From: Candidatus Wirthbacteria bacterium
Lineage (GTDB): Bacteria; Patescibacteriota; CG2-30-54-11
NCBI GenBank assembly: GCA_903889905.1
Contig: CAISZI010000048.1
Location: forward strand, 70,668 to 134,667
Length of the DNA stretch: 64,000 nt
Direction of reading: 5' to 3'
Shown: positions 1-64,000 of the stretch, one piece after another
Layout of the letters: the number at the start of each line of letters is the position of its first letter
Position numbering within the stretch: the stretch's first letter is position 1
Made by a program: the position numbers and the translations under genes
The notes under the pieces: generated by a model
What the model saw: only the letters and a program-made list of their open reading frames with translations
Told to the model about the DNA's origin: nothing
Database searches by the model: none

Positions 1-83
1 TAGAACCTATGATGTCCAACCCAAAGTAGAGACGCAAAAACTTGCGTCTCTACTTGTCAATTCACCCCGTTGCGCCTTAAGAT

Positions 84-1937
84 GTGAGTATCGTCAACCC
101 ACACCTGGAAAAAGCCGCAATGACAGCTAACACAACCGAAAAAATTGCCGTTCTCGACTTTGGTGGACAATACGCCCATTTGATCGCCAAACGCGTGCGT
201 GACCTGGGGGCACATTCCGAAATTCTGCTACCCGACGCTGCTTCCGCCAAACTTAAAACTTACAAAGGGATCATCCTCTCGGGTGGACCAGCGTTTGTTT
301 TTGCCGCCGATGCACCCCCGTATAATCCCGACCTTTTCAGCCTCGGTATTCCGGTCCTGGGTGTCTGCTACGGCCATCAACTGATGGCCTACACCAATGG
401 TGGCGAGGCGCAAAAGGGCGAACGGCGTGAAGATGGCTTTGCGCAGCTGCAGATCAAGGATTCTTCATCGCTGCTCCAGGGGTGGAACGAAACGGAAACC
501 GTCTGGATGAGCCACGGCAGCGAAGTCAATAAGTTGCCACCGGGTTTTACGATCCTGGCCTCCACCGAGAACTGTCCGATTGCGGTCATGGGTGACCTGA
601 GTCGTAAACTCTATGGCATCCAGTTTCACGCCGAAGTCACCCACACCCCCAAAGGCATACAGCTTTACGACAATTTTCTCAATATTTGTGGCATCGCGCG
701 AACCTGGAAAATCAGCAATCTGATCCCACAAATTCTGGAGAACATCCGCACCCAGGTCCAGGATCGCAACGTTTTCCTGCTCGTCTCCGGTGGCATTGAT
801 TCCACTGTCGCTTTTATGCTACTCAACCAGGCGCTGGGCAAGGAGCGCGTGTATGGTCTGCATGTGGACACAGGTTTTATGCGCCAGGACGAAAGCCACA
901 AAGTGCAAACCGCCCTGCGCCAAATTGGGATGGACAATTTCCACATTGTCGATGCCTCGATCCAGTTTTTGCAGGCAGTTAATCGGCTGATCGATCCCGA
1001 ACAAAAACGCCGCGCCATTGGCAAGGTTTTCCTGGACGTTCAAACCAGCGAAACGTCCCGTATGAAACTTGATCCAGCCAAGTGGATGCTCGGCCAGGGC
1101 ACACTCTACCCAGACACGATCGAAAGTGGCGGCACCAAACACGCTGACACGATCAAAACCCACCACAACCGCGTGCCTGAAATTCAGGCCATGATTGACC
1201 AGGGACTGGTGGTTGAACCCGTCGCCAATCTTTATAAAGACGAAGTGCGTAAAATTGGCGAAGAACTGGGACTGCCCGAAGAACTTGTCTGGCGTCACAC
1301 TTTCCCCGGTCCGGGACTGGCTGTGCAGGAAATCTGTGCCACGGCAGCCGAACCGGTTGCTGATTATGACCAACTCAAACAAAATTTAAATAAACTGACA
1401 TCCGCTCAAGGCTACAGCGCGGACATTCTGCCCATTCGCAGTGTCGGTGTCCAGGGCGACGAGCGCAGCTATGCACATCCTGCTGTGGTTATGGGTGAAC
1501 AAAACTGGACCAAACTGGCTGACCTGGCGACGCGTATTACCAACCAATTTCGTGCCATCAACCGTGTCATCTTCCTGGTCCAGCCAGAGCAACTCGCAAG
1601 CAGCAAGCTGCAACAGATCAAACCCACGACGATCACGCGCCAAAGTCTCAACCTCCATCGCCAGGCCGACGATGTGGCCAACCAGATTTTACTCAAACAC
1701 GACCTCTACCGCACCCTTTATGAGTTTCCCGTGGTTATGATTCCGATCAGCCCCGCAGGTGGACAAAGCATCGTGCTGCGGCCGCTGTATTCCGAAAATG
1801 TGATGACCGTCGAATTCGCCAAACTCCCCTGGCCCGTGGTGCAGCAAATGGCCACGGCTATCCTGGCTTTGCCGGGCATAGACGCAGTCTTCTACGATAT
1901 CACCAACAAACCACCGGGCACGGTGCAGTGGGAATAG
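84..1937 (+). CDS. guaA: GMP synthase (glutamine-hydrolysing); N-terminal class-I GATase plus ATP-pyrophosphatase (SGGIDS P-loop) plus C-terminal dimerisation domain ending ...GTVQWE
   Basis: 617-aa ORF. GATase motifs (GGQYAHLIAKRVRDLG, GVCYGHQLM), PP-loop LLVSGGIDSTV, conserved C-terminus. It is ~90 aa longer than typical bacterial GuaA because of an insertion in the middle domain. Confidence 0.9.
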   Translation: MSIVNPHLEKAAMTANTTEKIAVLDFGGQYAHLIAKRVRDLGAHSEILLPDAASAKLKTYKGIILSGGPAFVFAADAPPYNPDLFSLGIPVLGVCYGHQLMAYTNGGEAQKGERREDGFAQLQIKDSSSLLQGWNETETVWMSHGSEVNKLPPGFTILASTENCPIAVMGDLSRKLYGIQFHAEVTHTPKGIQLYDNFLNICGIARTWKISNLIPQILENIRTQVQDRNVFLLVSGGIDSTVAFMLLNQALGKERVYGLHVDTGFMRQDESHKVQTALRQIGMDNFHIVDASIQFLQAVNRLIDPEQKRRAIGKVFLDVQTSETSRMKLDPAKWMLGQGTLYPDTIESGGTKHADTIKTHHNRVPEIQAMIDQGLVVEPVANLYKDEVRKIGEELGLPEELVWRHTFPGPGLAVQEICATAAEPVADYDQLKQNLNKLTSAQGYSADILPIRSVGVQGDERSYAHPAVVMGEQNWTKLADLATRITNQFRAINRVIFLVQPEQLASSKLQQIKPTTITRQSLNLHRQADDVANQILLKHDLYRTLYEFPVVMIPISPAGGQSIVLRPLYSENVMTVEFAKLPWPVVQQMATAILALPGIDAVFYDITNKPPGTVQWE

Positions 1938-1938
1938 A

Positions 1939-3729
1939 CTAGGGAATCACTTCCAGCTGTGTAAACACTGCTGCTGAACAGGTCACATCCTGCAGCAGAT
2001 CGGTTTTGTTAATGACCCCAAAAAACCAAGTTCCGCTAGAAAGTGTCGCGTCGAGTGTTTTGCCTGTGGCGCTGACACTTTCATTTTGGACATCCGTCAG
2101 GTCGCAGGCCGTTGGCTTGGCCTTGATTTTGGAAAAAGTCACGATGTAGGCACCACCGGAAATGCTGTCATTCCAGCTTACATTGACCTTGCCTTTGCCC
2201 AGATTCACAGCCTGAAACTTGGTGATCGCACCGGTGCTGGCCGGCGGCGGCGTTGGCGGCGTCAAACTGACGACAAGCACATTCGACGAGGCCAGACAGT
2301 CGGCGCCTTGCGTCAGACAAAGTTTAAAATACCACGTGCCCAGCGTTGGCAAGATCAGCTGCGCGGTGCTGACAGCTTTGCCGTAAGTGGCAGCAGAAAT
2401 ACTGCTCCCATCATTTACGGAGGCCTGATCCTGGCCATAAACCAGTTTAAACCCACTGGCGGCGTCATATCCGATAACTTGCCACTTCAAATTCAGCGTC
2501 TGACCGCTGGCACTTATTTTTTGGAGCAATACATACGGCTGTGCCGCGACCGGCGTGGAAGTGGTAGAACTGTTGTTAGCTGGTGTCGTCGTTGTCGGCG
2601 TGGCTGTGGCAGGGGTTTGAGTTGCGGGAGAATAACTGATCGAAACCTGTTTTTGGTTGTGATTACCCAATTTGTCATCTGCAGTAACAACGACCAAGTT
2701 GTCGCCATCCTTCAAAGCCACATCCAGGGTAAACTTACCGTCATTTCCCAATTCCACTTTCTGGCCATTGATACTGACCAGGCTGACGCCACTGCCTACG
2801 ACAGAGCCACTTACCGACGTTTTGTCGGCGGTTGACTTCTCTCCATCTTTGGGCGTGTCAATGGTAATTACCGGCCCACTCTGGTCGCCCAGAATTCCCA
2901 TGTCGAAACCCAATTGGGAATCACGGTCGCTGTTTTGGGTAATCCACTGCAACCCAAGGTCGTCTTTGTGCAAATCGCTTTGCAGGTAATTTTTGCCGCT
3001 GTGGCTGATCGTCATCATCTGGCCTTCGGTCATGTCCAGCGTCTGGTCAAAAAGCTGTACCTGCACGCCGTGTTGCAGCGTCATCACTTTGTCCAGGCCG
3101 GCACCATCATCAACTTTGGTATCAAAAGCGGTACCGCGCGCAATCACAATCGATGACGGCAGCAACACACGATATTCAATGTCGGTATTGGTATGGGGTT
3201 TGATCCGGTGATAAACCTCACCACTTATTTGGGAAAACGTCACACTCTGCAAGTTGTTGCCGCTGCTGTCTGCTTCAAGTGACTGCACGATCACGTCTGA
3301 TCCAGAGGCCAGCCGCATTTCACCGCCATCATAAAGGGACAACACGGCATAGCCATTGTCACCGGTAATGATTTCACTGCCTTCCTGAAAACGCATGCCT
3401 TCCTGCGCCAGTTGCACCCGATCGGTGAGCTGGCGGTACTGAACCAACCCCGTCATTTTAACCAGCACCAGGCCTTTTTGATTGAGGTTGTTCCCGGCAA
3501 TAACAATGGCACCGCCCCGGGCAAAAAACAGCGAATAGACCAGAAATACAAACAACAACCCGCCCGCGATCACCCCGCCAAACATGGCATAACGACGGTA
3601 TTTTTCGCCACGGGCCGAGATCTTCTCTTTTTCAACCTTCCATTGCAATTCTTGCAGCGGCGCAGGGACATCGGTAACGGTCGGTTTTGTGATTTGTGGC
3701 AACGGAGACGACATTTCTGTTTCTTCCAA
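1939..3729 (-). CDS. membrane-anchored FecR-domain protein with C-terminal Ig-like/FN3-like beta domains (anti-sigma-like architecture, function unknown)
   Basis: 596-aa ORF. Short cytoplasmic N-terminus, one TM helix (FGGVIAGGLLFVFLVYSLFF), a FecR-like segment (GDNGYAVLSLYDGGEMRLASGSDV...), then Thr/Pro-rich linkers and beta-rich domains. Confidence 0.45.
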   Translation of the reverse strand: MEETEMSSPLPQITKPTVTDVPAPLQELQWKVEKEKISARGEKYRRYAMFGGVIAGGLLFVFLVYSLFFARGGAIVIAGNNLNQKGLVLVKMTGLVQYRQLTDRVQLAQEGMRFQEGSEIITGDNGYAVLSLYDGGEMRLASGSDVIVQSLEADSSGNNLQSVTFSQISGEVYHRIKPHTNTDIEYRVLLPSSIVIARGTAFDTKVDDGAGLDKVMTLQHGVQVQLFDQTLDMTEGQMMTISHSGKNYLQSDLHKDDLGLQWITQNSDRDSQLGFDMGILGDQSGPVITIDTPKDGEKSTADKTSVSGSVVGSGVSLVSINGQKVELGNDGKFTLDVALKDGDNLVVVTADDKLGNHNQKQVSISYSPATQTPATATPTTTTPANNSSTTSTPVAAQPYVLLQKISASGQTLNLKWQVIGYDAASGFKLVYGQDQASVNDGSSISAATYGKAVSTAQLILPTLGTWYFKLCLTQGADCLASSNVLVVSLTPPTPPPASTGAITKFQAVNLGKGKVNVSWNDSISGGAYIVTFSKIKAKPTACDLTDVQNESVSATGKTLDATLSSGTWFFGVINKTDLLQDVTCSAAVFTQLEVIP

Positions 3730-3799
3730 AATTTAACCTGCAACCACCCGCCAGTTTGCCACGTTTAAGCTTTCGAGGCAACTTGTTTGACTAAAAAAT

Positions 3800-3848
3800 C
3801 GGTATAAAAAAGCATCATTCCCGCAGAAACGCTTCAAGGGAATGATGC
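3800..3848 (-). terminator. putative Rho-independent terminator downstream of tRNA-Val on the minus strand
   Basis: Perfect 11-bp stem gcatcattccc/gggaatgatgc (3812-3822 and 3838-3848) with a 15-nt loop. On the minus strand it is followed by TTTTTTATACCGATTTTTT. Confidence 0.45.
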
Positions 3849-3900
3849 ACCGCTTATTTCTTTTGCCTACTTTTCTTTTTGAAAGAAAAGTAGAACTCTG

Positions 3901-3979
3901 TGGTGGGCGGTATAGGACTCGAACCTATGACCTTCTGCACGTCAAGCAGACGCTCTAACCAACTGAGCTAACCGCCCCC
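3901..3979 (-). tRNA. tRNA-Val (anticodon GAC), CCA encoded
   Basis: Reverse complement reads GGGGGCGGTTAGCTCAGTTGGTTAGAGCG-TCTGC-TTGACGT-GCAGA-AGGTCATAGGTTCGAGTCCTATACCGCCCACCA. It has a 7-bp acceptor stem, GTTCGAGTC T-loop, and anticodon loop TTGACGT. Confidence 0.85.
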
Positions 3980-4221
3980 AATGCACCGTCTTTTTATACC
4001 CTAAACCCCCCTATTTGACAAGCCTGCTCAAAAGTTGTTATTTAAGTACGAACTTCTTACCCATGCACCAACTTGTCCCACTGCGGGACGGAGAAGAGAT
4101 GCCCATACCCACCCGACACCAGCCAATCCTGCCAACGCCAAGCAAGAGCAAGTCATCTGAAATCGCCAGTAACTACTAGCGCAAATTCATCAAAACAGTC
4201 AGCACTCCCGCCAGCGTTGCC

Positions 4222-5715
4222 ATGATCGGACTGGCTGTGCTGGTGTTGTTTGTCCTGTTTAAGGCATGGTGGAATGCCTGGGATACTGCGCAGTGGCACG
4301 CCGATGCCGGCAGCGAAATGCTTGACATGCTGCATATGGTTCGTGACCGTGCCTGGCTGCAGTTGGGTGCACCTTCGAGCACAGGCGGATATCGCCTGCC
4401 TCCCTTCTTCTACCTGCTTTTAATTCCCAGCGCCATACTGGCCAACTGGAACCCGCTTGGCCCGATTCTCTTTGGAGCCACACTCAATGTTTTGGCCCTG
4501 CCGCTATTGTATGCAGCCGTCCACAAAGTCACCAGGCGATACAGCTCGGCCCTGATGGCAACCTACGTGTTAGGATTGTCAACAGCACTGATGCCACTCT
4601 TCCGGTCGATGTGGTCCGTCTATCCCGGTCTTTTTTTTATGGCGCTGTTTCTCTATGGTGGCACGCACCTGGACATTGGCAAATTCAAAGCAACACTGGC
4701 GCTTGCCATCAGTACAGCCGCCCTCTGGAGTTTTCATACGTTTCTATTTTTTACTTTGCCCATGGGATTGCTATTCTTTGCCTATTCTATCAGAAAAAGC
4801 ACCAAACGTTTCCAGCATGCCGCTGTGTTTGTCTCAACTATCGTCGGCATCAACCTGACGCTGATTTTGGCAGAATTCCACCGCCACTTTGCCAATCTGC
4901 ACGGCTTTGTTCATGACCTGAACCACACCCAAAAAGCATCGCTTAACTACTTTAACCACATCGGACCGTTCTGGCAGCTTACCGTCCGATTCTTCCTGCA
5001 ATTTCTCTGGCCAAAAGCTGTTGGCAACCGCGTTTATCAGCTCAGCTCTGTACTGCTCGTGCTGGCTATTGGCTGTGTTCTGGTTTATGTGTCAAAAAAG
5101 CTCTACGCCAAAAACATGGCTCGGGACGTCGCCTTTGTGATTCTCTTTTTCATGATTGGGTTTTTGGAACTTTTTGCCTACAAAGGTCCGTGGGCTGGTT
5201 GGTACTTTATTCCGCTCTGGCTGCTGCCACCCGTGCTTTGCGGAGTCAGCGTTGGTTTTTTGTGCCACCTCGCCGGAGCCAATCGGCGCAGGCAATGGAG
5301 CCTCCTGATCGCCTTGTGCCTGGCTCTTTGTATTCAGGCATTGGTAAACATTAACCAAACCAGAGTGGCCTATTTAATCCGTACCTCCAATCTATCCTAT
5401 GCCACTCGCTACTTGTCTGATGTGGCCAGCCTAACGCACTGGATCGAAGAGGATGCCAGGGGCAAGCCCTTCGCTTTTTACAACAGTGAATATCCATCCA
5501 ACCCTTCCGACTACACTTTTTTCTTTATACGTGACCACAGCCTTTACCAAAACACGGCCAGCGTCCTTTACCTGCTCATCGGTTCCAAAACGCCAGATAA
5601 TGAAAGCATCAAATGGATTGCCTGCGTGCAGCACCCGCCTGCATTTCAATTCCGGGATTTCGCCATTTACCGTTTAACCGCACCGCAATGCCTGCATATT
5701 GCCTTGAGTAAATAG
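4222..5715 (+). CDS. polytopic membrane GT-C-fold glycosyltransferase (PMT/ArnT, family-39-like)
   Basis: 497-aa ORF, at least 10 predicted TM helices, start preceded by a promoter-like region. Next to a second GT-C paralog and a polyprenol-P-mannose synthase. Confidence 0.5.
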   Translation: MIGLAVLVLFVLFKAWWNAWDTAQWHADAGSEMLDMLHMVRDRAWLQLGAPSSTGGYRLPPFFYLLLIPSAILANWNPLGPILFGATLNVLALPLLYAAVHKVTRRYSSALMATYVLGLSTALMPLFRSMWSVYPGLFFMALFLYGGTHLDIGKFKATLALAISTAALWSFHTFLFFTLPMGLLFFAYSIRKSTKRFQHAAVFVSTIVGINLTLILAEFHRHFANLHGFVHDLNHTQKASLNYFNHIGPFWQLTVRFFLQFLWPKAVGNRVYQLSSVLLVLAIGCVLVYVSKKLYAKNMARDVAFVILFFMIGFLELFAYKGPWAGWYFIPLWLLPPVLCGVSVGFLCHLAGANRRRQWSLLIALCLALCIQALVNINQTRVAYLIRTSNLSYATRYLSDVASLTHWIEEDARGKPFAFYNSEYPSNPSDYTFFFIRDHSLYQNTASVLYLLIGSKTPDNESIKWIACVQHPPAFQFRDFAIYRLTAPQCLHIALSK

Positions 5716-5724
5716 ATAAAAATA

Positions 5725-7587
5725 ATGCTTCAACCCAAATCATCACTTAAAACTGCCATACTGGCAACGCTTGGCGCAGTAATGTTATGTGCACTGATCC
5801 TGCTGGTCTGGCTGGGCAAGAACTCAGTGCCAACGCTTTGGGATCAGGGGCGCCATACTGGACTGAGTTACTACTATTTCAACACGCTCAAATTACATGG
5901 CATTAGTCATTTTATCGGCGCACTTGCCCATTATAATTATTACCCGCCGTTTTATTATTTGCCGTCCCTGCCACTCTATGCTGTTTTTGGCCTGCATGAC
6001 GCCACGGCAATAGCGAGCAACCTTATTTACCTCGCTCTACTGGCGCTGTTCACTTTCCTGTCTACCTACAAACTTTCAGAGCGCAAACCGGGCGCGGCAC
6101 TGATCGCGGCGGTCCTGGTGATCACCTTTCCATTTCTGTCCTACCAGACCAAGGAATTCATGCCCGACGTGGCGCTTACGGCCGTGCTCGCTTGCGGTTT
6201 CTGGTTGTTACTCAAAACTGACCAGTTCAGTAAACCAAAATGGTCCCTGCTCTGGGGAGCAAGTCTGGGAGTCGGCATGCTGGTCAAATGGACTTATGCT
6301 TTTTACTGGATCATTCCGATCAGCTGGTATCTGATCTGTTATTGGTCCCACGGTTTTAGATCTAGGAAACTGCTGGTCACAGCCAGCCTGTATCTGGTGG
6401 CCAACCTGGGCGGTATGTTCTGGCTTATTCAGCGGCATGGCCCTTTTTCCAGCCACTCCCGCTTTCCCGCGGTTGTCGGACTTGCCGCTCTGCTCATGAT
6501 GGCAGGCGGCGTCACATTACTGGTCTGGCTGAACGCCTGGTCAACGCATCGGTCCCAACCGTTTAACCTCAAACAGATCCATCACCTGCTGGGTCAAACG
6601 TTGCATCACCAGGCCGTATTGCCACTGCTTAACCTGTGCGCCAGCCTGGTCACTGGCGCAATTGTCAGCGGCTGGTGGTATGTTCCCAATTTTGGCGATC
6701 TCTACCGCGACTTTGTCGTCAATGCCTTCAGTGCCGGCGCCCGTGAAGGAGATCCGGCCATCAGTACTTTTGCCGCCTGGACGCACTATCTCAAGGATTT
6801 GCTCGACACGCAGTTGTTTCCACTGCTGACGCTACTCGCGATCTTGGCAGCGTGCTGGTATTGCTATCGTGCTTTCCAAAAAAAACCAATTCCACCGGGC
6901 ATCCAAGGGTTGCTCATGATCCTGATTTCGGGCTTTATCATGCTTAATTTGATTCAAAACAAAGATGCGCGCTATTTTCTACCGCTAATGGTTGGATTTG
7001 CCATCCTGATTGCCTTGTGGTGGGACAAGTGCGTCAAGAACGGCTGGCTGAAATACAGCCTGGTGGTACTGATGCTGATCCGCTACTGCTGGCAATTTTT
7101 TGGGACACCGGCTGTTGTGATGGAAATGGTCAATATTGTCGACCACAACTTGTGGCAACGACCGTTGCTGGTCAACTTCATCCATAGCCACACGTGGAAG
7201 CCGAGACAGTTAAATATGCCAACTGCCGACATTGTGCAAGCAATCATCAACAATTGCCAAGCTTCAGACGCGGCCAAGCCAAAAGTACTGCTGATCCTGG
7301 GCAATGAGGCGAACGGTGATTTTAATGACTGGAACATTGCCAAGGAAAATGACCGGATAGGCACTCCCTTGATCGTTGCCTTCACGCCTGAGGTACTGCC
7401 ACCTGCCACGGCTGATTGCGTTTTACTGGCACGACAACCGGAAAGTGAACAGGCTTGGCAAAAAATATCTGCAACCCTGCCGGCAAACCTTTCCTTCGTG
7501 GTTGCAGCAAGCTGGCAATTGCCTGAAAATTTCAACCTGGAATTGATCAAAATTGACCATGCCAGCACGCCGTCAACAATTCGATAA
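5725..7587 (+). CDS. polytopic membrane GT-C-fold glycosyltransferase (ArnT/PMT family 39-like) with C-terminal soluble domain
   Basis: 620-aa ORF, many TM helices in the N-terminal two thirds, ~200-aa hydrophilic C-terminal domain. Only 9 nt from the upstream paralog, so probably an operon. Confidence 0.55.
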   Translation: MLQPKSSLKTAILATLGAVMLCALILLVWLGKNSVPTLWDQGRHTGLSYYYFNTLKLHGISHFIGALAHYNYYPPFYYLPSLPLYAVFGLHDATAIASNLIYLALLALFTFLSTYKLSERKPGAALIAAVLVITFPFLSYQTKEFMPDVALTAVLACGFWLLLKTDQFSKPKWSLLWGASLGVGMLVKWTYAFYWIIPISWYLICYWSHGFRSRKLLVTASLYLVANLGGMFWLIQRHGPFSSHSRFPAVVGLAALLMMAGGVTLLVWLNAWSTHRSQPFNLKQIHHLLGQTLHHQAVLPLLNLCASLVTGAIVSGWWYVPNFGDLYRDFVVNAFSAGAREGDPAISTFAAWTHYLKDLLDTQLFPLLTLLAILAACWYCYRAFQKKPIPPGIQGLLMILISGFIMLNLIQNKDARYFLPLMVGFAILIALWWDKCVKNGWLKYSLVVLMLIRYCWQFFGTPAVVMEMVNIVDHNLWQRPLLVNFIHSHTWKPRQLNMPTADIVQAIINNCQASDAAKPKVLLILGNEANGDFNDWNIAKENDRIGTPLIVAFTPEVLPPATADCVLLARQPESEQAWQKISATLPANLSFVVAASWQLPENFNLELIKIDHASTPSTIR

Positions 7588-7625
7588 GTCAATCAAATGG
7601 CGGGAGTGAAACAAATATCCTCTTA

Positions 7626-8351
7626 TCAGTCCGATTCTCCCGCAGATCTCGGCGTCGCGGTCCCGTGTGCATGCAGCAAAAAACCCAGGGCTTCCACGAT
7701 CATGGTCAGACTGAATTTGGATTTTCCCAGCTGCCTATCCCGGAACACGATCGGAACTTCGATAACGCGAAATCCCGCACGTAACATGGTCAAAAGCACC
7801 TGTAACTGGTAGGCATAGCCCCGGGCTGTAATCTGATCAGTATGCAACGAGCCCACCACTGGCGCGCGCATGGCCCGGAACCCACCGGTGAAATCCTTAA
7901 TCTCAAGTCGCAGCCAACTGCGTGTAAGCTCATTGCCTGCCCAACTCACCAGGCGGCGCCACCATCCCCAGTCGGTGATTTTCCCACCTTCACAGTAACG
8001 CGATCCGACTGCCACGTCCGCTACCTGCAGTGCCGCAAACAGTCGCGTCAAGTCAAACGGATCATGCGACCCATCGGCATCCATGTAGGCAATTTCGTCT
8101 GCGCCTCGACGATAAGCCTCCTGCAATCCCATCAGGCAAGCGGGGCCATAACCTTCCCTTTTAGCGCGGACCAAAACGTCGACTTGCGGTAAGTCATGAG
8201 CACAGCGACGTACCATTTGTGCCGTCCCATCTGGCGAATTGTCATCAATCACCAAAACGCACGCTTCGGGCAATGCCACAGCAATTTGCCGCAATATCTT
8301 TTCAATATTTTCGGCTTCGTTATAGGTTGCGATCACGACGTAGCGCTGCAT
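7626..8351 (-). CDS. polyprenol-phosphate mannose synthase (GT2, DPM1/Ppm1-like)
   Basis: 241-aa ORF. GT2 motifs VVIATYNEAENI, VIDDNSPDGT, DAD; length and motifs match Dol-P-Man/polyprenol-P-Man synthase catalytic subunits. Confidence 0.75.
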   Translation of the reverse strand: MQRYVVIATYNEAENIEKILRQIAVALPEACVLVIDDNSPDGTAQMVRRCAHDLPQVDVLVRAKREGYGPACLMGLQEAYRRGADEIAYMDADGSHDPFDLTRLFAALQVADVAVGSRYCEGGKITDWGWWRRLVSWAGNELTRSWLRLEIKDFTGGFRAMRAPVVGSLHTDQITARGYAYQLQVLLTMLRAGFRVIEVPIVFRDRQLGKSKFSLTMIVEALGFLLHAHGTATPRSAGESD

Positions 8352-8359
8352 TGGTATCC

Positions 8360-9232
8360 TTAGAAATCAACAAATTCAAACAGCCGCGCCACATCCCTGT
8401 CGCCATTGCCTGCCGCCAACGCTTCGTTGAGTCGTCGCATCGCGTCACCAAAGACAAGCAAACCGTCCTGCTCGGCATCAGCAGCCATCTGATTGGCATA
8501 ATTCACGTCTTTGGTCATCCACTTGAGCGCAAAATTGACACACTCAGACGGGTTCATGATGCGCTCAAACGCGCCTTTGGTGGCAGGACTTGCTGGCCCC
8601 ATTTCGAGCAAGGCTTCGCCAGTCTGGCGAATGTCCAGTCCAACTTTCTGCGCCAGCTTAAGGCTTTCCACCAGACCCAGATTATGAATGGTTTGCAAAG
8701 TGTTCAGGATCAATTTGAAACGCATGCCAGAGCCGCTGGGGCCAAAATAATAAATCTTTTTGCTGATTGCTGCCAATGTGGCGCGAACACGTTCCAAGGT
8801 TGCTTCATCGCCACCAACCAAGAGTTGTAACTGACCACTTTCGGCGCCAGTTCGGCCACCCGTTACCGGGCTGTCCAAAAAAGCCAATCCTCGCTGACCA
8901 CAGTCACCAGCCAGTCGCAAAATCCAGGGAATTGAAAGACTAGCAGAAGTTAGTAAAATCTTGTCCTTTGTTGCTCCGGCCAGAATCCCCTCGTCCCCCA
9001 ACCAGACTTCCTGCGACGCCTCATCATTGGCAACCATTTCGATCACCACCTCCGCCCTGGCCGCAGCTGTTTTGGGAGTCGCGCACCAGCGGGCTCCCTG
9101 ATCAACCAAATCCTGCACCTTGGTCTGCGTCCGGTTCCAGATTGACGTCTCAAACCCTTTGGCCAAAAAATTCTGCACCATGCCACGCCCCATAATGCCC
9201 ACGCCCACCACGGCTACTTTTTGTTTACCCAT
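8360..9232 (-). CDS. NAD(P)-dependent beta-hydroxyacid dehydrogenase (3-hydroxyisobutyrate dehydrogenase/MmsB-GarR family)
   Basis: 290-aa ORF. N-terminal Rossmann motif VAVVGVGIMGRGM, central DSPVTGG, 6PGDH-like NAD-binding signature. Confidence 0.7.
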   Translation of the reverse strand: MGKQKVAVVGVGIMGRGMVQNFLAKGFETSIWNRTQTKVQDLVDQGARWCATPKTAAARAEVVIEMVANDEASQEVWLGDEGILAGATKDKILLTSASLSIPWILRLAGDCGQRGLAFLDSPVTGGRTGAESGQLQLLVGGDEATLERVRATLAAISKKIYYFGPSGSGMRFKLILNTLQTIHNLGLVESLKLAQKVGLDIRQTGEALLEMGPASPATKGAFERIMNPSECVNFALKWMTKDVNYANQMAADAEQDGLLVFGDAMRRLNEALAAGNGDRDVARLFEFVDF

Positions 9233-9280
9233 ACTGCTGCCTCAACTAATAATTGCGACGCCGATCATCATAACGATTTG

Positions 9281-9320
9281 ACAACAAAATAAAAAGTACT
9301 GATCAAGACCAGTACTTTTA
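9281..9320. terminator. bidirectional hairpin terminator between the lipoprotein gene and the dehydrogenase gene
   Basis: Stem agtactg/cagtact (9295-9301 and 9310-9316) with an 8-nt loop. A- and T-tracts on both sides (acaacaaaataaaaa ... ttttatt). Confidence 0.4.
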
Positions 9321-9336
9321 TTACTTTGGAATAAGA

Positions 9337-9723
9337 TCAGTAGCCCAATTGCTGATTAGTAACAGCACTCGAACTGAAATCATTGGTATCAATTTGATTG
9401 AGCAAAGCATCTATTTTTTTGATGCCATCCGTTACCTTCTGCTTGACCGGTACCTCTGTCACTGCTGGCGCTGATGATGTGACATTATTTGACTGCGGTA
9501 GCGTCGTCTTGGTGTTCGGATTGAGCTGATCGGGCGACAAGTTTGTCGATGGATTCAGGTTAGCAGGTGAACTTCGTGGTGGCTTGTTCTGTAACGGTAA
9601 CGTAAGCGGCGACGTCACCGGTTCGCCACGACTGATCAGAGCAGTCTTAGCGTTGCCACAGGCTGTAAGTAGCAGGCAACCACCAAGCAGTGTTAACAGC
9701 ACAAGCGCACGACGGATGCTCAT
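9337..9723 (-). CDS. small secreted lipoprotein (lipobox LLTAC), Pro/Asn/Thr-rich
   Basis: 128-aa ORF. Signal peptide MSIRRALVLLTLLGGCLLLTAC|GN then low-complexity mature region. Its stop overlaps the start of the upstream gene. Confidence 0.5.
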   Translation of the reverse strand: MSIRRALVLLTLLGGCLLLTACGNAKTALISRGEPVTSPLTLPLQNKPPRSSPANLNPSTNLSPDQLNPNTKTTLPQSNNVTSSAPAVTEVPVKQKVTDGIKKIDALLNQIDTNDFSSSAVTNQQLGY

Positions 9724-10460
9724 TGACTGCTTTGTGTGTAAGTCTGGATGGAGGTATTTGACTCGTATGAATAGGAATGAACATCATGTTCGATTCGAGT
9801 GGTCTTGCTGCTGGCATCGGTCGTCGTAGTTGTCGTGTCGGATTCCTGTCTGATGCTGGCATGCGACGGCGTCGCTCCAAGCAAGGCAGGTTCCAATTGC
9901 AGATGAACCTGGTTAGAAATAGCCAGCATGTCGGCATGGATTTGCCCTGCCATCTTCTGTATATCGCTCAGCTGTGACTGAAATGATAGTTGCGGAGCAC
10001 CACAGACTGAATTCCCCTGCCCCAATGCGTCAAAGTACTTCACCATGTCAGATTTGAGGGTATTGATCAGCGTTTGCAATTGCATCAGCGCCGCATTAAT
10101 TTGAGTTGTATCAACGCCCTGCAGTTGCAACTCTGTCATCAATGTGCTGGCCTGATTCCAGACCTGCTGATACGTACTCAGATGCTGATCGCGCAGCGTT
10201 TGTTGCTGCTGATCAAGCTGATTGAGTCTGGTTTGAATGAGCGCACATTGATGTTGCCAGGCATTGTTAATCTGCTGTTCAGCATTTGCCTGCAGCTGCT
10301 GCGCCTGGGCCTGCATTTCCTGGATTTTGAGCTTGGCCTGATCCAGTGTCTGCTGTGCACTCTTCGGTTCCAATGTCTGCCCAGATACACCCACAGGAAA
10401 TGCGACAGTAAACACGAGTGCGCCAGAAAACAATACGGTTAATATTTCTTTTAGTTTCAT
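9720..10460 (-). CDS. secreted Gln-rich coiled-coil protein
   Basis: Start set at MKLKEIL (GAGG 8 nt upstream) rather than the tracked upstream ATG. Signal peptide, then heptad-like Q/L-rich segments (QAQAQQLQANAEQQ...) and a Ser/Thr-rich tail. Confidence 0.45.
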   Translation of the reverse strand: MKLKEILTVLFSGALVFTVAFPVGVSGQTLEPKSAQQTLDQAKLKIQEMQAQAQQLQANAEQQINNAWQHQCALIQTRLNQLDQQQQTLRDQHLSTYQQVWNQASTLMTELQLQGVDTTQINAALMQLQTLINTLKSDMVKYFDALGQGNSVCGAPQLSFQSQLSDIQKMAGQIHADMLAISNQVHLQLEPALLGATPSHASIRQESDTTTTTTDASSKTTRIEHDVHSYSYESNTSIQTYTQSSQ

Positions 10461-10602
10461 TTTTTTGCCTCGTATAAGCTTAACTTGTATCATTTTAGTA
10501 CTTAGTAAATTATTTTACAACTGCTTAACAACCAAGCCGTGGGCAATGGCTGTCAAATATGATAAATTATATTTTAGAAATGTTCCTACTGGAAATATTC
10601 CC

Positions 10603-12082
10603 CATGCCAAAATCCCCAACAACAATAATCATCATTGGCGCTGGGTTAAGCGGCCTGGCGTCTGCCTCACTGCTCGCCAGGCAGGGATTTGACGTCACCG
10701 TGTTGGAAAAAAACGACCAGATTGGCGGACGTGTCAGTGTTTGGAAACAGGATGGCTTTGTCTTCGACCTTGGGCCTTCGTGGTACATGATGACGGATGT
10801 TTTTGAACAATTTTTCGCACAATTTGGTCAAAGCACCAAAGATTATTTCACGACCAAGCGCCTCGATCCGTCGTATCGCGTCTGGTTTGAAGATGAACAC
10901 ATTGATGTGCAGGCCGGATTCGAACCGAACCGTGCCGTCTTCGACAGGCTGGAACCCAAGGGTGCGGTCAAAGTCAAAAAATATCTTCAGCTCTCTCACT
11001 ACCTCTATGACAAAGTCATGGGTGAACTGCTCATGAAAGAATACCGATCTGTCATCGATCTCATTCAACCTGGCCTGATTGTGGACACGCTCAAGCATGG
11101 GCTACTCCGCAGTTACGACGCCTTGATCAAAGCCGATATCCGCAATCCCAAACTGCAACGTATGTTACTGTGGCCAACCGTTTTCCTTGGCGGCACTCCC
11201 AAGCTGACACCCGCCTTGTACGCCATGATGGGCCACATTGACTATAACCTCGGGACGCATTACCCCATGGGGGGAATGGGAAAAATTTCTACTGCCCTCT
11301 ATCAGCTGGCTCTTTCTCAAGGCGTAAAATTCAAACTCAATCATGAAGTAACTCGTCTCAATGTTGACCATGACCAAATCACCAGTGTCACCACGGCAAA
11401 CGGAGAGTTTACGGCAGACATGGTCCTGGGCAGTGCGGAATATCATCACATTGAAACCGAACTGCTGGATCGAACGCATCAGAGTTACCCACAGTCCTGG
11501 TGGAACAAACAAAAAATCGGGCCAGCCACTGTTTTGTTTTACCTGGGTGTGAACAAAAAGCTCCGCAACATACGCCATCATAATTACTTTTTTTCACCCG
11601 CGTGGGACGAACACTTTGTCACGATTGAACAAACCAAAACCTGGCCCACCAATCCTTCTTACTACGTTTGTGCCGGTTCCGTCACTGATCCAGCCGTGGC
11701 ACCCAAAGGCTGTGAAAATCTCTTTGTCCTGGTACCAGTCGCGGCCGGATTGGACGACAGTGATGCAATCAGGGAAAAACTCTACAACGACGTGCTGGGA
11801 CATTTTGAAAATATTATTGGTGAACCGATCCGTCCGCATGTCACAGTCAAACGCATTGCCAGCCACCGCGATCAGATTTCACTTTATCATTCCTATCTGG
11901 GCTCAGCGCTTGGACTGTCGCACAGCCTGTGGCAGACCGCTATTTTTCGCCCCAGCCACCGCAGCCGCAAAGTAAAAAATTTGTTCTATACCGGCCACGA
12001 TACCCACCCCGGCATTGGTATGCCCATGGTATTGATTTCAGCCCAGATTGTCGCCAAAATCATGGGAGGTCAACATGAGTGA
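10603..12082 (+). CDS. crtI: phytoene desaturase (CrtI family FAD-dependent oxidoreductase)
   Basis: N-terminal dinucleotide-binding motif IIIGAGLSGLASASLLARQGFDVTVLEKNDQIGGR. Length (~493 aa) and C-terminal motifs match CrtI. Start placed at MPKSPTT. Confidence 0.8.
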
Positions 12083-12899
12083 GACCTCCAATTTCGACCA
12101 GATATTCCGGACTGGCAGCCGCACATTTTTTTATAGCAGCCTTTTTTTCCCTCCGGAAATCAAGCAGGATGTATTTGAGCTTTATGCCTTTGTCCGTACT
12201 GCCGATAACTATGTCGATCGTGTCCCGGCGCAGTCACACGGCTTGGAGTCGTTTCATGCCCACTATCTCAAAGCGACTCATGGCGAAATTTCGGGCAATC
12301 CCGTGGTGGATCAGTTTGTCAAACTCAGTCGCAAACGCAACTTTGATCCACTCTGGATAGACGCTTTTTTTGACAGTATGATGTCTGACCTGGTTCCTGT
12401 TCCATGCGCGACGCTGGATGACACCCTCAAATATATCTACGGTTCTGCCGAAGTAGTGGGGTTGATGATGTGCAAAATTCTCAGTCTGCCCGAGATCGCC
12501 TATCCCGCCGCCAGGGCACTGGGTAAAGCCTACCAATACATCAATTTTATCCGCGATATTGCCGAAGATTTGTCCCTCGGTCGCCAATATCTGCCAACCG
12601 ACCATCTGCGTCAATTTGGCTTAACGAGTTTAAACCAGGCGGAAACCAGGCATCATGCCGACGCCTTCCAAAAACTCATGCTTTTTGAACTCGAGCTGTT
12701 CGATGAGTGGTTAAATCAAGGCGAACAGGGGTACCAATACATTCCGCGCCGCTACCGCATCCCCATTGCCACAGCCTCGGCCATGTATGCCTGGACGGGC
12801 AAACAAATCAGGCAAAATCCATTTGTTGTCTATGAGCGAAAAGTCAAACCCTCCACGCTGCGGGTGGTAACTTCAGGACTCAAACATTTGCTTACCTAA
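12075..12899 (+). CDS. crtB: phytoene synthase (squalene/phytoene synthase family)
   Basis: Aspartate-rich motif region ELYAFVRTADNYVD and second motif YQYINFIRDIAEDLSLGRQYLP. Start ATGAGTGAG overlaps the crtI stop by 8 nt. Confidence 0.8.
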   Translation: MSETSNFDQIFRTGSRTFFYSSLFFPPEIKQDVFELYAFVRTADNYVDRVPAQSHGLESFHAHYLKATHGEISGNPVVDQFVKLSRKRNFDPLWIDAFFDSMMSDLVPVPCATLDDTLKYIYGSAEVVGLMMCKILSLPEIAYPAARALGKAYQYINFIRDIAEDLSLGRQYLPTDHLRQFGLTSLNQAETRHHADAFQKLMLFELELFDEWLNQGEQGYQYIPRRYRIPIATASAMYAWTGKQIRQNPFVVYERKVKPSTLRVVTSGLKHLLT

Positions 12900-12940
12900 A
12901 AAAGTCGCAATTCCAATTTTCAATCAATGCGCAGGCAATC

Positions 12941-13648
12941 ATGGTCACCTACCTACTGATCAACTTTTTAACCATTATCTTCCCCCTGGTATTTTCCTTT
13001 GAACGCAAACATCTGCACTTTTTGACCAAATGGAAATATCTATTTCCAGCAATTTTACTGATCTCCATACCCTTCATCTGGTGGGACCAATATTTTGCGA
13101 CCAAAGGCATTTGGGGTTTTAACTCGCATTACCTGATCGGCCTTTATCTCGGCAAACTGCCAGTGGAGGAGATTCTGTTTTTCCTGTGTATTCCTTTTTC
13201 CAGTTTGTTTATCTATGAAGTGGTCAAATATCGGCTGCCCAACCTCAAACTGACGTTAGCCTTTGAAATTACTTATCTGATGCTGGCCTCACTTCTGCTA
13301 GGAGTATCGATTGGCAATGTCGACCTGATGTATACCGAAGTCGCTTTCTCGCTGTTGACACTGCTGATTGCCTGCCAGGTACTGCTCCTAAAGTCAGACT
13401 ATCTGGCACATTTCATGGTAACTTTCGCGCTTTCGCTTATCCCGTTTCTGATCGTCAATGGCATCCTCACCAATGGCCTGCCCTGGATCGACCATCAACC
13501 CATTGTCTGGTACAACAACAACTACAACCTCGGCATCCGGATGCTGGGTATTCCGCTCGAAGATTTCGCCTATTCCATGTTACTGCTGCTCGGCAATGTC
13601 ACCGTCTATGAATGGCTGCAAAGCCGACTCAAGCTCAAACAAGGCTAA
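12941..13648 (+). CDS. lycopene cyclase domain protein (fused CrtYcd-type, ~235 aa integral membrane)
   Basis: Highly hydrophobic 235-aa ORF with about six TM helices. It sits directly downstream of crtI-crtB, and its size and topology match lycopene-cyclase-domain proteins. Confidence 0.6.
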   Translation: MVTYLLINFLTIIFPLVFSFERKHLHFLTKWKYLFPAILLISIPFIWWDQYFATKGIWGFNSHYLIGLYLGKLPVEEILFFLCIPFSSLFIYEVVKYRLPNLKLTLAFEITYLMLASLLLGVSIGNVDLMYTEVAFSLLTLLIACQVLLLKSDYLAHFMVTFALSLIPFLIVNGILTNGLPWIDHQPIVWYNNNYNLGIRMLGIPLEDFAYSMLLLLGNVTVYEWLQSRLKLKQG

Positions 13649-14166
13649 CCTTGTTTGGACTGCTGTTTCTGCAAATCCATCTTGACGCCACGATACTGCC
13701 ACGCCATCAATGCATTCATGCCAAACACAATCCCAAAACTGAGAATGGATGAAAAAATAGCGGTGTTCAAATACTGCTGCCCAATCAGTTTAAAAACCTG
13801 CGCGATGCCCAGGCTGACGCCCCAGATGAACAGGTACCAGATACTGTTTCGTGTCATCACTTTGCCGTCTTGTGAATAGATCCGAACCGTGAAAGCCCAC
13901 ACCACACCAACCATCAATCCTAACCCGCCATAAAGCAAATAATTACCCTGTGAGACCGTAATTTTGGACAGATACAAAAAAATTCCAAGCGACGCAGCAC
14001 TCAAAACAATACCAACCACCAGCCGCTTGAGCTTGAATTCTTCCGCTTTTTTGATGCTTTTCCAGATGCGCAGCAATGATAGCAGCAAAAAAACCACGCT
14101 GAGCATACCCAAGATGCGAAAGACCCAGGTGATCACCTGATAAAACGTAATTTGCAAATTAGACAT
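13645..14166 (-). CDS. small 4-TM membrane protein (unknown function)
   Basis: Start moved to MSNLQITFYQ (14166) because the tracked 240-aa ORF would overlap the upstream gene by 209 nt. Four hydrophobic helices. Last gene of a three-gene minus-strand cluster. Confidence 0.4.
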   Translation of the reverse strand: MSNLQITFYQVITWVFRILGMLSVVFLLLSLLRIWKSIKKAEEFKLKRLVVGIVLSAASLGIFLYLSKITVSQGNYLLYGGLGLMVGVVWAFTVRIYSQDGKVMTRNSIWYLFIWGVSLGIAQVFKLIGQQYLNTAIFSSILSFGIVFGMNALMAWQYRGVKMDLQKQQSKQG

Positions 14167-15376
14167 CTTGTTTGGCTCCACATTCACGGCAAAATTTGGC
14201 GCCAACAGGCAGTGGCTGGTGGCACTGTTTACACTGATTCGCGGCTGGCTTGGCTGGCTCGATTGGCATTGCTTGAAGCGCATCAAGCTTTGTCCCGCAA
14301 GCACGGCAGAACTTGGCATTGGTTGGCAAATCAGCGCCACACTTCGGACACTTGGAGGCCTCAACAAAATTCGACTGGGCTTCGGTTTTTGACGCTGCCG
14401 CGGGTCCGGTTGGCTCTACTGACTGAGCAGCAACGGATGCTGCAGGTGCTTCCGTTTTGATCCCCAACGCATCGCCAAACTGCGTCATAAAACTGTCGGC
14501 CGACAGTGTCACCATACTGATCATGACCGTGGCCTGAATCATATCAACTGACTTCAAGAGCAGTGCGGGAAGCTGTCCTGGTATCACTTGCTGCACCACA
14601 AGTTCTTTATCCCCCTGCCACAGCATGAGTGTACGCAGACCGGCGTTGGGGGCAAGGTCGGTGCGCGTGATCTGAGCATAACGGTTTTGAGCACGGATTG
14701 CTTTGAAAGCGGCAAGTGAAGGACCAAACGAATATTGATCTCCAGATTTAATCAGCACTTTGTTGACTACCAGCCGATCCAGCACACCCGAGGCATCCTG
14801 TGGTACCAGGTTGGCATACATTTGCGCAAAAGCCTGTTGGGTTGCGTTATTTGCCGTCGGGCTGAGCTCGGTGGCCCCAAACGATGTCTTACCCAGGTTC
14901 AACATGGCCGAGAGCACAGGAATTTCATCACCTTTGAAGGCCAGTTCCCATGACTGCGCTGCACCAGCAATTAAATCTTTCAATACAAACCCGCGCAGCA
15001 TTTCTTCGGTATAAGGACCGTTGACCAGATAAGTATTCGCTGCGGTAGTCAGTAATTCAAAAAAAGTGTGTTTGTGTCCGTAAAAATAGCGCCGTTCCTG
15101 CCCTTTGGGCCCGACGAAATACATTTCCAAAATCGACAGCGGCTTAGCCAAAATGCCCATTGCGGCCACCGTCACCTCGCCAACCGTAAGCTCAGCTGCT
15201 TTGGTCCCAATCATGACGCCACCTTTTTTGAGTCCCGCCATCACTTTTTTCTGATGTGTCGCCGCCAGCGCTTTGTCAGCAGCCACTTCCTTAAGTGGTG
15301 ACAAGCTGGCTGGCATCAACTTGAGGTGGTCCAGCAAAAATTTGAGTTCATCGCGCTGCAAAACAATGTTAATCAT
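14159..15376 (-). CDS. cytoplasmic protein with C-terminal tandem zinc ribbons
   Basis: 405-aa ORF. C-terminus has CPKCGADLPTNAKFCRACG and CKQCHQPLPVGAKFCRECG (two Cys4 ribbons). The N-terminal 330 aa are unassigned. Confidence 0.45.
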   Translation of the reverse strand: MINIVLQRDELKFLLDHLKLMPASLSPLKEVAADKALAATHQKKVMAGLKKGGVMIGTKAAELTVGEVTVAAMGILAKPLSILEMYFVGPKGQERRYFYGHKHTFFELLTTAANTYLVNGPYTEEMLRGFVLKDLIAGAAQSWELAFKGDEIPVLSAMLNLGKTSFGATELSPTANNATQQAFAQMYANLVPQDASGVLDRLVVNKVLIKSGDQYSFGPSLAAFKAIRAQNRYAQITRTDLAPNAGLRTLMLWQGDKELVVQQVIPGQLPALLLKSVDMIQATVMISMVTLSADSFMTQFGDALGIKTEAPAASVAAQSVEPTGPAAASKTEAQSNFVEASKCPKCGADLPTNAKFCRACGTKLDALQAMPIEPAKPAANQCKQCHQPLPVGAKFCRECGAKQDV

Positions 15377-15392
15377 GGTGTCCCCTGTTTAT

Positions 15393-17279
15393 TTAAAACC
15401 AGCTGGCGATTTTCTCGCCCAGCCAGCTGTAGCGCGCGACGCGACCAACGTCTGCACCAAACTCTACTGCTCCGCCGATCACTCCGCCATTTTCCTCGTA
15501 GTAACTACCGGCTAGTTGAGAGCCTTCCTTATATCCTGTTCCGATATTCCCTAGCGAAGCCTCAGCGTCATCGCCGACATTTTCCGAAAGTTGTTGCCAA
15601 TCCTTGCGGTCAAACTTGGTGATGATGCGTGATGTGTCCTTGAGTACGCCGCCGACCTTGTCTTTGGTCGCCTGGACCAGGCCTTTGGCTTCGATGTCGC
15701 CGACTATATCGCCGGTGACTTCACCGAGTTCGGCATAGCCCCGCGGGACGCCTTTGCCAGCTTTGGCTTCTTCACCCAGGGCTTTGACATTGTCCCAGGC
15801 CACATCTTTCCAGGATCCGGTATCGTAAATACGTTTGGCGTCGGTATAAAAATCCTGCATCGTCTTGACCACGCCCACGTCCTCCATCGACGCCACGGTT
15901 TTGCCCAGTGTGTCACCAATATCAGCCCAGCCGCGCAGCATCGGACTGCTGTCACCGTCTTTGATTGACTGCGCATAATTATTAATTGGGTCCAGACTGC
16001 CTTCTCCCAGTGCCTGGCTTACGGCTCTGGTCACGTCGCCGATCGACTGAAAGGCTTGTTTAAATGTGTTGGATGGCAAATATTTTTGCAAACTTTCGGG
16101 CAAGATAATATTGGCAATCGCTTCCATATTGCCAGCACTTTTCCAACCCAGCTCGCTGATCCCGTCCATCATGGCGTTCGAACCAATGTTCATCAGTGAC
16201 GATAGACCAACGGATTGGAGCAGGTTATCACTATAGCCACTTTTTTCGTGCAGATCGTTGGCGTCATTCATGATGTTGAGGATATTCATGGACTGCTTGA
16301 AAACGCCTTTGAGCATGGGATTTTCGTTGGCCGGGTCTTTCGACCACTGCAGATTGTCTTCGGCCAGGCCAATGGTGGTGGAGGTGAGCGGATCCATACT
16401 GACGCCCTCAAAGGGTTTGTTTACGGTTTTGATGTCGAGCAGTTTGTTAAAAAAGTCGCTGCCTGTGTCTTTGATTTTGAGCAAATCATTGAGCGTCCCA
16501 AACGGATTGATCGAACCATCCGGATCGCCAAACGCCAGCAGTGCCGAAGCTCCAAACAGTGACGACAAGGCAACGCCCGCTGCCGTGGTGGCCGTTGTCG
16601 TGGCTTCATCTTTGGCCGCATTGACTTTGGCGGCTTGTGCGCCAGGTTGTGAGTAACCCGTCGCGTCTTTTAAAACCGTACCCGCGCCTTCGGTCCAGTG
16701 ATTACGGCCACCGGTGGTGTCGGTTTCGATACTCCAGATAGCGCTTTGTAGATCATTGTGGCTGGCATCCGGATGCGCACGATACCAAATAAGTAGTGTC
16801 TTCAAATCAGGCCGGGTGGTGAGATCTTTGGTATCTCCACCAAAGGTAAAAATTTCGTCAGAGCCCGGAATGCCATTTCCCGAATCAATGCAAAACGCCT
16901 GCGCCACGACGTCTTTGGTCGCATGTGGATCCAGGTCAACCTCGGAATTGCCGGGCGTGTCTTTGACAAAAGCAACGCCCAGTCGCTGGCTGTGGCGGCC
17001 GTCAGGTGGCGTGAAGTAAGTCCCGACAATGTCGACGCGCTGATGATCCCCTGTTTTGTTGGTCAGCGACAGCGAGATGTCGGAATAATTTCCATTGGCT
17101 TTGGCCGTGACCGATACCTGGTTGTTTTTGATGGCTTTCGCCAGTGGTGTGGCTGAGGCGGCCTGGGCGCTGGAAAAACTCAACGCCACGCTTGTTATCA
17201 GTCCAACAATAAGCCAGATTGCCCCTGTCCTGCGTGCCAGACGCCGCCAGCGTTGATCAGATGCCATAAGTACCGCCAA
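15393..17279 (-). CDS. large secreted/membrane-associated protein of unknown function
   Basis: 628-aa ORF. Signal peptide (…LSFSSAQAASA), an N-terminal beta-rich domain, a central hydrophobic segment (AAGVALSSLFGASALLAFG), and a long G/D/K-rich C-terminal region. Confidence 0.45.
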   Translation of the reverse strand: MAVLMASDQRWRRLARRTGAIWLIVGLITSVALSFSSAQAASATPLAKAIKNNQVSVTAKANGNYSDISLSLTNKTGDHQRVDIVGTYFTPPDGRHSQRLGVAFVKDTPGNSEVDLDPHATKDVVAQAFCIDSGNGIPGSDEIFTFGGDTKDLTTRPDLKTLLIWYRAHPDASHNDLQSAIWSIETDTTGGRNHWTEGAGTVLKDATGYSQPGAQAAKVNAAKDEATTTATTAAGVALSSLFGASALLAFGDPDGSINPFGTLNDLLKIKDTGSDFFNKLLDIKTVNKPFEGVSMDPLTSTTIGLAEDNLQWSKDPANENPMLKGVFKQSMNILNIMNDANDLHEKSGYSDNLLQSVGLSSLMNIGSNAMMDGISELGWKSAGNMEAIANIILPESLQKYLPSNTFKQAFQSIGDVTRAVSQALGEGSLDPINNYAQSIKDGDSSPMLRGWADIGDTLGKTVASMEDVGVVKTMQDFYTDAKRIYDTGSWKDVAWDNVKALGEEAKAGKGVPRGYAELGEVTGDIVGDIEAKGLVQATKDKVGGVLKDTSRIITKFDRKDWQQLSENVGDDAEASLGNIGTGYKEGSQLAGSYYEENGGVIGGAVEFGADVGRVARYSWLGEKIASWF

Positions 17280-17325
17280 ACAATAATTGAACTAAATGCA
17301 ATGTAGCATAGTTAACACCCCCAGT

Positions 17326-18132
17326 TCAATTTACCAGCGCAGCGGTTTCCGGCTTGGTGCGCAAGCTACCCCAGATGATACTGACAATTTTTTCCAGAAT
17401 AATTAGAGCCACGGTGAGCACTTCAAAACAGATCAGCGTCCACTCAAACCCGGCCTTGGTCACCCAGTTGAGGTTGAACGCGACCAAGGGGTAACAAACC
17501 AGATAAAGCAAAACATCGCGTTTGGTGTGTTTTTTGTGAATAATCACTTCCATTGCGCCCGTTAAAGCCGCACCAATCGACGCGTATAGATCGAGGAGCG
17601 CACTTGGTTTGGTCAAATCCACCATACGATTAATGACCGGGATATAACTATTGGTCACGAGCGGGAAAGCAGGCTCCTGCACAAACGGATACAATCTTGC
17701 CTGCACGGTTTCTGGACTAAAATGAGTGACAAAAATAACATGGACGGCATAGGCATTCATGATAAAAAAACAGGTATTAAACCACAGAAACACAAGTGCC
17801 CATTTGTAACGTGATAGCAATACCCGTTGTTTGGTTTTCCGCTCAATTGAATTGTCGATTTCACTGATTCTGTTATTCAGCTTCTCGGCGTCGTGAATCT
17901 GTTTGTCAGCCCGCAGCCCCATAATGCGCAAAGGATACATGATGGCACGCAAAATGACGGCAAAGAAAACACTGGCCAGCCGCATGTCCCCAAACCAGTT
18001 GTAGCCAATAAACACCAGGTTAAAGGCAAAATCATGCCAATACGGGTAACCAAAAACAACCACCAGGAGCAGAACCAAAAAAATCCAGGCATTCACGCCT
18101 TTCTTTTTTTCGGGTTCGACCAATATGCTCAT
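17326..18132 (-). CDS. yidC: YidC/Oxa1-family membrane protein insertase (short form)
   Basis: Start at MSILVEP (GAGGG upstream). Core resembles YidC TM2 and the cytoplasmic coiled region (ILRAIMYPLRIMGLRADKQIHDAEKLNNRISEI...), with 5 TM helices. Confidence 0.45.
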   Translation of the reverse strand: MSILVEPEKKKGVNAWIFLVLLLVVVFGYPYWHDFAFNLVFIGYNWFGDMRLASVFFAVILRAIMYPLRIMGLRADKQIHDAEKLNNRISEIDNSIERKTKQRVLLSRYKWALVFLWFNTCFFIMNAYAVHVIFVTHFSPETVQARLYPFVQEPAFPLVTNSYIPVINRMVDLTKPSALLDLYASIGAALTGAMEVIIHKKHTKRDVLLYLVCYPLVAFNLNWVTKAGFEWTLICFEVLTVALIILEKIVSIIWGSLRTKPETAALVN

Positions 18133-18266
18133 ATTCCCTCGCAAAAAACAAAAGAATCCCAAAAAATATAACGCCTAACCCCGTTTTGGGCAAATAAACC
18201 CAATATTTTCTTTTCGCTCTAACTCACTTATACTGACAATTGTTTAATCTCCCTTAGGAGCATCCC

Positions 18267-18839
18267 ATGGCTTTTTGCACCAACTGTGGTCAGGAAATTG
18301 GCAGCGCTGACCCTTTTTGTCTCCACTGCGGTACCGCCCAGCAACCCTCTGCACCAGTAGCTCCCAATACCAAGCCTGTTTTTGATCCGACCCCACCCGC
18401 GGCTTCCACCCCCACATCGAACAGCAATCCAGAAACACCGCCACCGCCGCTCCCAACGCCACCAGTGACCCAACCCTCAACCGCTGCCCCCAAACGTCGT
18501 GGACACGGTTGTCTGATCTTTGTTTTGCTCATTGTGGCTGGACTGATTGCCTTGGGCGGGTATGCCTACTACGACTTCGACCACAACAGTAAAACCAACG
18601 AAAACATGGCGGATTACTGGATGCATAAACTTAATCATGAGGACACCAGAGTAACTCCCGGCGTATCGTCTAACGCCAATACCACCTCTCCCACAGCAAA
18701 TGGACCAACGCTGACTGCCAAAACCAATGGCGACCAGGTCAGCAGTGATGGCAAAACGTATTTCCTCATCGATAGTGCAGCCAAACTTTACTACAACCCG
18801 ACGGACAAGCAGTTTTACACAAAAACGGCAGCAGCATGA
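18267..18839 (+). CDS. zinc-ribbon/Pro-rich/TM membrane protein
   Basis: N-terminal CTNCGQEIGSADPFCLHCG zinc ribbon, Pro-rich linker, one TM helix (CLIFVLLIVAGLIALGGYAYY), extracytoplasmic domain. Confidence 0.4.
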   Translation: MAFCTNCGQEIGSADPFCLHCGTAQQPSAPVAPNTKPVFDPTPPAASTPTSNSNPETPPPPLPTPPVTQPSTAAPKRRGHGCLIFVLLIVAGLIALGGYAYYDFDHNSKTNENMADYWMHKLNHEDTRVTPGVSSNANTTSPTANGPTLTAKTNGDQVSSDGKTYFLIDSAAKLYYNPTDKQFYTKTAAA

Positions 18840-19258
18840 AAGCCACGGTCGTTGCTGACCGTTTCGTCTTCTACAACGATATTCAGCATTTCCTGCTGGT
18901 TTTTCCGGAGAGCTGGAAAGGCTACAAAGTTGTCTCCTCTAGCGAAACCGACGCTTCACTGACTGATCCTGACACGCTGATCACTTTTTCCCTGCCTTCG
19001 GCAGACACCACATTGGCGGAGTCCACCGGTTATGCCAATATCCTGAAACTCGCGATTTTTAGCCAAAACGACTACCTCAACGTGGTTGAGCCGCAAATGC
19101 AAAATACTGACGGCGTCGTGCTGGCTGGGATTGTTGGCAATTTTGGCTTTGTCTTTTCACCCGCACCAACCGAAAAAACAGCCTCCGACCACATCGACCA
19201 GGCCAGTGCGATACCAGACATTATCAAAACACTCAGCGCCCACACACCAGGCAACTAA
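18836..19258 (+). CDS. hypothetical protein, translationally coupled to the zinc-ribbon membrane protein
   Basis: 140-aa ORF whose start overlaps the upstream stop (ATGA). Confidence 0.35.
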   Translation: MKATVVADRFVFYNDIQHFLLVFPESWKGYKVVSSSETDASLTDPDTLITFSLPSADTTLAESTGYANILKLAIFSQNDYLNVVEPQMQNTDGVVLAGIVGNFGFVFSPAPTEKTASDHIDQASAIPDIIKTLSAHTPGN

Positions 19259-19944
19259 ACGAATTTAGTGACGCAAAAATACTGAAACGTCCGTCCCATC
19301 CGTTCCCACTTGCGCGCATACTTGCTCTTGGGGTAATCCGCAGGGGGCAGACTTACTGTGACTGCAATTTTAGCTGCACAAAGCGTTTGCACCTGCTGCA
19401 GGGCAAAGCTGTAAATTTCCTGATGGTCGCTGATAAAATGAATCTCACCACCCGGTTCGAGCCGGCGCAAACACAGCTGCCAGAATTCCACCGTGTGCAT
19501 CCTGCGTTTAAAATGCCGCCGCTTATTCCAAGGGTCAGGAAAGTTCACAAAAATCGTCGCCAGGCTGGCATCAGCGATCAAAAAGTGCAGCACTTTCAAG
19601 GCATCGGCATGCAAGAATTTTATATTCGCCAAACCCAAAGTCCGGGCGTGACGAATGCCTTTGTTAATTTGTTCCCCCACGACTTCACTTCCTAGCACAA
19701 GCGTATCAGAATGCATCGTCGCCCACTGGTGTGTGAACTCGCCATTGCCGCAACCGATGTCTAGTGCGATTTGCTGATAACCTAATTTCCGGAAATCAAA
19801 GGCAAACGGAACTTTGTCAAACTCAAGCCGTGGTTTGCTAAAATTGTTGGCATCAAACTCCACCTGCTGTGCCGCCTTGACCATTGCCCCCAACTTGAGC
19901 ACAGTCCGCAACCGAAACTTCCAGTACTCACGCACATTTGACAA
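19255..19944 (-). CDS. trmB: tRNA (guanine46-N7)-methyltransferase
   Basis: SAM-binding motif ALDIGCGNGEF and FPDPW. Length 229 aa. Confidence 0.8.
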   Translation of the reverse strand: MSNVREYWKFRLRTVLKLGAMVKAAQQVEFDANNFSKPRLEFDKVPFAFDFRKLGYQQIALDIGCGNGEFTHQWATMHSDTLVLGSEVVGEQINKGIRHARTLGLANIKFLHADALKVLHFLIADASLATIFVNFPDPWNKRRHFKRRMHTVEFWQLCLRRLEPGGEIHFISDHQEIYSFALQQVQTLCAAKIAVTVSLPPADYPKSKYARKWERMGRTFQYFCVTKFV

Positions 19945-19991
19945 ACAAAATCCTCCTATCCTCCTTTAAAAAGGAGGAATAAGACTTAATC

Positions 19992-20537
19992 TTACCCCCT
20001 TTGCAAAGGAGGCGCGGGGGGATATTTCCCCATTTTCACTCGCCTGTATTCATAAGCCGCTACGGCAAAACTGCTTGCCACATTGAGCGACGCTTTTTTG
20101 CCCCACATGGGAATCTGCACAATCTGATCAGCTGCCTCCAGCAAGTCCGCATTCACTCCACCCACTTCGTTACCAAAAACACCCAACACATTTAGTGGCC
20201 ACTGATAAGCAAACAAATCCACGGCGCGTGGTGCAATCTCAAAGGCAGCAACCTTAAAACTTGCCCAATCCCAACCACTTATATCACACCAGTCGCAACG
20301 GGCCTCCGGCTCGAACTCACCTGCACGACAATTGGCCATAAACCTGAAGGCATCTTCCACGTACAACCAGGGCACTGAGCGTTCGGCCCCGAGCGACGTT
20401 TTGGGCAGTTTCGGATGTGGCGGATAGGCCGTGCAACCAGCCATCACCACCGCGTCAATGCCCGCACAATCGGCAGTGCGTAAAATGGATCCCACATTGT
20501 ATGCCGAGCGGATGTTATCCAATATAGCTACAAACAC
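19992..20537 (-). CDS. SPOUT (SpoU/TrmH-TrmL family) RNA 2'-O-methyltransferase
   Basis: N-terminal NIRSAYNVGSILRTADCAGID and C-terminal IPMWGKKASLNVASSFAVAAYE motifs. A ~30-aa Cys-containing insertion lies between them. Confidence 0.6.
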   Translation of the reverse strand: MFVAILDNIRSAYNVGSILRTADCAGIDAVVMAGCTAYPPHPKLPKTSLGAERSVPWLYVEDAFRFMANCRAGEFEPEARCDWCDISGWDWASFKVAAFEIAPRAVDLFAYQWPLNVLGVFGNEVGGVNADLLEAADQIVQIPMWGKKASLNVASSFAVAAYEYRRVKMGKYPPAPPLQRG

Positions 20538-20643
20538 TGCACAGTTACCAGATTAATCAAACATAAGGCGAAGTTTTACTTTTTGGTGCCAACCTATTAC
20601 AATTTCGTTGACTAATTTATCCATACCTGACAAGCTTATCACG

Positions 20644-21798
20644 ATGCAGAAAACAATCCAACTGTGTGCGCTCATCGTTGTTCTGATTTTGCCATGGGGT
20701 ATTTGCCCGGCGCATGCAGCCGTCCACCAGTTTTATAATGCCTCGCTCGAACTCAGTGATTCCCGTCCTCTGACTCCCAACGACTGGACATTGGATATGG
20801 TAAATGTTCAACCTATTCCTCCAGGTGGACAGATCGTCATCACACCGCAGGCCGGAGAATTTACGATTCCGGTGGGGATGGATTTTCATGACCTTGATCT
20901 CTTCACTGGTACTGACCAGACACTGGCAGCCGCTCCAGGAACTGGCGCCGGATCCGCTTGGGGCGTCAATGTCGTAAATGGCACCAGTGGCACAATCACC
21001 CTGATCAACAACGATACAGATACGATCACAGGGGACACGCGCATCATCGTCCATATTGGCAAAAATGCTGTCATTGGTAGCGTCGGCACCCATCAGATCA
21101 GCAATCCGCTCAAACAAAATAACGTCGGTTCCGCCGATATCTGGCGCGTCGACGTCAGCTCCAAAACGGGTGGAGGCGGAGACATCGACAGCATCGTCTT
21201 GCTCGTGGCCACCATTGAACATGTGAATTTTTATGCCGGCCCCATGCCGCACATGACCTTTGACATCACCGCCATTACCCCTCCCGCAGGTGGCACCATT
21301 GCCGCCAACTACATTGACTGGCGCGGTCTCACGGCGCTCACGCCCAAAACCGCCACGCTGCGCGTCAAAGTCAACACGGACGCCCAGAATGGCTTCACGG
21401 TTTACATCCGCCAGGACCACAACATGCTGCACGACCAGGATCCCACCATTGATATCGACCCGATCAAAAACGTTACGGTTGGCACCAACGATTCACCCGT
21501 AATCTGGGCAGCTCCGACGGGCACCGTGATTGGTGTCGACACTGGCTTTCTCGGCTACACCACGACCGACACCACCCTCAACAACGTCGGGGATGGCATC
21601 AATCGTTTCGCCACTGGCACCAAATACGCCGGACTCACCTCTGCCTCTACCCCCGTCCTGTTCCATGACCATGCCACCCAAAGTAACCTCGAAGGCCAGG
21701 ACTTTGCCGACGTCACTTTCCAGATTGAAGTCAACAACCTCCAGCCAACTGGCAACTATGCCAATGACATCATCTTCATTGCCAAGCCCATTTTCTAA
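20644..21798 (+). CDS. secreted beta-rich protein of unknown function
   Basis: Start at MQKTIQL. Signal peptide LCALIVVLILPWGICPAHA, then a Thr/Gly/Asn/Asp-rich region. Confidence 0.4.
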   Translation: MQKTIQLCALIVVLILPWGICPAHAAVHQFYNASLELSDSRPLTPNDWTLDMVNVQPIPPGGQIVITPQAGEFTIPVGMDFHDLDLFTGTDQTLAAAPGTGAGSAWGVNVVNGTSGTITLINNDTDTITGDTRIIVHIGKNAVIGSVGTHQISNPLKQNNVGSADIWRVDVSSKTGGGGDIDSIVLLVATIEHVNFYAGPMPHMTFDITAITPPAGGTIAANYIDWRGLTALTPKTATLRVKVNTDAQNGFTVYIRQDHNMLHDQDPTIDIDPIKNVTVGTNDSPVIWAAPTGTVIGVDTGFLGYTTTDTTLNNVGDGINRFATGTKYAGLTSASTPVLFHDHATQSNLEGQDFADVTFQIEVNNLQPTGNYANDIIFIAKPIF

Positions 21799-21840
21799 GC
21801 AATGCATTTTCCACTCTTCACCCTCTCAATGGAGTGCTGG

Positions 21841-23247
21841 ATGAAATCCTATCAAGCCATCATTCTCGGTTCTGGTCCCGCTGGCTTTACTACCGCCGCT
21901 ATCCTGGCCAGGCATGGCAAACGTGTGGCGATTGTAGAACGCGACCTGGTCGGTGGCATTTGCACCAACTGGGGCTGCACACCCAGCAAGGCCATGATCG
22001 AGTCGGCCAAAGTTGCCCAGATCGTCAAAAACAGCGCCAAGTACGGAATTAATGCCAACCACGTGAGCATCGATTTTGCCAAAGTTGCCAGCCGCCGCAA
22101 TCAAGTTGTCGCGACTAACCGGGCCCAAATCACCGCTTTGCTTAAATCCTATGGCATCGACATTTACCAGGGCGAAGGCGAAGTCCAGACCGGCCATGAA
22201 CTCAAAGTGCGCAGCGGCAACCTCGACCCGGATGGCAAAACCATGCACTACAGCGGCGAAGAAATCTTGCTGCAAGCGGAACACATCGTCATTGCCACAG
22301 GTTCGGCGCCGCTCATTCCCGGCATTATTGATGAAACCGATCCCTCCATCGTCAATTCCAACCGGCTGATTACGATTGACCATCAACCCGATCAACTAAC
22401 CATCATCGGTGGCGGCGTAATCGGACTGGAATTTGCCACTATTTTTGCCAACCTTGGTACCAAAGTCAAAATCATTGAATTCTTTCCACGCCTCCTCGCA
22501 CTCATGGATGATGACATCTCTGCAACCATCACCCAGTCACTGCAGGCACTGGGTGTTGAGATCTTGACCAATTACAAAGTCCTGGCTGTTGAACACGGTG
22601 TGATCAAAGCCGAAAACCAGCAGGACAAAACGGTCGTCGAAATTCCATCGCAAAACACACTCGTCGCCATTGGCCGCAAAGCCGTCGTCCATGCTGCCAT
22701 GTATGACAAACTCGGCCTCAAGTATTCACCCAAAGGCATCGCAGTGGATGACTACCTCGCGACCAGCGTGCCTGGTATCTGGTCAGTGGGCGACGCGACC
22801 GGTAAATCAATTCTGGCGCACGTCGGAATCCAGCAGGGAACGATCTGCGCGCACAACATCCTGGCCGCAACTCCGGCAGACCGCAAAGTCATGGATTACA
22901 GCGTGATTCCCGAAGTTGTCTACTCCATGCCCGAGATCGTCCGCATTGGCCAACTGCCTGAAGACCAAACCGGCATCCAGTCATTCAAAGTCCCCTTCAG
23001 TGCCAACCTGCGCGCCTCGATCGAAGACAACACAACCGGCTTTATCAAAATCTGGGTCAAGGATGAAATTCTGATTGCCACCCAGATGATCGGCTATACC
23101 GTGTCAGAGATTGCGCAGGAAATGGCGAACATGATCGCACTCAAAACGCCCATCCGTTCTGTCATCAACATCATCCATGCGCATCCTTCCTATGCCGAAA
23201 TTATCAAAACCGTACTGGAACTGGCTATTGGTGAAGCGCTGCAATAA
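21841..23247 (+). CDS. dihydrolipoyl dehydrogenase-family (class I pyridine nucleotide-disulfide oxidoreductase)
   Basis: Start at MKSYQAI (GGAG 6 nt upstream). FAD motif ILGSGPAGF, redox-active disulfide GGICTNWGCTPSK, NAD motif IIGGGVIGLEFA, C-terminal HAHPSYAE dimer-interface His. Confidence 0.75.
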   Translation: MKSYQAIILGSGPAGFTTAAILARHGKRVAIVERDLVGGICTNWGCTPSKAMIESAKVAQIVKNSAKYGINANHVSIDFAKVASRRNQVVATNRAQITALLKSYGIDIYQGEGEVQTGHELKVRSGNLDPDGKTMHYSGEEILLQAEHIVIATGSAPLIPGIIDETDPSIVNSNRLITIDHQPDQLTIIGGGVIGLEFATIFANLGTKVKIIEFFPRLLALMDDDISATITQSLQALGVEILTNYKVLAVEHGVIKAENQQDKTVVEIPSQNTLVAIGRKAVVHAAMYDKLGLKYSPKGIAVDDYLATSVPGIWSVGDATGKSILAHVGIQQGTICAHNILAATPADRKVMDYSVIPEVVYSMPEIVRIGQLPEDQTGIQSFKVPFSANLRASIEDNTTGFIKIWVKDEILIATQMIGYTVSEIAQEMANMIALKTPIRSVINIIHAHPSYAEIIKTVLELAIGEALQ

Positions 23248-23370
23248 GTCCGATTGTACAATTTGCCATTACTTAAAATTTGTAAATTTGTTAATCTTGT
23301 AATTAGTTTTGCATTGTGCTATAAATTTTGTGGAAAATAAAAATTCCAACATTCAAAAAGTAAGTCAAAA

Positions 23371-23401
23371 GGCCTTGTTGGCGCGACAACGGGCCTTTTT
23401 C
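23371..23401 (+). terminator. putative Rho-independent terminator downstream of the lpd-like gene
   Basis: GC-rich imperfect hairpin ggccttgttg-gcgc-gacaacgggcc followed by TTTTTCG. Confidence 0.4.
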
Positions 23402-23499
23402 GTATCCGGATTTATGGACTCGATATTTATCAGGGCTCCTAGTATAATCAACGCGTCTCACCTCACATCCTCCCAATTCAATCAAAGGGAAAACCAACC

Positions 23500-24369
23500 A
23501 TGCTCAAACCAAAACAGACCCAAAAAATCATTTACTACACCGTTATTACCCTGATTTTTGTACTGGCATTTCTGGTTATCCTCTCTGCCATGCCACTACC
23601 GGGTGGCCTCCGTTTTTATACCAGCAAAACCGACAATTTAAGTCCCGATCTTCCCAATGGCAGCCTGTTCGTTGTTCAACCCCAGGACAATTATCAGGTT
23701 GGAGATATCATTACCTTCCTCACCACCGATTCCACATCAGGTAACGCCATAGAGGTGACACAACGCATCGTTGGCATCACAAGTGGCGGCACCAATGCAT
23801 TGATCACAACCAAGACTGACCGCAATGCAGCCGCAGCCCTCACCAGCACACAACCCGTTAACGTAACCGGCAAGCTCAAATTGGTCATTCCACTGCTTGG
23901 GTTTCCTGTTGCCTTTGCACACACACTGCTTGGACTGATTTTACTGATTATTTTACCTTCACTGGTTATTATTGCCATCGAGATCCAGTCCATCATCCGC
24001 GAATCGCGTCACCTCATCAGTGAGCGCCGCAGCCGTCAGCTGACAGCCATGGAACAAGTGGAAGTGGCGGTAGGTCAGAAACTGGATAAAGTCGAAAAAG
24101 CGATCATCAGTGATGTCATTCAAGTTGAACACACCCTGGAAAAAGTCGAACAGTCACTGACCCGCGAAATAGCCAAAGAAGCCAAGGCCATGGAAGCAGA
24201 AGTCGACAATACGCCTGCATTGGTTGCCACAAAGCCGACCACAGTAACCCCTGCCACGAAGACTGCTGCCAAACCGCGCAAGCCGCGTGCCACCACAACA
24301 ATGGCAAAGCGTGCTCCTGCCAAACGTCCCAAAACACCGATGGCAAAGACTAAAGCAAACCAATCCTAA
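23500..24369 (+). CDS. SipW/Sec11-like (S26B-type) signal peptidase homolog with degenerate catalytic motifs and a C-terminal coiled-coil/Lys-rich extension
   Basis: 289-aa ORF. N-terminal TM anchor, conserved blocks (GSLFVVQP…GDIITF…VTQRIVGI…TKTDRNAAAAL…C-terminal TM) resembling SipW/Sec11. The SGSMEP Ser motif and the catalytic His appear replaced (SKTDNLSP, Q). Confidence 0.4.
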   Translation: MLKPKQTQKIIYYTVITLIFVLAFLVILSAMPLPGGLRFYTSKTDNLSPDLPNGSLFVVQPQDNYQVGDIITFLTTDSTSGNAIEVTQRIVGITSGGTNALITTKTDRNAAAALTSTQPVNVTGKLKLVIPLLGFPVAFAHTLLGLILLIILPSLVIIAIEIQSIIRESRHLISERRSRQLTAMEQVEVAVGQKLDKVEKAIISDVIQVEHTLEKVEQSLTREIAKEAKAMEAEVDNTPALVATKPTTVTPATKTAAKPRKPRATTTMAKRAPAKRPKTPMAKTKANQS

Positions 24370-24536
24370 CCGTCAGCCGTTGCCGACAAATTGTTTTGCG
24401 CAGCACCGTCTTTCGCGCGTAGCAAATCCGAGGCCCCAACAGCGACGCGAGGGCAATACGCAAAGACGGTCTACCTTTACATTTTGCAGCATTCATTTAC
24501 ACTTGATTTCTGCTTATTTTTATCCACGGCACCCCC

Positions 24537-25004
24537 ATGCTCTTCCGCAAAGCCACATTCGCAGACGTCGAAGCCATGCACGCACTCATTAACCACTATG
24601 CCAAACAGGGCGCCATGCTCGCCCGTTCGCGCAACATGCTCTACGAGACATTACGGGATTTCACAATTGCCGAAAATGACAGCAAAGTGATTGGTATTGG
24701 CGCATTGCATATGATCTGGGATGGACTGGCTGAAATTCGCGCTCTCGCCGTGGACGAGACTCTGGCCCGCCAGGGAATCGGGCGTAAGATCGTCGTCGAA
24801 CTCACGCGTGAAGCCCATGAACTCGGGGTCAAAACACTTTTTACACTGACCTACCAACGGGTATTTTTTGAAAAACTGGGTTTTGTCGTCACGACTACCG
24901 ACAAAGTATCCCAAAAAGTCTGGAAGGAATGCATCGACTGCCCCAAATTCCCCAACTGCGACGAAATCGCCATGAGCCAGGAACTTACGCCCCAGACTTG
25001 CTGA
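24537..25004 (+). CDS. GNAT family N-acetyltransferase (ArgA-like short amino-acid N-acetyltransferase)
   Basis: 155-aa ORF with acetyl-CoA binding motif ARQGIGRKIV and overall similarity to the N-acetylglutamate synthase C-terminal domain. Confidence 0.6.
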   Translation: MLFRKATFADVEAMHALINHYAKQGAMLARSRNMLYETLRDFTIAENDSKVIGIGALHMIWDGLAEIRALAVDETLARQGIGRKIVVELTREAHELGVKTLFTLTYQRVFFEKLGFVVTTTDKVSQKVWKECIDCPKFPNCDEIAMSQELTPQTC

Positions 25005-25884
25005 TCGGCTTGGCTGTAAGCAGATTTCGGAGTGGTGTGATGAAAGCACCGGATGCAATCAAACATCCCCCCAGAACAGCCTGCCAAGAAAGTATTTCAC
25101 CGTAAAGCAGCAACCCAAACAAAGACCCAAATACGACTTCCAGTGGCAAAATCACACTCGCCACCTGTACTTCCAGGTGTTTGAAGCCATACAAACAAAG
25201 CCAACCAGCCCCGACTTGTGTCAAGACATTTAACCCAATGCCAACCCAGGCATTAAACTGCAGGGCGGGAAAACCTTCGTGCGCCAGCAGCATGCCAAGC
25301 AGGCCAAGGACAACTCCACCCACGGCGCTGACCAAAACCAGCTGCAACCCGCCATAATGCGATGACAATTTTTTGCTATAGGAATTCCAGAGTGAAGTCG
25401 TGACGCCTGACGCCAAAGCAAGACTGCCAAAAAGCAATAAATCCCGGTTAAAACTAATCGCATAAATGATCGCAAGTCCAAAAAGGCACAAGCCAATGGC
25501 GGCAAGCTTATAACGGTCAATCTGTTCACCAAAGGAAACCTTACCCCAAATAATCGAAAAGGTGATCATGCTGGCGTAGAACAAAAAATACGTGGTGCCC
25601 ATACCCAAATGGTTAAACGCATAAAACAGCATAAACACCGACGGCATGGCCACAATCATCCAGAACAAAAACAAACGCCAGTGTTTGGAATGAATGGCAG
25701 TCCATTGTTTACGGTGCCAGAGGAAGTACACAGCCAATAAACCGATGACTACGGACGAATCCAGCAAAGCAGCATTGTAAGGACCCAAAACAGTTCCCAT
25801 CAGCCTCAAGCTGGTGCCGTAAAGGCCATAAAGCAAGGCGGCTGCCATCAATGCCAGGGAACCTCGCAGCTTGTCTGAAACCAT
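24985..25884 (-). CDS. EamA/DMT-family transporter
   Basis: 299 aa, 10 TM helices in two repeated halves. Its 3' end overlaps the GNAT gene by 20 nt. Confidence 0.6.
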   Translation of the reverse strand: MVSDKLRGSLALMAAALLYGLYGTSLRLMGTVLGPYNAALLDSSVVIGLLAVYFLWHRKQWTAIHSKHWRLFLFWMIVAMPSVFMLFYAFNHLGMGTTYFLFYASMITFSIIWGKVSFGEQIDRYKLAAIGLCLFGLAIIYAISFNRDLLLFGSLALASGVTTSLWNSYSKKLSSHYGGLQLVLVSAVGGVVLGLLGMLLAHEGFPALQFNAWVGIGLNVLTQVGAGWLCLYGFKHLEVQVASVILPLEVVFGSLFGLLLYGEILSWQAVLGGCLIASGAFITPLRNLLTAKPISKSGA

Positions 25885-25904
25885 TTTTTTACCTTATCTG
25901 CAAA

Positions 25905-27101
25905 CTAGCTGGCCAAAGGTCGCCTGACTCGACAAATTAAACTCTTGAGATACGTGCCTTCAGAAAAATACAACGACCTCGGATGATCCGGTGCCTGCGC
26001 TACAATGTCAACCAATTCCAGGGTTACGCCAGCCTGCAGCGAGGCGCGGCGCACGATCAGCTCCAGTTCAGATTGGGGCAAAAAATGTGAACAGCTGGAG
26101 GTAACAAAAATGCCATTATCCTCGACCAGCCGCAATGCCGCCCGGTTCAAAAAGTGGTACGCTTTTTTGCCTGCTTCCAGGTCATGCTGTGACTTGATCA
26201 AGGCCGGCGGGTCCATGATCACCATGCCATACGTCGCAGCAGGTCCGCGATCCAGCCATTGAAAAATATCAGTACACAGCGTGCTGACACGTCCCTCAAA
26301 GCCATTGCGCGCGGATTCGCTGAGCGACTGACTGAGCGCCCATTCCGAACTGTCCACATTCATTACCTCGCTCGCGCCGCCATACAAAGCATAAATAGAG
26401 GTGGCACCGGTATAACTGAACAAATTCAGCACTTTCTTGCCCGCTGCCAGCAACTCAATCCGCTGGCGCAAAACTTTTTGATCCAAAAAAAATCCGGTTT
26501 TCTGGCCCTGGAGTGGATCCACCACAAACGGGTGTTGGTTTTCCATAATGCGAACGCCACCTTCGAGCTCACCCCATCGTATGCCCTGCTCCTGCAACAG
26601 TCCTTCTTCCTGCCGCACCCCGATGTCGCTGCGTTCGACAATTGCCCTTGGCGCAAACAATTCTCGAATCACGTCAATCAGCGTGGGCCGGAACCGTTCC
26701 ATTGCTGCGGTCGATATTTGCATGACCCACACATCGGCATACCGGTCGAGAACAAGTCCTGGCAGTCCATCGACCTCACCAAAGACAACACGATAGGCTG
26801 TTGTCGGCGTTGTCGGGCCAAAACCAGCTTGCAAGCGCCGTGCATAAGCCTGTTCCAGTTGTAATTTTAGCCAGGCGGGCGTGATTTCCACATCGGTGAA
26901 ATCCCACAGACGAACCGCGATCATCGATTGCGAGGAATAACTGCCAACGCCCAGAATGCGGCCATCATGAGCCTCCACCCTGACGAGGTCGCCACTAAGC
27001 AGCGCCTGCGGCAGGACATCGATGGCGCCGGAAAAAACCCAGGGATGGTGATAACTGGCACTGACTTCACGGCCGGATTTCAATTTGATGCTGGGATACA
27101 T
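25905..27101 (-). CDS. rlmI: 23S rRNA (cytosine-C5)-methyltransferase RlmI-like (PUA plus class I SAM MTase)
   Basis: 398 aa. N-terminal PUA-like region, then SAM MTase motifs (LNLFSYTGATSIYA, DPPA). Confidence 0.7.
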   Translation of the reverse strand: MYPSIKLKSGREVSASYHHPWVFSGAIDVLPQALLSGDLVRVEAHDGRILGVGSYSSQSMIAVRLWDFTDVEITPAWLKLQLEQAYARRLQAGFGPTTPTTAYRVVFGEVDGLPGLVLDRYADVWVMQISTAAMERFRPTLIDVIRELFAPRAIVERSDIGVRQEEGLLQEQGIRWGELEGGVRIMENQHPFVVDPLQGQKTGFFLDQKVLRQRIELLAAGKKVLNLFSYTGATSIYALYGGASEVMNVDSSEWALSQSLSESARNGFEGRVSTLCTDIFQWLDRGPAATYGMVIMDPPALIKSQHDLEAGKKAYHFLNRAALRLVEDNGIFVTSSCSHFLPQSELELIVRRASLQAGVTLELVDIVAQAPDHPRSLYFSEGTYLKSLICRVRRPLAS

Positions 27102-27433
27102 GCATTCTCCTTAACAAAAAGGCATACCCGCAACGAAAGCGACTATGCCTCTGTAACTTTCTCAACACCACCCTATTTAACGTAGTGTGATTTTTTTGCC
27201 TTGGCGACGACGATGTTTTTTGGCAGCCTGTTTGCGTGCTTTGTTCATGGTTTCCATCAAAATAAAGCTAAAGTGACTTGCTAAGATTACGCAAAAAACG
27301 TCCATCCGTCAATGTGACACGGCCCGCAACCCATAGGTTTTAACATTTTGGATGGACAAATTATGCTAACTTTAAGGCACAATTATCACGATTGCGATCA
27401 ATTTATTCCGGTCATGATTTACTTAAGCCAACC

Positions 27434-27889
27434 TCAGTCAGCGCAGTCGCACTCAGGCACACACTGACGCAGCCGTCTCAGGTGGCCAAAGATATGTTTC
27501 TCCAGCCGCTTCACGCTCGCAGCAAAAAGCCACTCTTTGGAACGGTACCGCAGTGGTACTTTGTCGTTCAGCACATTTTCACGCCTTGAAAGCAGCTCGA
27601 TCGTGCGCTGCGCCTCCAACAGTCGCCCCAGCAGCACGTCCACCGGCACCAAATGGTTAAGCATCACGGCTTCGGTATTGAGGTCTTTGAAATCACCCTG
27701 TGGCAAATCCCTTTTTTTGCCCTCGCTGAGCGCAATCAACGTCTCGGCAAAATTTTCATGCCAAAAAACCAGATGGATCAAGATCTCACGCGGCCCCCAG
27801 CCATCCAGCGCCAGTTGATCAGGAGTCAAATGATTAATGTAAGCAACAAAGTCATCGACGGTTGCATGTAACTGTTCCAAAACGAGCAT
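27434..27889 (-). CDS. DinB/ClbS-DfsB-like four-helix-bundle protein
   Basis: 151 aa. Conserved HLVFWHE and W/H-containing helices typical of the DinB_2/DUF1706 superfamily. Confidence 0.4.
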   Translation of the reverse strand: MLVLEQLHATVDDFVAYINHLTPDQLALDGWGPREILIHLVFWHENFAETLIALSEGKKRDLPQGDFKDLNTEAVMLNHLVPVDVLLGRLLEAQRTIELLSRRENVLNDKVPLRYRSKEWLFAASVKRLEKHIFGHLRRLRQCVPECDCAD

Positions 27890-28017
27890 TTCTGTTTTTT
27901 ATTCCTGCAAAAATTATCAGCCAGTTGACATAATCTCATAGTAATTTTATTCGGTCAATCCAGATACGACAGTGCATTGAGGGCTTATTCTGGTTTGACT
28001 CTGGCGCACGGGGTTGA

Positions 28018-29703
28018 TTACCAGCTGCCGCCGCCACCACCCCCACCGCCACCACCACTGAAACCTCCGCCAAAACCCGATGAACTGCCGGTTGTTGAAC
28101 GAACTGGGGTTGCGGCTGATCGGATGGAGTTAAAGGAATTGTTTAACGCTGAGGCAAACAGCAGGCTGTTAAACATGCGATTGTCGTAAGTTTGATACCA
28201 GTTGGGCTGCGTCAGGGCAATATCTTTGAACCGTTCAGACCAGATCTTTTCCACACCAAAGGCCACCGCATATGGGAGCAATTTTTCAAACATCATCTGT
28301 TTGTCGGCCTGGAACTCCAACTGACGTTCCTGGCTGGTCAAAAAGTGCTTCAGCCCCTTGGCCACGGCCACGGCTTCCACACCAGTCTGGGTCTTGCGCG
28401 CCAGGTTGCGGCCAAAGATGAACGATGCTAAAGCAAGTGGAATGTCGGCAGTCACCAGAGCCAGCACGCCAAGAGCACCAAAGCAGAGCTGGTACGTCTG
28501 TGGATTGCCGACAAAGTATTGCTCATCCAGCAACGCTTTCATGATCTGCTTCTTCACATTGGTTACGGTCGTGACCAGTTCTGCATTTTTGAGATGACGT
28601 TCGGCACCTGTGCTGAAAATGCCATCAAGTAACGTTTTTTCAAACGGCTGGATACTGACATCCCCTTCCCAATCTTTGACTTTGACGAGGTAAAAGTCAT
28701 GTTTCTTGCGTTCTTCGATACGCATCAAACCACGCTGCGCCAGACTGACAATGGTGGCTGAAATTTCCTGCAACCCAGAATTTTCATTGATCAAAGTACT
28801 GGTTTCCGCGGGTGTCAGTGGTCGTCCGGTTTTGGTTTTGGGCGGGTCAAACCAGGCAGTCACGGCGGTGGGTTCTTTGGGGTCACGACCGGATTTGAAC
28901 CATTTCCACACGATCACCACAGGCAGGATCAAATACCATACCAAAACACCGATCAGGATCAAAACCAGCACCACTTTGCCCACGGCTGTGTCAAAAAAAC
29001 TGATGACTTTTTCGGGTTCCAGAACAGCCACTTTGTTGATGGGGAAACCAACAACCACCGTCATGCCTTCAAAAGATTGCAATACGCGTGACGCCGTTGC
29101 GGAGATCGTGTTATCACTCGCGGTGATCATGCAATCCGACCCGTTGCTGCCCTCGACGCCAGTATAACATTGTAAACGAGTCTCACTGCCGGTAACGCCA
29201 GCGGGCAACGAAATTTGTGCTGAAACATCGGTAAAAGGCGCTTTCCAATGCGTGCCCAGAATATTCCAATATAATTCATCATGGTCCGAAAAATACCTTA
29301 GAGCACCACTGACGCGATAACGGATCAGATATTTTTGGACGCCTGTCACCAGCTGATTGGCGTCACCAATGATCAGACTGAACGTCTCGGGGGTGGTCTG
29401 ATCGGAATAAGCATAGTTCGAACCTCTCTCGTCCTGAACCGACAGCAGATCAATGCGCATGCGGTACTGCGCCCCGTCGCTGTTGGTGATGATACGGGGA
29501 ATGTCACGGTAAATACCATGCTTGTCGGGCGTATTGTTAAAATTATAGACAATGGTTTCGGTAACGTTGATTGTGCCATCCTGATTGATGACTATCGCTG
29601 ACTGATAGGAGTCGACATTTTCCGCTGCATAGCCCGGTTTTGATCCGAGCAGCAACGCGACAAGCACAACCGAACCTGCCAGCACAGCAAGCAATTTGCG
29701 CAC
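28018..29703 (-). CDS. DUF2207-family membrane protein with poly-Gly C-terminal tail
   Basis: 561 aa. Signal peptide, ~250-aa extracytoplasmic domain, TM helices, C-terminal GGGFSGGGGGGGGGGSW tail typical of DUF2207. Confidence 0.6.
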   Translation of the reverse strand: MRKLLAVLAGSVVLVALLLGSKPGYAAENVDSYQSAIVINQDGTINVTETIVYNFNNTPDKHGIYRDIPRIITNSDGAQYRMRIDLLSVQDERGSNYAYSDQTTPETFSLIIGDANQLVTGVQKYLIRYRVSGALRYFSDHDELYWNILGTHWKAPFTDVSAQISLPAGVTGSETRLQCYTGVEGSNGSDCMITASDNTISATASRVLQSFEGMTVVVGFPINKVAVLEPEKVISFFDTAVGKVVLVLILIGVLVWYLILPVVIVWKWFKSGRDPKEPTAVTAWFDPPKTKTGRPLTPAETSTLINENSGLQEISATIVSLAQRGLMRIEERKKHDFYLVKVKDWEGDVSIQPFEKTLLDGIFSTGAERHLKNAELVTTVTNVKKQIMKALLDEQYFVGNPQTYQLCFGALGVLALVTADIPLALASFIFGRNLARKTQTGVEAVAVAKGLKHFLTSQERQLEFQADKQMMFEKLLPYAVAFGVEKIWSERFKDIALTQPNWYQTYDNRMFNSLLFASALNNSFNSIRSAATPVRSTTGSSSGFGGGFSGGGGGGGGGGSW

Positions 29704-29844
29704 GCGAGCCTCACCATAAAGTCTGAACTAGATAAAACTATACTGTAATTTAAAGGCCCAAGTAAAGTAGCCTGAGGAAGTATGACTTGCTCAATTTGCT
29801 TTACCTTTCTATAATCCCATTGTCCACTTTCATAAGGATGCCAG

Positions 29845-30369
29845 ATGCTAACGTTAAAACAACGTCCGCTCCTGATCACTTCGATCATCTTGCTCAGCGG
29901 TTTGATTCTCGCGCTGGGCGGCTGTGGCAACAAAAAAACCACGCCCGCCGCGACTGAACTTGCGCCCACCAAAACAGCTTGCACTTTGCTGCCACAAAGC
30001 GATGCCGAAACTGTGCTCAAAACCACCGTGACGGCCGCCAATGCCCCAGGCAGTTCCAACTTGACTTGTACCTACACCTCCACAGACGGCAAACAAGTTG
30101 TCAGTTTGCTGGAACGAGTTTCCGCTACTTCAGGTGTGGCGGGACTGGCGTACAACCAATCGCTTGGCAATGCCAAGACCGTCGCCGGTGTTGAACCCAC
30201 CATCTTGTATGACATTGGCGATCGGGCTTACTTTGCGGGCGGGCTGCTCAGCCAGCTGCACATCCTCCAAGGCAGTACCTGGCTGATCATTACGACCAAC
30301 ACGGGAACGGATGACAAAAATCTGGCGGCTGCCAAACAACTGGCCGGACTGATTCTGGCCAAATTGTAA
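29845..30369 (+). CDS. secreted lipoprotein (lipobox ALGGC)
   Basis: 174 aa. Signal peptide with LILALGGC|GN lipobox. Confidence 0.45.
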   Translation: MLTLKQRPLLITSIILLSGLILALGGCGNKKTTPAATELAPTKTACTLLPQSDAETVLKTTVTAANAPGSSNLTCTYTSTDGKQVVSLLERVSATSGVAGLAYNQSLGNAKTVAGVEPTILYDIGDRAYFAGGLLSQLHILQGSTWLIITTNTGTDDKNLAAAKQLAGLILAKL

Positions 30370-30394
30370 ACGACCCCGTTTCTGACTTGAAACT

Positions 30395-30619
30395 TTACGG
30401 TTCAACCCATTCAAACCGTTGCACTTGTTTGCCCTCAAGCATCACCGAGGACACAAACATGTCAATTGGACGAATCCAATATCGATTTGAGGCCGTGCCT
30501 GACAAAGCTTCGTAAACAACATAATCGGCCATTGTCTCACTGTGTTTCGCCACTGCAAGCACGCGATAATGCCCCCCTTTGTAGTGACGATAAACACCCA
30601 AAACCAATTCTGTTGGCAT
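30395..30619 (-). CDS. DUF1653-family small protein
   Basis: 74 aa, YRHYKGGHYRVL…SNRYWIRPIDMF signature. Confidence 0.55.
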   Translation of the reverse strand: MPTELVLGVYRHYKGGHYRVLAVAKHSETMADYVVYEALSGTASNRYWIRPIDMFVSSVMLEGKQVQRFEWVEP

Positions 30620-30652
30620 GATTGGGCCTTTTTGGTAGATGAAATTGGGCTG

Positions 30653-31582
30653 TTAAAAAGCGATGGAGACAGCATCCAACAGCTGATGACTTTGATCCCA
30701 GACCTGCAACTTTATCGCTGCTGCAGTCAGCGTCGCTTCGACCCAGTGATAACTTTTGGCTTTGGTCACCAACCCGCTTATATCACCCAGATTATACAAT
30801 GCGGCTCCGCCACCAGCTGTCACAACATAAGTAATCCCCTGTTGCACAATGCGCTGATAGGCGTGGTCGTGGCCTGATAAAACCAACTTAATGCTGAGAC
30901 GCTGCAGTTCTGCTGGCAACAATTGAGCCGCTTCCTTTACAATGCTGTCAGTTTGGTGAGGTCCGGCGGTCAAGACTGGCTCATGCGTGCAGACAATCGT
31001 GCGGTCGGTCGCGTGTGCTTGCAAATAAGCAACCGCCTTGGCAACACCACTTTCCAAATCCAGAAAAAGGAAGCGGATCCCGTCAATATCTTCAAAATGA
31101 TTCCCGACCTGATCTGGAAAGTACTGAGCAAACTGGTTGATGGGCAGTTCGTGATTACCCGACACGATCCAGAACGGTGCAGTCTGCCGCAGCGTCGCCG
31201 TAATTTTCCAAAAAGTTGTCCAGGCTTTAACATCACTGCCGGTGTCCGCCACGTCGCCCAGATGAATGGTTGCAGCTGGATGAACAGCGACCATTTGTGC
31301 CACCAGCTCCCGATGGATGGCATCGCCATCGCGAGAATCGCCATAAATGGCGACAACAACCGGACTGACGCTGTCGGGTTTGATCGTCCCTGACAACGCT
31401 GCAGCGTTGGTAGTGATGGCAGGTTGAAGCAGTGGCGCGGAAAGTGCTTGGGCAAACTGATCAACAATCTGCTGATTGTGGCTGGGCGTGGAACTTCCCG
31501 GCGATTGTTTGCTGACCAGATAAAGAGAGCCAACGGTAAGTAAAATGATAGCTGCGGGAATCAATCGTCGGTACCAGGGCAT
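30653..31582 (-). CDS. membrane-anchored calcineurin-like metallophosphoesterase
   Basis: Start at MPWYRRL (GGAG 5 nt upstream). TM anchor, then the metallophosphoesterase motifs GDSRDGD…HLGDVAD…GNHE…GHDH. Confidence 0.6.
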   Translation of the reverse strand: MPWYRRLIPAAIILLTVGSLYLVSKQSPGSSTPSHNQQIVDQFAQALSAPLLQPAITTNAAALSGTIKPDSVSPVVVAIYGDSRDGDAIHRELVAQMVAVHPAATIHLGDVADTGSDVKAWTTFWKITATLRQTAPFWIVSGNHELPINQFAQYFPDQVGNHFEDIDGIRFLFLDLESGVAKAVAYLQAHATDRTIVCTHEPVLTAGPHQTDSIVKEAAQLLPAELQRLSIKLVLSGHDHAYQRIVQQGITYVVTAGGGAALYNLGDISGLVTKAKSYHWVEATLTAAAIKLQVWDQSHQLLDAVSIAF

Positions 31583-31826
31583 GGGAACTCCACAATCAAA
31601 ACAAAACTTTATCCAAAGGTGACAACACAAAATTTGACGTGTTGCCGCCATAATATACCAGAATGATTGCTAAAACACGTTTGCAACTGACTACCAAATA
31701 CCCAATGCAACCATTTTCATCGGTGAATGAGGTTCGTGCGGAAAAACAGATTTTGAAGAATAGGTCAGCCGACAAAAACGACCCCAACCGCATTCAGGTC
31801 AAAGATGTACAGGCCTTTTTCAAACC

Positions 31827-32585
31827 CTAGCCCAAACGAACCCCGCGCATAGATAAACTCCCCATGGTCACTTTTTCGCAAAAATACTGAACGGTATCGT
31901 CGTCACGTTGCAAGGCAAGCAGATACAGGAGCGGCAAAAAATGCTCTGGCGTTGGTATGGCAGCATGCGCATTCTGCAACAGCTCGAAATGAATCAAAGC
32001 CGCATGATCATGCTCCAGAATGAATTTTTTCACAGTCTGATCAAACTGCGCTGCCCATTCAAAAGCCGTGTCTTGCCAGGCAATCAGACTCAGGTTGTGG
32101 ACAAGATTGCCACTGCACAAAACGAGTATTCCCTGTTCCCTGAGTGGAGCAAGTTTCGCAGCCAGTTCATAATGCTGCTCGCCAGTCAGGTTGCGGTCAA
32201 GACTGAGCTCAACAACGGGAATGCTGGCATCGGGAAAAAGTCTTGATAATACCGACCAAGCGCCATGATCCAGTCCCCAATCATAATCGAGCCGGGCAAA
32301 AGGCAATTGTTTTTGCATCATTTCAGACAAAATTTTGGAGCCCGGCGCCGCATACACTGCCTGATAGAGCGTGTCGGGAAAGCCATAAAAGTCATAGATC
32401 GTGCGTGGAGAATCCATCGCAGTAATGGCTGTACCCGAAGTTTCCCAGTGCGCCGAGACACAAACGATGGCCTTGGGTCTGGGCAGAGACTGACCGATCT
32501 GTTTCCAGGTTAGTGAAAATTCGTTGTCTTTGATCGCGTTCATCGGATTGCCGTGACCGACAAAAAGGACTGGCATGCGAGTCAT
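31827..32585 (-). CDS. class III extradiol ring-cleavage dioxygenase (LigB/YgiD 4,5-DOPA dioxygenase family)
   Basis: Start at MTRMPVLFVGHGNPMNA. Conserved HG(N)P, SAHWE, and YDFYGFP motifs. Confidence 0.7.
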   Translation of the reverse strand: MTRMPVLFVGHGNPMNAIKDNEFSLTWKQIGQSLPRPKAIVCVSAHWETSGTAITAMDSPRTIYDFYGFPDTLYQAVYAAPGSKILSEMMQKQLPFARLDYDWGLDHGAWSVLSRLFPDASIPVVELSLDRNLTGEQHYELAAKLAPLREQGILVLCSGNLVHNLSLIAWQDTAFEWAAQFDQTVKKFILEHDHAALIHFELLQNAHAAIPTPEHFLPLLYLLALQRDDDTVQYFCEKVTMGSLSMRGVRLG

Positions 32586-32595
32586 AAGCTGCGTC

Positions 32596-33066
32596 TCAAT
32601 AATCAACAGGATCAACCATTGCTTGATCCAGCACCTCAATCTTTATTTTCCCTGGCAATAAGCTGGTTATTACTTGCAAAAGGTCATCAAAACCCAAACT
32701 TTGCAAATCGAAAACCGTTTTGGCTAGTTCAACAATTGCCAACTGTCTCTCTCTAGACTCAAGCCACAGAGCAGCCCGGTCCAGACTGGCACCAACTCGC
32801 CGCAGCACATTCTGATGAGAATCCTTGGTTTGGTTCAAACCGTCGGTTCTCGTCTCGTAGTCAAATAATTTAGCCATCTCCGTGCGCACGTTTTCCACCG
32901 GGACTCCAGCGCGCAGACTCTCGACAATCGCACTACGATGCTGTTCATACTCGTGATCACCACCGAAGCCAAACTCGACCGCAGATTGTCGCCACGCGGT
33001 GATCAAAACAACCGTGTCGCTTTCCTCCGCTGGATGAAGAGTTTCTGCTTTGGGCAAATTGTCCAT
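32596..33066 (-). CDS. hypothetical protein
   Basis: 156-aa acidic ORF directly upstream of and co-oriented with the dioxygenase. No recognisable motifs. Confidence 0.3.
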   Translation of the reverse strand: MDNLPKAETLHPAEESDTVVLITAWRQSAVEFGFGGDHEYEQHRSAIVESLRAGVPVENVRTEMAKLFDYETRTDGLNQTKDSHQNVLRRVGASLDRAALWLESRERQLAIVELAKTVFDLQSLGFDDLLQVITSLLPGKIKIEVLDQAMVDPVDY

Positions 33067-33087
33067 GCTTCAACTTGCCATAAGAAA

Positions 33088-34356
33088 TTATTCGTACCGA
33101 AGCGCGTCGATCGGATCCAGGCGGCTGGCTTTGAGTGATGGCAACGCGCCAGCGACAAAAGCAATGCCCATAATCAGCAACATGATTTCGACAGAAGGCA
33201 ACAAGGGAAAAGTCAGCAGCTTAAACCCGACAAAATCTTTCAAAAAAGCACTGGAGGCATAGTTGCTAAAAGCGGTACCAATTCCCATGCTGACCAGGAC
33301 ACCCAGCAAAGCTCCCCAGAACCCAATTCCAACCGCCTCAAGCGCAAAAATGGCAAAAATGTTACGGCGATGGGCGCCCAGCGCTTTCATCAGGCCGATT
33401 TCACGGGTGCGTTCATTGACCGCCATCAGCAGTGTATTGACGATACCGAAACTGGCCGCAAGCAATGCAATCGCGCCAAACAGATTGAGGGCAATCAGGA
33501 TTGAATTGATGATGCTGTTCACCGTACCCAGCTGATCTTCGATCGTCTGCGCTTTGTAACCGGCAGCATCAAACTGCTTTTTGAGCGCAGTCACTTGCTT
33601 GGTGCTAAAACTGGGATCATAGGTCACGGTAAAGGCCAGGTATTTATCTTTCATTTGAGGTTGCGCACCGCCCTGCTGGGCATTGATCGTCGCTGCCAAG
33701 GTACGGCTGATGCTGACGCCACCCGCACTCAGCAAAGATTTTTGTTGCACACCCACAACTGTGGCCTCTGTTTCCACAATTTTACCCAAGGCGTTGGTGA
33801 ACCCAAGGGTAACTTTTTTGCCCACGGCTTCCCCTGCTGACGCAAATCCCAGCGGCGTCACATACGCAACCGGCAATAGAATGCCATCTTTGCTGCCTGA
33901 CCCGAGTAGTTGACCGGCGGCCAACTCCAGGTTGAGTCCATCCACATATTGATTGGCCGTCATTTCGAATTTCTTGTCGCCAGCCGTGATGTATGCTACC
34001 TGCACGACGAGCTGCGGGGTAACGTCTTTGACTCCGGTAAATGTCTTCATCTTGGTACTGTCCGTCGACGACATCAATATGATGTTAAATTGCCCCACTT
34101 GTTTGTCAGGATTGTATTCTTTGATATCACCGGTAAAAGCTGCGCCGCGATCCTGTTTGGCTTGGACGATCAAGGTATCTTTGATACCAACGTTGCCCAG
34201 CTGTTTGTTGACATAAGACTTGACGCCGTTCCCCACACCATTGGTGAGCGAAATGGTGAGTGCCCCGATAAAAACCGCAATCACTGTAAGTGATGAGCGC
34301 AGCTTGGCATGCAGCATGTTGGTTTGAGCAGTTTGAAGAATATCCATAGCACGCAT
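33088..34356 (-). CDS. ABC transporter permease, FtsX/MacB-like (4 TM with large extracytoplasmic loop)
   Basis: 422 aa. N-terminal TM, ~250-aa periplasmic domain, C-terminal FtsX-type 3-TM bundle. Start overlaps the ATPase stop. Confidence 0.7.
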   Translation of the reverse strand: MRAMDILQTAQTNMLHAKLRSSLTVIAVFIGALTISLTNGVGNGVKSYVNKQLGNVGIKDTLIVQAKQDRGAAFTGDIKEYNPDKQVGQFNIILMSSTDSTKMKTFTGVKDVTPQLVVQVAYITAGDKKFEMTANQYVDGLNLELAAGQLLGSGSKDGILLPVAYVTPLGFASAGEAVGKKVTLGFTNALGKIVETEATVVGVQQKSLLSAGGVSISRTLAATINAQQGGAQPQMKDKYLAFTVTYDPSFSTKQVTALKKQFDAAGYKAQTIEDQLGTVNSIINSILIALNLFGAIALLAASFGIVNTLLMAVNERTREIGLMKALGAHRRNIFAIFALEAVGIGFWGALLGVLVSMGIGTAFSNYASSAFLKDFVGFKLLTFPLLPSVEIMLLIMGIAFVAGALPSLKASRLDPIDALRYE

Positions 34357-35039
34357 TATTGGTTCCCTCCTACAATTTGACCATCTTTAATTTTGATACT
34401 GCGGTTGCACATGGCCGACAAATCATGGTCATGTGTCACCATAATCAGCGTGATGCCCTGTTCTTTTTGCAGTTTAAAAAGCAGACCGATTACCAGCTGG
34501 CCATTTTCACTGTCCAGGTTACCCGTCGGTTCGTCAGCAAAAATCACGGAGGGATTGGCAATCAAGGCTCGTGCGATGCAAAGCCGCTGCTTCTGCCCGC
34601 CGGACAGGTCGTTGGCACGATTTTTGATCCGATCGGTAAGTCCAACCGTTTCCAGTATTTCCAACCCCAGTTTTTTGCGTTTGTCCGCTGCGACACCACG
34701 GATCACCAGTGGCATGATGACATTATCCAGGCAATTATCACGCGGGTTAACAAAAAACTGCTGGAAAACGAAACCAAATTTTTCGTTACGCAAACGATCC
34801 AGGTCATCTTGACCCAGTTTGGAGGTGGGTTTGCCGTCAAGCAATAGTTCGCCCGACGTGGGCCGGTCCAGTGTGGCCAGGATGTGCATGAGGGTTGATT
34901 TGCCGCTGCCGGACTTGCCAATGATGGCCAGACTTTCGCCTTTTTGTACCTGCAGACTGACTTGTTTAAGCGCTGCCAGTTCTTCACCGCCCGCAAAATA
35001 AATCTTGCTGACTTCCTTTAGTTCCAGGATATTTTCCAT
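34356..35039 (-). CDS. ABC transporter ATP-binding protein (MacB/LolD-like)
   Basis: Walker A GKSGSGKST, ABC signature LSGGQKQR, Walker B IIFADEPTGNLD, H-loop. Confidence 0.8.
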   Translation of the reverse strand: MENILELKEVSKIYFAGGEELAALKQVSLQVQKGESLAIIGKSGSGKSTLMHILATLDRPTSGELLLDGKPTSKLGQDDLDRLRNEKFGFVFQQFFVNPRDNCLDNVIMPLVIRGVAADKRKKLGLEILETVGLTDRIKNRANDLSGGQKQRLCIARALIANPSVIFADEPTGNLDSENGQLVIGLLFKLQKEQGITLIMVTHDHDLSAMCNRSIKIKDGQIVGGNQ

Positions 35040-35142
35040 ATAGCAAAAACCTTTCCTACCAACGTATTGGTTTGTTGTTGGTTATTAAGCGATAACAATA
35101 TGGGCGACTATAAGCCGAAAGGGATAATTTGTCTAGATTGAC

Positions 35143-38100
35143 TCAAACATCGAGATCCAAAAAAGCACGATGTTTCAGCTCCGCACCAAGCCTGGCGAGA
35201 CTGTCGGCGCAGGCAATCCGGTCGCGGGTCACGAGCTGGAACAACTCATTCACCAGACTTTCTCGATGGGCAGCAATGGTTTGTAACGATGCTGGTTCAC
35301 GCAGAGACAGTCGCCACATAAGAGCTCTCAATGACGCCAGTCCTTTTGGCCAAAATTGCCGTGATTGCTTTGACGTGAACAAACTTCCGCTATCAGTCAA
35401 AACTGGAAAAGTCTGTCTCACTTTAGCCCATTTGATTTGCGCTTCAATGGTGGCGGTGCTGGCGGCGTCAACGGCAGATGGGGCAATCCGGAAAAATCTG
35501 ACAAGGTCGCGAACCAATTCGTCCTCGCGTTTTATCAGCACCCGTTCCCGCTGTCGTTCCTGCCGCAACCAAGCGTCGACCTCCCCGGCGGAACGAGAGG
35601 ACCATTCGGGATTAAGCAGACATTCGCGCAAATGCTCAAGTTTGCCATCCTGCGGCACCGTGATCAGCAAACTTTTGGCTGCACGGGTAAGGGCGACGTA
35701 GGTGACCCGGCGTTCTTCTTCGGTATCCGCAGCGCTTAGCGCATCAACACTGTCAGCAAGATTTAACAGCACCACATATTTGAATTCACGGCCTTTGGTG
35801 GCATGAATCGTACTCAAAGTGACTTCATCCTCGCTCTCCGCCGCTAAAGATGCTGCGGGTCCGGTGGCGACATGGGTAGAACGAATCAGTTCAAGCAAGG
35901 CCTCCGCCGTTGGCACCGCTTGCGCCACAGTGGCCATCACCTCCAGCACCATGACGTCGGATGCCGTGTCAATATCGTGTCGACTGCTGGCATTGTTTTG
36001 AAAAAACTGCTTTAACTCAAACACATCCACAAGCTGCCTGACAAGCTCACCGGCATGACTGATGCCAGCCTTGGACTCCGACACATTGACAAGTTGTTTG
36101 GCCAAAGTCGCCAGGCTGCGTTGCTTCCACTTTTCCAGTGATGGCCTCCCACACAGGGCCACAAAACTTTCCCGGTCAACTACCTCACGGATCAGTTCAC
36201 TGCCCAAATAACGGTTGGGCTGACGCAGCAGACGTTGCCAGTCATCTGCTGTGGCCAAATCCGGGTCGACCACCACCTGCAGATACGCCCCAAGTAGTTT
36301 GCCCGGCGCAGAACAAAACAGCCGTCGCAAATTCACCGGCGTATGCGCCACCTGCAATTGGTCAAAAATAACAGCCAGTGGAAACTGCAATTCATGGTAG
36401 CGAAACAGCACCGCAAAATCACGCCACCTGGACTGAGAATTCTGTTTTTGTTTCCGAATCCAGTCAGCGGCTGCTTTGGCCTGATCAAAAAGACTGGCGT
36501 GTTTGGACACATCAAAATCTCCAGGTTGCGCCTGTTTTTTGGGTTGAATATCTTTGGCCACGCGTCGTTGATTGTGTTCAATCAGCCAGCGTGAATGCCA
36601 GACCAGATTTTTGGAGGAACGATAGTTGGTCGAAAGTGTGAACTCACGACTACCGGGATAATTCACCGGGAAATCGAGGATATGCGCGATATTGGCCCCA
36701 CGCCAGCCATAAATCATCTGGTCGTCGTCACCCACAATAAACAGATTGTTCTGCGGCAGCCCCAAAACATGCATAAACAGCAGTTGCGACTTGTTCAAAT
36801 CCTGGAATTCATCCACCAGTACATACCGGAAACGCTGCTGGAGCTCCCGACGCAAGCTGGCATCATTGAGCAGTGCCTGCAAACTCAGGTAAATCATATC
36901 GTCAAAAGTGAGCACACGTCGCTCGCTTTGCAGTGCACAAAACCGTTCAAACAGTGGCTGCAGGAGATAAACCCCCTCTTCAAATTCGACAATGGCGCGA
37001 GCATCCAATGGGATTAGTTCGGTTTTGACTTGCTGGATACGGGTCAAAAGCAGATCGGCCGCCTCAGCCAGATGAACCGGCGCAACGTGACAAGCCTCCC
37101 GTACCACTTGCCTGGCGAGCTGCATTGGTTCATGCGTAGCCGTTTCTTCGTCATAAGTCCAGTGCAGATGGTCACGAATGATTTCGTACCCCAAAGCATG
37201 AAACGTACGGATCACCACGCCATCGGATTTGAGTGAGCCGGCAATGCGGACGCCTTTGGCCGCCAGTCGTTCACGCATTTCCCGGGCCGCTTTTTTGTTA
37301 AACGCCAGGGCCAGGATATGGTTGGCTGCAATGCCCTGATTTTGCAGATAAACGATGCGGTTGGTCAAGGTTTTGGTTTTGCCGGCGCCGGCGGGAGCGA
37401 GGACGCGGATCGGTCCATCCATGGGGGTAATTGCGGCTTTCTGGCTGCTGTCGAGCTCACGATCGAGCGGAATAAGGGGAATTTGTGCGGAGGGCAAATG
37501 CCGGCGCAAGATTCGGTCAACACACGAACGTACATTGGAGCGAATTTCCGATGCCCCAAAACGCAGCGTGACATAGCCACTGCGCCGGAATTCTTCTTCG
37601 CGCCATTGGTCACGATTGGAGGCATGTGCCTCCCGGTGATCGCACTCCACGACCACTGGCGATGGTTCCATGTCCAGCACAAAATCCGCACAAAACCGCC
37701 CCAGCTGCACCTGTCGCCGGTATGGAAGTTGGCGGGCGTCGAACTCGGTTTGCAGCTGTTGTTCCAGTGGCGTTTGCAACGGCGCCGTGGTGAGTGCTTT
37801 GTCAATAAAGTGCCAGTTTAAGTTGCTCCAGTAGAGTAATTGCCCGAATTGCTCCAGGGCAAGTTGTTCCAAAATAGTGCCTGTATCCTGATGCAATAAT
37901 GTTCCCAACGCTTTGCTTTCGTCATGCCAAGCAGAAACCGTCAAAGTGTCAAAAAAGGACACCGGAATATTTCTTTGCCGCGCCGGTATGATCACCTGGT
38001 TAACCAGTTTGGACGCCACCTTGGCCAGTTTATCCACGTCAAGGTCGCTCATCATCACCACGTGTTTACAGTGCTTCAGGTTAATGGCAACCCAGGGCTC

Positions 38101-38262
38101 GGCCAGGGCAACAAAGTGAACCGCCTTTTTACCCAAGATCGCTTGCAGTTTTTCGCCAAAAGCGCGTGCATCGACCGACGGGCAGTGGCTCAGATTGAGT
38201 CCAATGCCTTTGAACTGGAAGTGCTCGAGGCGATCAAGGTAAGGAGAAAAGTTGATCATCAA
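35143..38262 (-). CDS. multidomain SF1 helicase: unknown N-terminal domain plus DUF559 (Vsr-like PD-(D/E)xK endonuclease) plus UvrD/REP helicase plus C-terminal domain
   Basis: 1039 aa. DUF559 block FCADFVLD…VVVECDHREAHASNRDQWREEEFRRSGYVTLRF. UvrD motifs: Q-motif, Walker A APAGAGKTKT, motif II VLVDEFQDLN, YRSS, TIHATKGREF, TRAAKSL. Confidence 0.65.
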   Translation of the reverse strand: MMINFSPYLDRLEHFQFKGIGLNLSHCPSVDARAFGEKLQAILGKKAVHFVALAEPWVAINLKHCKHVVMMSDLDVDKLAKVASKLVNQVIIPARQRNIPVSFFDTLTVSAWHDESKALGTLLHQDTGTILEQLALEQFGQLLYWSNLNWHFIDKALTTAPLQTPLEQQLQTEFDARQLPYRRQVQLGRFCADFVLDMEPSPVVVECDHREAHASNRDQWREEEFRRSGYVTLRFGASEIRSNVRSCVDRILRRHLPSAQIPLIPLDRELDSSQKAAITPMDGPIRVLAPAGAGKTKTLTNRIVYLQNQGIAANHILALAFNKKAAREMRERLAAKGVRIAGSLKSDGVVIRTFHALGYEIIRDHLHWTYDEETATHEPMQLARQVVREACHVAPVHLAEAADLLLTRIQQVKTELIPLDARAIVEFEEGVYLLQPLFERFCALQSERRVLTFDDMIYLSLQALLNDASLRRELQQRFRYVLVDEFQDLNKSQLLFMHVLGLPQNNLFIVGDDDQMIYGWRGANIAHILDFPVNYPGSREFTLSTNYRSSKNLVWHSRWLIEHNQRRVAKDIQPKKQAQPGDFDVSKHASLFDQAKAAADWIRKQKQNSQSRWRDFAVLFRYHELQFPLAVIFDQLQVAHTPVNLRRLFCSAPGKLLGAYLQVVVDPDLATADDWQRLLRQPNRYLGSELIREVVDRESFVALCGRPSLEKWKQRSLATLAKQLVNVSESKAGISHAGELVRQLVDVFELKQFFQNNASSRHDIDTASDVMVLEVMATVAQAVPTAEALLELIRSTHVATGPAASLAAESEDEVTLSTIHATKGREFKYVVLLNLADSVDALSAADTEEERRVTYVALTRAAKSLLITVPQDGKLEHLRECLLNPEWSSRSAGEVDAWLRQERQRERVLIKREDELVRDLVRFFRIAPSAVDAASTATIEAQIKWAKVRQTFPVLTDSGSLFTSKQSRQFWPKGLASLRALMWRLSLREPASLQTIAAHRESLVNELFQLVTRDRIACADSLARLGAELKHRAFLDLDV

Positions 38263-38378
38263 AAAGGCTCAAATAATTGCCCCCTTTGTCTTACCTAAAG
38301 TCGCGGTAAAAAAGCAATATTTGAGCCCGAATTGACCCTGCCTTGATCCTGTTTTGAGCAAAAAAGGGTCAGCGAGTT

Positions 38379-39119
38379 TTAGCCCTGTTCCTGCCTGTGC
38401 TGCATCCATTCGTGGACAAAGACTTCGGCGGCTTCCGACTCAATACCTTCTACAATTTTCCGGGCAACATCTTCAGCACTGTCCGGTGGTTTGAAACCTC
38501 CTTCGTCGCCCGCATTCGATTTCCACTCGCGCGCCTCATGCTTGAGGGTATTTTTCTCAAATTCCGTCAATGTCATGTAGGGGTAAACCACGTTCACCCC
38601 GATTTTGTCCGCTTTGAGTTCTTCACGTGCGGTCAAGCTGATACCGACCAAAGCACGCTTCATGGCGGCATAAGCACTCATACCTGGAAGATGCATCAAA
38701 GCGAGACCTGAGCTGATATTGCTGATGAACCCACCCCCCTGGGCACGCATTTGCGGAATCACCTGCTGCATCGCGACCAGTGGCCCGATCAGGTCCAGTT
38801 CAAACAGATCCCGCAGCAAGTCTGTACGAATGTGTTCGACCGGCGCATCATAGCCTCGCCCGGCATTGTTAACCAGAATATCCACCCGACCCATGTGGGC
38901 CAACGCTTTGGCAACCATCATTCTGACCTCAGCTTCTTTGGCCATATCTGCTGGTACGACGAGCGCACCTGGCAATGCTTTGGCCAACGCCTCGAGTTTA
39001 TCAAATGACCGCGACGTCAGCACGACTTTGGCGCCTTTCCTGGCCAGCAAACGAGCCGTTGCCTCACCGATACCCATCGACGCACCTGTCACAATGGCAA
39101 CTTTACCTTGAATTTCCAT
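38379..39119 (-). CDS. SDR-family oxidoreductase
   Basis: TGASMGIG cofactor motif, catalytic YxxxK (YAAMK), 246 aa. Confidence 0.7.
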   Translation of the reverse strand: MEIQGKVAIVTGASMGIGEATARLLARKGAKVVLTSRSFDKLEALAKALPGALVVPADMAKEAEVRMMVAKALAHMGRVDILVNNAGRGYDAPVEHIRTDLLRDLFELDLIGPLVAMQQVIPQMRAQGGGFISNISSGLALMHLPGMSAYAAMKRALVGISLTAREELKADKIGVNVVYPYMTLTEFEKNTLKHEAREWKSNAGDEGGFKPPDSAEDVARKIVEGIESEAAEVFVHEWMQHRQEQG

Positions 39120-39149
39120 ACCAATAACCTCGGCAATAAATAATAATGC

Positions 39150-39533
39150 CTATCGGGCTTCGACAAATTCTTTGAGCGGGCCAAGGTAATAACGCTTCCA
39201 GCCATCATCAATGTCGTCAACTTCCGCCTCAGGCACACCACTTTGGGTCAGATGGAGAGAGGTGATGCCATCGGCAAAAGTCAGTTCAAACTTAACCTGT
39301 GATGGCTTGTCCCAATCGCCGCCAAACCAGTCCTGTTCCAAGCAGCTACCTTTGACCACCTTGGTATTGGAACCATGAATGTCTCCGCCCCAAAGCTTGA
39401 AAGTGGTGCCTGCCTCACCACGCATCACAGCAGGCCCGCCGCCCCAGCCCTCAATCTGTTCTGGATCTGTCAGCGCGTCCCAGACTGCCCGCAGCGGCGC
39501 TTTGATCGCATATGTTTGCTCAATTATTTTCAT
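39150..39533 (-). CDS. SRPBCC-superfamily protein (AHSA1/Aha1-like)
   Basis: 127 aa. Start matches the Aha1-type SRPBCC domain (IEQTYAIKAPLRAVWDALTDPE…). Confidence 0.55.
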   Translation of the reverse strand: MKIIEQTYAIKAPLRAVWDALTDPEQIEGWGGGPAVMRGEAGTTFKLWGGDIHGSNTKVVKGSCLEQDWFGGDWDKPSQVKFELTFADGITSLHLTQSGVPEAEVDDIDDGWKRYYLGPLKEFVEAR

Positions 39534-39661
39534 ACGATTTCCTTAATAATATTGACCAAAAAAAATTTTGGGTACAAGCATACTGCACAAAAAAATAATG
39601 CCATTATCGTGCAGAGTTTTACAGGAATTCAACTTTTTATTCAATCCGTGCAAAAAATAAA

Positions 39662-39690
39662 TTGACATATCCATACGATAATGCTATGAA
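39662..39690 (+). promoter_or_regulatory. putative sigma70-type promoter (TTGACA-N17-TATGAA) upstream of the cupredoxin-like gene
   Basis: Consensus -35 hexamer with a 17-nt spacer to an A/T-rich -10, in a 220-bp AT-rich intergenic region ~65 nt upstream of the ATG. Confidence 0.3.
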
Positions 39691-39755
39691 TTGTTCACAT
39701 TAGTTTGACCCAAAAATATTTATAAAATGTTTTATTATTAAAAGAAAGTAGCTTC

Positions 39756-40349
39756 ATGTTCAAAAAAATCATCCCGGTGGTCAGTCTGGTGGCAACACTA
39801 GGTGTCGCTGCGCCCAGTGCCTTTGCCAGTGTGCAAGTATCGTCGTCAAACACGACCAATTGTTCATTCAGCTCAACTTCTTCAGCCATGTTTTCGTCAC
39901 CATGCTTCCCTGCAATCAGTCCCATGCCCATGATCACTCAGCCCATCTTCCCCGTCGTGCAACCTGTCATTCCTGGTTTGACCAATTTTGGCAGTCAAGG
40001 TCTTTTCTTCTTCTCCCCATTCCTCTCACCTTCGCTGCCGGTAATCATGCCTACCATGCCAAGTGTTTATTTCAGCTCAGGGCTACTCTTTAATAGCCCT
40101 GTTACCACCAATTTGGTGAATATCACCAATCAGGCCTTTGCCCCGCTCTCAATTGCAATTCCCGTCGGGACAACCGTCATCTGGACCAACCATGACACAG
40201 CGCCTCAGTCCATTCTCTTCTTTGATGGGACTTCCTCGGGCCTGCTCAACCCTGGCCAGACGTTTGCCCACACCTTTATGCTGCCTGGCATCATGACCTA
40301 CTCGAGCAGCTTGTATCCAATGCTGATGGGTATGATTACGATTCAGTAA
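39756..40349 (+). CDS. secreted protein with C-terminal cupredoxin-like domain lacking Cu ligands
   Basis: Signal peptide. The C-terminal ~90 aa align to the plastocyanin/amicyanin fold (PVGTTVIWTNHDTAPQSI…GQTFAHTF…GIMTYSSSLYPMLMGMITI), but the Cys and the second His positions are Ser and Tyr. Confidence 0.4.
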   Translation: MFKKIIPVVSLVATLGVAAPSAFASVQVSSSNTTNCSFSSTSSAMFSSPCFPAISPMPMITQPIFPVVQPVIPGLTNFGSQGLFFFSPFLSPSLPVIMPTMPSVYFSSGLLFNSPVTTNLVNITNQAFAPLSIAIPVGTTVIWTNHDTAPQSILFFDGTSSGLLNPGQTFAHTFMLPGIMTYSSSLYPMLMGMITIQ

Positions 40350-40390
40350 AGCGGCGATCAGCGCCTCATCCCTGGCTTTAACGCCAAACA

Positions 40391-40422
40391 AAAAACCCGT
40401 CGTACTGATGACGGGTTTTTTG
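40391..40422. terminator. bidirectional Rho-independent terminator
   Basis: aaaaa-CCCGTC-gtactgat-GACGGG-tttttt between convergent genes (40349 + end and 40561 - end). Confidence 0.55.
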
Positions 40423-40560
40423 TAATTACAGTTCATCCCAATTCTCGATCTCAAGGAATCGGCATGCGTCTGATCGAATAAGTGACGACACGAAATGTTT
40501 ATGTTTTCCTTATCAACAGTGTCACTGATCCTGCGATACGCCAGGCCGGGTAACCCTTTC

Positions 40561-41367
40561 CTAAAACTCATGCCGATCCGAGACCAGCTTGCCACCGTCC
40601 ACAACCAGGGATTGACCATTGATAAACGATGACTCTGGGCTAGCCAAAAAAGAGACGACGTTAGCAATTTCCTCTACCTCACACACCCTTTGCATCGGGT
40701 ATTGTTTGGCAATATCGGCATACCAGATCGTCAGCTCCGCGGGCGTGCGACCATTTTCGGAATTGGCAATGCGAACAAAACCCGGGCAAATGGCATTGGC
40801 GCGGATTCTGGGCGCAAAGTCGACTGCCAGTGAATGCGTGAGCGCATTGATGGCTGCCTTGGAAACAGAATAGACGGCAAAATCCGGCAGTGCGTTAAAC
40901 GCTCCGATCGAGGAAATATTGATAATGGTCGCCTGCTCGGACTTGAGCATGAGCGGAATGCAATATTTACACATTTTAAAATAACTGCCCAAATTCACGA
41001 GCATGGTTTTGTCCCATTCCGCTTCATCGATCTCGGCGACACTTTTGGCCATGCCTGGACTGTACCGGGAGACACCATTGACCAGGCAATCAAGTCGACC
41101 GTAGCGTTGTTGCGTTTGCTCAACGATCTGTTTAACACCTGTTGTGGTCGCCACATCCGCCCGCATAAACGTCGCCTCGCCGCCCTGCTCACGAATCAGC
41201 TCAACCGTGCGCGCACCCATCTCGCCTTCGTCTACGACCACCACCACAAAACCATCTTTGGCCAGACGCAAAGCATTGGCTCCACCGATCGAAGGCCCGC
41301 CAGATTGGTACCCCATGGCTGCACCGGTGACAATTGCTACTTGGGATGAGGACATTGGCGACTCCAC
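40561..41367 (-). CDS. SDR-family oxidoreductase (FabG/FabI-like)
   Basis: TGAAMG…G N-terminal Rossmann motif with an insertion, catalytic YSVSKAA (YxxxK), 268 aa. Confidence 0.65.
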   Translation of the reverse strand: MESPMSSSQVAIVTGAAMGYQSGGPSIGGANALRLAKDGFVVVVVDEGEMGARTVELIREQGGEATFMRADVATTTGVKQIVEQTQQRYGRLDCLVNGVSRYSPGMAKSVAEIDEAEWDKTMLVNLGSYFKMCKYCIPLMLKSEQATIINISSIGAFNALPDFAVYSVSKAAINALTHSLAVDFAPRIRANAICPGFVRIANSENGRTPAELTIWYADIAKQYPMQRVCEVEEIANVVSFLASPESSFINGQSLVVDGGKLVSDRHEF

Positions 41368-41411
41368 TTTCTAAAAATTTGATCCAAGTGGATGTTAGCA
41401 CAAAAAAAGGC

Positions 41412-43550
41412 TCAATCCTGGTTGCGTCGCAAAAAAATCCGCGCCAGACGGATAGCTTCATAGGAATATTTTTCACCCAGATTTTCCTTGGCCGCAACCA
41501 GCGACCAACCCGCTGCAGCAAGTGCACGGTGAATTATTTCCAGCTGACTTTCATCGGGTCGCAGATGTTCGATCGACAAATCTGGTTCCTGCTGCAACAA
41601 TTTCTCAATATGCCCAAGCACGGTGGCTGGAACCAGTCCACGCCGAGCGGCAATGGCCTCCAAACCCAAACCAGACCGAAGCAGTTCCCTTGTCTGCGAA
41701 TAGGTTACCCCAAGGTATTTGGGTGCCGGCGAGCGGGACACGGCGCGTTGAATTTCGTTCACTCCGGTTTCCCGCGCATAATCACGAACCACGCCAAGGA
41801 ATTCCAACCCAAACTGTTCCCATTTTTGGCGACCCACCCCAAAAGTTTGCAACAGACTGGTTTCACTTTGGGGAAAATAAGCGGCCATTTCACGCAGGGT
41901 TTTATCCCCAAAAATCACATAAGGCGGCACGCCACGCTGATCTGCCAGCGACTTGCGCAGGATACGCAGACGATCAAACAGAATGGGATCAACGGGCATC
42001 GCGTCAATGGATTGATCCAATCCTTTGCCAGATTTGGGTTGCATGGACGATGACAAGCTCAAACTTTGCTTCTGCTCCAGGAAATCCCTGCCTTTGGGTG
42101 TCATCAATAGCACTGGATATTCGCCGGTGCTCTGGGCCAGTAAATGCAGGGAAATTAATTGACGGATAATACTTACCAGTTCGGTTTTCTTGTGTGCCTT
42201 AAGTGTGCCAAACACTGGCAGCAAGTGGTGATTAAAACGTTCGCTGCGTTCGTCTGATTTTCCCAGCAGCACTGACGCCACATAACCAATACCAAAACTC
42301 TCACGCGTTGCCTGGACAGCCGTCAAAATCGTCCGCGTCACATCGGTCGCATCTACCTGCACAGTCTCGCCCAGGCAATTGTCACAGTTGTCACACTTGT
42401 CCCGCGGCATCACTTCGCCAAAATGCCCGAGCAAATACTGACGACGGCAAGTGGAAAGGTCTCCAAACCTCAACACTTCTTCCAACTTGGCCCAGGCTTT
42501 TTGTTGTTCGGCTTCGGTTTCGAGCTGGTCAATGAAAAAAGCGTGTTTGCGACGATCGCCGTGTGAAAAAAACAGCACACATTCCGCTGGTAGTCCATCC
42601 CGGCCAGCGCGCCCGGTTTCCTGATAATACGCCTCCACCGACTTGGGTAAATCACAGTGCACAACAAGACGAACATTGGATTTATCGATGCCCATGCCAA
42701 AGGCAATGGTGGCAATGATCATGTCGATTTCGTCCCTGATAAACTGGTCCTGCACGTGCGACCGAGTAGCGCTATCCAGTCCACCATGGTACGCCGCTGC
42801 CTTGAAACCGCTGTGCTGCAAACTCTCGGCCAGTTCCTCGGTACCTTTGCGCGAAAAACAGTAGACGATACAGCTCTGGCCACGGTATTTGTCCAGAAGG
42901 TCATGTAAACTGGTGGCCATGCCTTTTTTGGGCATTACCACATACTTCAAATTAGGCCGGTCAAAACTGGCAAGGAAAACCGCCGGCTCCCGCAGCTGCA
43001 GTTGCGTGACAATGTCGGCCCGTACCTTATCCGTGGCAGTCGCCGTCAGCGCCATCATTGGAACGCGTGGAAACCACTGCCGCAAAATGCGTAATTCGCG
43101 ATAATCCGGCCTGAAATCGTGGCCCCATTCCGAAATACAGTGTGCCTCATCAATGGCGATCAAACTGATGGGCAAGTCACGGATAAATGAGGCAAACCCC
43201 ATGGCCGCGAGCCGCTCTGGGGCAATGTACAAAATCTTGATCTGGCCCGCTTGTGCGGCGCGCTGGACTTGGGCAATTTCGGCGCCAGAAAGTGAACTGT
43301 TGATCAAAGCCACGGCCACACCACTTACCCGCAGTTGATCCACCTGGTCTTTCATCAAGGCAATCAGCGGCGACACCACGATCGCCATCCCGGTCATTTT
43401 GATCGCCGGCAGTTGGTAACACAGCGATTTGCCGCCACCAGTGGGCATGATCGCCAGGGTATCGCGTCCCTGCATCACACTGGCGATGATCTCCTGCTGC
43501 AACGGGTAAAATGAATCGTACCCAAACACTTGCTTCAATAATTCCTGCAT
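41412..43550 (-). CDS. recQ: ATP-dependent DNA helicase RecQ with RQC, HRDC and an extra C-terminal extension
   Basis: FGYDSFYPLQQEII, Walker A MPTGGGKSLCYQLPA, DEAH (IDEAHCISEWGHDFR), Zn-binding CxxC pair (CRRQ…CDNCDNC), HRDC-like region. Total 712 aa. Confidence 0.85.
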   Translation of the reverse strand: MQELLKQVFGYDSFYPLQQEIIASVMQGRDTLAIMPTGGGKSLCYQLPAIKMTGMAIVVSPLIALMKDQVDQLRVSGVAVALINSSLSGAEIAQVQRAAQAGQIKILYIAPERLAAMGFASFIRDLPISLIAIDEAHCISEWGHDFRPDYRELRILRQWFPRVPMMALTATATDKVRADIVTQLQLREPAVFLASFDRPNLKYVVMPKKGMATSLHDLLDKYRGQSCIVYCFSRKGTEELAESLQHSGFKAAAYHGGLDSATRSHVQDQFIRDEIDMIIATIAFGMGIDKSNVRLVVHCDLPKSVEAYYQETGRAGRDGLPAECVLFFSHGDRRKHAFFIDQLETEAEQQKAWAKLEEVLRFGDLSTCRRQYLLGHFGEVMPRDKCDNCDNCLGETVQVDATDVTRTILTAVQATRESFGIGYVASVLLGKSDERSERFNHHLLPVFGTLKAHKKTELVSIIRQLISLHLLAQSTGEYPVLLMTPKGRDFLEQKQSLSLSSSMQPKSGKGLDQSIDAMPVDPILFDRLRILRKSLADQRGVPPYVIFGDKTLREMAAYFPQSETSLLQTFGVGRQKWEQFGLEFLGVVRDYARETGVNEIQRAVSRSPAPKYLGVTYSQTRELLRSGLGLEAIAARRGLVPATVLGHIEKLLQQEPDLSIEHLRPDESQLEIIHRALAAAGWSLVAAKENLGEKYSYEAIRLARIFLRRNQD

Positions 43551-43694
43551 CCCGACTCCTCCCCACTAGTTTGACAAAACAGCAAAATAAATTTGCTGCT
43601 CCTTTATACGCGAGGGTCGAGCAGGAAAGCAATTTTTGCACCCAATTTGAAACCAACTTGATACTGTTTTGAGACGGTCCAATCACTTCTGCCC

Positions 43695-45431
43695 CTAACC
43701 GAACGTAAACGTGTAGGCCAGAATGCCCGGTGTTTCGAACTCCAACCGCAACACATGCTGCTCAGTTTTGCCGCGCAAATCCACCAGGTTATACAAACGG
43801 TCACGGTCGAGGATGACTGCGCTATTTTGGACATCTGATCCCGCCCGTAACGGATCAATCCGGTTGCCATCCAGATAAACGTTGACTTTGCCACCCGTCG
43901 CCGTGCCGGGCCGCAGGATGATAAACACTTTGCTGGCCAGAAAGTTTTCACTCAGCGTGGCCTTTTCCCCTGCCTCGGCAAATTCACCCGCAATGCCCCA
44001 ACTACCGCCCAGACTGAACGTTCCTGATGCCGGATTTGAGCTCAATGTGAACTGCCTTGTTCCGTTACCGAGGCTACCATCAGGATAATAATACTGGGCG
44101 CGACTGGAACCAAAATACGTTTCCGGCGTGAGTCGAGTTTGCGGTGTCTGGTCAGGCAAAGTCGTCACCGTGGCAGTCACCGTTTGACCTGCTTCAAGCA
44201 GTAACGCCCGGATTGCCTGTTCCATCTCGTCATAACCACCTTCGCCAAAATCCGTCCGCCGGATTATTCCTTTGGCATCAATCAGATATTCGGCAGGCCA
44301 GTATTCATTGTTGAAATTATTCCAGGTGGCATAGTTATTATCCTGCGCCACCGGATAATGGATTTTGAACTGATTGATGGCGTTTTGGACATTCTGCGTT
44401 TCTTTTTCAAACGCAAATTCTGGCGTATGCACCCCAATCACTTCCAGCCCTTGGCTATGGTACTGGTCGTACCAGCTGGTTACATGTGGCAAGGTCCGCA
44501 GGCAATTAATACAGGTGTAGGTCCAGAAATCCACCAGCACCACCTTGCCCCGCAAATCCGCAAGACGGAGCGGTTGATTGGTATTGAGCCAATGGTCAAT
44601 GCCGGTAATGGCTGGTGCGGGTTGGTTCACATTAAATAAACCCGGAACTACCGCCGCTAAAGCAGAGGATTTGCCTTGCAGTTGTGACAGCTGCTGCTCC
44701 ACAACAGGGCTACTTTCAAATCCATTCAAAGCCGTAGCCAGCGCCGGAAACTCGTTGAGTAATTGCAATTGCAGTGTTTGGGCATAATTTGTGTAAAGCG
44801 CTACCGCAGCCAAAATCATGACAACACCAAAGCCTTGCCGCAGTAACTTGGTATATCGACCCAATCTGCGCGTCCGCCCTATCAACCGTTGCCCGCCATA
44901 AGCCATGACAAAGAGAGGAATACCCACGCCAGCAACATAGGTCAGTGTCATCAGGACGACAAACAGGGTGACTTTGCCGGTAGCTGCCAGTGCTGCGATT
45001 GTCGCCAAAATGGGTCCGGCGCAAGGGCTCCAGACAATACCGAGAGCCCATCCCGTAAGTACCCCCGGCCAAAACCCCGTGCGTTGGTCTCTGGGGTGTC
45101 CAAAACGTGACGAAAATCTTGATAAAACAACTTCTAACCGCGCACCCAGTTGCGGGATGACCATGCTGATGCCCAGTAGCCCTATCACCCACATCGCCAG
45201 CAAACGTAAACCACTTGGATCGAGGTGCAGGAGGCGCACCAGTATTGCCAGTGCCAGGGTAAAAAAGGCAAAACCTCCCATCAACCCCAGACAGATTCCC
45301 AAGGGGCGCCAGATATTTTTTTCCCCAGCCAGGGACGCCGACAAAACCACGGGCAGCAATGGCCAGATACACGGTGCTGCGATCGTTACCAGGCCGGAGA
45401 TAAAAGCAAACAGCAGCAATAGCATCGCCAA
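43695..45431 (-). CDS. fused CcdA/DsbD transmembrane thiol-disulfide transporter plus TlpA-like thioredoxin (WTYTCINC) plus C-terminal beta domain
   Basis: N-terminal 6-8 TM helices with conserved Cys (AAPCIWPLLP, SPCAGPIL), then a thioredoxin-fold domain with the CxxC active site and a ~170-aa C-terminal domain. Confidence 0.7.
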   Translation of the reverse strand: MAMLLLLFAFISGLVTIAAPCIWPLLPVVLSASLAGEKNIWRPLGICLGLMGGFAFFTLALAILVRLLHLDPSGLRLLAMWVIGLLGISMVIPQLGARLEVVLSRFSSRFGHPRDQRTGFWPGVLTGWALGIVWSPCAGPILATIAALAATGKVTLFVVLMTLTYVAGVGIPLFVMAYGGQRLIGRTRRLGRYTKLLRQGFGVVMILAAVALYTNYAQTLQLQLLNEFPALATALNGFESSPVVEQQLSQLQGKSSALAAVVPGLFNVNQPAPAITGIDHWLNTNQPLRLADLRGKVVLVDFWTYTCINCLRTLPHVTSWYDQYHSQGLEVIGVHTPEFAFEKETQNVQNAINQFKIHYPVAQDNNYATWNNFNNEYWPAEYLIDAKGIIRRTDFGEGGYDEMEQAIRALLLEAGQTVTATVTTLPDQTPQTRLTPETYFGSSRAQYYYPDGSLGNGTRQFTLSSNPASGTFSLGGSWGIAGEFAEAGEKATLSENFLASKVFIILRPGTATGGKVNVYLDGNRIDPLRAGSDVQNSAVILDRDRLYNLVDLRGKTEQHVLRLEFETPGILAYTFTFG

Positions 45432-45701
45432 CCTTTACTTAAAAACGTCACAAATCAATGGTTGATACGGAAAAACTTTGTAAACATATATTACATCAAA
45501 ATTGGACAAATTAAGATAAATTTAGTATTAATATAAACAATCCAAAATTGCACTCTTTTGAATTTACCTGTCTTCACCTTAAATAATTCTAATAGCCAGG
45601 AATTAAGCAGTTTAGTGTGACTATTTCAAAAAGTATTTGACATACTAATAGCAAAATGATATCAGATGAGATGAAATCACTATTCAACAAAAGGAATACC
45701 A

Positions 45702-46889
45702 ATGCAAATCAAGAAAATTCTGCCAATTATCACCCCAGCCGTGCTACTGATTACGCTCGCCGCCATGACCGCCACCCCCCTGGTCACCGCCGCCATCGTC
45801 ACCTGCAGCAACACCAATACCCAAAGTGGCTCTGTCAATCACTGTACCAATACGGTTTTCCTGCATGCAGCCATTTCCAATGCCCAATCCGCAATGGTCG
45901 CAAATGCCAGCAATCAGACAGGCACTACCGGTGGCAATGTGATCAGTAATATCAATGGCAATGTAACCTACACTACGGGTTCTGTGGACACAACTGCCAG
46001 CGCCCAGACCACAGTCAATCAGACCACCAATACCATTGCCGCTGCGACCGACGCCATTGCGGTCTCTGCCAGCAATGACAAAACGGGTGCGAACTCAACA
46101 AATACGGCTGCCAATACCGTTGTCGTAGATCAGACGGTTGCCACCATCAATACTATGCAAACAACCAGTACCGCCGTCGTTAATAACAATTCCGGTCAAA
46201 ACGCCGTCACCGCCGTCAACGGCAATGTGACGGGCTCGACTGGCCCAGTCAAATCCGCGGTCACCCAAGCCACCACTGGCAACGTTGTCCAAAACAATAT
46301 CGCGCCGCCAGTTGCCATTACTGTCAATGCGAACAACACCAATACGCAATCCAACTCAACCAATACCACCACCAACACCACGAGCAGTACGACGAACGTA
46401 GCCAACAGCAGCACCTGCGGTGTCAACAACGTTGATCTCGTCGCCAACAACTCCGGCAATAACGCAAACGGTTCCGTCAATGGCAACATTTTCATCCATA
46501 GTGGCGGCACAACCTCCCAGCTGAATCAAGGTTCTCAATGCAATCAGGCCACCACCGCCGTCAACACACCGCCTACCACCCCTGTTGTTCCGACGACTCC
46601 CCCAACGACGCCCACCACACCTGGGACCACCACCACGCCGACGACCCCACCCGATGCAACCAAACCCGCGGGACAAGTGCTGGGTGCCGAGACAACCAAT
46701 ACCAATACCCCTGCCGATACCACTTTGACCAAGCCCAGAGTTTTGGCAACTGTGGTTACCAAACTTGCCACGACCGGGTCTGACCTCAGCGTCGTCATCC
46801 TGATCATTTGCCTGGTTACAGGAGGCTTTGGGTTTTACCAACTAAGTCGCCAGCTACGCCAGGGTAAAGACATTTTCTCGAATCGTTAA
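45702..46889 (+). CDS. Thr/Asn-rich cell-surface protein with C-terminal LAxTG-type sorting signal
   Basis: Signal peptide (ILPIITPAVLLITLAAMTATPLVTA), ~300 aa of T/N/S/V low complexity, Pro/Thr-rich stalk. C-terminal LATTG plus hydrophobic helix plus RQLRQGK tail (sortase-substrate architecture). Confidence 0.5.
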   Translation: MQIKKILPIITPAVLLITLAAMTATPLVTAAIVTCSNTNTQSGSVNHCTNTVFLHAAISNAQSAMVANASNQTGTTGGNVISNINGNVTYTTGSVDTTASAQTTVNQTTNTIAAATDAIAVSASNDKTGANSTNTAANTVVVDQTVATINTMQTTSTAVVNNNSGQNAVTAVNGNVTGSTGPVKSAVTQATTGNVVQNNIAPPVAITVNANNTNTQSNSTNTTTNTTSSTTNVANSSTCGVNNVDLVANNSGNNANGSVNGNIFIHSGGTTSQLNQGSQCNQATTAVNTPPTTPVVPTTPPTTPTTPGTTTTPTTPPDATKPAGQVLGAETTNTNTPADTTLTKPRVLATVVTKLATTGSDLSVVILIICLVTGGFGFYQLSRQLRQGKDIFSNR

Positions 46890-46916
46890 AAACCCGCCAA
46901 GAATCAGTTGCCATCC

Positions 46917-46950
46917 CCAAAAACCACCTCGCATGAGGTGGTTTTTTTTG
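46917..46950. terminator. bidirectional Rho-independent terminator
   Basis: ccaaaaa-CCACCTC-gcat-GAGGTGG-tttttttt between convergent genes. Confidence 0.6.
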
Positions 46951-47077
46951 GGATCTGGCAAAACCATTTAGAAGACATGATAAATATCAAAAATCTAACA
47001 GACTTATTTCCTGAATTATGGTCTGACGCTGCAGGCCTGATCAAATTATTGATGATCGGTCATAGTAAATAAAAAAA

Positions 47078-48274
47078 TCATTTGCTTCGCATGACCGGAC
47101 TGCTACAACGAAACCCTACGTCATCGATATTGGTCTTGGCGGCAACCGGACTTAAATGAATACAAAAAGCACCGGAATCATAACCATGCCGCCAGTTGCC
47201 GCCCCGGATAAACGTATAAAGCGTCGTGTTGGTATCATGGCTTGCGCTGTAATGATAGATCCTGCCGACGCCATTCGTGGAATTCCAGGCTGGGTTGGTG
47301 GGACGGAACGCGTCATAACCCAAACTAGGTGGTGACCCGTCATCCGTAATCACGGTGCCAAGTCCGCCGGGAGCAAATTCACTCCACATCCACCCCTGAT
47401 CCAGTTTGCCCGATGTTCTCGATTGTGGCTGCTGGTTGCGGGGAATTTCGGCATCAACCCACTGCCAGACATTGCCAGCCAGATCCCAGACAATCGTCCC
47501 GTTGCTTAATGCTAGTGTCCGCTTTTGCGAACTTTTGCCACCGCACTGATTGGAACCATCGGTGGTCGTACCATAACAAGCCTGATCGTCATTGCCGGCA
47601 ATCAGGGCTCCATTTGTGCCCGCACCGGCCAGCGACTGATTATTGGCGTCGTTGTGTCCATTGGCCAGAATCATCCCTGCTGCTCCCGGCTGAGCCCCGC
47701 AATTCGTTCCGTTTTTATTACACCAATTGGCGTTTACCTGCTCGATATTACGCGCTATCGTCATCCATTCGTTGTTAGTGAGCAGATGACTGCCTTGGGC
47801 CTCACAATAAATTTTGGCACTGTTGGCTGTCCCGTCGGCTTCGGGAATATAGGTAATTGGAAAACCGGAAGCCGTGGAAACGACCTGTTTGTCGCCCGTG
47901 CAGGCGCAACCCTTGCCGTTATTGCGGTAGGTGCCCGTCAACAGATTGCCATTTGTCCCGGCGCAGCTACCGCTGACAGGTTCCAATCCCTGAGATAGAT
48001 CACTGGTTGATGCGCATTTGGCATCATATTTCATCACGCAGAAATCTGTTGTCCCATAAGCAGGGTTCCCCGGAACCATGACAAATCCCGCCGGACAGCT
48101 CGCAATCGGTTGAGCGATGGGTGCGGAAACAACGGGCATGCTAACAGGCGTCGAAGGAACCGCGGCAAGTTTGCCCGGCATGACTGCAGCAGGACTAAGG
48201 TAGACATAAACAAGTAAACCCAATACCATTAAAACAACCGTCATGGCGATGGGGAAAAACATTTTTTTGATCAT
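47078..48274 (-). CDS. membrane-anchored formylglycine-generating-enzyme (FGE/SUMF1) domain protein with Cys/Gly/Asn-rich insertion
   Basis: TM anchor. FGE-sulfatase domain blocks CPAGFVMVPG, GSHLLTNNEWMTIARN, NVWQWV, RGGNWRHG…DDVGFRCSSP. Confidence 0.65.
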   Translation of the reverse strand: MIKKMFFPIAMTVVLMVLGLLVYVYLSPAAVMPGKLAAVPSTPVSMPVVSAPIAQPIASCPAGFVMVPGNPAYGTTDFCVMKYDAKCASTSDLSQGLEPVSGSCAGTNGNLLTGTYRNNGKGCACTGDKQVVSTASGFPITYIPEADGTANSAKIYCEAQGSHLLTNNEWMTIARNIEQVNANWCNKNGTNCGAQPGAAGMILANGHNDANNQSLAGAGTNGALIAGNDDQACYGTTTDGSNQCGGKSSQKRTLALSNGTIVWDLAGNVWQWVDAEIPRNQQPQSRTSGKLDQGWMWSEFAPGGLGTVITDDGSPPSLGYDAFRPTNPAWNSTNGVGRIYHYSASHDTNTTLYTFIRGGNWRHGYDSGAFCIHLSPVAAKTNIDDVGFRCSSPVMRSK

Positions 48275-48289
48275 TTTTATGCTAACAAA

Positions 48290-48622
48290 TTACCGAATAA
48301 AATTACCGGACACGGACCGGCAAGCTTCCTCCAATTTCGCCTTTCGCTCAGTGCCATCTAGACTATCTGCAAATTGCTTGATCCGGCGCCGCACGTCATT
48401 CAGTCTTCGCTCAACCTCGCTGTGTCCTTTGGGATCATCAAACCCAAGTCCGGGCTTGAGTAATGTACGGTGACTATCGGCCACACTTTCTGCCATGACA
48501 AGCTCAACAAACAGGTTGTATTTGTCATCCTCGCCAATAAATCCTTCGTCAGACCTGGCAAGCAGCATTTCTATGACATCAAGAATTAGATGAACGGATG
48601 CATAGGTATTCCCAATTTCCAT
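48290..48622 (-). CDS. hypothetical cytoplasmic protein, co-oriented 15 nt upstream of the FGE-domain gene
   Basis: 110-aa acidic ORF, no motif recognised. Confidence 0.3.
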   Translation of the reverse strand: MEIGNTYASVHLILDVIEMLLARSDEGFIGEDDKYNLFVELVMAESVADSHRTLLKPGLGFDDPKGHSEVERRLNDVRRRIKQFADSLDGTERKAKLEEACRSVSGNFIR

Positions 48623-48870
48623 TGATTCACCTGCTAATTTATTTTGTATTCCATACTCTTGATATTAAAGAACAATGGGAAAAATAACAAATATATTTAG
48701 TAACGACTCTCAACAATCCATGATCATCATGTTTCATGAGTGCCATTAATATTGACTTCGCATTGAGAATGCCGGCATTTTTGGTGAACCTGGTTAAACG
48801 TGATACAACTTTTGGTGACGCAATTCACCCTGGCCAATCTCGGCTTAATCTAACGAAACTAGGACAAAAA

Positions 48871-49725
48871 ATGAACAGAGACATCACCCACAAAGTCATC
48901 CTGATTACCGGCGCCACGGATGGCATGGGCCTGGAAACGGCACGGGCACTGGCGAAGCACAATCCGAGACTTGTTCTGGTTGGGCGAAATGCCACCAAAG
49001 GTCAGCGAGTGGTGGAGGAGCTCAAACAAGAATCCGGAAACCAGGCGATCGAATTTATGCAAGCCGACCTTTCGGCCCAACAAGACATCCGGGAATTGGT
49101 CAAGACATTCAAATCCAAATACGACCGTCTGGATGTTCTGATCAATAACGCCGGGGCTTATATCCCCGTCAAACAACTTTCGGCTGATGGCTTTGAGATG
49201 ACCTTTGCGCTCAATCACCTGGGGTACTTCCTCCTGACCAATCTGCTCCTGGACGAGCTGACCCGCTCCGCTCCCTCCAGAATTATCAATATCTCATCGG
49301 CTGCGCACGCCAGTGCGAGATTCGATATCAATAATCTCAACAGCGAAGGCAAATACTCCCCCTGGAACGCCTACGCCACCTCCAAACTGGAGAATCTCTA
49401 CTTCACCTACGAACTGGCCGACAGGCTCAAGGGAACCGATGTCACGGTCAATGCCGTCCATCCGGGCCTGGTCAATTCCCAATTTGGCAAACAAGGCAGC
49501 GGCCCATTTCTGGCCATTTTCCGGCTTATGCAGAAATTCATCGGCAAAACAGCTGCCAATGGCGCCAAAACGAGTATTTATCTGGCGCTGGCTGATGAAG
49601 TTGAAGGAATAACGGGATCATATTTTGCCAATGAAAAAATGGCGCAGTCGAGTAAGGTGTCGCAGGATAGGGAGATGGGGAGGAAATTGTGGGAGATGTC
49701 GGAGAAGATGACGAGAATTAATTAA
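48871..49725 (+). CDS. SDR-family oxidoreductase (retinol dehydrogenase/WWOX-like classical SDR)
   Basis: Start at MNRDITHKVILITGATDGMG. NNAG, YxxxK (YATSK). The tracked ORF begins 135 nt earlier but lacks an RBS. Confidence 0.7.
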   Translation: MNRDITHKVILITGATDGMGLETARALAKHNPRLVLVGRNATKGQRVVEELKQESGNQAIEFMQADLSAQQDIRELVKTFKSKYDRLDVLINNAGAYIPVKQLSADGFEMTFALNHLGYFLLTNLLLDELTRSAPSRIINISSAAHASARFDINNLNSEGKYSPWNAYATSKLENLYFTYELADRLKGTDVTVNAVHPGLVNSQFGKQGSGPFLAIFRLMQKFIGKTAANGAKTSIYLALADEVEGITGSYFANEKMAQSSKVSQDREMGRKLWEMSEKMTRIN

Positions 49726-49738
49726 TAGGCGAATTAAC

Positions 49739-50188
49739 ATGACCGAAACAACCTCTCTCCTCGCCGGTGTTGCTGGTGAATACTTTGTCGCGGCAGAGTT
49801 ATCCAGGCGCGGGTTTATTGCCTCAATAACTCTGCGTAATACCAAAGGTGTTGATATCCTCTGTTCCAATCAAGACGCGTCAAAGACGATTGGAATCCAG
49901 GTAAAAACAAACCGGGGGAAGACCAGAAGTTGGATCCTGAAGCAAAAAGCTGAGGACTATATGGCTGATGACCTTTTCTATGTCTTTGTAAATCTAAATG
50001 ACGGAGAGGGGCACCCCGATTATTTTATTGTCCCCAGTAATGATGTTGCGAAGTATGTCAGAGAATCACATGCAAACTGGCTCGATAAGCCAGGAAAAAA
50101 AGGGCAGAAACACAACGACACCACGATGCGACAGTTTCTTGATCGTGATGAAAAATATCGAAACAAATGGGAACTACTGAATCTATAG
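49739..50188 (+). CDS. PD-(D/E)xK nuclease-fold protein (Hjc/NucS-like core), function unknown
   Basis: 149 aa. GEYFVAAEL…GVDILC…IQVKT fits the E…D…(E/Q)xK restriction-endonuclease-like motif order. Convergent with hsdR at the island edge. Confidence 0.35.
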   Translation: MTETTSLLAGVAGEYFVAAELSRRGFIASITLRNTKGVDILCSNQDASKTIGIQVKTNRGKTRSWILKQKAEDYMADDLFYVFVNLNDGEGHPDYFIVPSNDVAKYVRESHANWLDKPGKKGQKHNDTTMRQFLDRDEKYRNKWELLNL

Positions 50189-50206
50189 TCACTAGTGTTA
50201 AAAATC

Positions 50207-53200
50207 CTAAAACACACTCTTCCCATCCCCATAATACCCATCAAACACATGCGAGAAGATCGCCCCGCACTTCTCTTCGTAGAGTTTCTTGTCATAGATC
50301 GCCGGCAAGTGTTCGAGCGAGTCTTTAATTGCAACCTCAATTGATGCCCTGGCAAACTCTTTGGCTCTCCAATCAAGCACCAGAAGGTCTTTGAGCTTCT
50401 GAAGGAGCTCACGTGCTACCTTTTTGACATCTCCCTGCTCCTGCTTGTTGAGTTTTGGGTCTGGCTTGGTCAGGAGGTCAAAGATAGCCAGTTCTTCCTC
50501 GTCACTTAGCCCTTCCCTGACTGCTCTTTTTTCTTCCTCTTCCAGATCCGCGGCAAAGGTGACCAAGTCCTGGTAGATCTCCTCCAATGAATGGCTCCCC
50601 GCGTTGTATTCGGCGACCATGTCTTTGAATTTCTTCACCAAATCGATCCGGGTACGGTTCATCTCGAATAGATGATTCACTTTGCCTTCGAGCAGCTTCT
50701 GCAAGAGGTCAATGGCATGGCGTCTGCGGCCTTCCTCGAACTGCTTCGCGAGCTTGTCAAAGTCAATTTTGCTTAGATCCATGGGTTGGGGGGATGTAAT
50801 CGAATACCCTGTTGTCCCGATCGTGTCATCGAGAAGGCCATCTACCTTGCGGACGATGCTGGTGATATCGACATCCGGTCGACGGGATTGGATGTTCTCG
50901 GCAATGGTCAGATACAGCTTGACCCGGTCATAGTAGGCAGCTACCCTGCCATCTGGTAGAACAGCTTTATAGAGCTGGTAGCACCCCTGCGTCATCTCCA
51001 GATAGTCTTTGCGGGTCTGCTCTGAGCTCATCAGGGCTTCAGAGGCGTTGTTGACTAGTTTTAGAAGCTCAACACGCTCCTTCCCAAGCATCTCTGCCGC
51101 TTGGATGCCGAGCTTGGCACAGAATGTGTTCAGTTTATCGAATCGATCTTCCAATTCCGCCAGAATCTCGTCTTTTTCCTTGATCGGGGTATCCTCTCCA
51201 TCTCCTCCCTGGTCGGCACCATAGATTGCCAGAGCCTTCTGAAGATTCCTAAAGACACCGATGTAATCGACAATGATACCATTGGGTTTGGTCTTGAAGA
51301 CACGATTGGCCCGGGCGATGGTCTGCATCAAGGTATGGTTCTTCATAGGACGGTCAAGGTAGACCGTCGAACAGGACTGGGCATCAAAGCCAGTCATCCA
51401 CATGGCGCAGACAAAGGCAATTCGAAGAGGATGATCCGCATCTTTGAATTCTTCCGCCAAGTCTTCCTTGTTCATGCGATCCCGGTGGGGTTTGGCATCA
51501 ATGCCATACTTTCGGGCATCATCGATCTCGTTCTGGCCTTGGGAGACCACCACAGCCATGTCAGTTGATTCCATGAAGTTGATTTTCGTCTCCAATGTTT
51601 CCAGCTTCTCGTCCCTGGCGTAGTAGAGCTCTTTGCGCAGGTCCTTGATCTTGGCATCCCAGTACTTCTTGACCTTTTCGAACATGCGATAGGTGGTCAG
51701 TTTATCAATGCTGACGATCATAGCCTTGCCAGGATAGCCCCGCCCGACAATGTGATCCACGATATCGCTCGCAATTCGCTCCAGACGTTCATCCCGGGTA
51801 ATCAAGTGGTATTGCTTGGAAAAATACCGCTGGAGCTTCAATTCTTGCTCATCGCTGAGCTCCTCTTGCTCCAGTAATTCATCCAGTTTGTCCGTTAGCT
51901 CTTGCTCATCGAGCTGGAGCTCTGGAATACGATTTTCATAAAACAGTGGCACGGTGGCATTGTCATCCACAGATTGCTTGAAGTTATAAATACTGACGTA
52001 ATCTCCAAATGTCTCCCGTGTCTTTTCCTCTCCGGCACCTTTGATCAAAGGGGTGCCTGTAAAGGCAATGAAACTGGCATGGGGAAGGCCTTCGCGCATG
52101 TTCATGGCCAAGGTGTCGTATTGGGAACGGTGGGCTTCGTCAGCCATGACAATGATGTCATTGCGGTCAGATAGGAGATCCCGATCACGGAACTTGTGGA
52201 TCAAGGTAAAGACATAACGGTGATCCTCGTGCAAAAGCTTCTTCAGATGTTCTGCCGACTCAGCATGAACCTGATCTTCTGGTTCGGAGACGGCTCCCGC
52301 TCCAGCAAAATTTTGATAAATTTGTTTATCAAGCTCTTTACGGTCAGTTAGCACCACAAATGTCCAGTTACCCGGCAGCTTCCTGAAGATCTTCTGGGAG
52401 TAAAAGATCATGGAGTAGCTCTTGCCGCTCCCCTGCGTATGCCAAAAGACGCCGGCGGCACCCTGGCCCTTGGGTTTGGCTTTGAATACCTCGATGGCTT
52501 GATTAACACCCAAAAACTGATGATTCTTGGCGACAATCTTGGCGATGCCACCGCGAACTTCTACAAACAGGGTAAAATTCTCAATCAAATCCAATAGTCT
52601 CGTCTTGTCACAAGTTCCACGGATCATGGCTTCCAGGGATATCTGAGGCTTCTCGTCTTCCTTCTCTACCTTTTTCCACTGGCTGAAATGCTCCCAGGTG
52701 GCGCTGACGCTACCCATGCGGCTATCCGTACCATTGGTGAGGATGATCATGGCGTTATACCAAAACAGCTGCGGGATGGTGTCCTTGTAATCCCGGATAT
52801 TGTCATCGAAGGCTTCCTTGACTGAATGGCTGGCGGATTTGTTCTCAATAAGCACCAAAGGGATGCCATTCACATACCCGATCAGGTCCGTGCGACGGGT
52901 ATAGTACTTACCGGTGATCCAAAGCTGCGAAACCAACAAGAAGTCATTATCGTTGGGGTTATCCCAATCAATGACCCGCAGATTAACTGTTTGTTCTGTT
53001 CCTTGATCATCCTTGAAACTAACCTTGATGCCATCGTGGATGAGTGCGTAGACCTCTTGATTGGCCCTGGTTAGGCTTTTGGTACTGCGATCGAGGGTAA
53101 GTTGGGCTATGGCATCATTGAGGACTTGGGAAGGAACATCGGGGTTAAGTTTTGTCAGAGCTTCCCGAAGGCGCGGCAAGAGCAGAACATCAGCTCGGAT

Positions 53201-53326
53201 TTGGCGCCCAAGGATACTGGTTGGGCCGGGGATTTCGTCAAAACAATCGACATGGGACCATTTCATGCCTTGGAAGAGGTCAATGCCAGACTTCTCAACG
53301 AGGGAATCTTCGGAGAATGGGTTCAT
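50207..53326 (-). CDS. hsdR: type I restriction enzyme R (endonuclease/translocase) subunit
   Basis: Start at MNPFSED (ATGA overlap with the upstream gene). N-terminal PD-(D/E)xK, SF2 helicase motifs (HTQGSGKSYSM Walker A, DEAH-like MADEAHRSQ), long C-terminal helical domain. 1039 aa from this start. Confidence 0.85.
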   Translation of the reverse strand: MNPFSEDSLVEKSGIDLFQGMKWSHVDCFDEIPGPTSILGRQIRADVLLLPRLREALTKLNPDVPSQVLNDAIAQLTLDRSTKSLTRANQEVYALIHDGIKVSFKDDQGTEQTVNLRVIDWDNPNDNDFLLVSQLWITGKYYTRRTDLIGYVNGIPLVLIENKSASHSVKEAFDDNIRDYKDTIPQLFWYNAMIILTNGTDSRMGSVSATWEHFSQWKKVEKEDEKPQISLEAMIRGTCDKTRLLDLIENFTLFVEVRGGIAKIVAKNHQFLGVNQAIEVFKAKPKGQGAAGVFWHTQGSGKSYSMIFYSQKIFRKLPGNWTFVVLTDRKELDKQIYQNFAGAGAVSEPEDQVHAESAEHLKKLLHEDHRYVFTLIHKFRDRDLLSDRNDIIVMADEAHRSQYDTLAMNMREGLPHASFIAFTGTPLIKGAGEEKTRETFGDYVSIYNFKQSVDDNATVPLFYENRIPELQLDEQELTDKLDELLEQEELSDEQELKLQRYFSKQYHLITRDERLERIASDIVDHIVGRGYPGKAMIVSIDKLTTYRMFEKVKKYWDAKIKDLRKELYYARDEKLETLETKINFMESTDMAVVVSQGQNEIDDARKYGIDAKPHRDRMNKEDLAEEFKDADHPLRIAFVCAMWMTGFDAQSCSTVYLDRPMKNHTLMQTIARANRVFKTKPNGIIVDYIGVFRNLQKALAIYGADQGGDGEDTPIKEKDEILAELEDRFDKLNTFCAKLGIQAAEMLGKERVELLKLVNNASEALMSSEQTRKDYLEMTQGCYQLYKAVLPDGRVAAYYDRVKLYLTIAENIQSRRPDVDITSIVRKVDGLLDDTIGTTGYSITSPQPMDLSKIDFDKLAKQFEEGRRRHAIDLLQKLLEGKVNHLFEMNRTRIDLVKKFKDMVAEYNAGSHSLEEIYQDLVTFAADLEEEEKRAVREGLSDEEELAIFDLLTKPDPKLNKQEQGDVKKVARELLQKLKDLLVLDWRAKEFARASIEVAIKDSLEHLPAIYDKKLYEEKCGAIFSHVFDGYYGDGKSVF

Positions 53327-53330
53327 GTGA
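53281..53330 (-). repeat. copy A of a ~48-bp direct repeat comprising the hsdR start codon and first 16 codons
   Basis: 53281-53330 is about 84% identical to 54541-54590. Copy A is the authentic hsdR 5' end (MNPFSEDSLVEKSGID). Confidence 0.6.
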
Positions 53331-54453
53331 TGAAACTCAGATAATTTTCTTGATTCACGACCAGAAACGATGCCTCGGGATAGGTGGATTGAAAAATGGC
53401 AGGCGCTTTGGCCGTAGCCTTGCCCCACTTGAACTCGTACGCATCGATCTTGCCACCCTGCTCCTCGATCCAGTCGATCTCCTGCTGGTCATAGGTACGC
53501 CAGAAATAATTGCTCGTAGAAAAATGCTTATAGGTCTGATATTTGATACGCTCGCTAACGAGAAAATTTTCCCAGAGCGCACCCTGGTCATTGCGGGAAT
53601 CGAGCGGATTAAACATACTGATGACGGCATTACGCACACCATTGTCGTAGAAAAAGTATTTGGGCTTGGAGGTTAGTTCTTTGCGCAGGTTGCGGCTGAA
53701 ACCGCCGAGACGGTAGAGGGTGAATGTTTGCTCCAGGAGCCACAGGTAACGCCCAACTGTTTTGACATCGACCTCGAGCTTTTGAGCCAGCTCGGTATAG
53801 GATACCTCTGCCCCGACCTGAAAGGCGACAAGCTTGAGCAGCTTGACCAGAGTCTGCGGGCTACGGACCTGCTCCAGGGCAAATATATCCTTCAGCAGAT
53901 AAGATCCGACTAGATCGAGCAGGTACTCCTCGCGGTCTGCGTCAGTTTTTTGATTGAGCACGTCCGGATAGTTGCCATAGATGAGGTAGGAGGTCAGGGA
54001 CGATTTAAGTTCATAGGGATTGAACCTGGCAGAGAGCTCCATCTGGGACAGAGGATAGAGGTGCAGCGTTTTTTTGCGACCGACCAGCGGCTCACCAACC
54101 TGCCGGGCCAATTCAAAGGAGGACGATCCGGTAGCGATTACCCGGATGGGTTTGATCTGGTCCACGATGATCTTGAGCCCCATGCCGATATAGGGAACCA
54201 TCTGTGCCTCGTCAATCACAATGAGTTCATACCCCGCACAGAATTCCCTGATCCGGTCAAAGTCCTGTGAACCCAACACTTCCCGTACCTGAATATTGTC
54301 TCCAGACACGAGCAGATATTTCCATTTCGTGGTACTCAAGTACCGCTCGATCAGCGTGGTCTTGCCAACCCGACGGGGACCAAAGAGCAAAAGTACTCGA
54401 TTTGGCTCAAGATAGGATTCCAGATCCTGACAGTAGCGGGGTACGTATTCCAT
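53323..54453 (-). CDS. AAA-family ATPase with C-terminal DUF4143 domain
   Basis: 376 aa. Walker A GPRRVGKTT, Walker B VIDEAQ, conserved DUF4143-type C-terminal region. Stop overlaps the hsdR ATG (ATGA). Confidence 0.7.
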   Translation of the reverse strand: MEYVPRYCQDLESYLEPNRVLLLFGPRRVGKTTLIERYLSTTKWKYLLVSGDNIQVREVLGSQDFDRIREFCAGYELIVIDEAQMVPYIGMGLKIIVDQIKPIRVIATGSSSFELARQVGEPLVGRKKTLHLYPLSQMELSARFNPYELKSSLTSYLIYGNYPDVLNQKTDADREEYLLDLVGSYLLKDIFALEQVRSPQTLVKLLKLVAFQVGAEVSYTELAQKLEVDVKTVGRYLWLLEQTFTLYRLGGFSRNLRKELTSKPKYFFYDNGVRNAVISMFNPLDSRNDQGALWENFLVSERIKYQTYKHFSTSNYFWRTYDQQEIDWIEEQGGKIDAYEFKWGKATAKAPAIFQSTYPEASFLVVNQENYLSFIT

Positions 54454-54489
54454 ATTTTTAGCTCAATTTAAGGATTCGTGTTCCTCAAA

Positions 54490-54518
54490 ATTATACCAAA
54501 ACGTGGATTTAGCGTCAA
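54490..54518 (-). promoter_or_regulatory. sigma70-type promoter TTGACG-N17-TATAAT driving the DUF4143 ATPase gene
   Basis: Minus-strand GTTGACGctaaatccacgttttggTATAATttt. The -10 lies ~37 nt upstream of the ATG at 54453. Confidence 0.45.
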
Positions 54519-54540
54519 CTTACTTAGTATTCAGTCAAGG

Positions 54541-54590
54541 AAATGCCGAATTGTTCGACGAGGTAATCTTCGGAGAATTGGTTCATCGTG
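54541..54590 (-). repeat. copy B of the hsdR 5'-end repeat (remnant start MNQFSEDYLVEQFGIS then stop)
   Basis: Minus strand reads ATGAACCAATTCTCCGAAGATTACCTCGTCGAACAATTCGGCATTTCCTTGACTGAATACTAA. This mirrors the hsdR N-terminus. Its ATG overlaps the toxin stop as ATGA, as at the true hsdR junction. Confidence 0.6.
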
Positions 54591-54957
54591 GATACACGCC
54601 TGTTGCTAAAGTCTTCAGAAAATCATCAATTCGTTGCTGAGACTCGCATTCCTGCTGGCCATGCATATAAATCTCGATGAAAACAATTTTTGCAGCGATC
54701 ACCCCAAAGGCAAACACCAGTCTCATCTTGCTTGAACCTTTGAGGCTGCGGACCATGAGGCGGGTCTTGATAATCAATAACTGTCTGGCCGTATCACGAT
54801 GGAGAATATCGTACCGATTATTGTGGTCAAAATCGACACCAACGATAAATTTACGGAAATTATCCAGATCCTGCGTCAGCGAGGCGCATTTTTTGGATAA
54901 TTTTTTCAGATCACGATCAAAAGCCGGCAGTGACTCGAACTCAAATCTCGTCGTCAT
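54583..54957 (-). CDS. RelE/ParE-superfamily toxin (Panacea-associated toxin, PanT)
   Basis: 124 aa. FxFxxxFxRDLKKLSKK N-terminus and …KMRLVFAF…IEIYMHGQQ C-terminal region typical of RelE/ParE/HigB. 17-nt overlap with the upstream antitoxin gene. Confidence 0.5.
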   Translation of the reverse strand: MTTRFEFESLPAFDRDLKKLSKKCASLTQDLDNFRKFIVGVDFDHNNRYDILHRDTARQLLIIKTRLMVRSLKGSSKMRLVFAFGVIAAKIVFIEIYMHGQQECESQQRIDDFLKTLATGVYPR

Positions 54958-55684
54958 ACTGCCTCACCGAGTAGGGATCATTGCGATAGAAAACACTTTC
55001 GTAGGAAATTTCCTCGCCGTCGTCGTGCGCCAGCCAGGGGACATCGCCATGCGAGTAGTCACTCAATTCCTTCGCCGATTTGTCTGCAAGTTGGGTCAGC
55101 ACACGATCAATCAGATCGAGCTCACGACCACTCAGTTTGGTCAAGTCAGCCACAGCGCGAGGCAGGAATTTGCGCTGGTCAAACATAAAATATTTGCTTT
55201 TGACTTCCTCCATCTCACCGTCCTGCTTCATTTGCTCAATCACCTTGATAAACTCTTTTGGGGTGGGACCATGAAGATTTTTGATATAGGTGAGGCCCAT
55301 GAGCTGTTCTTCGTATTTTTCGTAGTAGTCAAAATCGATGAAGTACAGCAATTTGTACAAAACTGTGAGACCCACGTTGGGTTTGGCGCCCACCTTGCCC
55401 AGGATATAGAGCAGGACCTGTTTGAATTTGTCCAGATGCTGCTGGGGGATATCGATGCGCATGGTCGAAGGAACGCTGGCAGGCGAAGTAGCGGCTGCCA
55501 GCGAAAAAATCTGCTCCAGTTTTTCACGTTCGGCGAGGGTCAGCGGACGCTTGCCTTGTTCAATTTTGACCAAAGTCGGACGGGAGACACCGAGCCGCGT
55601 GGCCAATTCTTGCTGCGACATGTGATATTGCTGGCGTAGTGAATGGATTTCGATGGTGGTTGGGGTAGTCATTGGAGTATCCAC
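54941..55684 (-). CDS. XRE-HTH plus Panacea (DUF4065, SocA-like) domain antitoxin
   Basis: 247 aa. HTH LRQQYHMSQQELATRLGVSRPTLVKIEQGKR, then a DUF4065-type domain (VLYKLLYFIDFDYYEKYEEQLMGLTYIKNLHGP). Confidence 0.6.
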   Translation of the reverse strand: MDTPMTTPTTIEIHSLRQQYHMSQQELATRLGVSRPTLVKIEQGKRPLTLAEREKLEQIFSLAAATSPASVPSTMRIDIPQQHLDKFKQVLLYILGKVGAKPNVGLTVLYKLLYFIDFDYYEKYEEQLMGLTYIKNLHGPTPKEFIKVIEQMKQDGEMEEVKSKYFMFDQRKFLPRAVADLTKLSGRELDLIDRVLTQLADKSAKELSDYSHGDVPWLAHDDGEEISYESVFYRNDPYSVRQYDDEI

Positions 55685-55718
55685 ATATTCATATTGATGA
55701 CACTATTTTTGTGAAATA

Positions 55719-55748
55719 ACAATACATGGATAGCGAAACAATGTCAAT
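55719..55748 (-). promoter_or_regulatory. candidate promoter TTGACA-N18-TATTGT for the PanA-toxin pair
   Basis: Minus strand cattGACAttgtttcgctatccatgTATTGTtatt in the 77-bp hsdS-panA spacer. Confidence 0.3.
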
Positions 55749-55761
55749 GTTTACAAATATT

Positions 55762-56901
55762 TTACAATAATTTTACAGAGACCTCTCCACTCATCAATCT
55801 TGGCAATAACAAATTCCTCGTTATTCTAAAATTTTGGCTCTGCAAGTGAAGCTTCTGAATCAAGTCAAACATTGGCCTGACAAGTTTTGAAAATCGATCC
55901 AGACAAATAACCGGAGGTTGCGAGAGCAAGTATTGGTTGAAGCAACTTTCCTGCACGCGTTGGCGTCCAGACGCCCCCGTCATGCTCTTTATTGCATGTT
56001 TTCGAAATTCGTCACTACGAGCCAATAAATATACATACTCAGGTGTAAGTGAATGTGATCGCATAACAATATATTCTGTCGATCCAAAAGCCACCGCTTT
56101 CTCGTCAGGCAGAAATTGCACAAAACCCGTTTTACCATTTTCCAGACAGGGTGTTATCCTCGCAAGTAGTGTGTCTCTATTTTGAAATTTAGCACCGCTA
56201 TTGCCTGTTCGAGATTCAACATCGGTGATTATTATTGAATCCGTTGAAAGACATCCCATTGGGACAAACGCCTTTTCTCCATCACGGGGAACAGATACTC
56301 TTGGGTTAAAATCAACACATTCAACCACTTTCTTCACCTCCCACCCCTCCGGCACCATCCCCAATTCCGTCCCCGAATCCACCATTTTGACCTTCTCATG
56401 CCCCGGGAACCGGAACTCCACAAACCACTCCCGATAGAGCCGCCTCGCCATTTCTTCCAGGATCTGGATGCGGCGGGTGTTGTTTTCGATTAGGTCGTCG
56501 TAAGCGGAAAGAATGGAGGCGATTTTCTTTTGAACATGCAATACTGGAACATCGATCTCAATCGTCGACAAATGATTTCGATTTAATGTTGGTACTCCTG
56601 CGCCTGCGTTGAAACGAGAAAAATCTAATCCAATCAATTTAAAATATACATATCTAGGGTCATTGCCCTTGAAATCCTTAACCCAAAGAGACGTATTATG
56701 GGGCCAGTACGGATCTTTAACATATTGAACCGTTCCTAACGATCCGCTGCGTCCAATTACAACGCCAGGGGCATCCGCTTTAAATTCATGATGATACCCG
56801 ATTATCGAAGTGGATCCGACCACTGGATAAATACCATCATTCATATTGATTCTTGTAAGATCGAAACCCCTTTGTAGAGTAATGAAATCATCAAGTCTCA
56901 T
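55762..56901 (-). CDS. hsdS: type I restriction-modification specificity subunit (two TRDs)
   Basis: 379 aa. Two target-recognition domains separated by conserved helical repeats (…LEEMARRLYREWFVEFRFPGHE…, C-terminal …NLLLPRLMSGEV). Confidence 0.8.
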   Translation of the reverse strand: MRLDDFITLQRGFDLTRINMNDGIYPVVGSTSIIGYHHEFKADAPGVVIGRSGSLGTVQYVKDPYWPHNTSLWVKDFKGNDPRYVYFKLIGLDFSRFNAGAGVPTLNRNHLSTIEIDVPVLHVQKKIASILSAYDDLIENNTRRIQILEEMARRLYREWFVEFRFPGHEKVKMVDSGTELGMVPEGWEVKKVVECVDFNPRVSVPRDGEKAFVPMGCLSTDSIIITDVESRTGNSGAKFQNRDTLLARITPCLENGKTGFVQFLPDEKAVAFGSTEYIVMRSHSLTPEYVYLLARSDEFRKHAIKSMTGASGRQRVQESCFNQYLLSQPPVICLDRFSKLVRPMFDLIQKLHLQSQNFRITRNLLLPRLMSGEVSVKLL

Positions 56902-57706
56902 CCGGATTCTCCATTTTCTTTAACTTTTCACCCTCAATTCTCTTCCCCGCTTTTTGGACACTATCGGGCGTCGGCAGCTGTTCGGGCATGGTGCCGCCTA
57001 GTTCTTTGATCGTCTCCCGCACCTTTTTGCCGACTTGCAGGTGGGTCAGATTGGCTTTGTCCTGACCTTTGATGCCTTCTCTCCTGAGCTTGGCTTCTGC
57101 CTGCGTCGCCCGGAATAAGTTAGCGGCCAGCTCTTCACTGCCCATGTGGTCGAGGATTTGCTGGTTTTTTTTGAGTTGTTTGCGTGCATGAATGTCTTTT
57201 TGGGACAACCCGCCGTATAGCCCCATGTAGCCGTAATTTTGAAACGTCCCAAAACTGACCACACCGGCATCGTCAGCAGCCTTGGCCAGTTTTTTGTTGT
57301 GCGTTTTCATTTCTTCGCGTAGCAAAACCCGTTTGTGATCCTCGATCATCTGATCCGCCACTTCTTGCCGGTGCGTCTGGATGGCAAAGTAAGTTTGCCC
57401 CAGCGCGACGATTTCTTTGGACGGATCGGCATTCTGAACGATCAGATAGCAGGCATAGCGAGACAACCGGATATCTTCGACCTGCCGCCTGGCTCCTGAG
57501 CCAATTTCGACCATATCGTGCACATCCTCGAAATGGTCTGCAATTGCTTGACCACTGTTTTGGCAGGCAATCTTGGCTTTATCAATAACTGGCACGAAGA
57601 AACGATACTCGGAATACCCCAAAATTTTGGAAAGTTCCCTCGCTGACCAGTATTCGGACTGATATTCATTGACCTTCTTGATCGCATCGAACTGGTTGCT
57701 GGTCAT
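56891..57706 (-). CDS. dinD: DNA-damage-inducible protein D (DinD; BRO-N/KilA-N-like)
   Basis: 271 aa. N-terminus …EYWSARELSKILGYSEYRFFVPVIDKAKIAC…SRYACYLIVQNADPSKEIVALGQTYFAIQTHRQE matches DinD. Sits between hsdM and hsdS with 11-nt and 4-nt junctions. Confidence 0.65.
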   Translation of the reverse strand: MTSNQFDAIKKVNEYQSEYWSARELSKILGYSEYRFFVPVIDKAKIACQNSGQAIADHFEDVHDMVEIGSGARRQVEDIRLSRYACYLIVQNADPSKEIVALGQTYFAIQTHRQEVADQMIEDHKRVLLREEMKTHNKKLAKAADDAGVVSFGTFQNYGYMGLYGGLSQKDIHARKQLKKNQQILDHMGSEELAANLFRATQAEAKLRREGIKGQDKANLTHLQVGKKVRETIKELGGTMPEQLPTPDSVQKAGKRIEGEKLKKMENPDET

Positions 57707-57709
57707 CTA

Positions 57710-59266
57710 TTACTCCTTGTGATTAGTAAAAATTAGCGCAACGTTCTTACTGATGGTTTCTTCCAGCCCATTCGCCTCAGTAGTCAGAAGCTCGAATTCA
57801 TCGTTAAGAGTCCTCAACTTGGCCTTGAAATCCTCATCACTGACTACTTCGCCATCGGCAATTCCAACATATAGCCCTGGATTTAGGGACCAACCTTGCG
57901 CCACGATTTCCGTAGCCGTCGCTACTTTGCAAAGCCCCTTCACATCCCGATATTTGCCGTCCGGAAAATTGGCTTTAAGCAAAGCATTATCAGAGTATTC
58001 CGGCACTTTCCCCCGATACATCCGGACAATGTCTGACAAAAACTGCAAATGTTCTTCCCCAAACTCCCGATGCGCTCGATCTACCTGCACGAAGTGATGC
58101 CGGGCATCGAGAAATAGAACATTGTCTTTGCGGTCCTGTGGCTTGCCCTTGTCCAAAAACCACAAAGTACAAGGCAACGTCACCGTATCAAAAAAATTGG
58201 GAGATATAGCTACCATCACATCTACATGCCCAGCTTCGATTAACTTCTGGCGGATCGCCATCTCACTATTGCGCGCATCGCTGGCAGAATTGGCCATGAC
58301 GAACCCGGCACGCCCAGTCTGATTGAGCGGGCTATAGAACTGCTGTATCCATAGGTAATTGGCATTGGACGTGGACGGCATCCCAAATGGAAACCGTTGC
58401 CGATCATCCTTCATCCGGTCCTTGTCCGCACCTTCATTATTGAATGGCGGATTAGCCATCACGAAGTCGCAGCGCCCGACGGCATGATGAGGATCTTCAT
58501 AGTAGCTGTTGCCGGTACGAATATCGCCATTGAGCCCATGGATGGCCAGGTTCATCTTAGCAAGGTTGGTATTGGAGGTCGTCAGCTCCTGCCCAATGAT
58601 CGAAAGCTCCGAGATAGGATTGTGCTGATGCCGTGCAACGAAGTCCGCACTTTGGACAAACATGCCACCCGATCCGCAAGCCGGGTCATAAATCACCCCA
58701 TGGTAGGGCTCGATAATCTCGACAATCAGCTTGACCAAAGATGTCGGGGTAAAGAACTCCCCACCCTTTTCCCCAGACTTCTTGTGAAACTTGCCCAGGA
58801 AGTACTCATAGATCTTGCCAAAGACATCGCCTTCAACCTCAGTCATCTCCGTGCTGTTAAACGTTTTGAGCAAGTTTAGTAGCACCTTCTTGTCTATCCG
58901 GGCATATCCGCGAGGTAAAACGCCCTTCAAATCAGTATTTTCTTTCTCTATCTCCTCCATCGCGTGGTCTACTGCCTTGGCAACATCATCACCATCCGTG
59001 AGGTTGATTAAATAAGAATAACGGGCCTCGGGAGTCAAATAGATCGCCCGACGCGCCAAAAAGTCCGCCTTGCCCACGGTTCGACGGCTGGAAGTGGCTT
59101 GCGAGCTTAGTTCCTGCTCAATCCGGGTAAATTTGACGTCTGCATATTTCAAAAAAATAAGACCCAAAACCGGCATCGTGTATTCCGATGGTTTCAGGTC
59201 CGCATTTCCCCACAATTGCTCAGCCGATTCCCACAAAGTGGCTTCGAGTTGTTTGTTATAGGTCAT
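57710..59266 (-). CDS. hsdM: type I restriction-modification N6-adenine DNA methyltransferase subunit
   Basis: 518 aa. N-terminal HsdM_N, SAM motif [10 protein letters not shown], catalytic NPPF. Confidence 0.85.
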
Positions 59267-59290
59267 TCATTTCCTCGTAATTAAATCACT

Positions 59291-59343
59291 ACCGCCATTA
59301 TAGACTTCTGCATTAACCGCAGCAAATGTATACAAACCAGCCG
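59291..59343 (-). promoter_or_regulatory. hsdM promoter (TTGCTG-N17-TATAAT) inside a ~55-bp module repeated upstream of rhuM
   Basis: Minus strand GGTTTGTATACATTTGCTGCGGTTAATGCAGAAGTCTATAATGGCGGTAGTG. The -10 is ~30 nt upstream of the hsdM ATG. About 84% identical to 61795-61851. Confidence 0.5.
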
Positions 59344-59371
59344 ATATTGTCAATATTATTGTTGACAATAT
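59344..59371 (+). promoter_or_regulatory. perfect 10-bp inverted repeat (ATATTGTCAA-N8-TTGACAATAT) overlapping a TTGACA -35 box upstream of mmpA; candidate operator
   Basis: Lies between divergent hsdM and mmpA. A nearby half-site-like direct repeat AATATTATTG occurs at 59352 and 59388. Confidence 0.4.
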
Positions 59372-59416
59372 ACAATATATAGTAAATAATATTATTGACT
59401 AATTCAAAGGAATCCC

Positions 59417-59881
59417 ATGAACACCCGCACCACCCAACTCGCCCGCACCCAGCTTGACGCCACGCTCAAGCCTCTAACCAAACTTGCCTCGACTTCCCGC
59501 CCACCCAAAGGCTGGATCCGCGCCATCCGCAATGCCCTGGGCATGAGTGGCGAGCAATTGGCGCGTCGTCTCGGCCTGACCAAACAGCGCATCGGCCGCA
59601 TCGAACAAGACGAAGCTGGGGATGGCATCACCTTCAAAACCATGCGCCATGTCGCCGAGGCGCTGGATTGTCATTTTGTCTATGCACTCATCCCCCGCAC
59701 CAGCCTCGAACAGTCCGTCCGAGACCAGGCTGCCAAAGTTGCTGCCAAACGACTGGCGCAAGTAAGCCACTCAATGATGCTCGAGAACCAACAGCTAACT
59801 GATGCAAATCAAACAAAAGCCTTGCAGTCCGAGGTCGAACGACTTATTGCCTCTTTGCCACGGACACTCTGGGATGACTAA
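59417..59881 (+). CDS. mobile mystery protein A (HTH-XRE family, TIGR02612-like)
   Basis: 154 aa. PKGWIRAIRNALGMSGEQLARRLGLTKQRIGRIEQDE…ITFKTMRHVAEALDCHFVYALIPRTSLE matches the mobile-mystery-protein-A pattern. Confidence 0.6.
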   Translation: MNTRTTQLARTQLDATLKPLTKLASTSRPPKGWIRAIRNALGMSGEQLARRLGLTKQRIGRIEQDEAGDGITFKTMRHVAEALDCHFVYALIPRTSLEQSVRDQAAKVAAKRLAQVSHSMMLENQQLTDANQTKALQSEVERLIASLPRTLWDD

Positions 59882-60458
59882 ATCAAATTCCTTCGGCACC
59901 ACCCCGATATCGCCGGATGAGCTGGACGGACTCAAACTGACCCATATCACTACAACGGAACAGCTCAATCGCTTCGAACAGGACAACATCACTGAGGCCA
60001 TGGACTGGCTCTCACGCCGTAAACCAACCAAGATATTGAACGAATCCTTTCTCAAATCCCTGCACCAGCATATGTTTGGGCTGGTGTGGAAATGGGCCGG
60101 AAAATTCCGCGCCACCGACAAAAATATTGGCATTCCGTGGCAATACATCGCGGTAGAAGTCCGCAAATTATGTGACGATACGCAATTTCAGATCGACCAT
60201 CAATCCTACTCACCCGATGAGATCGCTGCGCGCTTTCATCACCGCCTGGTACAGATCCATCCATTTCCAAACGGTAATGGCCGCCATAGCCGACTGATAA
60301 CAGACATTCTGCTGCAAAATGTATTACAGAAGCCGCCTTTCACCTGGGGCGGTGCAGCACTGCGTGACGCCGACGATCCTCGGCGTCAATATATTGGTGC
60401 GCTGCAAATGGCGGACAAGGGAGACATGGAAGCGCTGATGAAATTCGTGCGGTCCTGA
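59874..60458 (+). CDS. mobile mystery protein B (Fic-domain protein, TIGR02613-like)
   Basis: Start MTKSNS overlaps the mmpA stop by 8 nt. Fic motif HPFPNGNGRHSRL. ~194 aa. Confidence 0.65.
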   Translation: MTKSNSFGTTPISPDELDGLKLTHITTTEQLNRFEQDNITEAMDWLSRRKPTKILNESFLKSLHQHMFGLVWKWAGKFRATDKNIGIPWQYIAVEVRKLCDDTQFQIDHQSYSPDEIAARFHHRLVQIHPFPNGNGRHSRLITDILLQNVLQKPPFTWGGAALRDADDPRRQYIGALQMADKGDMEALMKFVRS

Positions 60459-60491
60459 GAAACAAGAAAAAACCATTTCCCGCGTTCTTTC

Positions 60492-61769
60492 CTATCTCTT
60501 GAGCATCATCATCACCAACCCAATCATCCTCTCCTTGTCCACCGGTTTGCTCTCGGCAATCAGCAGTGTCAGTGCGGTCAGGGCTTCGGGTGTAATCCGG
60601 GTCATGTCCAGCAGCCGCGCCCGTAGCAATAACCAGACAAAGGCAAACGCACCCGAGCGCTTGTTGCCATCGAATTCGATGGAATCAAAATCAGGATTAT
60701 GCAATTTCTCCCATAGCCCCAAAAACTAGATCGTGCCGGATTTGTATTGGTAGATGACCAGGCCTTGTTGGGGGGTATTCTTTGGCATGGTTACTTCTTC
60801 TCGGCTTTAGTGATTGGAGTCTTGAGGTATTTCTGGGCGACTCGGTCAAAATCCGACTCAAATGATCTATCCTGATCGATTCTGAACTCGTCGTATTCCT
60901 TCTCGGCTAGTTGCTTGGCGACGTCCGATGAAATCTTGCCGGAATCGGCCAATATCTCATAATCATTGAATTGCAAAAATGCGTCCAGCCTGATAGCCCA
61001 ATCTTTCATGGTCATGGTCTTGTGGCGTTCGGCCTGGGATTCGGCGTAATACGGAAACATCGGTTTTGAGGATTTTTCCTTTGGGACTGTTCTTCCAAGT
61101 TGTCAGGCCCATGTGCGGCCTGGAACTACTCGCACGTGAGGCGACGATCTCGGCGGCAGTGTGACCAGTGATGGCCCAGTGCAATTTGTTCTGGACGGTT
61201 TGGTAGAATTGGTGGGTGATGTCGGCCTTGGGGTCATAATCAATACTGCATTGCGCGTAGATATCGGTGATTTTTTGATAAAACCGCCGCTCCGACGCCC
61301 GGATTTCACGAATTCGTTCGAGTAACTGATCAAAGTAATCCTTGCCAAAGAAGTTGCCGTTTTTGAGACGCTCGTCGTCAAGGACAAAGCCCTTGATGAT
61401 AAATTCCCGAAGCGTTGTGGTTGCCCAGATGCGAAATTGAGTCGCTTTTTGGGAATTGACACGATAACCGACGGAAATGATGGCGTCGAGGTTGTAAAAA
61501 TTGGGTTCCCTCTCAACCATTCTCTCGCCTTCTTTTTGAACTATTCGAATTTTTCGAATAGTTGCCGCTTCATCTAGCTCGCCGCTCGCAAAAATCTCCT
61601 GGAGATGGTAGTTCACCGTATTAACTTCCACATCAAACAATTCAGCCATGGCTTTTTGGGTCAGCCAGACAGTTTCGTTTTGAACCAACACCTCCATTTT
61701 CACGTCGCCGTCGGGTGTCGTGTAGAGAAGAAATTGTGAAGATTGCGTCACGAGTTCTTTTTTTGCCAT
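60492..61769 (-). pseudogene. rhuM: disrupted rhuM-doc (RhuM/Fic-DOC) fusion gene carrying at least two frame changes
   Basis: The 61769-60963 frame encodes the RhuM N-terminal ~230 aa (…NLDAIISVGYRVNSQKATQFRIWATTTL…). The RhuM C-terminus (KDWAIRLDAFLQFNDYEILADSGKISSDVAKQLAEKEYDEF) continues in another frame (61060-60791). A Doc/Fic core remnant (IEFDGNKRSGAFAFVWLLL…) lies in a third frame (60722-60492). Confidence 0.5.
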
Positions 61770-61794
61770 AGGTCCCTCTGGTTATTTTATCCGC

Positions 61795-61851
61795 ACTGCC
61801 GTCATTATAAACTTCCGCACTTACCCCAGCAAATGTAAACAAACCGCTCGG
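61795..61851 (-). promoter_or_regulatory. rhuM promoter (TTGCTG-N17-TATAAT); second copy of the module found upstream of hsdM
   Basis: Minus strand CGGTTTGTTTACATTTGCTGGGGTAAGTGCGGAAGTTTATAATGACGGCAGTG. The -10 is ~35 nt upstream of the rhuM ATG at 61769. Confidence 0.5.
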
Positions 61852-62120
61852 CTAAAGAATCGGGCAAAAAAACACCCAACCAGGGTGGTTCAAAATGACT
61901 TCTTCGGCAATAGCCACAAGCCGATTCGATCTAAGCTCACGGTCCAAGACGAGCTCCGCGAGTCGAATGGCTGGGCCACTTGGTTTAGAACCAGAAATGA
62001 GACATTTGGGACAGTATAAAAAAGGGTGTCTCAATTTGTGAGTAAGCAAGCAAGTAAGTTGTCTTATCGGAAGTTTAATGGTATTTTATTAGTATCGCCA
62101 AACTCCAATTGAGGTAGTCT

Positions 62121-63212
62121 TTGTATACTCCCAAATTCACCATTACCACATCTATTGCCCAGGCATTGATGCGGATAGAAGCACACAAACAAGCGATAAG
62201 CGACCTGCCTATCACGCCGGATGTCCTGCTCCATCTGCGGGAAACCGCGCGTCTTGCAACGACTCATTATTCGACTGCGATTGAAGGTAATGACCTGGAA
62301 GAAGTAGAGGTTAAAAAAGTTATCCAGGGATCATCCAACATTCAGGGAAAAGAACGTGACACCGCAGAAGTCAAAGGCTATTATGCCGCACTCCAGAGAG
62401 TAGAACGACTCGCTGGAAAAAAATACCCTACCGAAAAGGATATCCAGACTATCCATGCACTCGTGATCGGTGGTGGCAGAAACCAGGTGAAACCTACACT
62501 CTATCGGACAGAACAGAACGTCATCAAAGACAGTCGATCCGGGACAATAGTCTACCTGCCACCCGAGGAAAAAGACGTTCCCCAGCTTATGGAGGATCTT
62601 GTTCTCTGGATAAAAAGCAGTTTGTACGAGCAGATCCCTCTACCACTCCGTGCTGGCATCGCCCATTATCAGTACGTCACGATCCACCCCTATCTGGATG
62701 GTAATGGCAGAACCGCCCGCCTGCTCACTACACTCATCGCTCATCAAGGCGGATATGATTTAAAAGGTATCTTTTCTGTGGAGGAATACTATGTGCAGAG
62801 CCTCCAACAATACTACGATGCCCTCTCACTCGGACTTTCCCATAATTATTACTTCGGCAGGCATGAAGCAGATATCACTCCCTGGCTAGAATACTTCTGC
62901 GCTGGAATGGCGGAAAGCTTTGATAAAATTCATCGTCAGGCGCAGAAGGCTGCAAAGGCAGGGCAACAGGATTTCTCACCCATTCTCCGTGACTTGGATC
63001 CGAGGCAACGAAAAGTACTGAGTCTATTCGTTCACAGTACCAGGATCACGACACGAGAGATCGCCACTTGTCTGAATATTTCGACCCGCGCTGCCAGTGC
63101 ATGGTGTCAAAAATGGGTCAATGACGGATTCCTTCGGATCATGAATCCAGCCAAAAGGAATCGTTCGTATGCACTGGGAAAGCAGTACGAAAGTTTGGTT
63201 GTTTATAGCTGA
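62121..63212 (+). CDS. Fic-family protein (Fic/DOC adenylyltransferase-like with C-terminal wHTH)
   Basis: 363 aa. Fic motif HPYLDGNGRTARLL. N-terminal inhibitory-helix-like segment (…TAIEGN…). C-terminal winged-helix region. Confidence 0.75.
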   Translation: MYTPKFTITTSIAQALMRIEAHKQAISDLPITPDVLLHLRETARLATTHYSTAIEGNDLEEVEVKKVIQGSSNIQGKERDTAEVKGYYAALQRVERLAGKKYPTEKDIQTIHALVIGGGRNQVKPTLYRTEQNVIKDSRSGTIVYLPPEEKDVPQLMEDLVLWIKSSLYEQIPLPLRAGIAHYQYVTIHPYLDGNGRTARLLTTLIAHQGGYDLKGIFSVEEYYVQSLQQYYDALSLGLSHNYYFGRHEADITPWLEYFCAGMAESFDKIHRQAQKAAKAGQQDFSPILRDLDPRQRKVLSLFVHSTRITTREIATCLNISTRAASAWCQKWVNDGFLRIMNPAKRNRSYALGKQYESLVVYS

Positions 63213-63218
63213 GATCTG

Positions 63219-64000
63219 ATGATAACCATCACTGACGAATACCTTGATCTTTATGCCTCTCTCTTTCGTGGTCGAGAGGAAACTTACGCACGCCATTGGG
63301 AAAAAAATGGGAGAAGCGGATACAGTCCTGCCTACGATCTGGACTGGTCAAAATTCATGGCGTTCAAAGCTCAGGGTGGATCGCTGAAAGACTTCCCAGA
63401 CAAAACACCTTTGCCGCTATCTCGGCTAGTGATCAAAAATCACCTCCTGGGAAAGCATGCGATCGGTATCTATCCACTCCTCGAGAATAATGAATCGTAT
63501 TTTATTGCTGCCGATTTCGATGGGCAGGATTGGATAGGCGAAAGTCGAGAACTCCTCAATTCATGCAAAGCCTATGGGCTGCCAGCGTATCTTGAGAGAT
63601 CACGATCGGGAGGAGGGGCGCATATCTGGTTATTTTTCGCGAATTCTTATCCAGCTGCAAAAAGCAGGCAGATCATCTTTGCACTCTTACGAAAAGTCTT
63701 GCACGTTTCTGAATTTGATAAGGAAATCAGTTTTGACCGGGTGTTTCCAAACCAGGATTATCATTCCGGCAAGGGGTTCGGTAACCTCATCGCCCTGCCG
63801 CTGAACGGAATTTCAGCAGACCAAGGAAACAGTGTTTTTCTGGATCCAGAAAACCTCACACCCTATACAGATCAATGGGAATACCTTTCGCATGTGGAAC
63901 GGATAAGTTCCGACACTCTCGACCGAGTGCTTGATCGAATTGCTGGTTATAGCCCCTTCAAAACGACAGTACGTGGAACGACAGAACCTCAAGCGTCTCT
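63219..64000 (+). CDS. 5' portion of a TOTE-like conflict-system protein: archaeo-eukaryotic primase (AEP) domain (gene runs off the window)
   Basis: Open frame from ATG 63219 to the window end (260 aa, no stop). Sequence …LFRGREETYARHWEKNGRSGYSPAY…FIAADFDGQDW…AYLERSRSGGGAHIWLFF…FDRVFPNQD…GFGNLIALPLNG closely follows the conserved blocks of TOTE AEP-domain proteins. Confidence 0.55.
   Translation, partial: MITITDEYLDLYASLFRGREETYARHWEKNGRSGYSPAYDLDWSKFMAFKAQGGSLKDFPDKTPLPLSRLVIKNHLLGKHAIGIYPLLENNESYFIAADFDGQDWIGESRELLNSCKAYGLPAYLERSRSGGGAHIWLFFANSYPAAKSRQIIFALLRKVLHVSEFDKEISFDRVFPNQDYHSGKGFGNLIALPLNGISADQGNSVFLDPENLTPYTDQWEYLSHVERISSDTLDRVLDRIAGYSPFKTTVRGTTEPQAS

What the first reader, a model, noticed from the sequence alone, without database searches (positions are those of the whole stretch)
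59291..59343. ~55-bp promoter module shared by hsdM and rhuM (second copy at 61795-61851)
Two minus-strand genes 2.5 kb apart are preceded by near-identical sequence (GGTTTGTWTACATTTGCTGsGGTAAnTGCrGAAGTyTATAATGrCGG). Each contains TTGCTG-N17-TATAAT at the right distance from its ATG. A shared module implies co-regulation, possibly via a common binding site overlapping the -35, or promoter duplication during island assembly.
Basis: seen in the sequence. Interest (0 to 1): 0.5.

Follow-up and report, generated by a model that had tools for sequence, protein, structure and literature searches.

The report
Duplicated promoter in a restriction-modification island
A 52-base promoter-like sequence really does occur twice, once in front of a restriction-modification operon and once in front of a broken neighbouring gene, and it is most likely an ordinary promoter that was duplicated when mobile genes were inserted, not a new regulatory system.

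Summary
A 52-nt direct repeat (59287-59338 and 61794-61845, sense on the minus strand) is 85% identical (44/52). It has sharp borders and exactly two copies in 64 kb, far beyond chance. Each copy ends 20-24 nt before a start codon (hsdM; frameshifted rhuM). Each carries an invariant TTGCTG-N17-TATAAT that ranks in the top 13 of about 128,000 positions on a simple sigma-70 matrix. Five of the eight mismatches lie in the spacer.

The two copies bracket a 2.46-kb segment holding a 'mobile mystery protein A/B' (HTH + Fic) pair and the decayed rhuM. In the same operon, a second diverged repeat of about 45 nt (the first 15 codons of hsdR) brackets an inserted DUF4143 ATPase gene.

The best reading is one promoter region duplicated during cassette insertion or recombination in a type I R-M defence island, with both copies probably still active.

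There is no positive evidence for a dedicated regulator. No dyad is conserved, there are no RptR sites, no single-strand structure, and no further copies.

The module was absent from pattern scans of genome, metagenome and viral collections, and from the upstream regions of the closest hsdM (79%) and rhuM (77%) homologues. The host lineage has no close relatives, so no comparative test was possible. Interest is modest.

The parts
59287..59338 (-). Module copy 1 (52 nt), directly upstream of hsdM; -35 TTGCTG 59325-59320, -10 TATAAT 59302-59297, predicted start near 59290
61794..61845 (-). Module copy 2 (52 nt, 85% identical), directly upstream of rhuM; -35 TTGCTG 61832-61827, -10 TATAAT 61809-61804, predicted start near 61797
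57710..59266 (-). hsdM, first gene of a type I R-M operon that runs on through dinD-like (56891-57706), hsdS (55762-56901), HTH-SocA/Panacea (54941-55684), a 124-aa ORF, a DUF4143 ATPase and hsdR (to 50207)
60791..61769 (-). rhuM, split by one frameshift (60963-61769 covers RhuM profile positions 1-167; 60791-61060 covers 189-249)
59417..60458 (+). Mobile mystery protein A (HTH, 59417-59881) and B (Fic, 59874-60458), transcribed away from hsdM; this lies inside the segment bracketed by the two module copies
   Evidence: TIGR02612 180.8 bits, cutoff 122.6; TIGR02613 248.4 bits, cutoff 124.4
59344..59371 (.). Perfect 10-nt inverted repeat ATATTGTCAA-N8-TTGACAATAT overlapping the predicted mob_myst A promoter (TTGACA-N17-AATAAT), 6 nt from module copy 1. 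Likely operator of the A/B pair; found at copy 1 only. With the module's TACATT it also forms a second promoter-like site facing hsdM
61873..61887 (-). Terminator-like hairpin CACCCTGGTTGGGTG followed by T7, ending 20 nt upstream of module copy 2
54542..54586 (-). Orphan copy of the first 15 codons of hsdR (MNQFSEDYLVEQFGI, then a stop after 20 codons); its ATG overlaps the stop of the 124-aa ORF
53282..53326 (-). The matching first 15 codons of the intact hsdR (MNPFSEDSLVEKSGI), 82% identical to the orphan copy; the ATG overlaps the stop of the DUF4143 ATPase gene
53323..54453 (-). AAA_14/DUF4143 ATPase gene bracketed by the two hsdR 5' copies, with its own TTGACG-N17-TATAAT (-10 at 54495-54490), the best-scoring promoter-like site of the window

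Best explanation
The two copies are one sigma-70-type promoter region present twice. The region comprises about 13 bp upstream, -35 TTGCTG, a 17-bp spacer, -10 TATAAT and about 10 bp reaching the transcription start. Copy 1 heads the hsdM-dinD-hsdS-...-hsdR type I restriction-modification operon. Copy 2 heads rhuM, now a frameshifted gene. The duplication is a by-product of how this defence island was built. The copies are direct repeats bracketing a 2,455-bp segment (59339-61793) that carries a mobile mystery protein A/B (HTH + Fic) cassette and rhuM. DNA inserted or recombined in front of hsdM therefore left a promoter copy on each side: hsdM keeps a promoter, and the first gene reading out of the inserted block gets one too. 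Both copies are probably plain, RNA-polymerase-recognised promoters; any shared behaviour would follow simply from their being the same promoter. Shown: the repeat, its borders and geometry, the gene identities, the bracketing arrangement, and the second junction duplication at hsdR. Inferred: promoter activity, the order of events and the mechanism of duplication.
For: The repeat is real with sharp borders. The hexamers are invariant and 5 of the 8 mismatches lie in the 17-nt spacer. Both sites score 11.5 bits and rank within the top 13 of 127,940 positions. The other top-ranking sites sit in front of other island genes (DUF4143 ATPase, HTH-SocA, mob_myst A), so this consensus is meaningful here. 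Both copies end 20-24 nt before a start codon with a Shine-Dalgarno sequence. A terminator-like hairpin lies just upstream of copy 2, marking a new transcription unit. The bracketed genes are a recognised mobile pair plus a decayed gene. A parallel case exists in the same operon: 45 nt of the hsdR start, 82% identical, bracket an inserted ATPase gene, and translational coupling (ATGA) is preserved at both copies. Direct-repeat pairs of local sequence also flank mob_myst A/B in 8 of 62 other genomes, above an unrelated-pair control. There is no single-strand structure and no Rfam hit. The module does not travel with hsdM (79% homologue) or rhuM (77% homologue), nor with mob_myst A/B.
Against: No transcription start data exist, so promoter activity is inferred only. 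The -35 matches the consensus at 3 of 6 positions, and the tool's stricter consensus scan did not list these sites. The enrichment of mismatches in the spacer is not significant (Fisher p 0.06-0.10). Conservation of the 13 bp upstream of the -35 (12/13) and of the 10 bp after the -10 (8/10) is higher than a minimal promoter needs. With only two copies at 85% identity, that could be shared ancestry or an extra binding site. The bracketed segment contains no recombinase. The longest identical run between the copies is 11 nt, which is short for homologous recombination. The canonical ends seen for mob_myst A/B inserts elsewhere (about 300 nt upstream of A; 1-4 nt after B) do not coincide with the module here. 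Repeat pairs around A/B in other genomes have mixed causes; one borders a transposase.
Confidence: 0.55

Rival explanations
1. Two heads of related operons, not a local duplication. The module is the conserved promoter of a family of type I R-M or defence operons in the donor lineage. One operon (module-hsdM...) is intact. Of the other only its head (module-rhuM) survives, the rest having been deleted or replaced by the mob_myst A/B insertion. The 15% divergence then reflects divergence between two acquired alleles.
For: RhuM, DinD-like and Fic genes are commonly embedded in type I R-M loci (PMC9881135). rhuM is decaying. 85% identity with no longer identical core suits diverged alleles better than a fresh duplication. 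The -10-to-ATG leader of hsdM is the best match among 53 window leaders to the leader of the 79%-identical hsdM of L005, a weak hint that copy 1 is native to hsdM. The hsdR 5' duplication at 82% looks like the same kind of event.
Against: tblastn with HsdM, HsdS and HsdR finds no remnant of a second hsd operon between rhuM and the A/B pair, or beyond. The module was not found in front of any other hsdM or rhuM in the collections. The closest homologues have unrelated upstream regions.
Confidence: 0.2
2. Shared operator. The module, or its conserved non-hexamer parts (GGTTTGTWTACATT upstream of the -35; GRCGGYAGTG after the -10), is the binding site of a transcription factor that co-regulates hsdM and rhuM, as repressors do for other defence islands.
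For: Conservation outside the hexamers is high: 12/13 upstream and 8/10 downstream. HTH proteins are encoded nearby (mob_myst A; HTH-SocA). Precedent: RptR represses the promoter of a type I R-M island through repeats overlapping the -10 (PMC12255303).
Against: No dyad or direct-repeat architecture is conserved in both copies; TGTATACA is a palindrome only in copy 1. The sub-motif does not recur at other promoters of the island or window beyond chance. RptR sites (TAGCTA and variants) are absent from both modules, and no small regulator gene precedes hsdM. The obvious operator, a 10-nt inverted repeat at 59344-59371, is present at copy 1 only. One of the two supposedly regulated genes is a pseudogene.
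Confidence: 0.13
3. Recombination site. The repeats are attL/attR-like or Campbell-type scars of a mobile 2.46-kb element. The promoter-like hexamers are incidental, or are simply the target that was hit.
For: These are direct repeats of about 50 nt bracketing accessory genes of a family named for its mobility. Comparable brackets occur in L067 (48 nt, 87.5%), L070 (143 nt, 97%) and L094 (57 nt, 95%). A similar bracket of about 45 nt surrounds the DUF4143 gene.
Against: No integrase or other recombinase lies in or next to the bracketed segment. The module has no inverted-repeat or hairpin structure. The repeat sequences differ in every genome, so they are target-derived rather than element-encoded. 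The perfectly placed and perfectly conserved -10/-35 in front of two start codons would be a coincidence.
Confidence: 0.1
4. Chance resemblance of two AT-rich promoter regions, or an assembly artefact.
For: None beyond the fact that promoters share hexamers.
Against: 44/52 identities including G+C-rich stretches; expectation about 3e-8; 0 of 100 shuffles. The copies differ at 8 positions, so this is not a collapsed or duplicated assembly segment. Copy 1 is confirmed in an independent contig.
Confidence: 0.01

Closest known systems
Canonical sigma-70 (housekeeping) promoter, TTGACA-N17-TATAAT
   Same: Perfect -10, TTG of the -35, optimal 17-bp spacer, short leader with a Shine-Dalgarno sequence, and an AT-rich stretch where an UP element would lie.
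   Different: The -35 matches at only 3/6 positions. Activity is not measured. The organism is an uncultured, deeply branching lineage whose promoter consensus is not independently known.
RptR-repressed promoter of type I R-M defence islands (EPEC RRDM island; PMC12255303)
   Same: A single promoter at the head of a type I R-M operon that has accessory defence or toxin genes embedded between the hsd genes; a conserved sequence block around the -10.
   Different: There is no rptR-like small gene upstream of hsdM. No TAGCTA/TAGATA/TATCTA/TATATA sites lie in either module. Here the conserved block is a whole promoter present twice at two genes, not repeats within one promoter.
Direct repeats flanking inserted islets (attL/attR of integrative elements; duplications left by single-crossover or homology-facilitated illegitimate recombination)
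   Same: Imperfect direct repeats of about 50 nt made of local target sequence bracket horizontally mobile genes. The copy next to the resident gene restores what the insertion would have cut off.
   Different: No recombinase gene, no identical core longer than 11 nt, and no tRNA or other usual target. The repeat happens to be a complete promoter.
C-protein / C-box control of type II R-M operons
   Same: An HTH (XRE-type) protein is encoded next to an R-M promoter region.
   Different: The palindromic site lies outside the shared module and at one copy only. The HTH here belongs to a mob_myst A/B pair, not to the R-M operon.
Integron attC sites and dispersed intergenic repeats (REP/MITE)
   Same: Repeated short sequences between gene cassettes.
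   Different: There is no hairpin or imperfect palindrome (z-scores 0.2-1.5), only two copies, and the repeats lie 5' rather than 3' of the genes.

Membership tests
Sigma-70-type promoter | -10 hexamer close to TATAAT | tested here: met
   TATAAT 6/6 in both copies.
Sigma-70-type promoter | -35 hexamer close to TTGACA at 16-18 bp spacing | tested here: inconclusive
   TTGCTG (3/6, the TTG retained) at 17 bp. This fails the tool's 4-of-6 rule, but the combined matrix score ranks within the top 13 of 127,940 positions.
Sigma-70-type promoter | Placed upstream of a gene start, with a leader of plausible length | tested here: met
   The -10 ends 30 nt before the hsdM ATG and 34 nt before the rhuM ATG, with GAGGAA / AGAGGGA before the starts.
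Sigma-70-type promoter | Transcription initiates 6-8 nt downstream of the -10 | not testable with these tools
   No transcript data; the organism is uncultured.
RptR-regulated type I R-M island promoter | rptR-like small (about 79 aa) regulator gene as first gene of the island | tested here: not met
   The 150-nt hsdM upstream region holds no such ORF; the divergent gene is mob_myst A. No RptR sequence search was run.
RptR-regulated type I R-M island promoter | Two or more 6-bp sites (TAGCTA, TAGATA, TATCTA, TATATA) in the promoter | tested here: not met
   None in either module; a single TATATA at 59376 lies outside the module.
Integrative-element att repeats | Direct repeats flanking the inserted DNA | tested here: met
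   52-nt direct repeats bracket 59339-61793.
Integrative-element att repeats | Integrase or other recombinase encoded within or beside the element | tested here: not met
   Pfam/NCBIfam hits of all ORFs from 50 to 64 kb show no recombinase.
Integrative-element att repeats | Identical core where strand exchange occurs | tested here: inconclusive
   The longest identical runs are 11 and 7 nt. This is enough for some tyrosine recombinases, but nothing marks it as a core.
Integron attC / structured repeat | Imperfect palindrome folding as a single strand | tested here: not met
   Folding energies are no better than shuffles on either strand.
Known RNA family (leader, riboswitch, sRNA) | Match to an Rfam covariance model | tested here: not met
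   The only Rfam hit in the window is tRNA-Val at 3904-3977. Only about 5-10 nt of the module would be transcribed.
Mobile mystery protein A/B cassette (the bracketed genes) | Paired TIGR02612 and TIGR02613 genes scoring above the curated cutoffs | tested here: met
   180.8 bits (cutoff 122.6) and 248.4 bits (cutoff 124.4); the pairing is conserved in 75 of 80 homologous loci.

The most novel reading that the evidence does not exclude
The module could be one instance of an undescribed way in which accessory cassettes enter type I R-M operons. In this reading, insertion duplicates about 45-55 bp of the 5' boundary of the downstream hsd gene: the hsdM promoter here, and the first 15 codons of hsdR for the DUF4143 ATPase. 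A 48-bp repeat around mob_myst A/B next to hsdR in a Pseudohongiella genome would be a third case. The resident gene keeps its expression signals, and the incoming block acquires a copy. That would imply a dedicated, possibly trans-acting, insertion mechanism with long target duplications, rather than occasional illegitimate recombination.
Probability: 0.1. Interest if true: 0.65.

Novelty: new member of a known kind. Interest (0 to 1): 0.25.

Why it matters
If the reading is right, the locus shows how a defence island is assembled without silencing its resident restriction-modification operon. Mobile genes landed in front of hsdM, and a copy of the promoter ended up on both sides. The same signature sits at the hsdR start. 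This is useful for annotating the island (transcription units, pseudogene, insertion borders), and it cautions against reading every shared upstream block as a regulon. It does not open a new question by itself. The more general idea, that cassettes enter hsd operons with long duplications of the downstream gene's 5' boundary, would be of interest but rests on three to five cases.

Tried and rejected
- **Collection scans for further copies.** A 22-base pattern found 0 hits in genome contigs and 0 in metagenome contigs. A 19-base pattern found 3 viral and 22 metagenome hits, all chance: flanks are unrelated and only 2-9 of the 25 other conserved positions match. blastn against plasmids found nothing.
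- **Does the module travel with its genes?** The closest hsdM (79%, L005/L006) and rhuM (77%, L011-L016) have unrelated upstream regions. 80 loci with mob_myst A homologues lack the module.
- **Rest of the source genome.** The 135-kb source contig is known to the protein index but could not be fetched, so other copies in the same genome could not be sought.
- **Taxonomy.** A housekeeping rRNA methyltransferase has no hit above 56% identity, so no relatives exist for comparison.
- **Structured RNA or attC reading.** Rejected.
- **Sigma-54, sigma-28 and Bacteroidota-type promoter readings.** Considered by eye and rejected on spacing; the genes also use Shine-Dalgarno sequences.
- **RptR operator.** Rejected.
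- **Remnants of a second hsd operon near rhuM.** None found. The small ORFs at 60492-60722 and 61852-62049 have no family hits.
- **Contig breaks as a sign of population variation.** Contigs from other samples break at 59294 and 61973, but another contig spans copy 1 with the same arrangement. The breaks are therefore uninformative.
- **Generalising the repeat bracket around mob_myst A/B.** Only 8 of 62 loci show it, and the causes are mixed.

Full report
**Observation**

On the minus strand, the 52 nt at 59338-59287 read GGTTTGTATACATTTGCTGCGGTTAATGCAGAAGTCTATAATGGCGGTAGTG. The 52 nt at 61845-61794 read GGTTTGTTTACATTTGCTGGGGTAAGTGCGGAAGTTTATAATGACGGCAGTG. They align without gaps at 44/52 identity. 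Outside these 52 nt the two regions are unalignable.

Each half of the module, searched with up to three mismatches, hits only these two places. Shuffles give 0.03 and 0.00 expected hits. An nhmmer profile of the two copies finds nothing else in the window. A binomial estimate over all pairs of positions gives about 3e-8. The repeat is therefore real, is a direct repeat, and has exactly two copies in 64 kb. A contig from another sample (L009) carries copy 1 in the same context at 99.9% identity.

**Anatomy**

Copy 1 ends 20 nt before the ATG of hsdM (57710-59266, minus strand; HsdM_N and N6_Mtase). hsdM opens a long co-oriented block:
- a DinD-like Bro-N protein;
- hsdS;
- an HTH-SocA/Panacea protein;
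- a 124-aa ORF;
- an AAA_14/DUF4143 ATPase;
- hsdR.

Copy 2 ends 24 nt before the ATG of a RhuM-family gene. That gene is interrupted by one frameshift: 60963-61769 covers the first two thirds of the family profile, and 60791-61060 covers the rest in another frame.

Between the two copies, on the other strand, lie an HTH gene (59417-59881) and a Fic gene (59874-60458). They match 'mobile mystery protein A' and 'B' above NCBIfam's curated cutoffs. A perfect 10-nt inverted repeat (59344-59371) overlaps this pair's predicted promoter. It starts 6 nt from copy 1 and has no counterpart at copy 2. A terminator-like hairpin with a T7 run ends 20 nt upstream of copy 2. Beyond it, a 363-aa Fic protein and a PrimPol-like gene read away on the plus strand.

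**Promoter reading**

Both copies contain TTGCTG, a 17-nt spacer and TATAAT. The consensus scan offered by the tools did not list them, because the -35 matches at only 3 of 6 positions. I therefore scored every position of the window with a simple two-hexamer matrix, using E. coli base frequencies recalled from the literature. That matrix is my own approximation, not a curated model.

Both sites score 11.5 bits and rank within the top 13 of 127,940 positions. The best sites of the whole window sit in front of other island genes:
- the DUF4143 ATPase (TTGACG-N17-TATAAT);
- the HTH-SocA gene;
- mob_myst A.

So this consensus picks out plausible transcription-unit starts in this DNA.

The eight mismatches between the copies are distributed as follows:

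| Region of the module | Mismatches / positions |
|---|---|
| 13 nt upstream of the -35 | 1 / 13 |
| The two hexamers | 0 / 12 |
| Spacer | 5 / 17 |
| 10 nt after the -10 | 2 / 10 |

This is the pattern expected of a promoter under selection, but it is not significant with so few sites (p 0.06-0.10). The predicted starts (about 59290 and 61797) leave leaders of 24-28 nt that contain Shine-Dalgarno sequences. Neither strand of the module folds better than shuffled sequence, and Rfam finds nothing there. A structured RNA or a hairpin recombination site is therefore unlikely.

**Where else is it?**

Nowhere that I could search.
- A 22-base degenerate pattern found nothing in the genome or metagenome collections.
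- A looser 19-base pattern found 3 viral and 22 metagenome matches. These agree with the module at chance level elsewhere (2-9 of the 25 other conserved positions).
- The nearest HsdM in 5.8 billion proteins, apart from a 100% copy on a 2-kb contig, is 79% identical. The nearest RhuM is 77% identical. Neither has the module upstream, and their upstream regions do not align with those of the window better than shuffles do.
- A housekeeping rRNA methyltransferase of the window has no relative above 56% identity.

The 135-kb source contig could not be retrieved, so other copies elsewhere in the same genome remain possible.

**Why it is duplicated**

Three observations point to island assembly rather than a regulon.

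1. The copies are direct repeats bracketing 2,455 bp that hold a gene pair known for sporadic, mobile distribution plus a decaying gene.

2. The same operon has a second bracket of the same kind. The first 45 nt of hsdR (ATGAACCCATTC..., MNPFSEDSLVEKSGI, 53326-53282) recur at 82% identity at 54586-54542 (MNQFSEDYLVEQFGI, closed by a stop after 20 codons). Between the two lies the DUF4143 ATPase gene with its own strong promoter-like site. In both places the ATG overlaps the stop codon of the preceding gene. That is an insertion or recombination joint which duplicated the 5' boundary of the downstream hsd gene, exactly as the module does for hsdM.

3. Among 62 genomes with mob_myst A/B homologues and enough flank, 8 have a direct-repeat pair of local sequence around the pair, above an unrelated-pair control. 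In L067 the pair sits next to hsdR and a DUF4143 gene, with a 48-nt repeat at 87.5% identity. In L070 a 143-nt repeat at 97% includes the whole upstream region of the neighbouring divergent gene. The causes are mixed, however: the repeat in L095 borders a transposase. In addition, the tight insert ends seen in L067 and L070 do not coincide with the module in the window. I use this as supporting context only.

**Origin scenarios**

I cannot tell whether the duplication arose in place, as a target duplication or a single-crossover integration of a circle carrying a diverged copy, or whether two related operon heads were brought together.
- The 85% identity with no identical run longer than 11 nt fits diverged alleles, or an old event with selection on the hexamers.
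- No remnant of a second hsd operon was found.
- The stretch from the -10 to the ATG of hsdM is the best match among 53 leaders of the window to the leader of the 79%-identical hsdM of L005. The margin over the runner-up is one point, so this is only a hint that copy 1 is native to hsdM.

**Regulation**

- TGTATACA is a palindrome in copy 1 only.
- Motifs derived from the upstream block do not mark other promoters.
- The one described repressor of type I R-M defence islands, RptR, binds TAGCTA-type repeats over the -10 and is encoded as the first gene of the island (PMC12255303). Neither the sites nor such a gene are present here.
- The literature does confirm that RhuM, DinD-like and Fic genes are habitual passengers inside type I R-M loci (PMC9881135).

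**Verdict**

The repeat is real and specific. It is most likely an ordinary promoter that exists twice because mobile genes were spliced in front of hsdM, and both copies probably still fire. It is a new example of a known kind of thing. The recurrent duplications of about 45-55 nt at the 5' boundaries of hsd genes are the only part that might lead somewhere new.

Noticed in passing
window 53282-53326 and 54542-54586 (minus strand): The first 15 codons of hsdR are present twice (82% identical). The upstream copy is an orphan 20-codon ORF. The two copies bracket the AAA_14/DUF4143 ATPase gene, and both ATGs overlap the stop of the preceding gene (ATGA). The longest hsdR ORF starts at GTG 53428, but the real start is probably ATG 53326.
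   Followed up: partly
L067 3660-5095; L070 2774-4430; L094 3407-5875 (genome loci with mob_myst A/B): Mobile mystery protein A/B pairs are flanked by direct repeats of local, genome-specific sequence in 8 of 62 loci. In L067 and L070 the insert is 1340 and 1371 nt, starts about 300 nt upstream of A, and ends 1-4 nt after the B stop codon, suggesting a discrete mobile unit with long target duplications. L095's repeat borders a DDE transposase, so the causes are not uniform.
   Followed up: partly
window 60791-61769 (minus strand): rhuM is split by a single frameshift around 60963-61060. It is otherwise well conserved (77% identity to full-length homologues of about 340-350 aa), so this is either a recent pseudogene or an assembly error.
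   Followed up: partly
window 59325-59353 (minus strand): A second promoter-like site faces hsdM (TTGACA-N17-TACATT, second-best score in the window). It is formed by one arm of the mob_myst A inverted repeat and the TACATT inside module copy 1. It has no counterpart at copy 2.
   Followed up: no
window 55740-55785 (minus strand): Three direct TGTAAA repeats at 11-nt spacing lie immediately upstream of a TTGACA-N17-TATTGT site in front of the HTH-SocA/Panacea gene. This may be an operator or UP-like element of that antitoxin-type gene pair (with the unannotated 124-aa ORF 54583-54957).
   Followed up: no
window 62121-64000 (plus strand): A 363-aa Fic-domain protein is followed, 6 nt later, by a PrimPol-like gene that runs off the window end (partial match to the CRISPR-associated primase-polymerase model, below its cutoff). 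This may be another defence or mobile module adjoining the R-M island.
   Followed up: no
whole window: The host has no close relatives in the searched collections. A housekeeping 23S rRNA methyltransferase (25905-27101) has a best hit of 56% identity among 5.8 billion proteins. Near-identical short contigs occur in ENA metagenome assemblies labelled BUCK21-1.
   Followed up: partly

Follow-up and report, generated by a model that had tools for sequence, protein, structure and literature searches.

The closest characterised relative of the gene described here is IEE of Escherichia coli O157:H7, for which both genetic and biochemical accounts have been published (PMC9943667; bioRxiv 10.1101/2023.06.07.543989). 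IEE boosts the transposase-dependent excision of elements of the IS3, IS1 and IS30 families. In this protein a "Z1568-like" AEP domain, which belongs to the family described by Iyer et al. (2005), is joined to an SF2 helicase (PMC9943667). As a DNA polymerase, the enzyme displaces strands and joins ends by way of microhomology. Its C-terminal domain has DNA-dependent ATPase but no unwinding activity and is required for 3′-end synapsis (PMC9943667). The TOTE conflict systems take their name from TPR, OB, TBP and Effector (Aravind, Iyer and Burroughs, 2022, as relayed in PMC12458937). According to the original paper on the CRISPR-associated primase-polymerases (CAPPs), the homologues not linked to CRISPR are for the most part PrimPol-helicase proteins of mobile elements. 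Finally, SoFic of E. coli is toxic and is neutralised by a 47-aa antitoxin, AS1, which is encoded directly downstream of it (PMC12249575).

In this study, we analysed a gene that is cut off by the end of the window, as we call the whole 64-kb stretch of DNA under analysis. Judged by homology, its reading frame is probably the N-terminal, catalytic part of an IEE-type enzyme, in which a primase-polymerase of the IEE family continues into an SF2 (XPB/UvsW-like) ATPase. What databases call "TOTE conflict system, AEP domain" and the family of E. coli IEE are one and the same.

The truncated gene and its AEP domain

The frame opens at ATG 63219, the earliest possible start past the in-frame TGA at 63210-63212, and the translation of the window contains no stop from there to the last base. 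As an earlier note on this DNA had supposed, the remainder of the gene lies beyond 64000, the frame being still open at residue 260. The same note had recognised an AEP domain at the window edge from six peptide blocks, all of which were found in the translation of ORF 63219, and this assignment was borne out far beyond chance by a Pfam profile search (PF22548, AEP-TOTE; E = 7.3e-78, 261.7 bits against a cutoff of 27). ORF residues 8–236 align with profile positions 2–229 of 230, i.e., with the full profile. The AEP domain occupies residues ~8–236 and a linker begins at residues ~240–260, where the window edge truncates the ORF; the ~20 final residues lie outside the domain and appear as a low-confidence linker in the AlphaFold2 model. 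It is confirmed that the fragment is the AEP domain of Pfam family AEP-TOTE and that its catalytic residues are complete.

IEE of the E. coli O157:H7 Sakai genome (ECs_1305/Z1568, 786 aa) scores 329 bits on PF22548, shows the Pfam domain order AEP, ResIII/DEAD and Helicase_C, and aligns with the fragment at 41% identity over 241 aa (E = 3e-58). The motif A, B and C residues and the steric-gate tyrosine were placed through this alignment (Table 1), and D99, D101, H135, D173 and Y85 are each invariant in an alignment of 30 sequences. A sugar-selector tyrosine goes with a preference for dNTPs, as at Y100 of human PrimPol. The AlphaFold2 model of the fragment, built from a 30-sequence alignment, reached a pLDDT of 89.6 and a pTM of 0.85. 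The solved structures closest to it are the CAPP Prim-Pol domains 7nqe, 7p9j and 7nqd (target-normalised TM 0.78–0.81, E ~3e-14), followed by LigD PolDom and Prim-PolC, and the best 24 PDB matches are all AEP-type primase/polymerase domains except one uncharacterised protein (HP0184).

By homology with IEE, polymerase activity of the AEP domain on DNA is expected to depend on Mn2+/Mg2+ and to favour dNTPs; gap filling, strand displacement and the extension of 3′ ends paired through microhomology (end joining or template switching) are expected as well. The helicase-like domain would serve less to unwind DNA in the classical way than to hold it and bring it together, as a DNA-dependent ATPase. 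An enzyme of this kind would act on replication or transposition intermediates of selfish DNA and abort or excise them. Here it would be encoded in an operon with SoFic, in the chromosomal defence island of a Wirthbacteria-like bacterium. We infer these activities from the 41% identity to IEE, and the biological role is proposed in the same conditional sense. The IS-excision role of IEE need not transfer to the window protein, because IEE belongs to a different major branch of the family and shares only 41% identity. No IS element or transposase adjoins the gene among the annotated ORFs of the window, and no report of an anti-phage phenotype of any family member was found in the searchable literature.

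The earlier note called the system little-studied, which does not hold for a family that contains E. coli IEE, characterised genetically and biochemically. A Pfam model and one member studied by experiment were already available for this family, to which the window gene is a truncated addition. Its size is considerable, with 5,537 representatives at 50% identity (~5,500; E ≤ 1e-3). Since AEP-TOTE is the IEE family, IEE biochemistry offers a working mechanism for thousands of unannotated genes, which are now labelled "DEAD/DEAH helicase" or "restriction endonuclease subunit R".

Expected full-length protein and decay among relatives

The part of the gene past 64000 was judged from 116 related loci. 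Intact ORFs among these relatives fall into length classes of ~709–745, 775–870, 990–1000 and 1115–1143 aa. When eight class representatives were scanned with Pfam, AEP and ResIII/DEAD were present in all eight and Helicase_C in seven; the longer classes carry extra C-terminal extensions that have no Pfam match, apart from NOV_C in one. In an NJ tree of AEP domains, the window sequence nests in a clade, mostly of Patescibacteria and Bacteroidota, whose intact members are all 709–744 aa long, and metagenome relatives with at least 53% identity and an intact ORF measure 711–717 aa. Because of this nesting, the complete window protein is most likely a protein of 709–744 aa (AEP plus SF2 helicase), not one of >1000 aa. 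About 1.35–1.45 kb of the gene is expected past the window edge, predicted to code for the linker and an XPB/UvsW/RadD-like SF2 ATPase. The earlier note had described proteins of this kind as typically above 1000 aa and provided with a helicase. The helicase agrees with the SF2 helicase found in relatives, but the length is at odds with the 709–744 aa of the gene's own clade; the classes of 990–1140 aa sit in another branch of the tree.

In its helicase half, the nearest relative is similar to XPB/Rad25, the SauUSI-like 7clg, UvsW and RadD. A corresponding half is predicted for the window protein, and its XPB/UvsW-like character would fit the DNA-dependent ATPase activity without unwinding that is known from IEE.

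Decay is frequent in the family. About 19 of ~94 relatives (about 20%) are broken by frameshifts, in-frame stops or deletions according to tblastn, and the helicase half of one relative (L003) aligns in most of the decayed copies. Given this share of disrupted relatives, the window copy may be decayed too, with perhaps one chance in five. Short AEP ORFs of 236–246 aa had raised the idea of a split two-gene design, which was rejected when tblastn revealed frameshifts, stops and deletions in collinear genes.

The nearest locus comes from a metagenome (L109); its AEP sequence is 87% identical and ends after 54 residues. Neither of the protein libraries searched gave a match above 61% identity, and scans of genome and metagenome contigs gave no match to an exact 56-mer of the window. 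Two short contigs (1.6–1.75 kb) are 100% identical to the window, and neither extends beyond 63724. On look-up, the exact SoFic protein was already on record as a called gene; for the exact RhuM and HsdM proteins the look-up returned no record.

The defence island and the SoFic gene upstream

A defence island takes up the final 14 kb of the window (Table 1), and the conflict or defence setting proposed in the earlier note is consistent with the R-M and toxin genes upstream of the truncated gene. The Type I R-M genes are interrupted by an ATPase, an antitoxin and a Bro-N gene, and they are followed by an HTH-Fic pair and by RhuM. The remainder of the window is ordinary chromosome, with genes such as guaA, recQ and a UvrD-like helicase. 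The RecQ protein shares 67% identity with its counterpart in Candidatus Wirthbacteria and ~50% with those of Patescibacteria and Chloroflexota, which marks the host as Wirthbacteria-like and CPR-related.

Table 1. Coordinates of the truncated gene, its active-site residues, the upstream SoFic gene and the genes of the defence island.
Feature	Position	Strand	Evidence
hsdR, Type I R-M	50207-53428	-	
AAA_14/DUF4143 ATPase, inserted within R-M	53323-54453	-	PADLOC PDC-S01, 490 bits
HTH-Panacea antitoxin, inserted within R-M	54941-55684	-	
hsdS, Type I R-M	55762-56901	-	
Bro-N, inserted within R-M	56891-57706	-	
hsdM, Type I R-M	57710-59266	-	
HTH, paired with Fic	59417-59881	+	
Fic, paired with HTH	59802-60458	+	PDC-S04
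RhuM	60963-61769	-	
SoFic-type Fic AMPylase gene, 363 aa, TTG start; Fic domain and C-terminal winged-helix region	62121..63212	+	Fic 8.9e-18; PADLOC SoFic 6.4e-53
SoFic/AEP junction TGA GAT CTG ATG, 6-nt gap, both ORFs in one frame	63210..63221	+	Sequence
IEE-family (Z1568-like/Pfam AEP-TOTE) primase-polymerase-SF2 helicase gene, N-terminal 260 codons (helicase part predicted)	63219..64000	+	PF22548 match, IEE alignment, AEP fold
Y85 (TAT) = IEE Y128, sugar-selector/steric-gate position	63471..63473	+	IEE alignment; invariant
AEP motif A, metal-binding aspartates D99-F100-D101 (GAT TTC GAT) = IEE D142, D144	63513..63521	+	IEE alignment, offset 43; invariant columns
AEP motif B histidine H135 (CAT) = IEE H178, contacts incoming nucleotide	63621..63623	+	IEE alignment; invariant
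AEP motif C aspartate D173 (GAC) = IEE D216	63735..63737	+	IEE alignment; invariant

Tightly linked to the truncated gene on its upstream side is a SoFic gene, which the earlier note had overlooked. The PADLOC match listed in Table 1 is to profile PDLC03963 and joins residues 13–353 to profile positions 30–352 of 361. The protein contains the catalytic motif HPYLDGNGRTAR, which fits HxFx(D/E)GNGRxxR, and an N-terminal motif resembling an inhibitory helix, STAIEG. No terminator-like site was found between the SoFic and AEP ORFs. The 6-nt gap, the shared strand and frame and this absence of a terminator imply co-transcription. In the resulting operon of two genes, the SoFic-type Fic toxin would come first and the truncated gene would be distal.

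The nearest locus, L109, holds an orthologous pair (SoFic 67% and AEP 87% identical), and its junction is likewise a single TGA within one frame. A fusion of SoFic to AEP by read-through of the TGA or by an alternative code was considered and rejected, as long intact housekeeping ORFs argue for the standard code; the RecQ ORF of the window covers 100% of its homologues. SoFic-AEP junctions elsewhere fall in differing frames.

Across the related loci, a SoFic-type gene stands directly upstream and co-directional in 10–11 of the 86 loci with enough upstream sequence, compared with only two occurrences elsewhere in the ±10 kb flanks. All of these SoFic neighbours are full-length according to PADLOC. 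The window SoFic is 22–27% identical to the SoFics of other AEP-helicase pairs, which are 40–88% identical among themselves, and the SoFic of one further locus (L081) represents a third distinct lineage; the AEP domains are 41–55% identical across the SoFic groups. Since at least three distinct SoFic lineages are involved, the pairing has formed, or has had its partner swapped, at least three times, which suggests repeated selection for adjacency.

Readings of the locus and comparison with known systems

Around the relatives, no neighbour family is conserved: even the biggest BLAST cluster is limited to 9 of 73 loci. When the operon-like neighbours at 54 loci (88 genes) were sorted in a Pfam census, AbiEii (8) and Fic (7) led, with AbiEi, Schlafen/AlbA_2, HipA and R-M parts, while 20 of the 54 loci lacked any operon-like neighbour within 200 nt upstream or downstream. 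Instead of forming TPR-OB-TBP operons, the genes of this family are mostly solitary or come right after a toxin-type defence gene on the same strand, mainly SoFic-type Fic or AbiEii. These results bear on the possibility that the window gene is a canonical multi-gene TOTE effector with TPR-OB and TBP-like partners just past 64000. The Pfam family name and the TOTE definition speak for such an arrangement, and the region after 64000 lies outside the window. However, TPR, OB/S1-CSD and TBP are absent among the 25 commonest Pfam families of the census, genes downstream of relatives in the window's clade are unconserved and mostly on the opposite strand, and the 14 kb upstream (50.2–63.2 kb) contain no partner genes. 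Without recurrent TPR, OB or TBP near the relatives, the multi-gene TOTE reading is unsupported for this family branch, and we regard it as very unlikely; the further partner genes announced by the earlier note were not recovered as a conserved set in the clustering over 73 loci or in the census over 54. A CAPP acting in spacer acquisition is hardly credible, although "CAS-associated PrimPol" is the PADLOC profile that the fragment matches best (1.7e-65), no relatives other than CAPP Prim-Pol domains have solved structures, and a CAPP-helicase type exists. IEE itself scores 488 bits over its full length on that PADLOC profile, so the profile is in effect an IEE-family one, whereas the NCBIfam model NF040561 (PrimPol_Msp) gives 98.1 bits against a cutoff of 200. 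Furthermore, no CRISPR array was found in the 64-kb window and no cas genes among its annotated ORFs, and Cas families do not recur around the relatives.

Mobile-element replicases use helicases of the SF3, DnaB or D5 type. The predicted helicase of the window protein is of the XPB/UvsW-like SF2 type, which counts against a primase-helicase that replicates an integrated plasmid, a phage or some other mobile element, even though fusions of primase-polymerase and helicase are typical of such replicases and IEE sits in the integrative element SpLE1. A homologue was found on 116 of 72,556 plasmids, where the copies are annotated only as DEAD/DEAH helicase and blastn yielded just a 69-nt conserved patch; the 50,697 phage records gave two weak partial matches. 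This near absence from phages and rarity on plasmids point to cargo, not to a core replicase. The neighbours include no integrase or phage genes, only R-M and toxin genes on a housekeeping chromosome, and the decay rate given above is unlike that of an essential replicase. We consider this reading very unlikely.

A different proposal is that SoFic and the PrimPol-helicase work together in defence as a single, functionally coupled module of two genes. In it, the PrimPol-helicase might sense or process invader DNA and control or neutralise SoFic in an antitoxin-like manner, or SoFic might be an abortive-infection backup effector. The tight junction, the position-specific occurrence of SoFic directly upstream, the several SoFic lineages paired, the retention of the pair in the closest relative and the downstream slot of AS1 at E. 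coli SoFic (PMC12249575) are all in favour. Against this, SoFic is present in only ~10–13% of loci, the others having AbiEi/AbiEii, RhuM, Schlafen-like genes, HipA or nothing, with the 20 loci that have no operon-like neighbour. More generally, SoFic, AbiE and RhuM are often carried along in R-M and defence loci. There is no Fic neighbour at E. coli IEE, no SoFic-AEP fusion protein is found among the matches listed (n = 278), and SoFic functions as a single-gene system with its own inhibitory helix motif. The N-terminal extensions of two relatives (P0141 and P0276) had no match in the neighbour set. On balance, we find the coupled module possible but doubtful. The same doubt applies to its wider form, in which SoFic Fic toxins and IEE-family PrimPol-helicases would make up a recurrent, repeatedly assembled defence module with AbiEii-type nucleotidyltransferase toxins as alternative partners, the polymerase/translocase in the antitoxin slot coupling the recognition or processing of invader DNA to an AMPylating abortive-infection effector. 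If this were true, the IEE/AEP-TOTE family would gain a defence role beyond IS excision, and the pairing of SoFic with a downstream PrimPol-helicase could reveal a new two-gene immune module. Alternatively, the pairing could show how SoFic toxins lacking AS1 are regulated.

The IEE-type enzyme that we prefer can be set beside several described systems. The DRT7/UG10 RT-PrimPol proteins show a weak similarity in the PrimPol domain (PADLOC RT_UG10_small, 2.7e-05), which is marginal, and they are reported as defence proteins that use an AEP domain (bioRxiv 10.64898/2026.04.18.719102). In contrast to them, the window protein has no reverse transcriptase domain, and its expected partner domain is an SF2 helicase. 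The CAPP of Marinitoga (Prim-Pol, PDB 7nqd, 7nqe, 7nqf and 7p9j) provides the nearest solved fold at the TM values given above, is related in sequence to the fragment (E = 3e-10), and has the GNLIxxPL loop among the shared motifs; a "helicase type" of CAPP_A also exists. However, the identity is ~21–23%, the window lacks a CRISPR/cas context, and CAPP-TPR carries TPR and PriCT domains instead of an SF2 helicase. With TOTE systems the locus shares the Pfam name of its AEP domain and a defence/conflict context, but TPR-OB and TBP partners are neither present upstream here nor recurrent at the 54 related loci. The SoFic/AS1 system corresponds to the upstream gene, which codes for a SoFic-type Fic of full length whose catalytic motif is intact, whereas the slot of AS1 is taken here, and in at least 10 other loci, by the PrimPol-helicase.

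The comparison with IEE is the closest. Both proteins belong to PF22548, and their catalytic residues and steric-gate tyrosine are identical; the AEP plus SF2 helicase architecture of IEE is common to the relatives of the window protein. IEE, on the other hand, sits in the other main branch of the family tree, is 786 aa long with an N-terminal extension of ~45 aa, and lies in SpLE1 amid IS elements and without a Fic neighbour, whereas the window gene stands behind SoFic in the Type I R-M island of a CPR-related bacterium. The window gene extends the IEE family to a Wirthbacteria-like, CPR-related lineage.

The SoFic–AEP junction

The SoFic gene and the AEP ORF, the IEE-family primase-polymerase-helicase gene cut by the window edge, share one reading frame and are divided only by a TGA and two codons (window 63210-63221). 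In the closest relative, L109 (1946-1975), SoFic and AEP likewise lie in one frame and are divided by a single TGA; at the SoFic–AEP junctions of other loci the frames differ. The same-frame junction of the window and L109 is probably an arrangement by descent, and the genetic code in use appears to be the standard one. In other metagenome assemblies, two short contigs (L085 and L086; ENA samples ERZ18626762 and ERZ27313102), compared against window 61973-63724, were 100% identical in DNA to the junction region, and therefore the same strain or element recurs in independent samples.

Related loci and gene decay

In at least eight related loci (L009, L041, L052, L057, L064, L065 and L069 among them), the slot held by SoFic, immediately upstream and on the same strand, was occupied by an AbiEi/AbiEii toxin-antitoxin pair. 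At L041 and L057, a long co-directional ORF (>1100 aa) was located still further upstream. The C-terminal extensions of 270-400 aa behind the helicase in the longer family classes (L012, L013, L026 and other relatives of 990-1143 aa) gave no Pfam match, and an Acidobacteriota member (L076:7059-9923) instead ended in a NOV_C (nuclease-like) domain.

About one fifth of IEE-family genes, across genomes and metagenomes, were disrupted (L010, L015, L022, L027, L030, L031, L042, L043, L046, L047, L058, L063, L072, L073, L080, L097, L098, L106 and L108), with frameshifts (for example L010, L022, L027 and L106), in-frame stops beyond which homology carried on in the same frame (L031, L046 and L097) and internal deletions (L015, L043 and L047). 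These disruptions could reflect frequent pseudogenisation of a costly gene, and could in part be assembly errors.

Host and defence island

RecQ (window 41412-43550, minus strand) shared 67% identity with its counterpart in Candidatus Wirthbacteria bacterium CG2_30_54_11, against about 50% with those of Patescibacteria and Chloroflexota, which makes a Wirthbacteria-like lineage the probable host. Outside the defence island, a UvrD-like helicase of 1039 aa (35143-38262, minus strand) carries an N-terminal DUF559 (Vsr-like endonuclease) domain, and looks like a nuclease-helicase fusion. GC was 0.49-0.53 over most of the window and dipped slightly in parts of the island, to 0.467 at 54-58 kb and 0.470 at 62-64 kb.

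Three genes are inserted inside the Type I R-M locus (window 50207-59266, minus strand). The 124-aa ORF, which carries no annotation, could be the toxin partner of the HTH-Panacea antitoxin. Because the hsdR ORF as listed, opening at a GTG, shares about 105 nt with the ATPase ORF, the real start of hsdR probably lies deeper within its listed ORF.

Genes of the Type I R-M locus and the adjacent Fic-type module (window positions)
Feature	Position	Strand	Remark
hsdR	50207-53428	-	
AAA_14/DUF4143 ATPase	53323-54453	-	between hsdR and hsdS; PADLOC candidate PDC-S01, 490 bits
124-aa ORF	54583-54957	-	just downstream of HTH-Panacea antitoxin
HTH-Panacea (SocA-like) antitoxin	54941-55684	-	between hsdR and hsdS
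hsdS	55762-56901	-	
Bro-N protein	56891-57706	-	between hsdS and hsdM
hsdM	57710-59266	-	
HTH	59417-59881	+	overlaps short Fic
Short Fic	59802-60458	+	overlaps HTH

As a pair, the HTH and short Fic genes match PDC-S04, a candidate system in PADLOC, at 76 bits. With SoFic 1.7 kb away, they constitute the second Fic-type module here.
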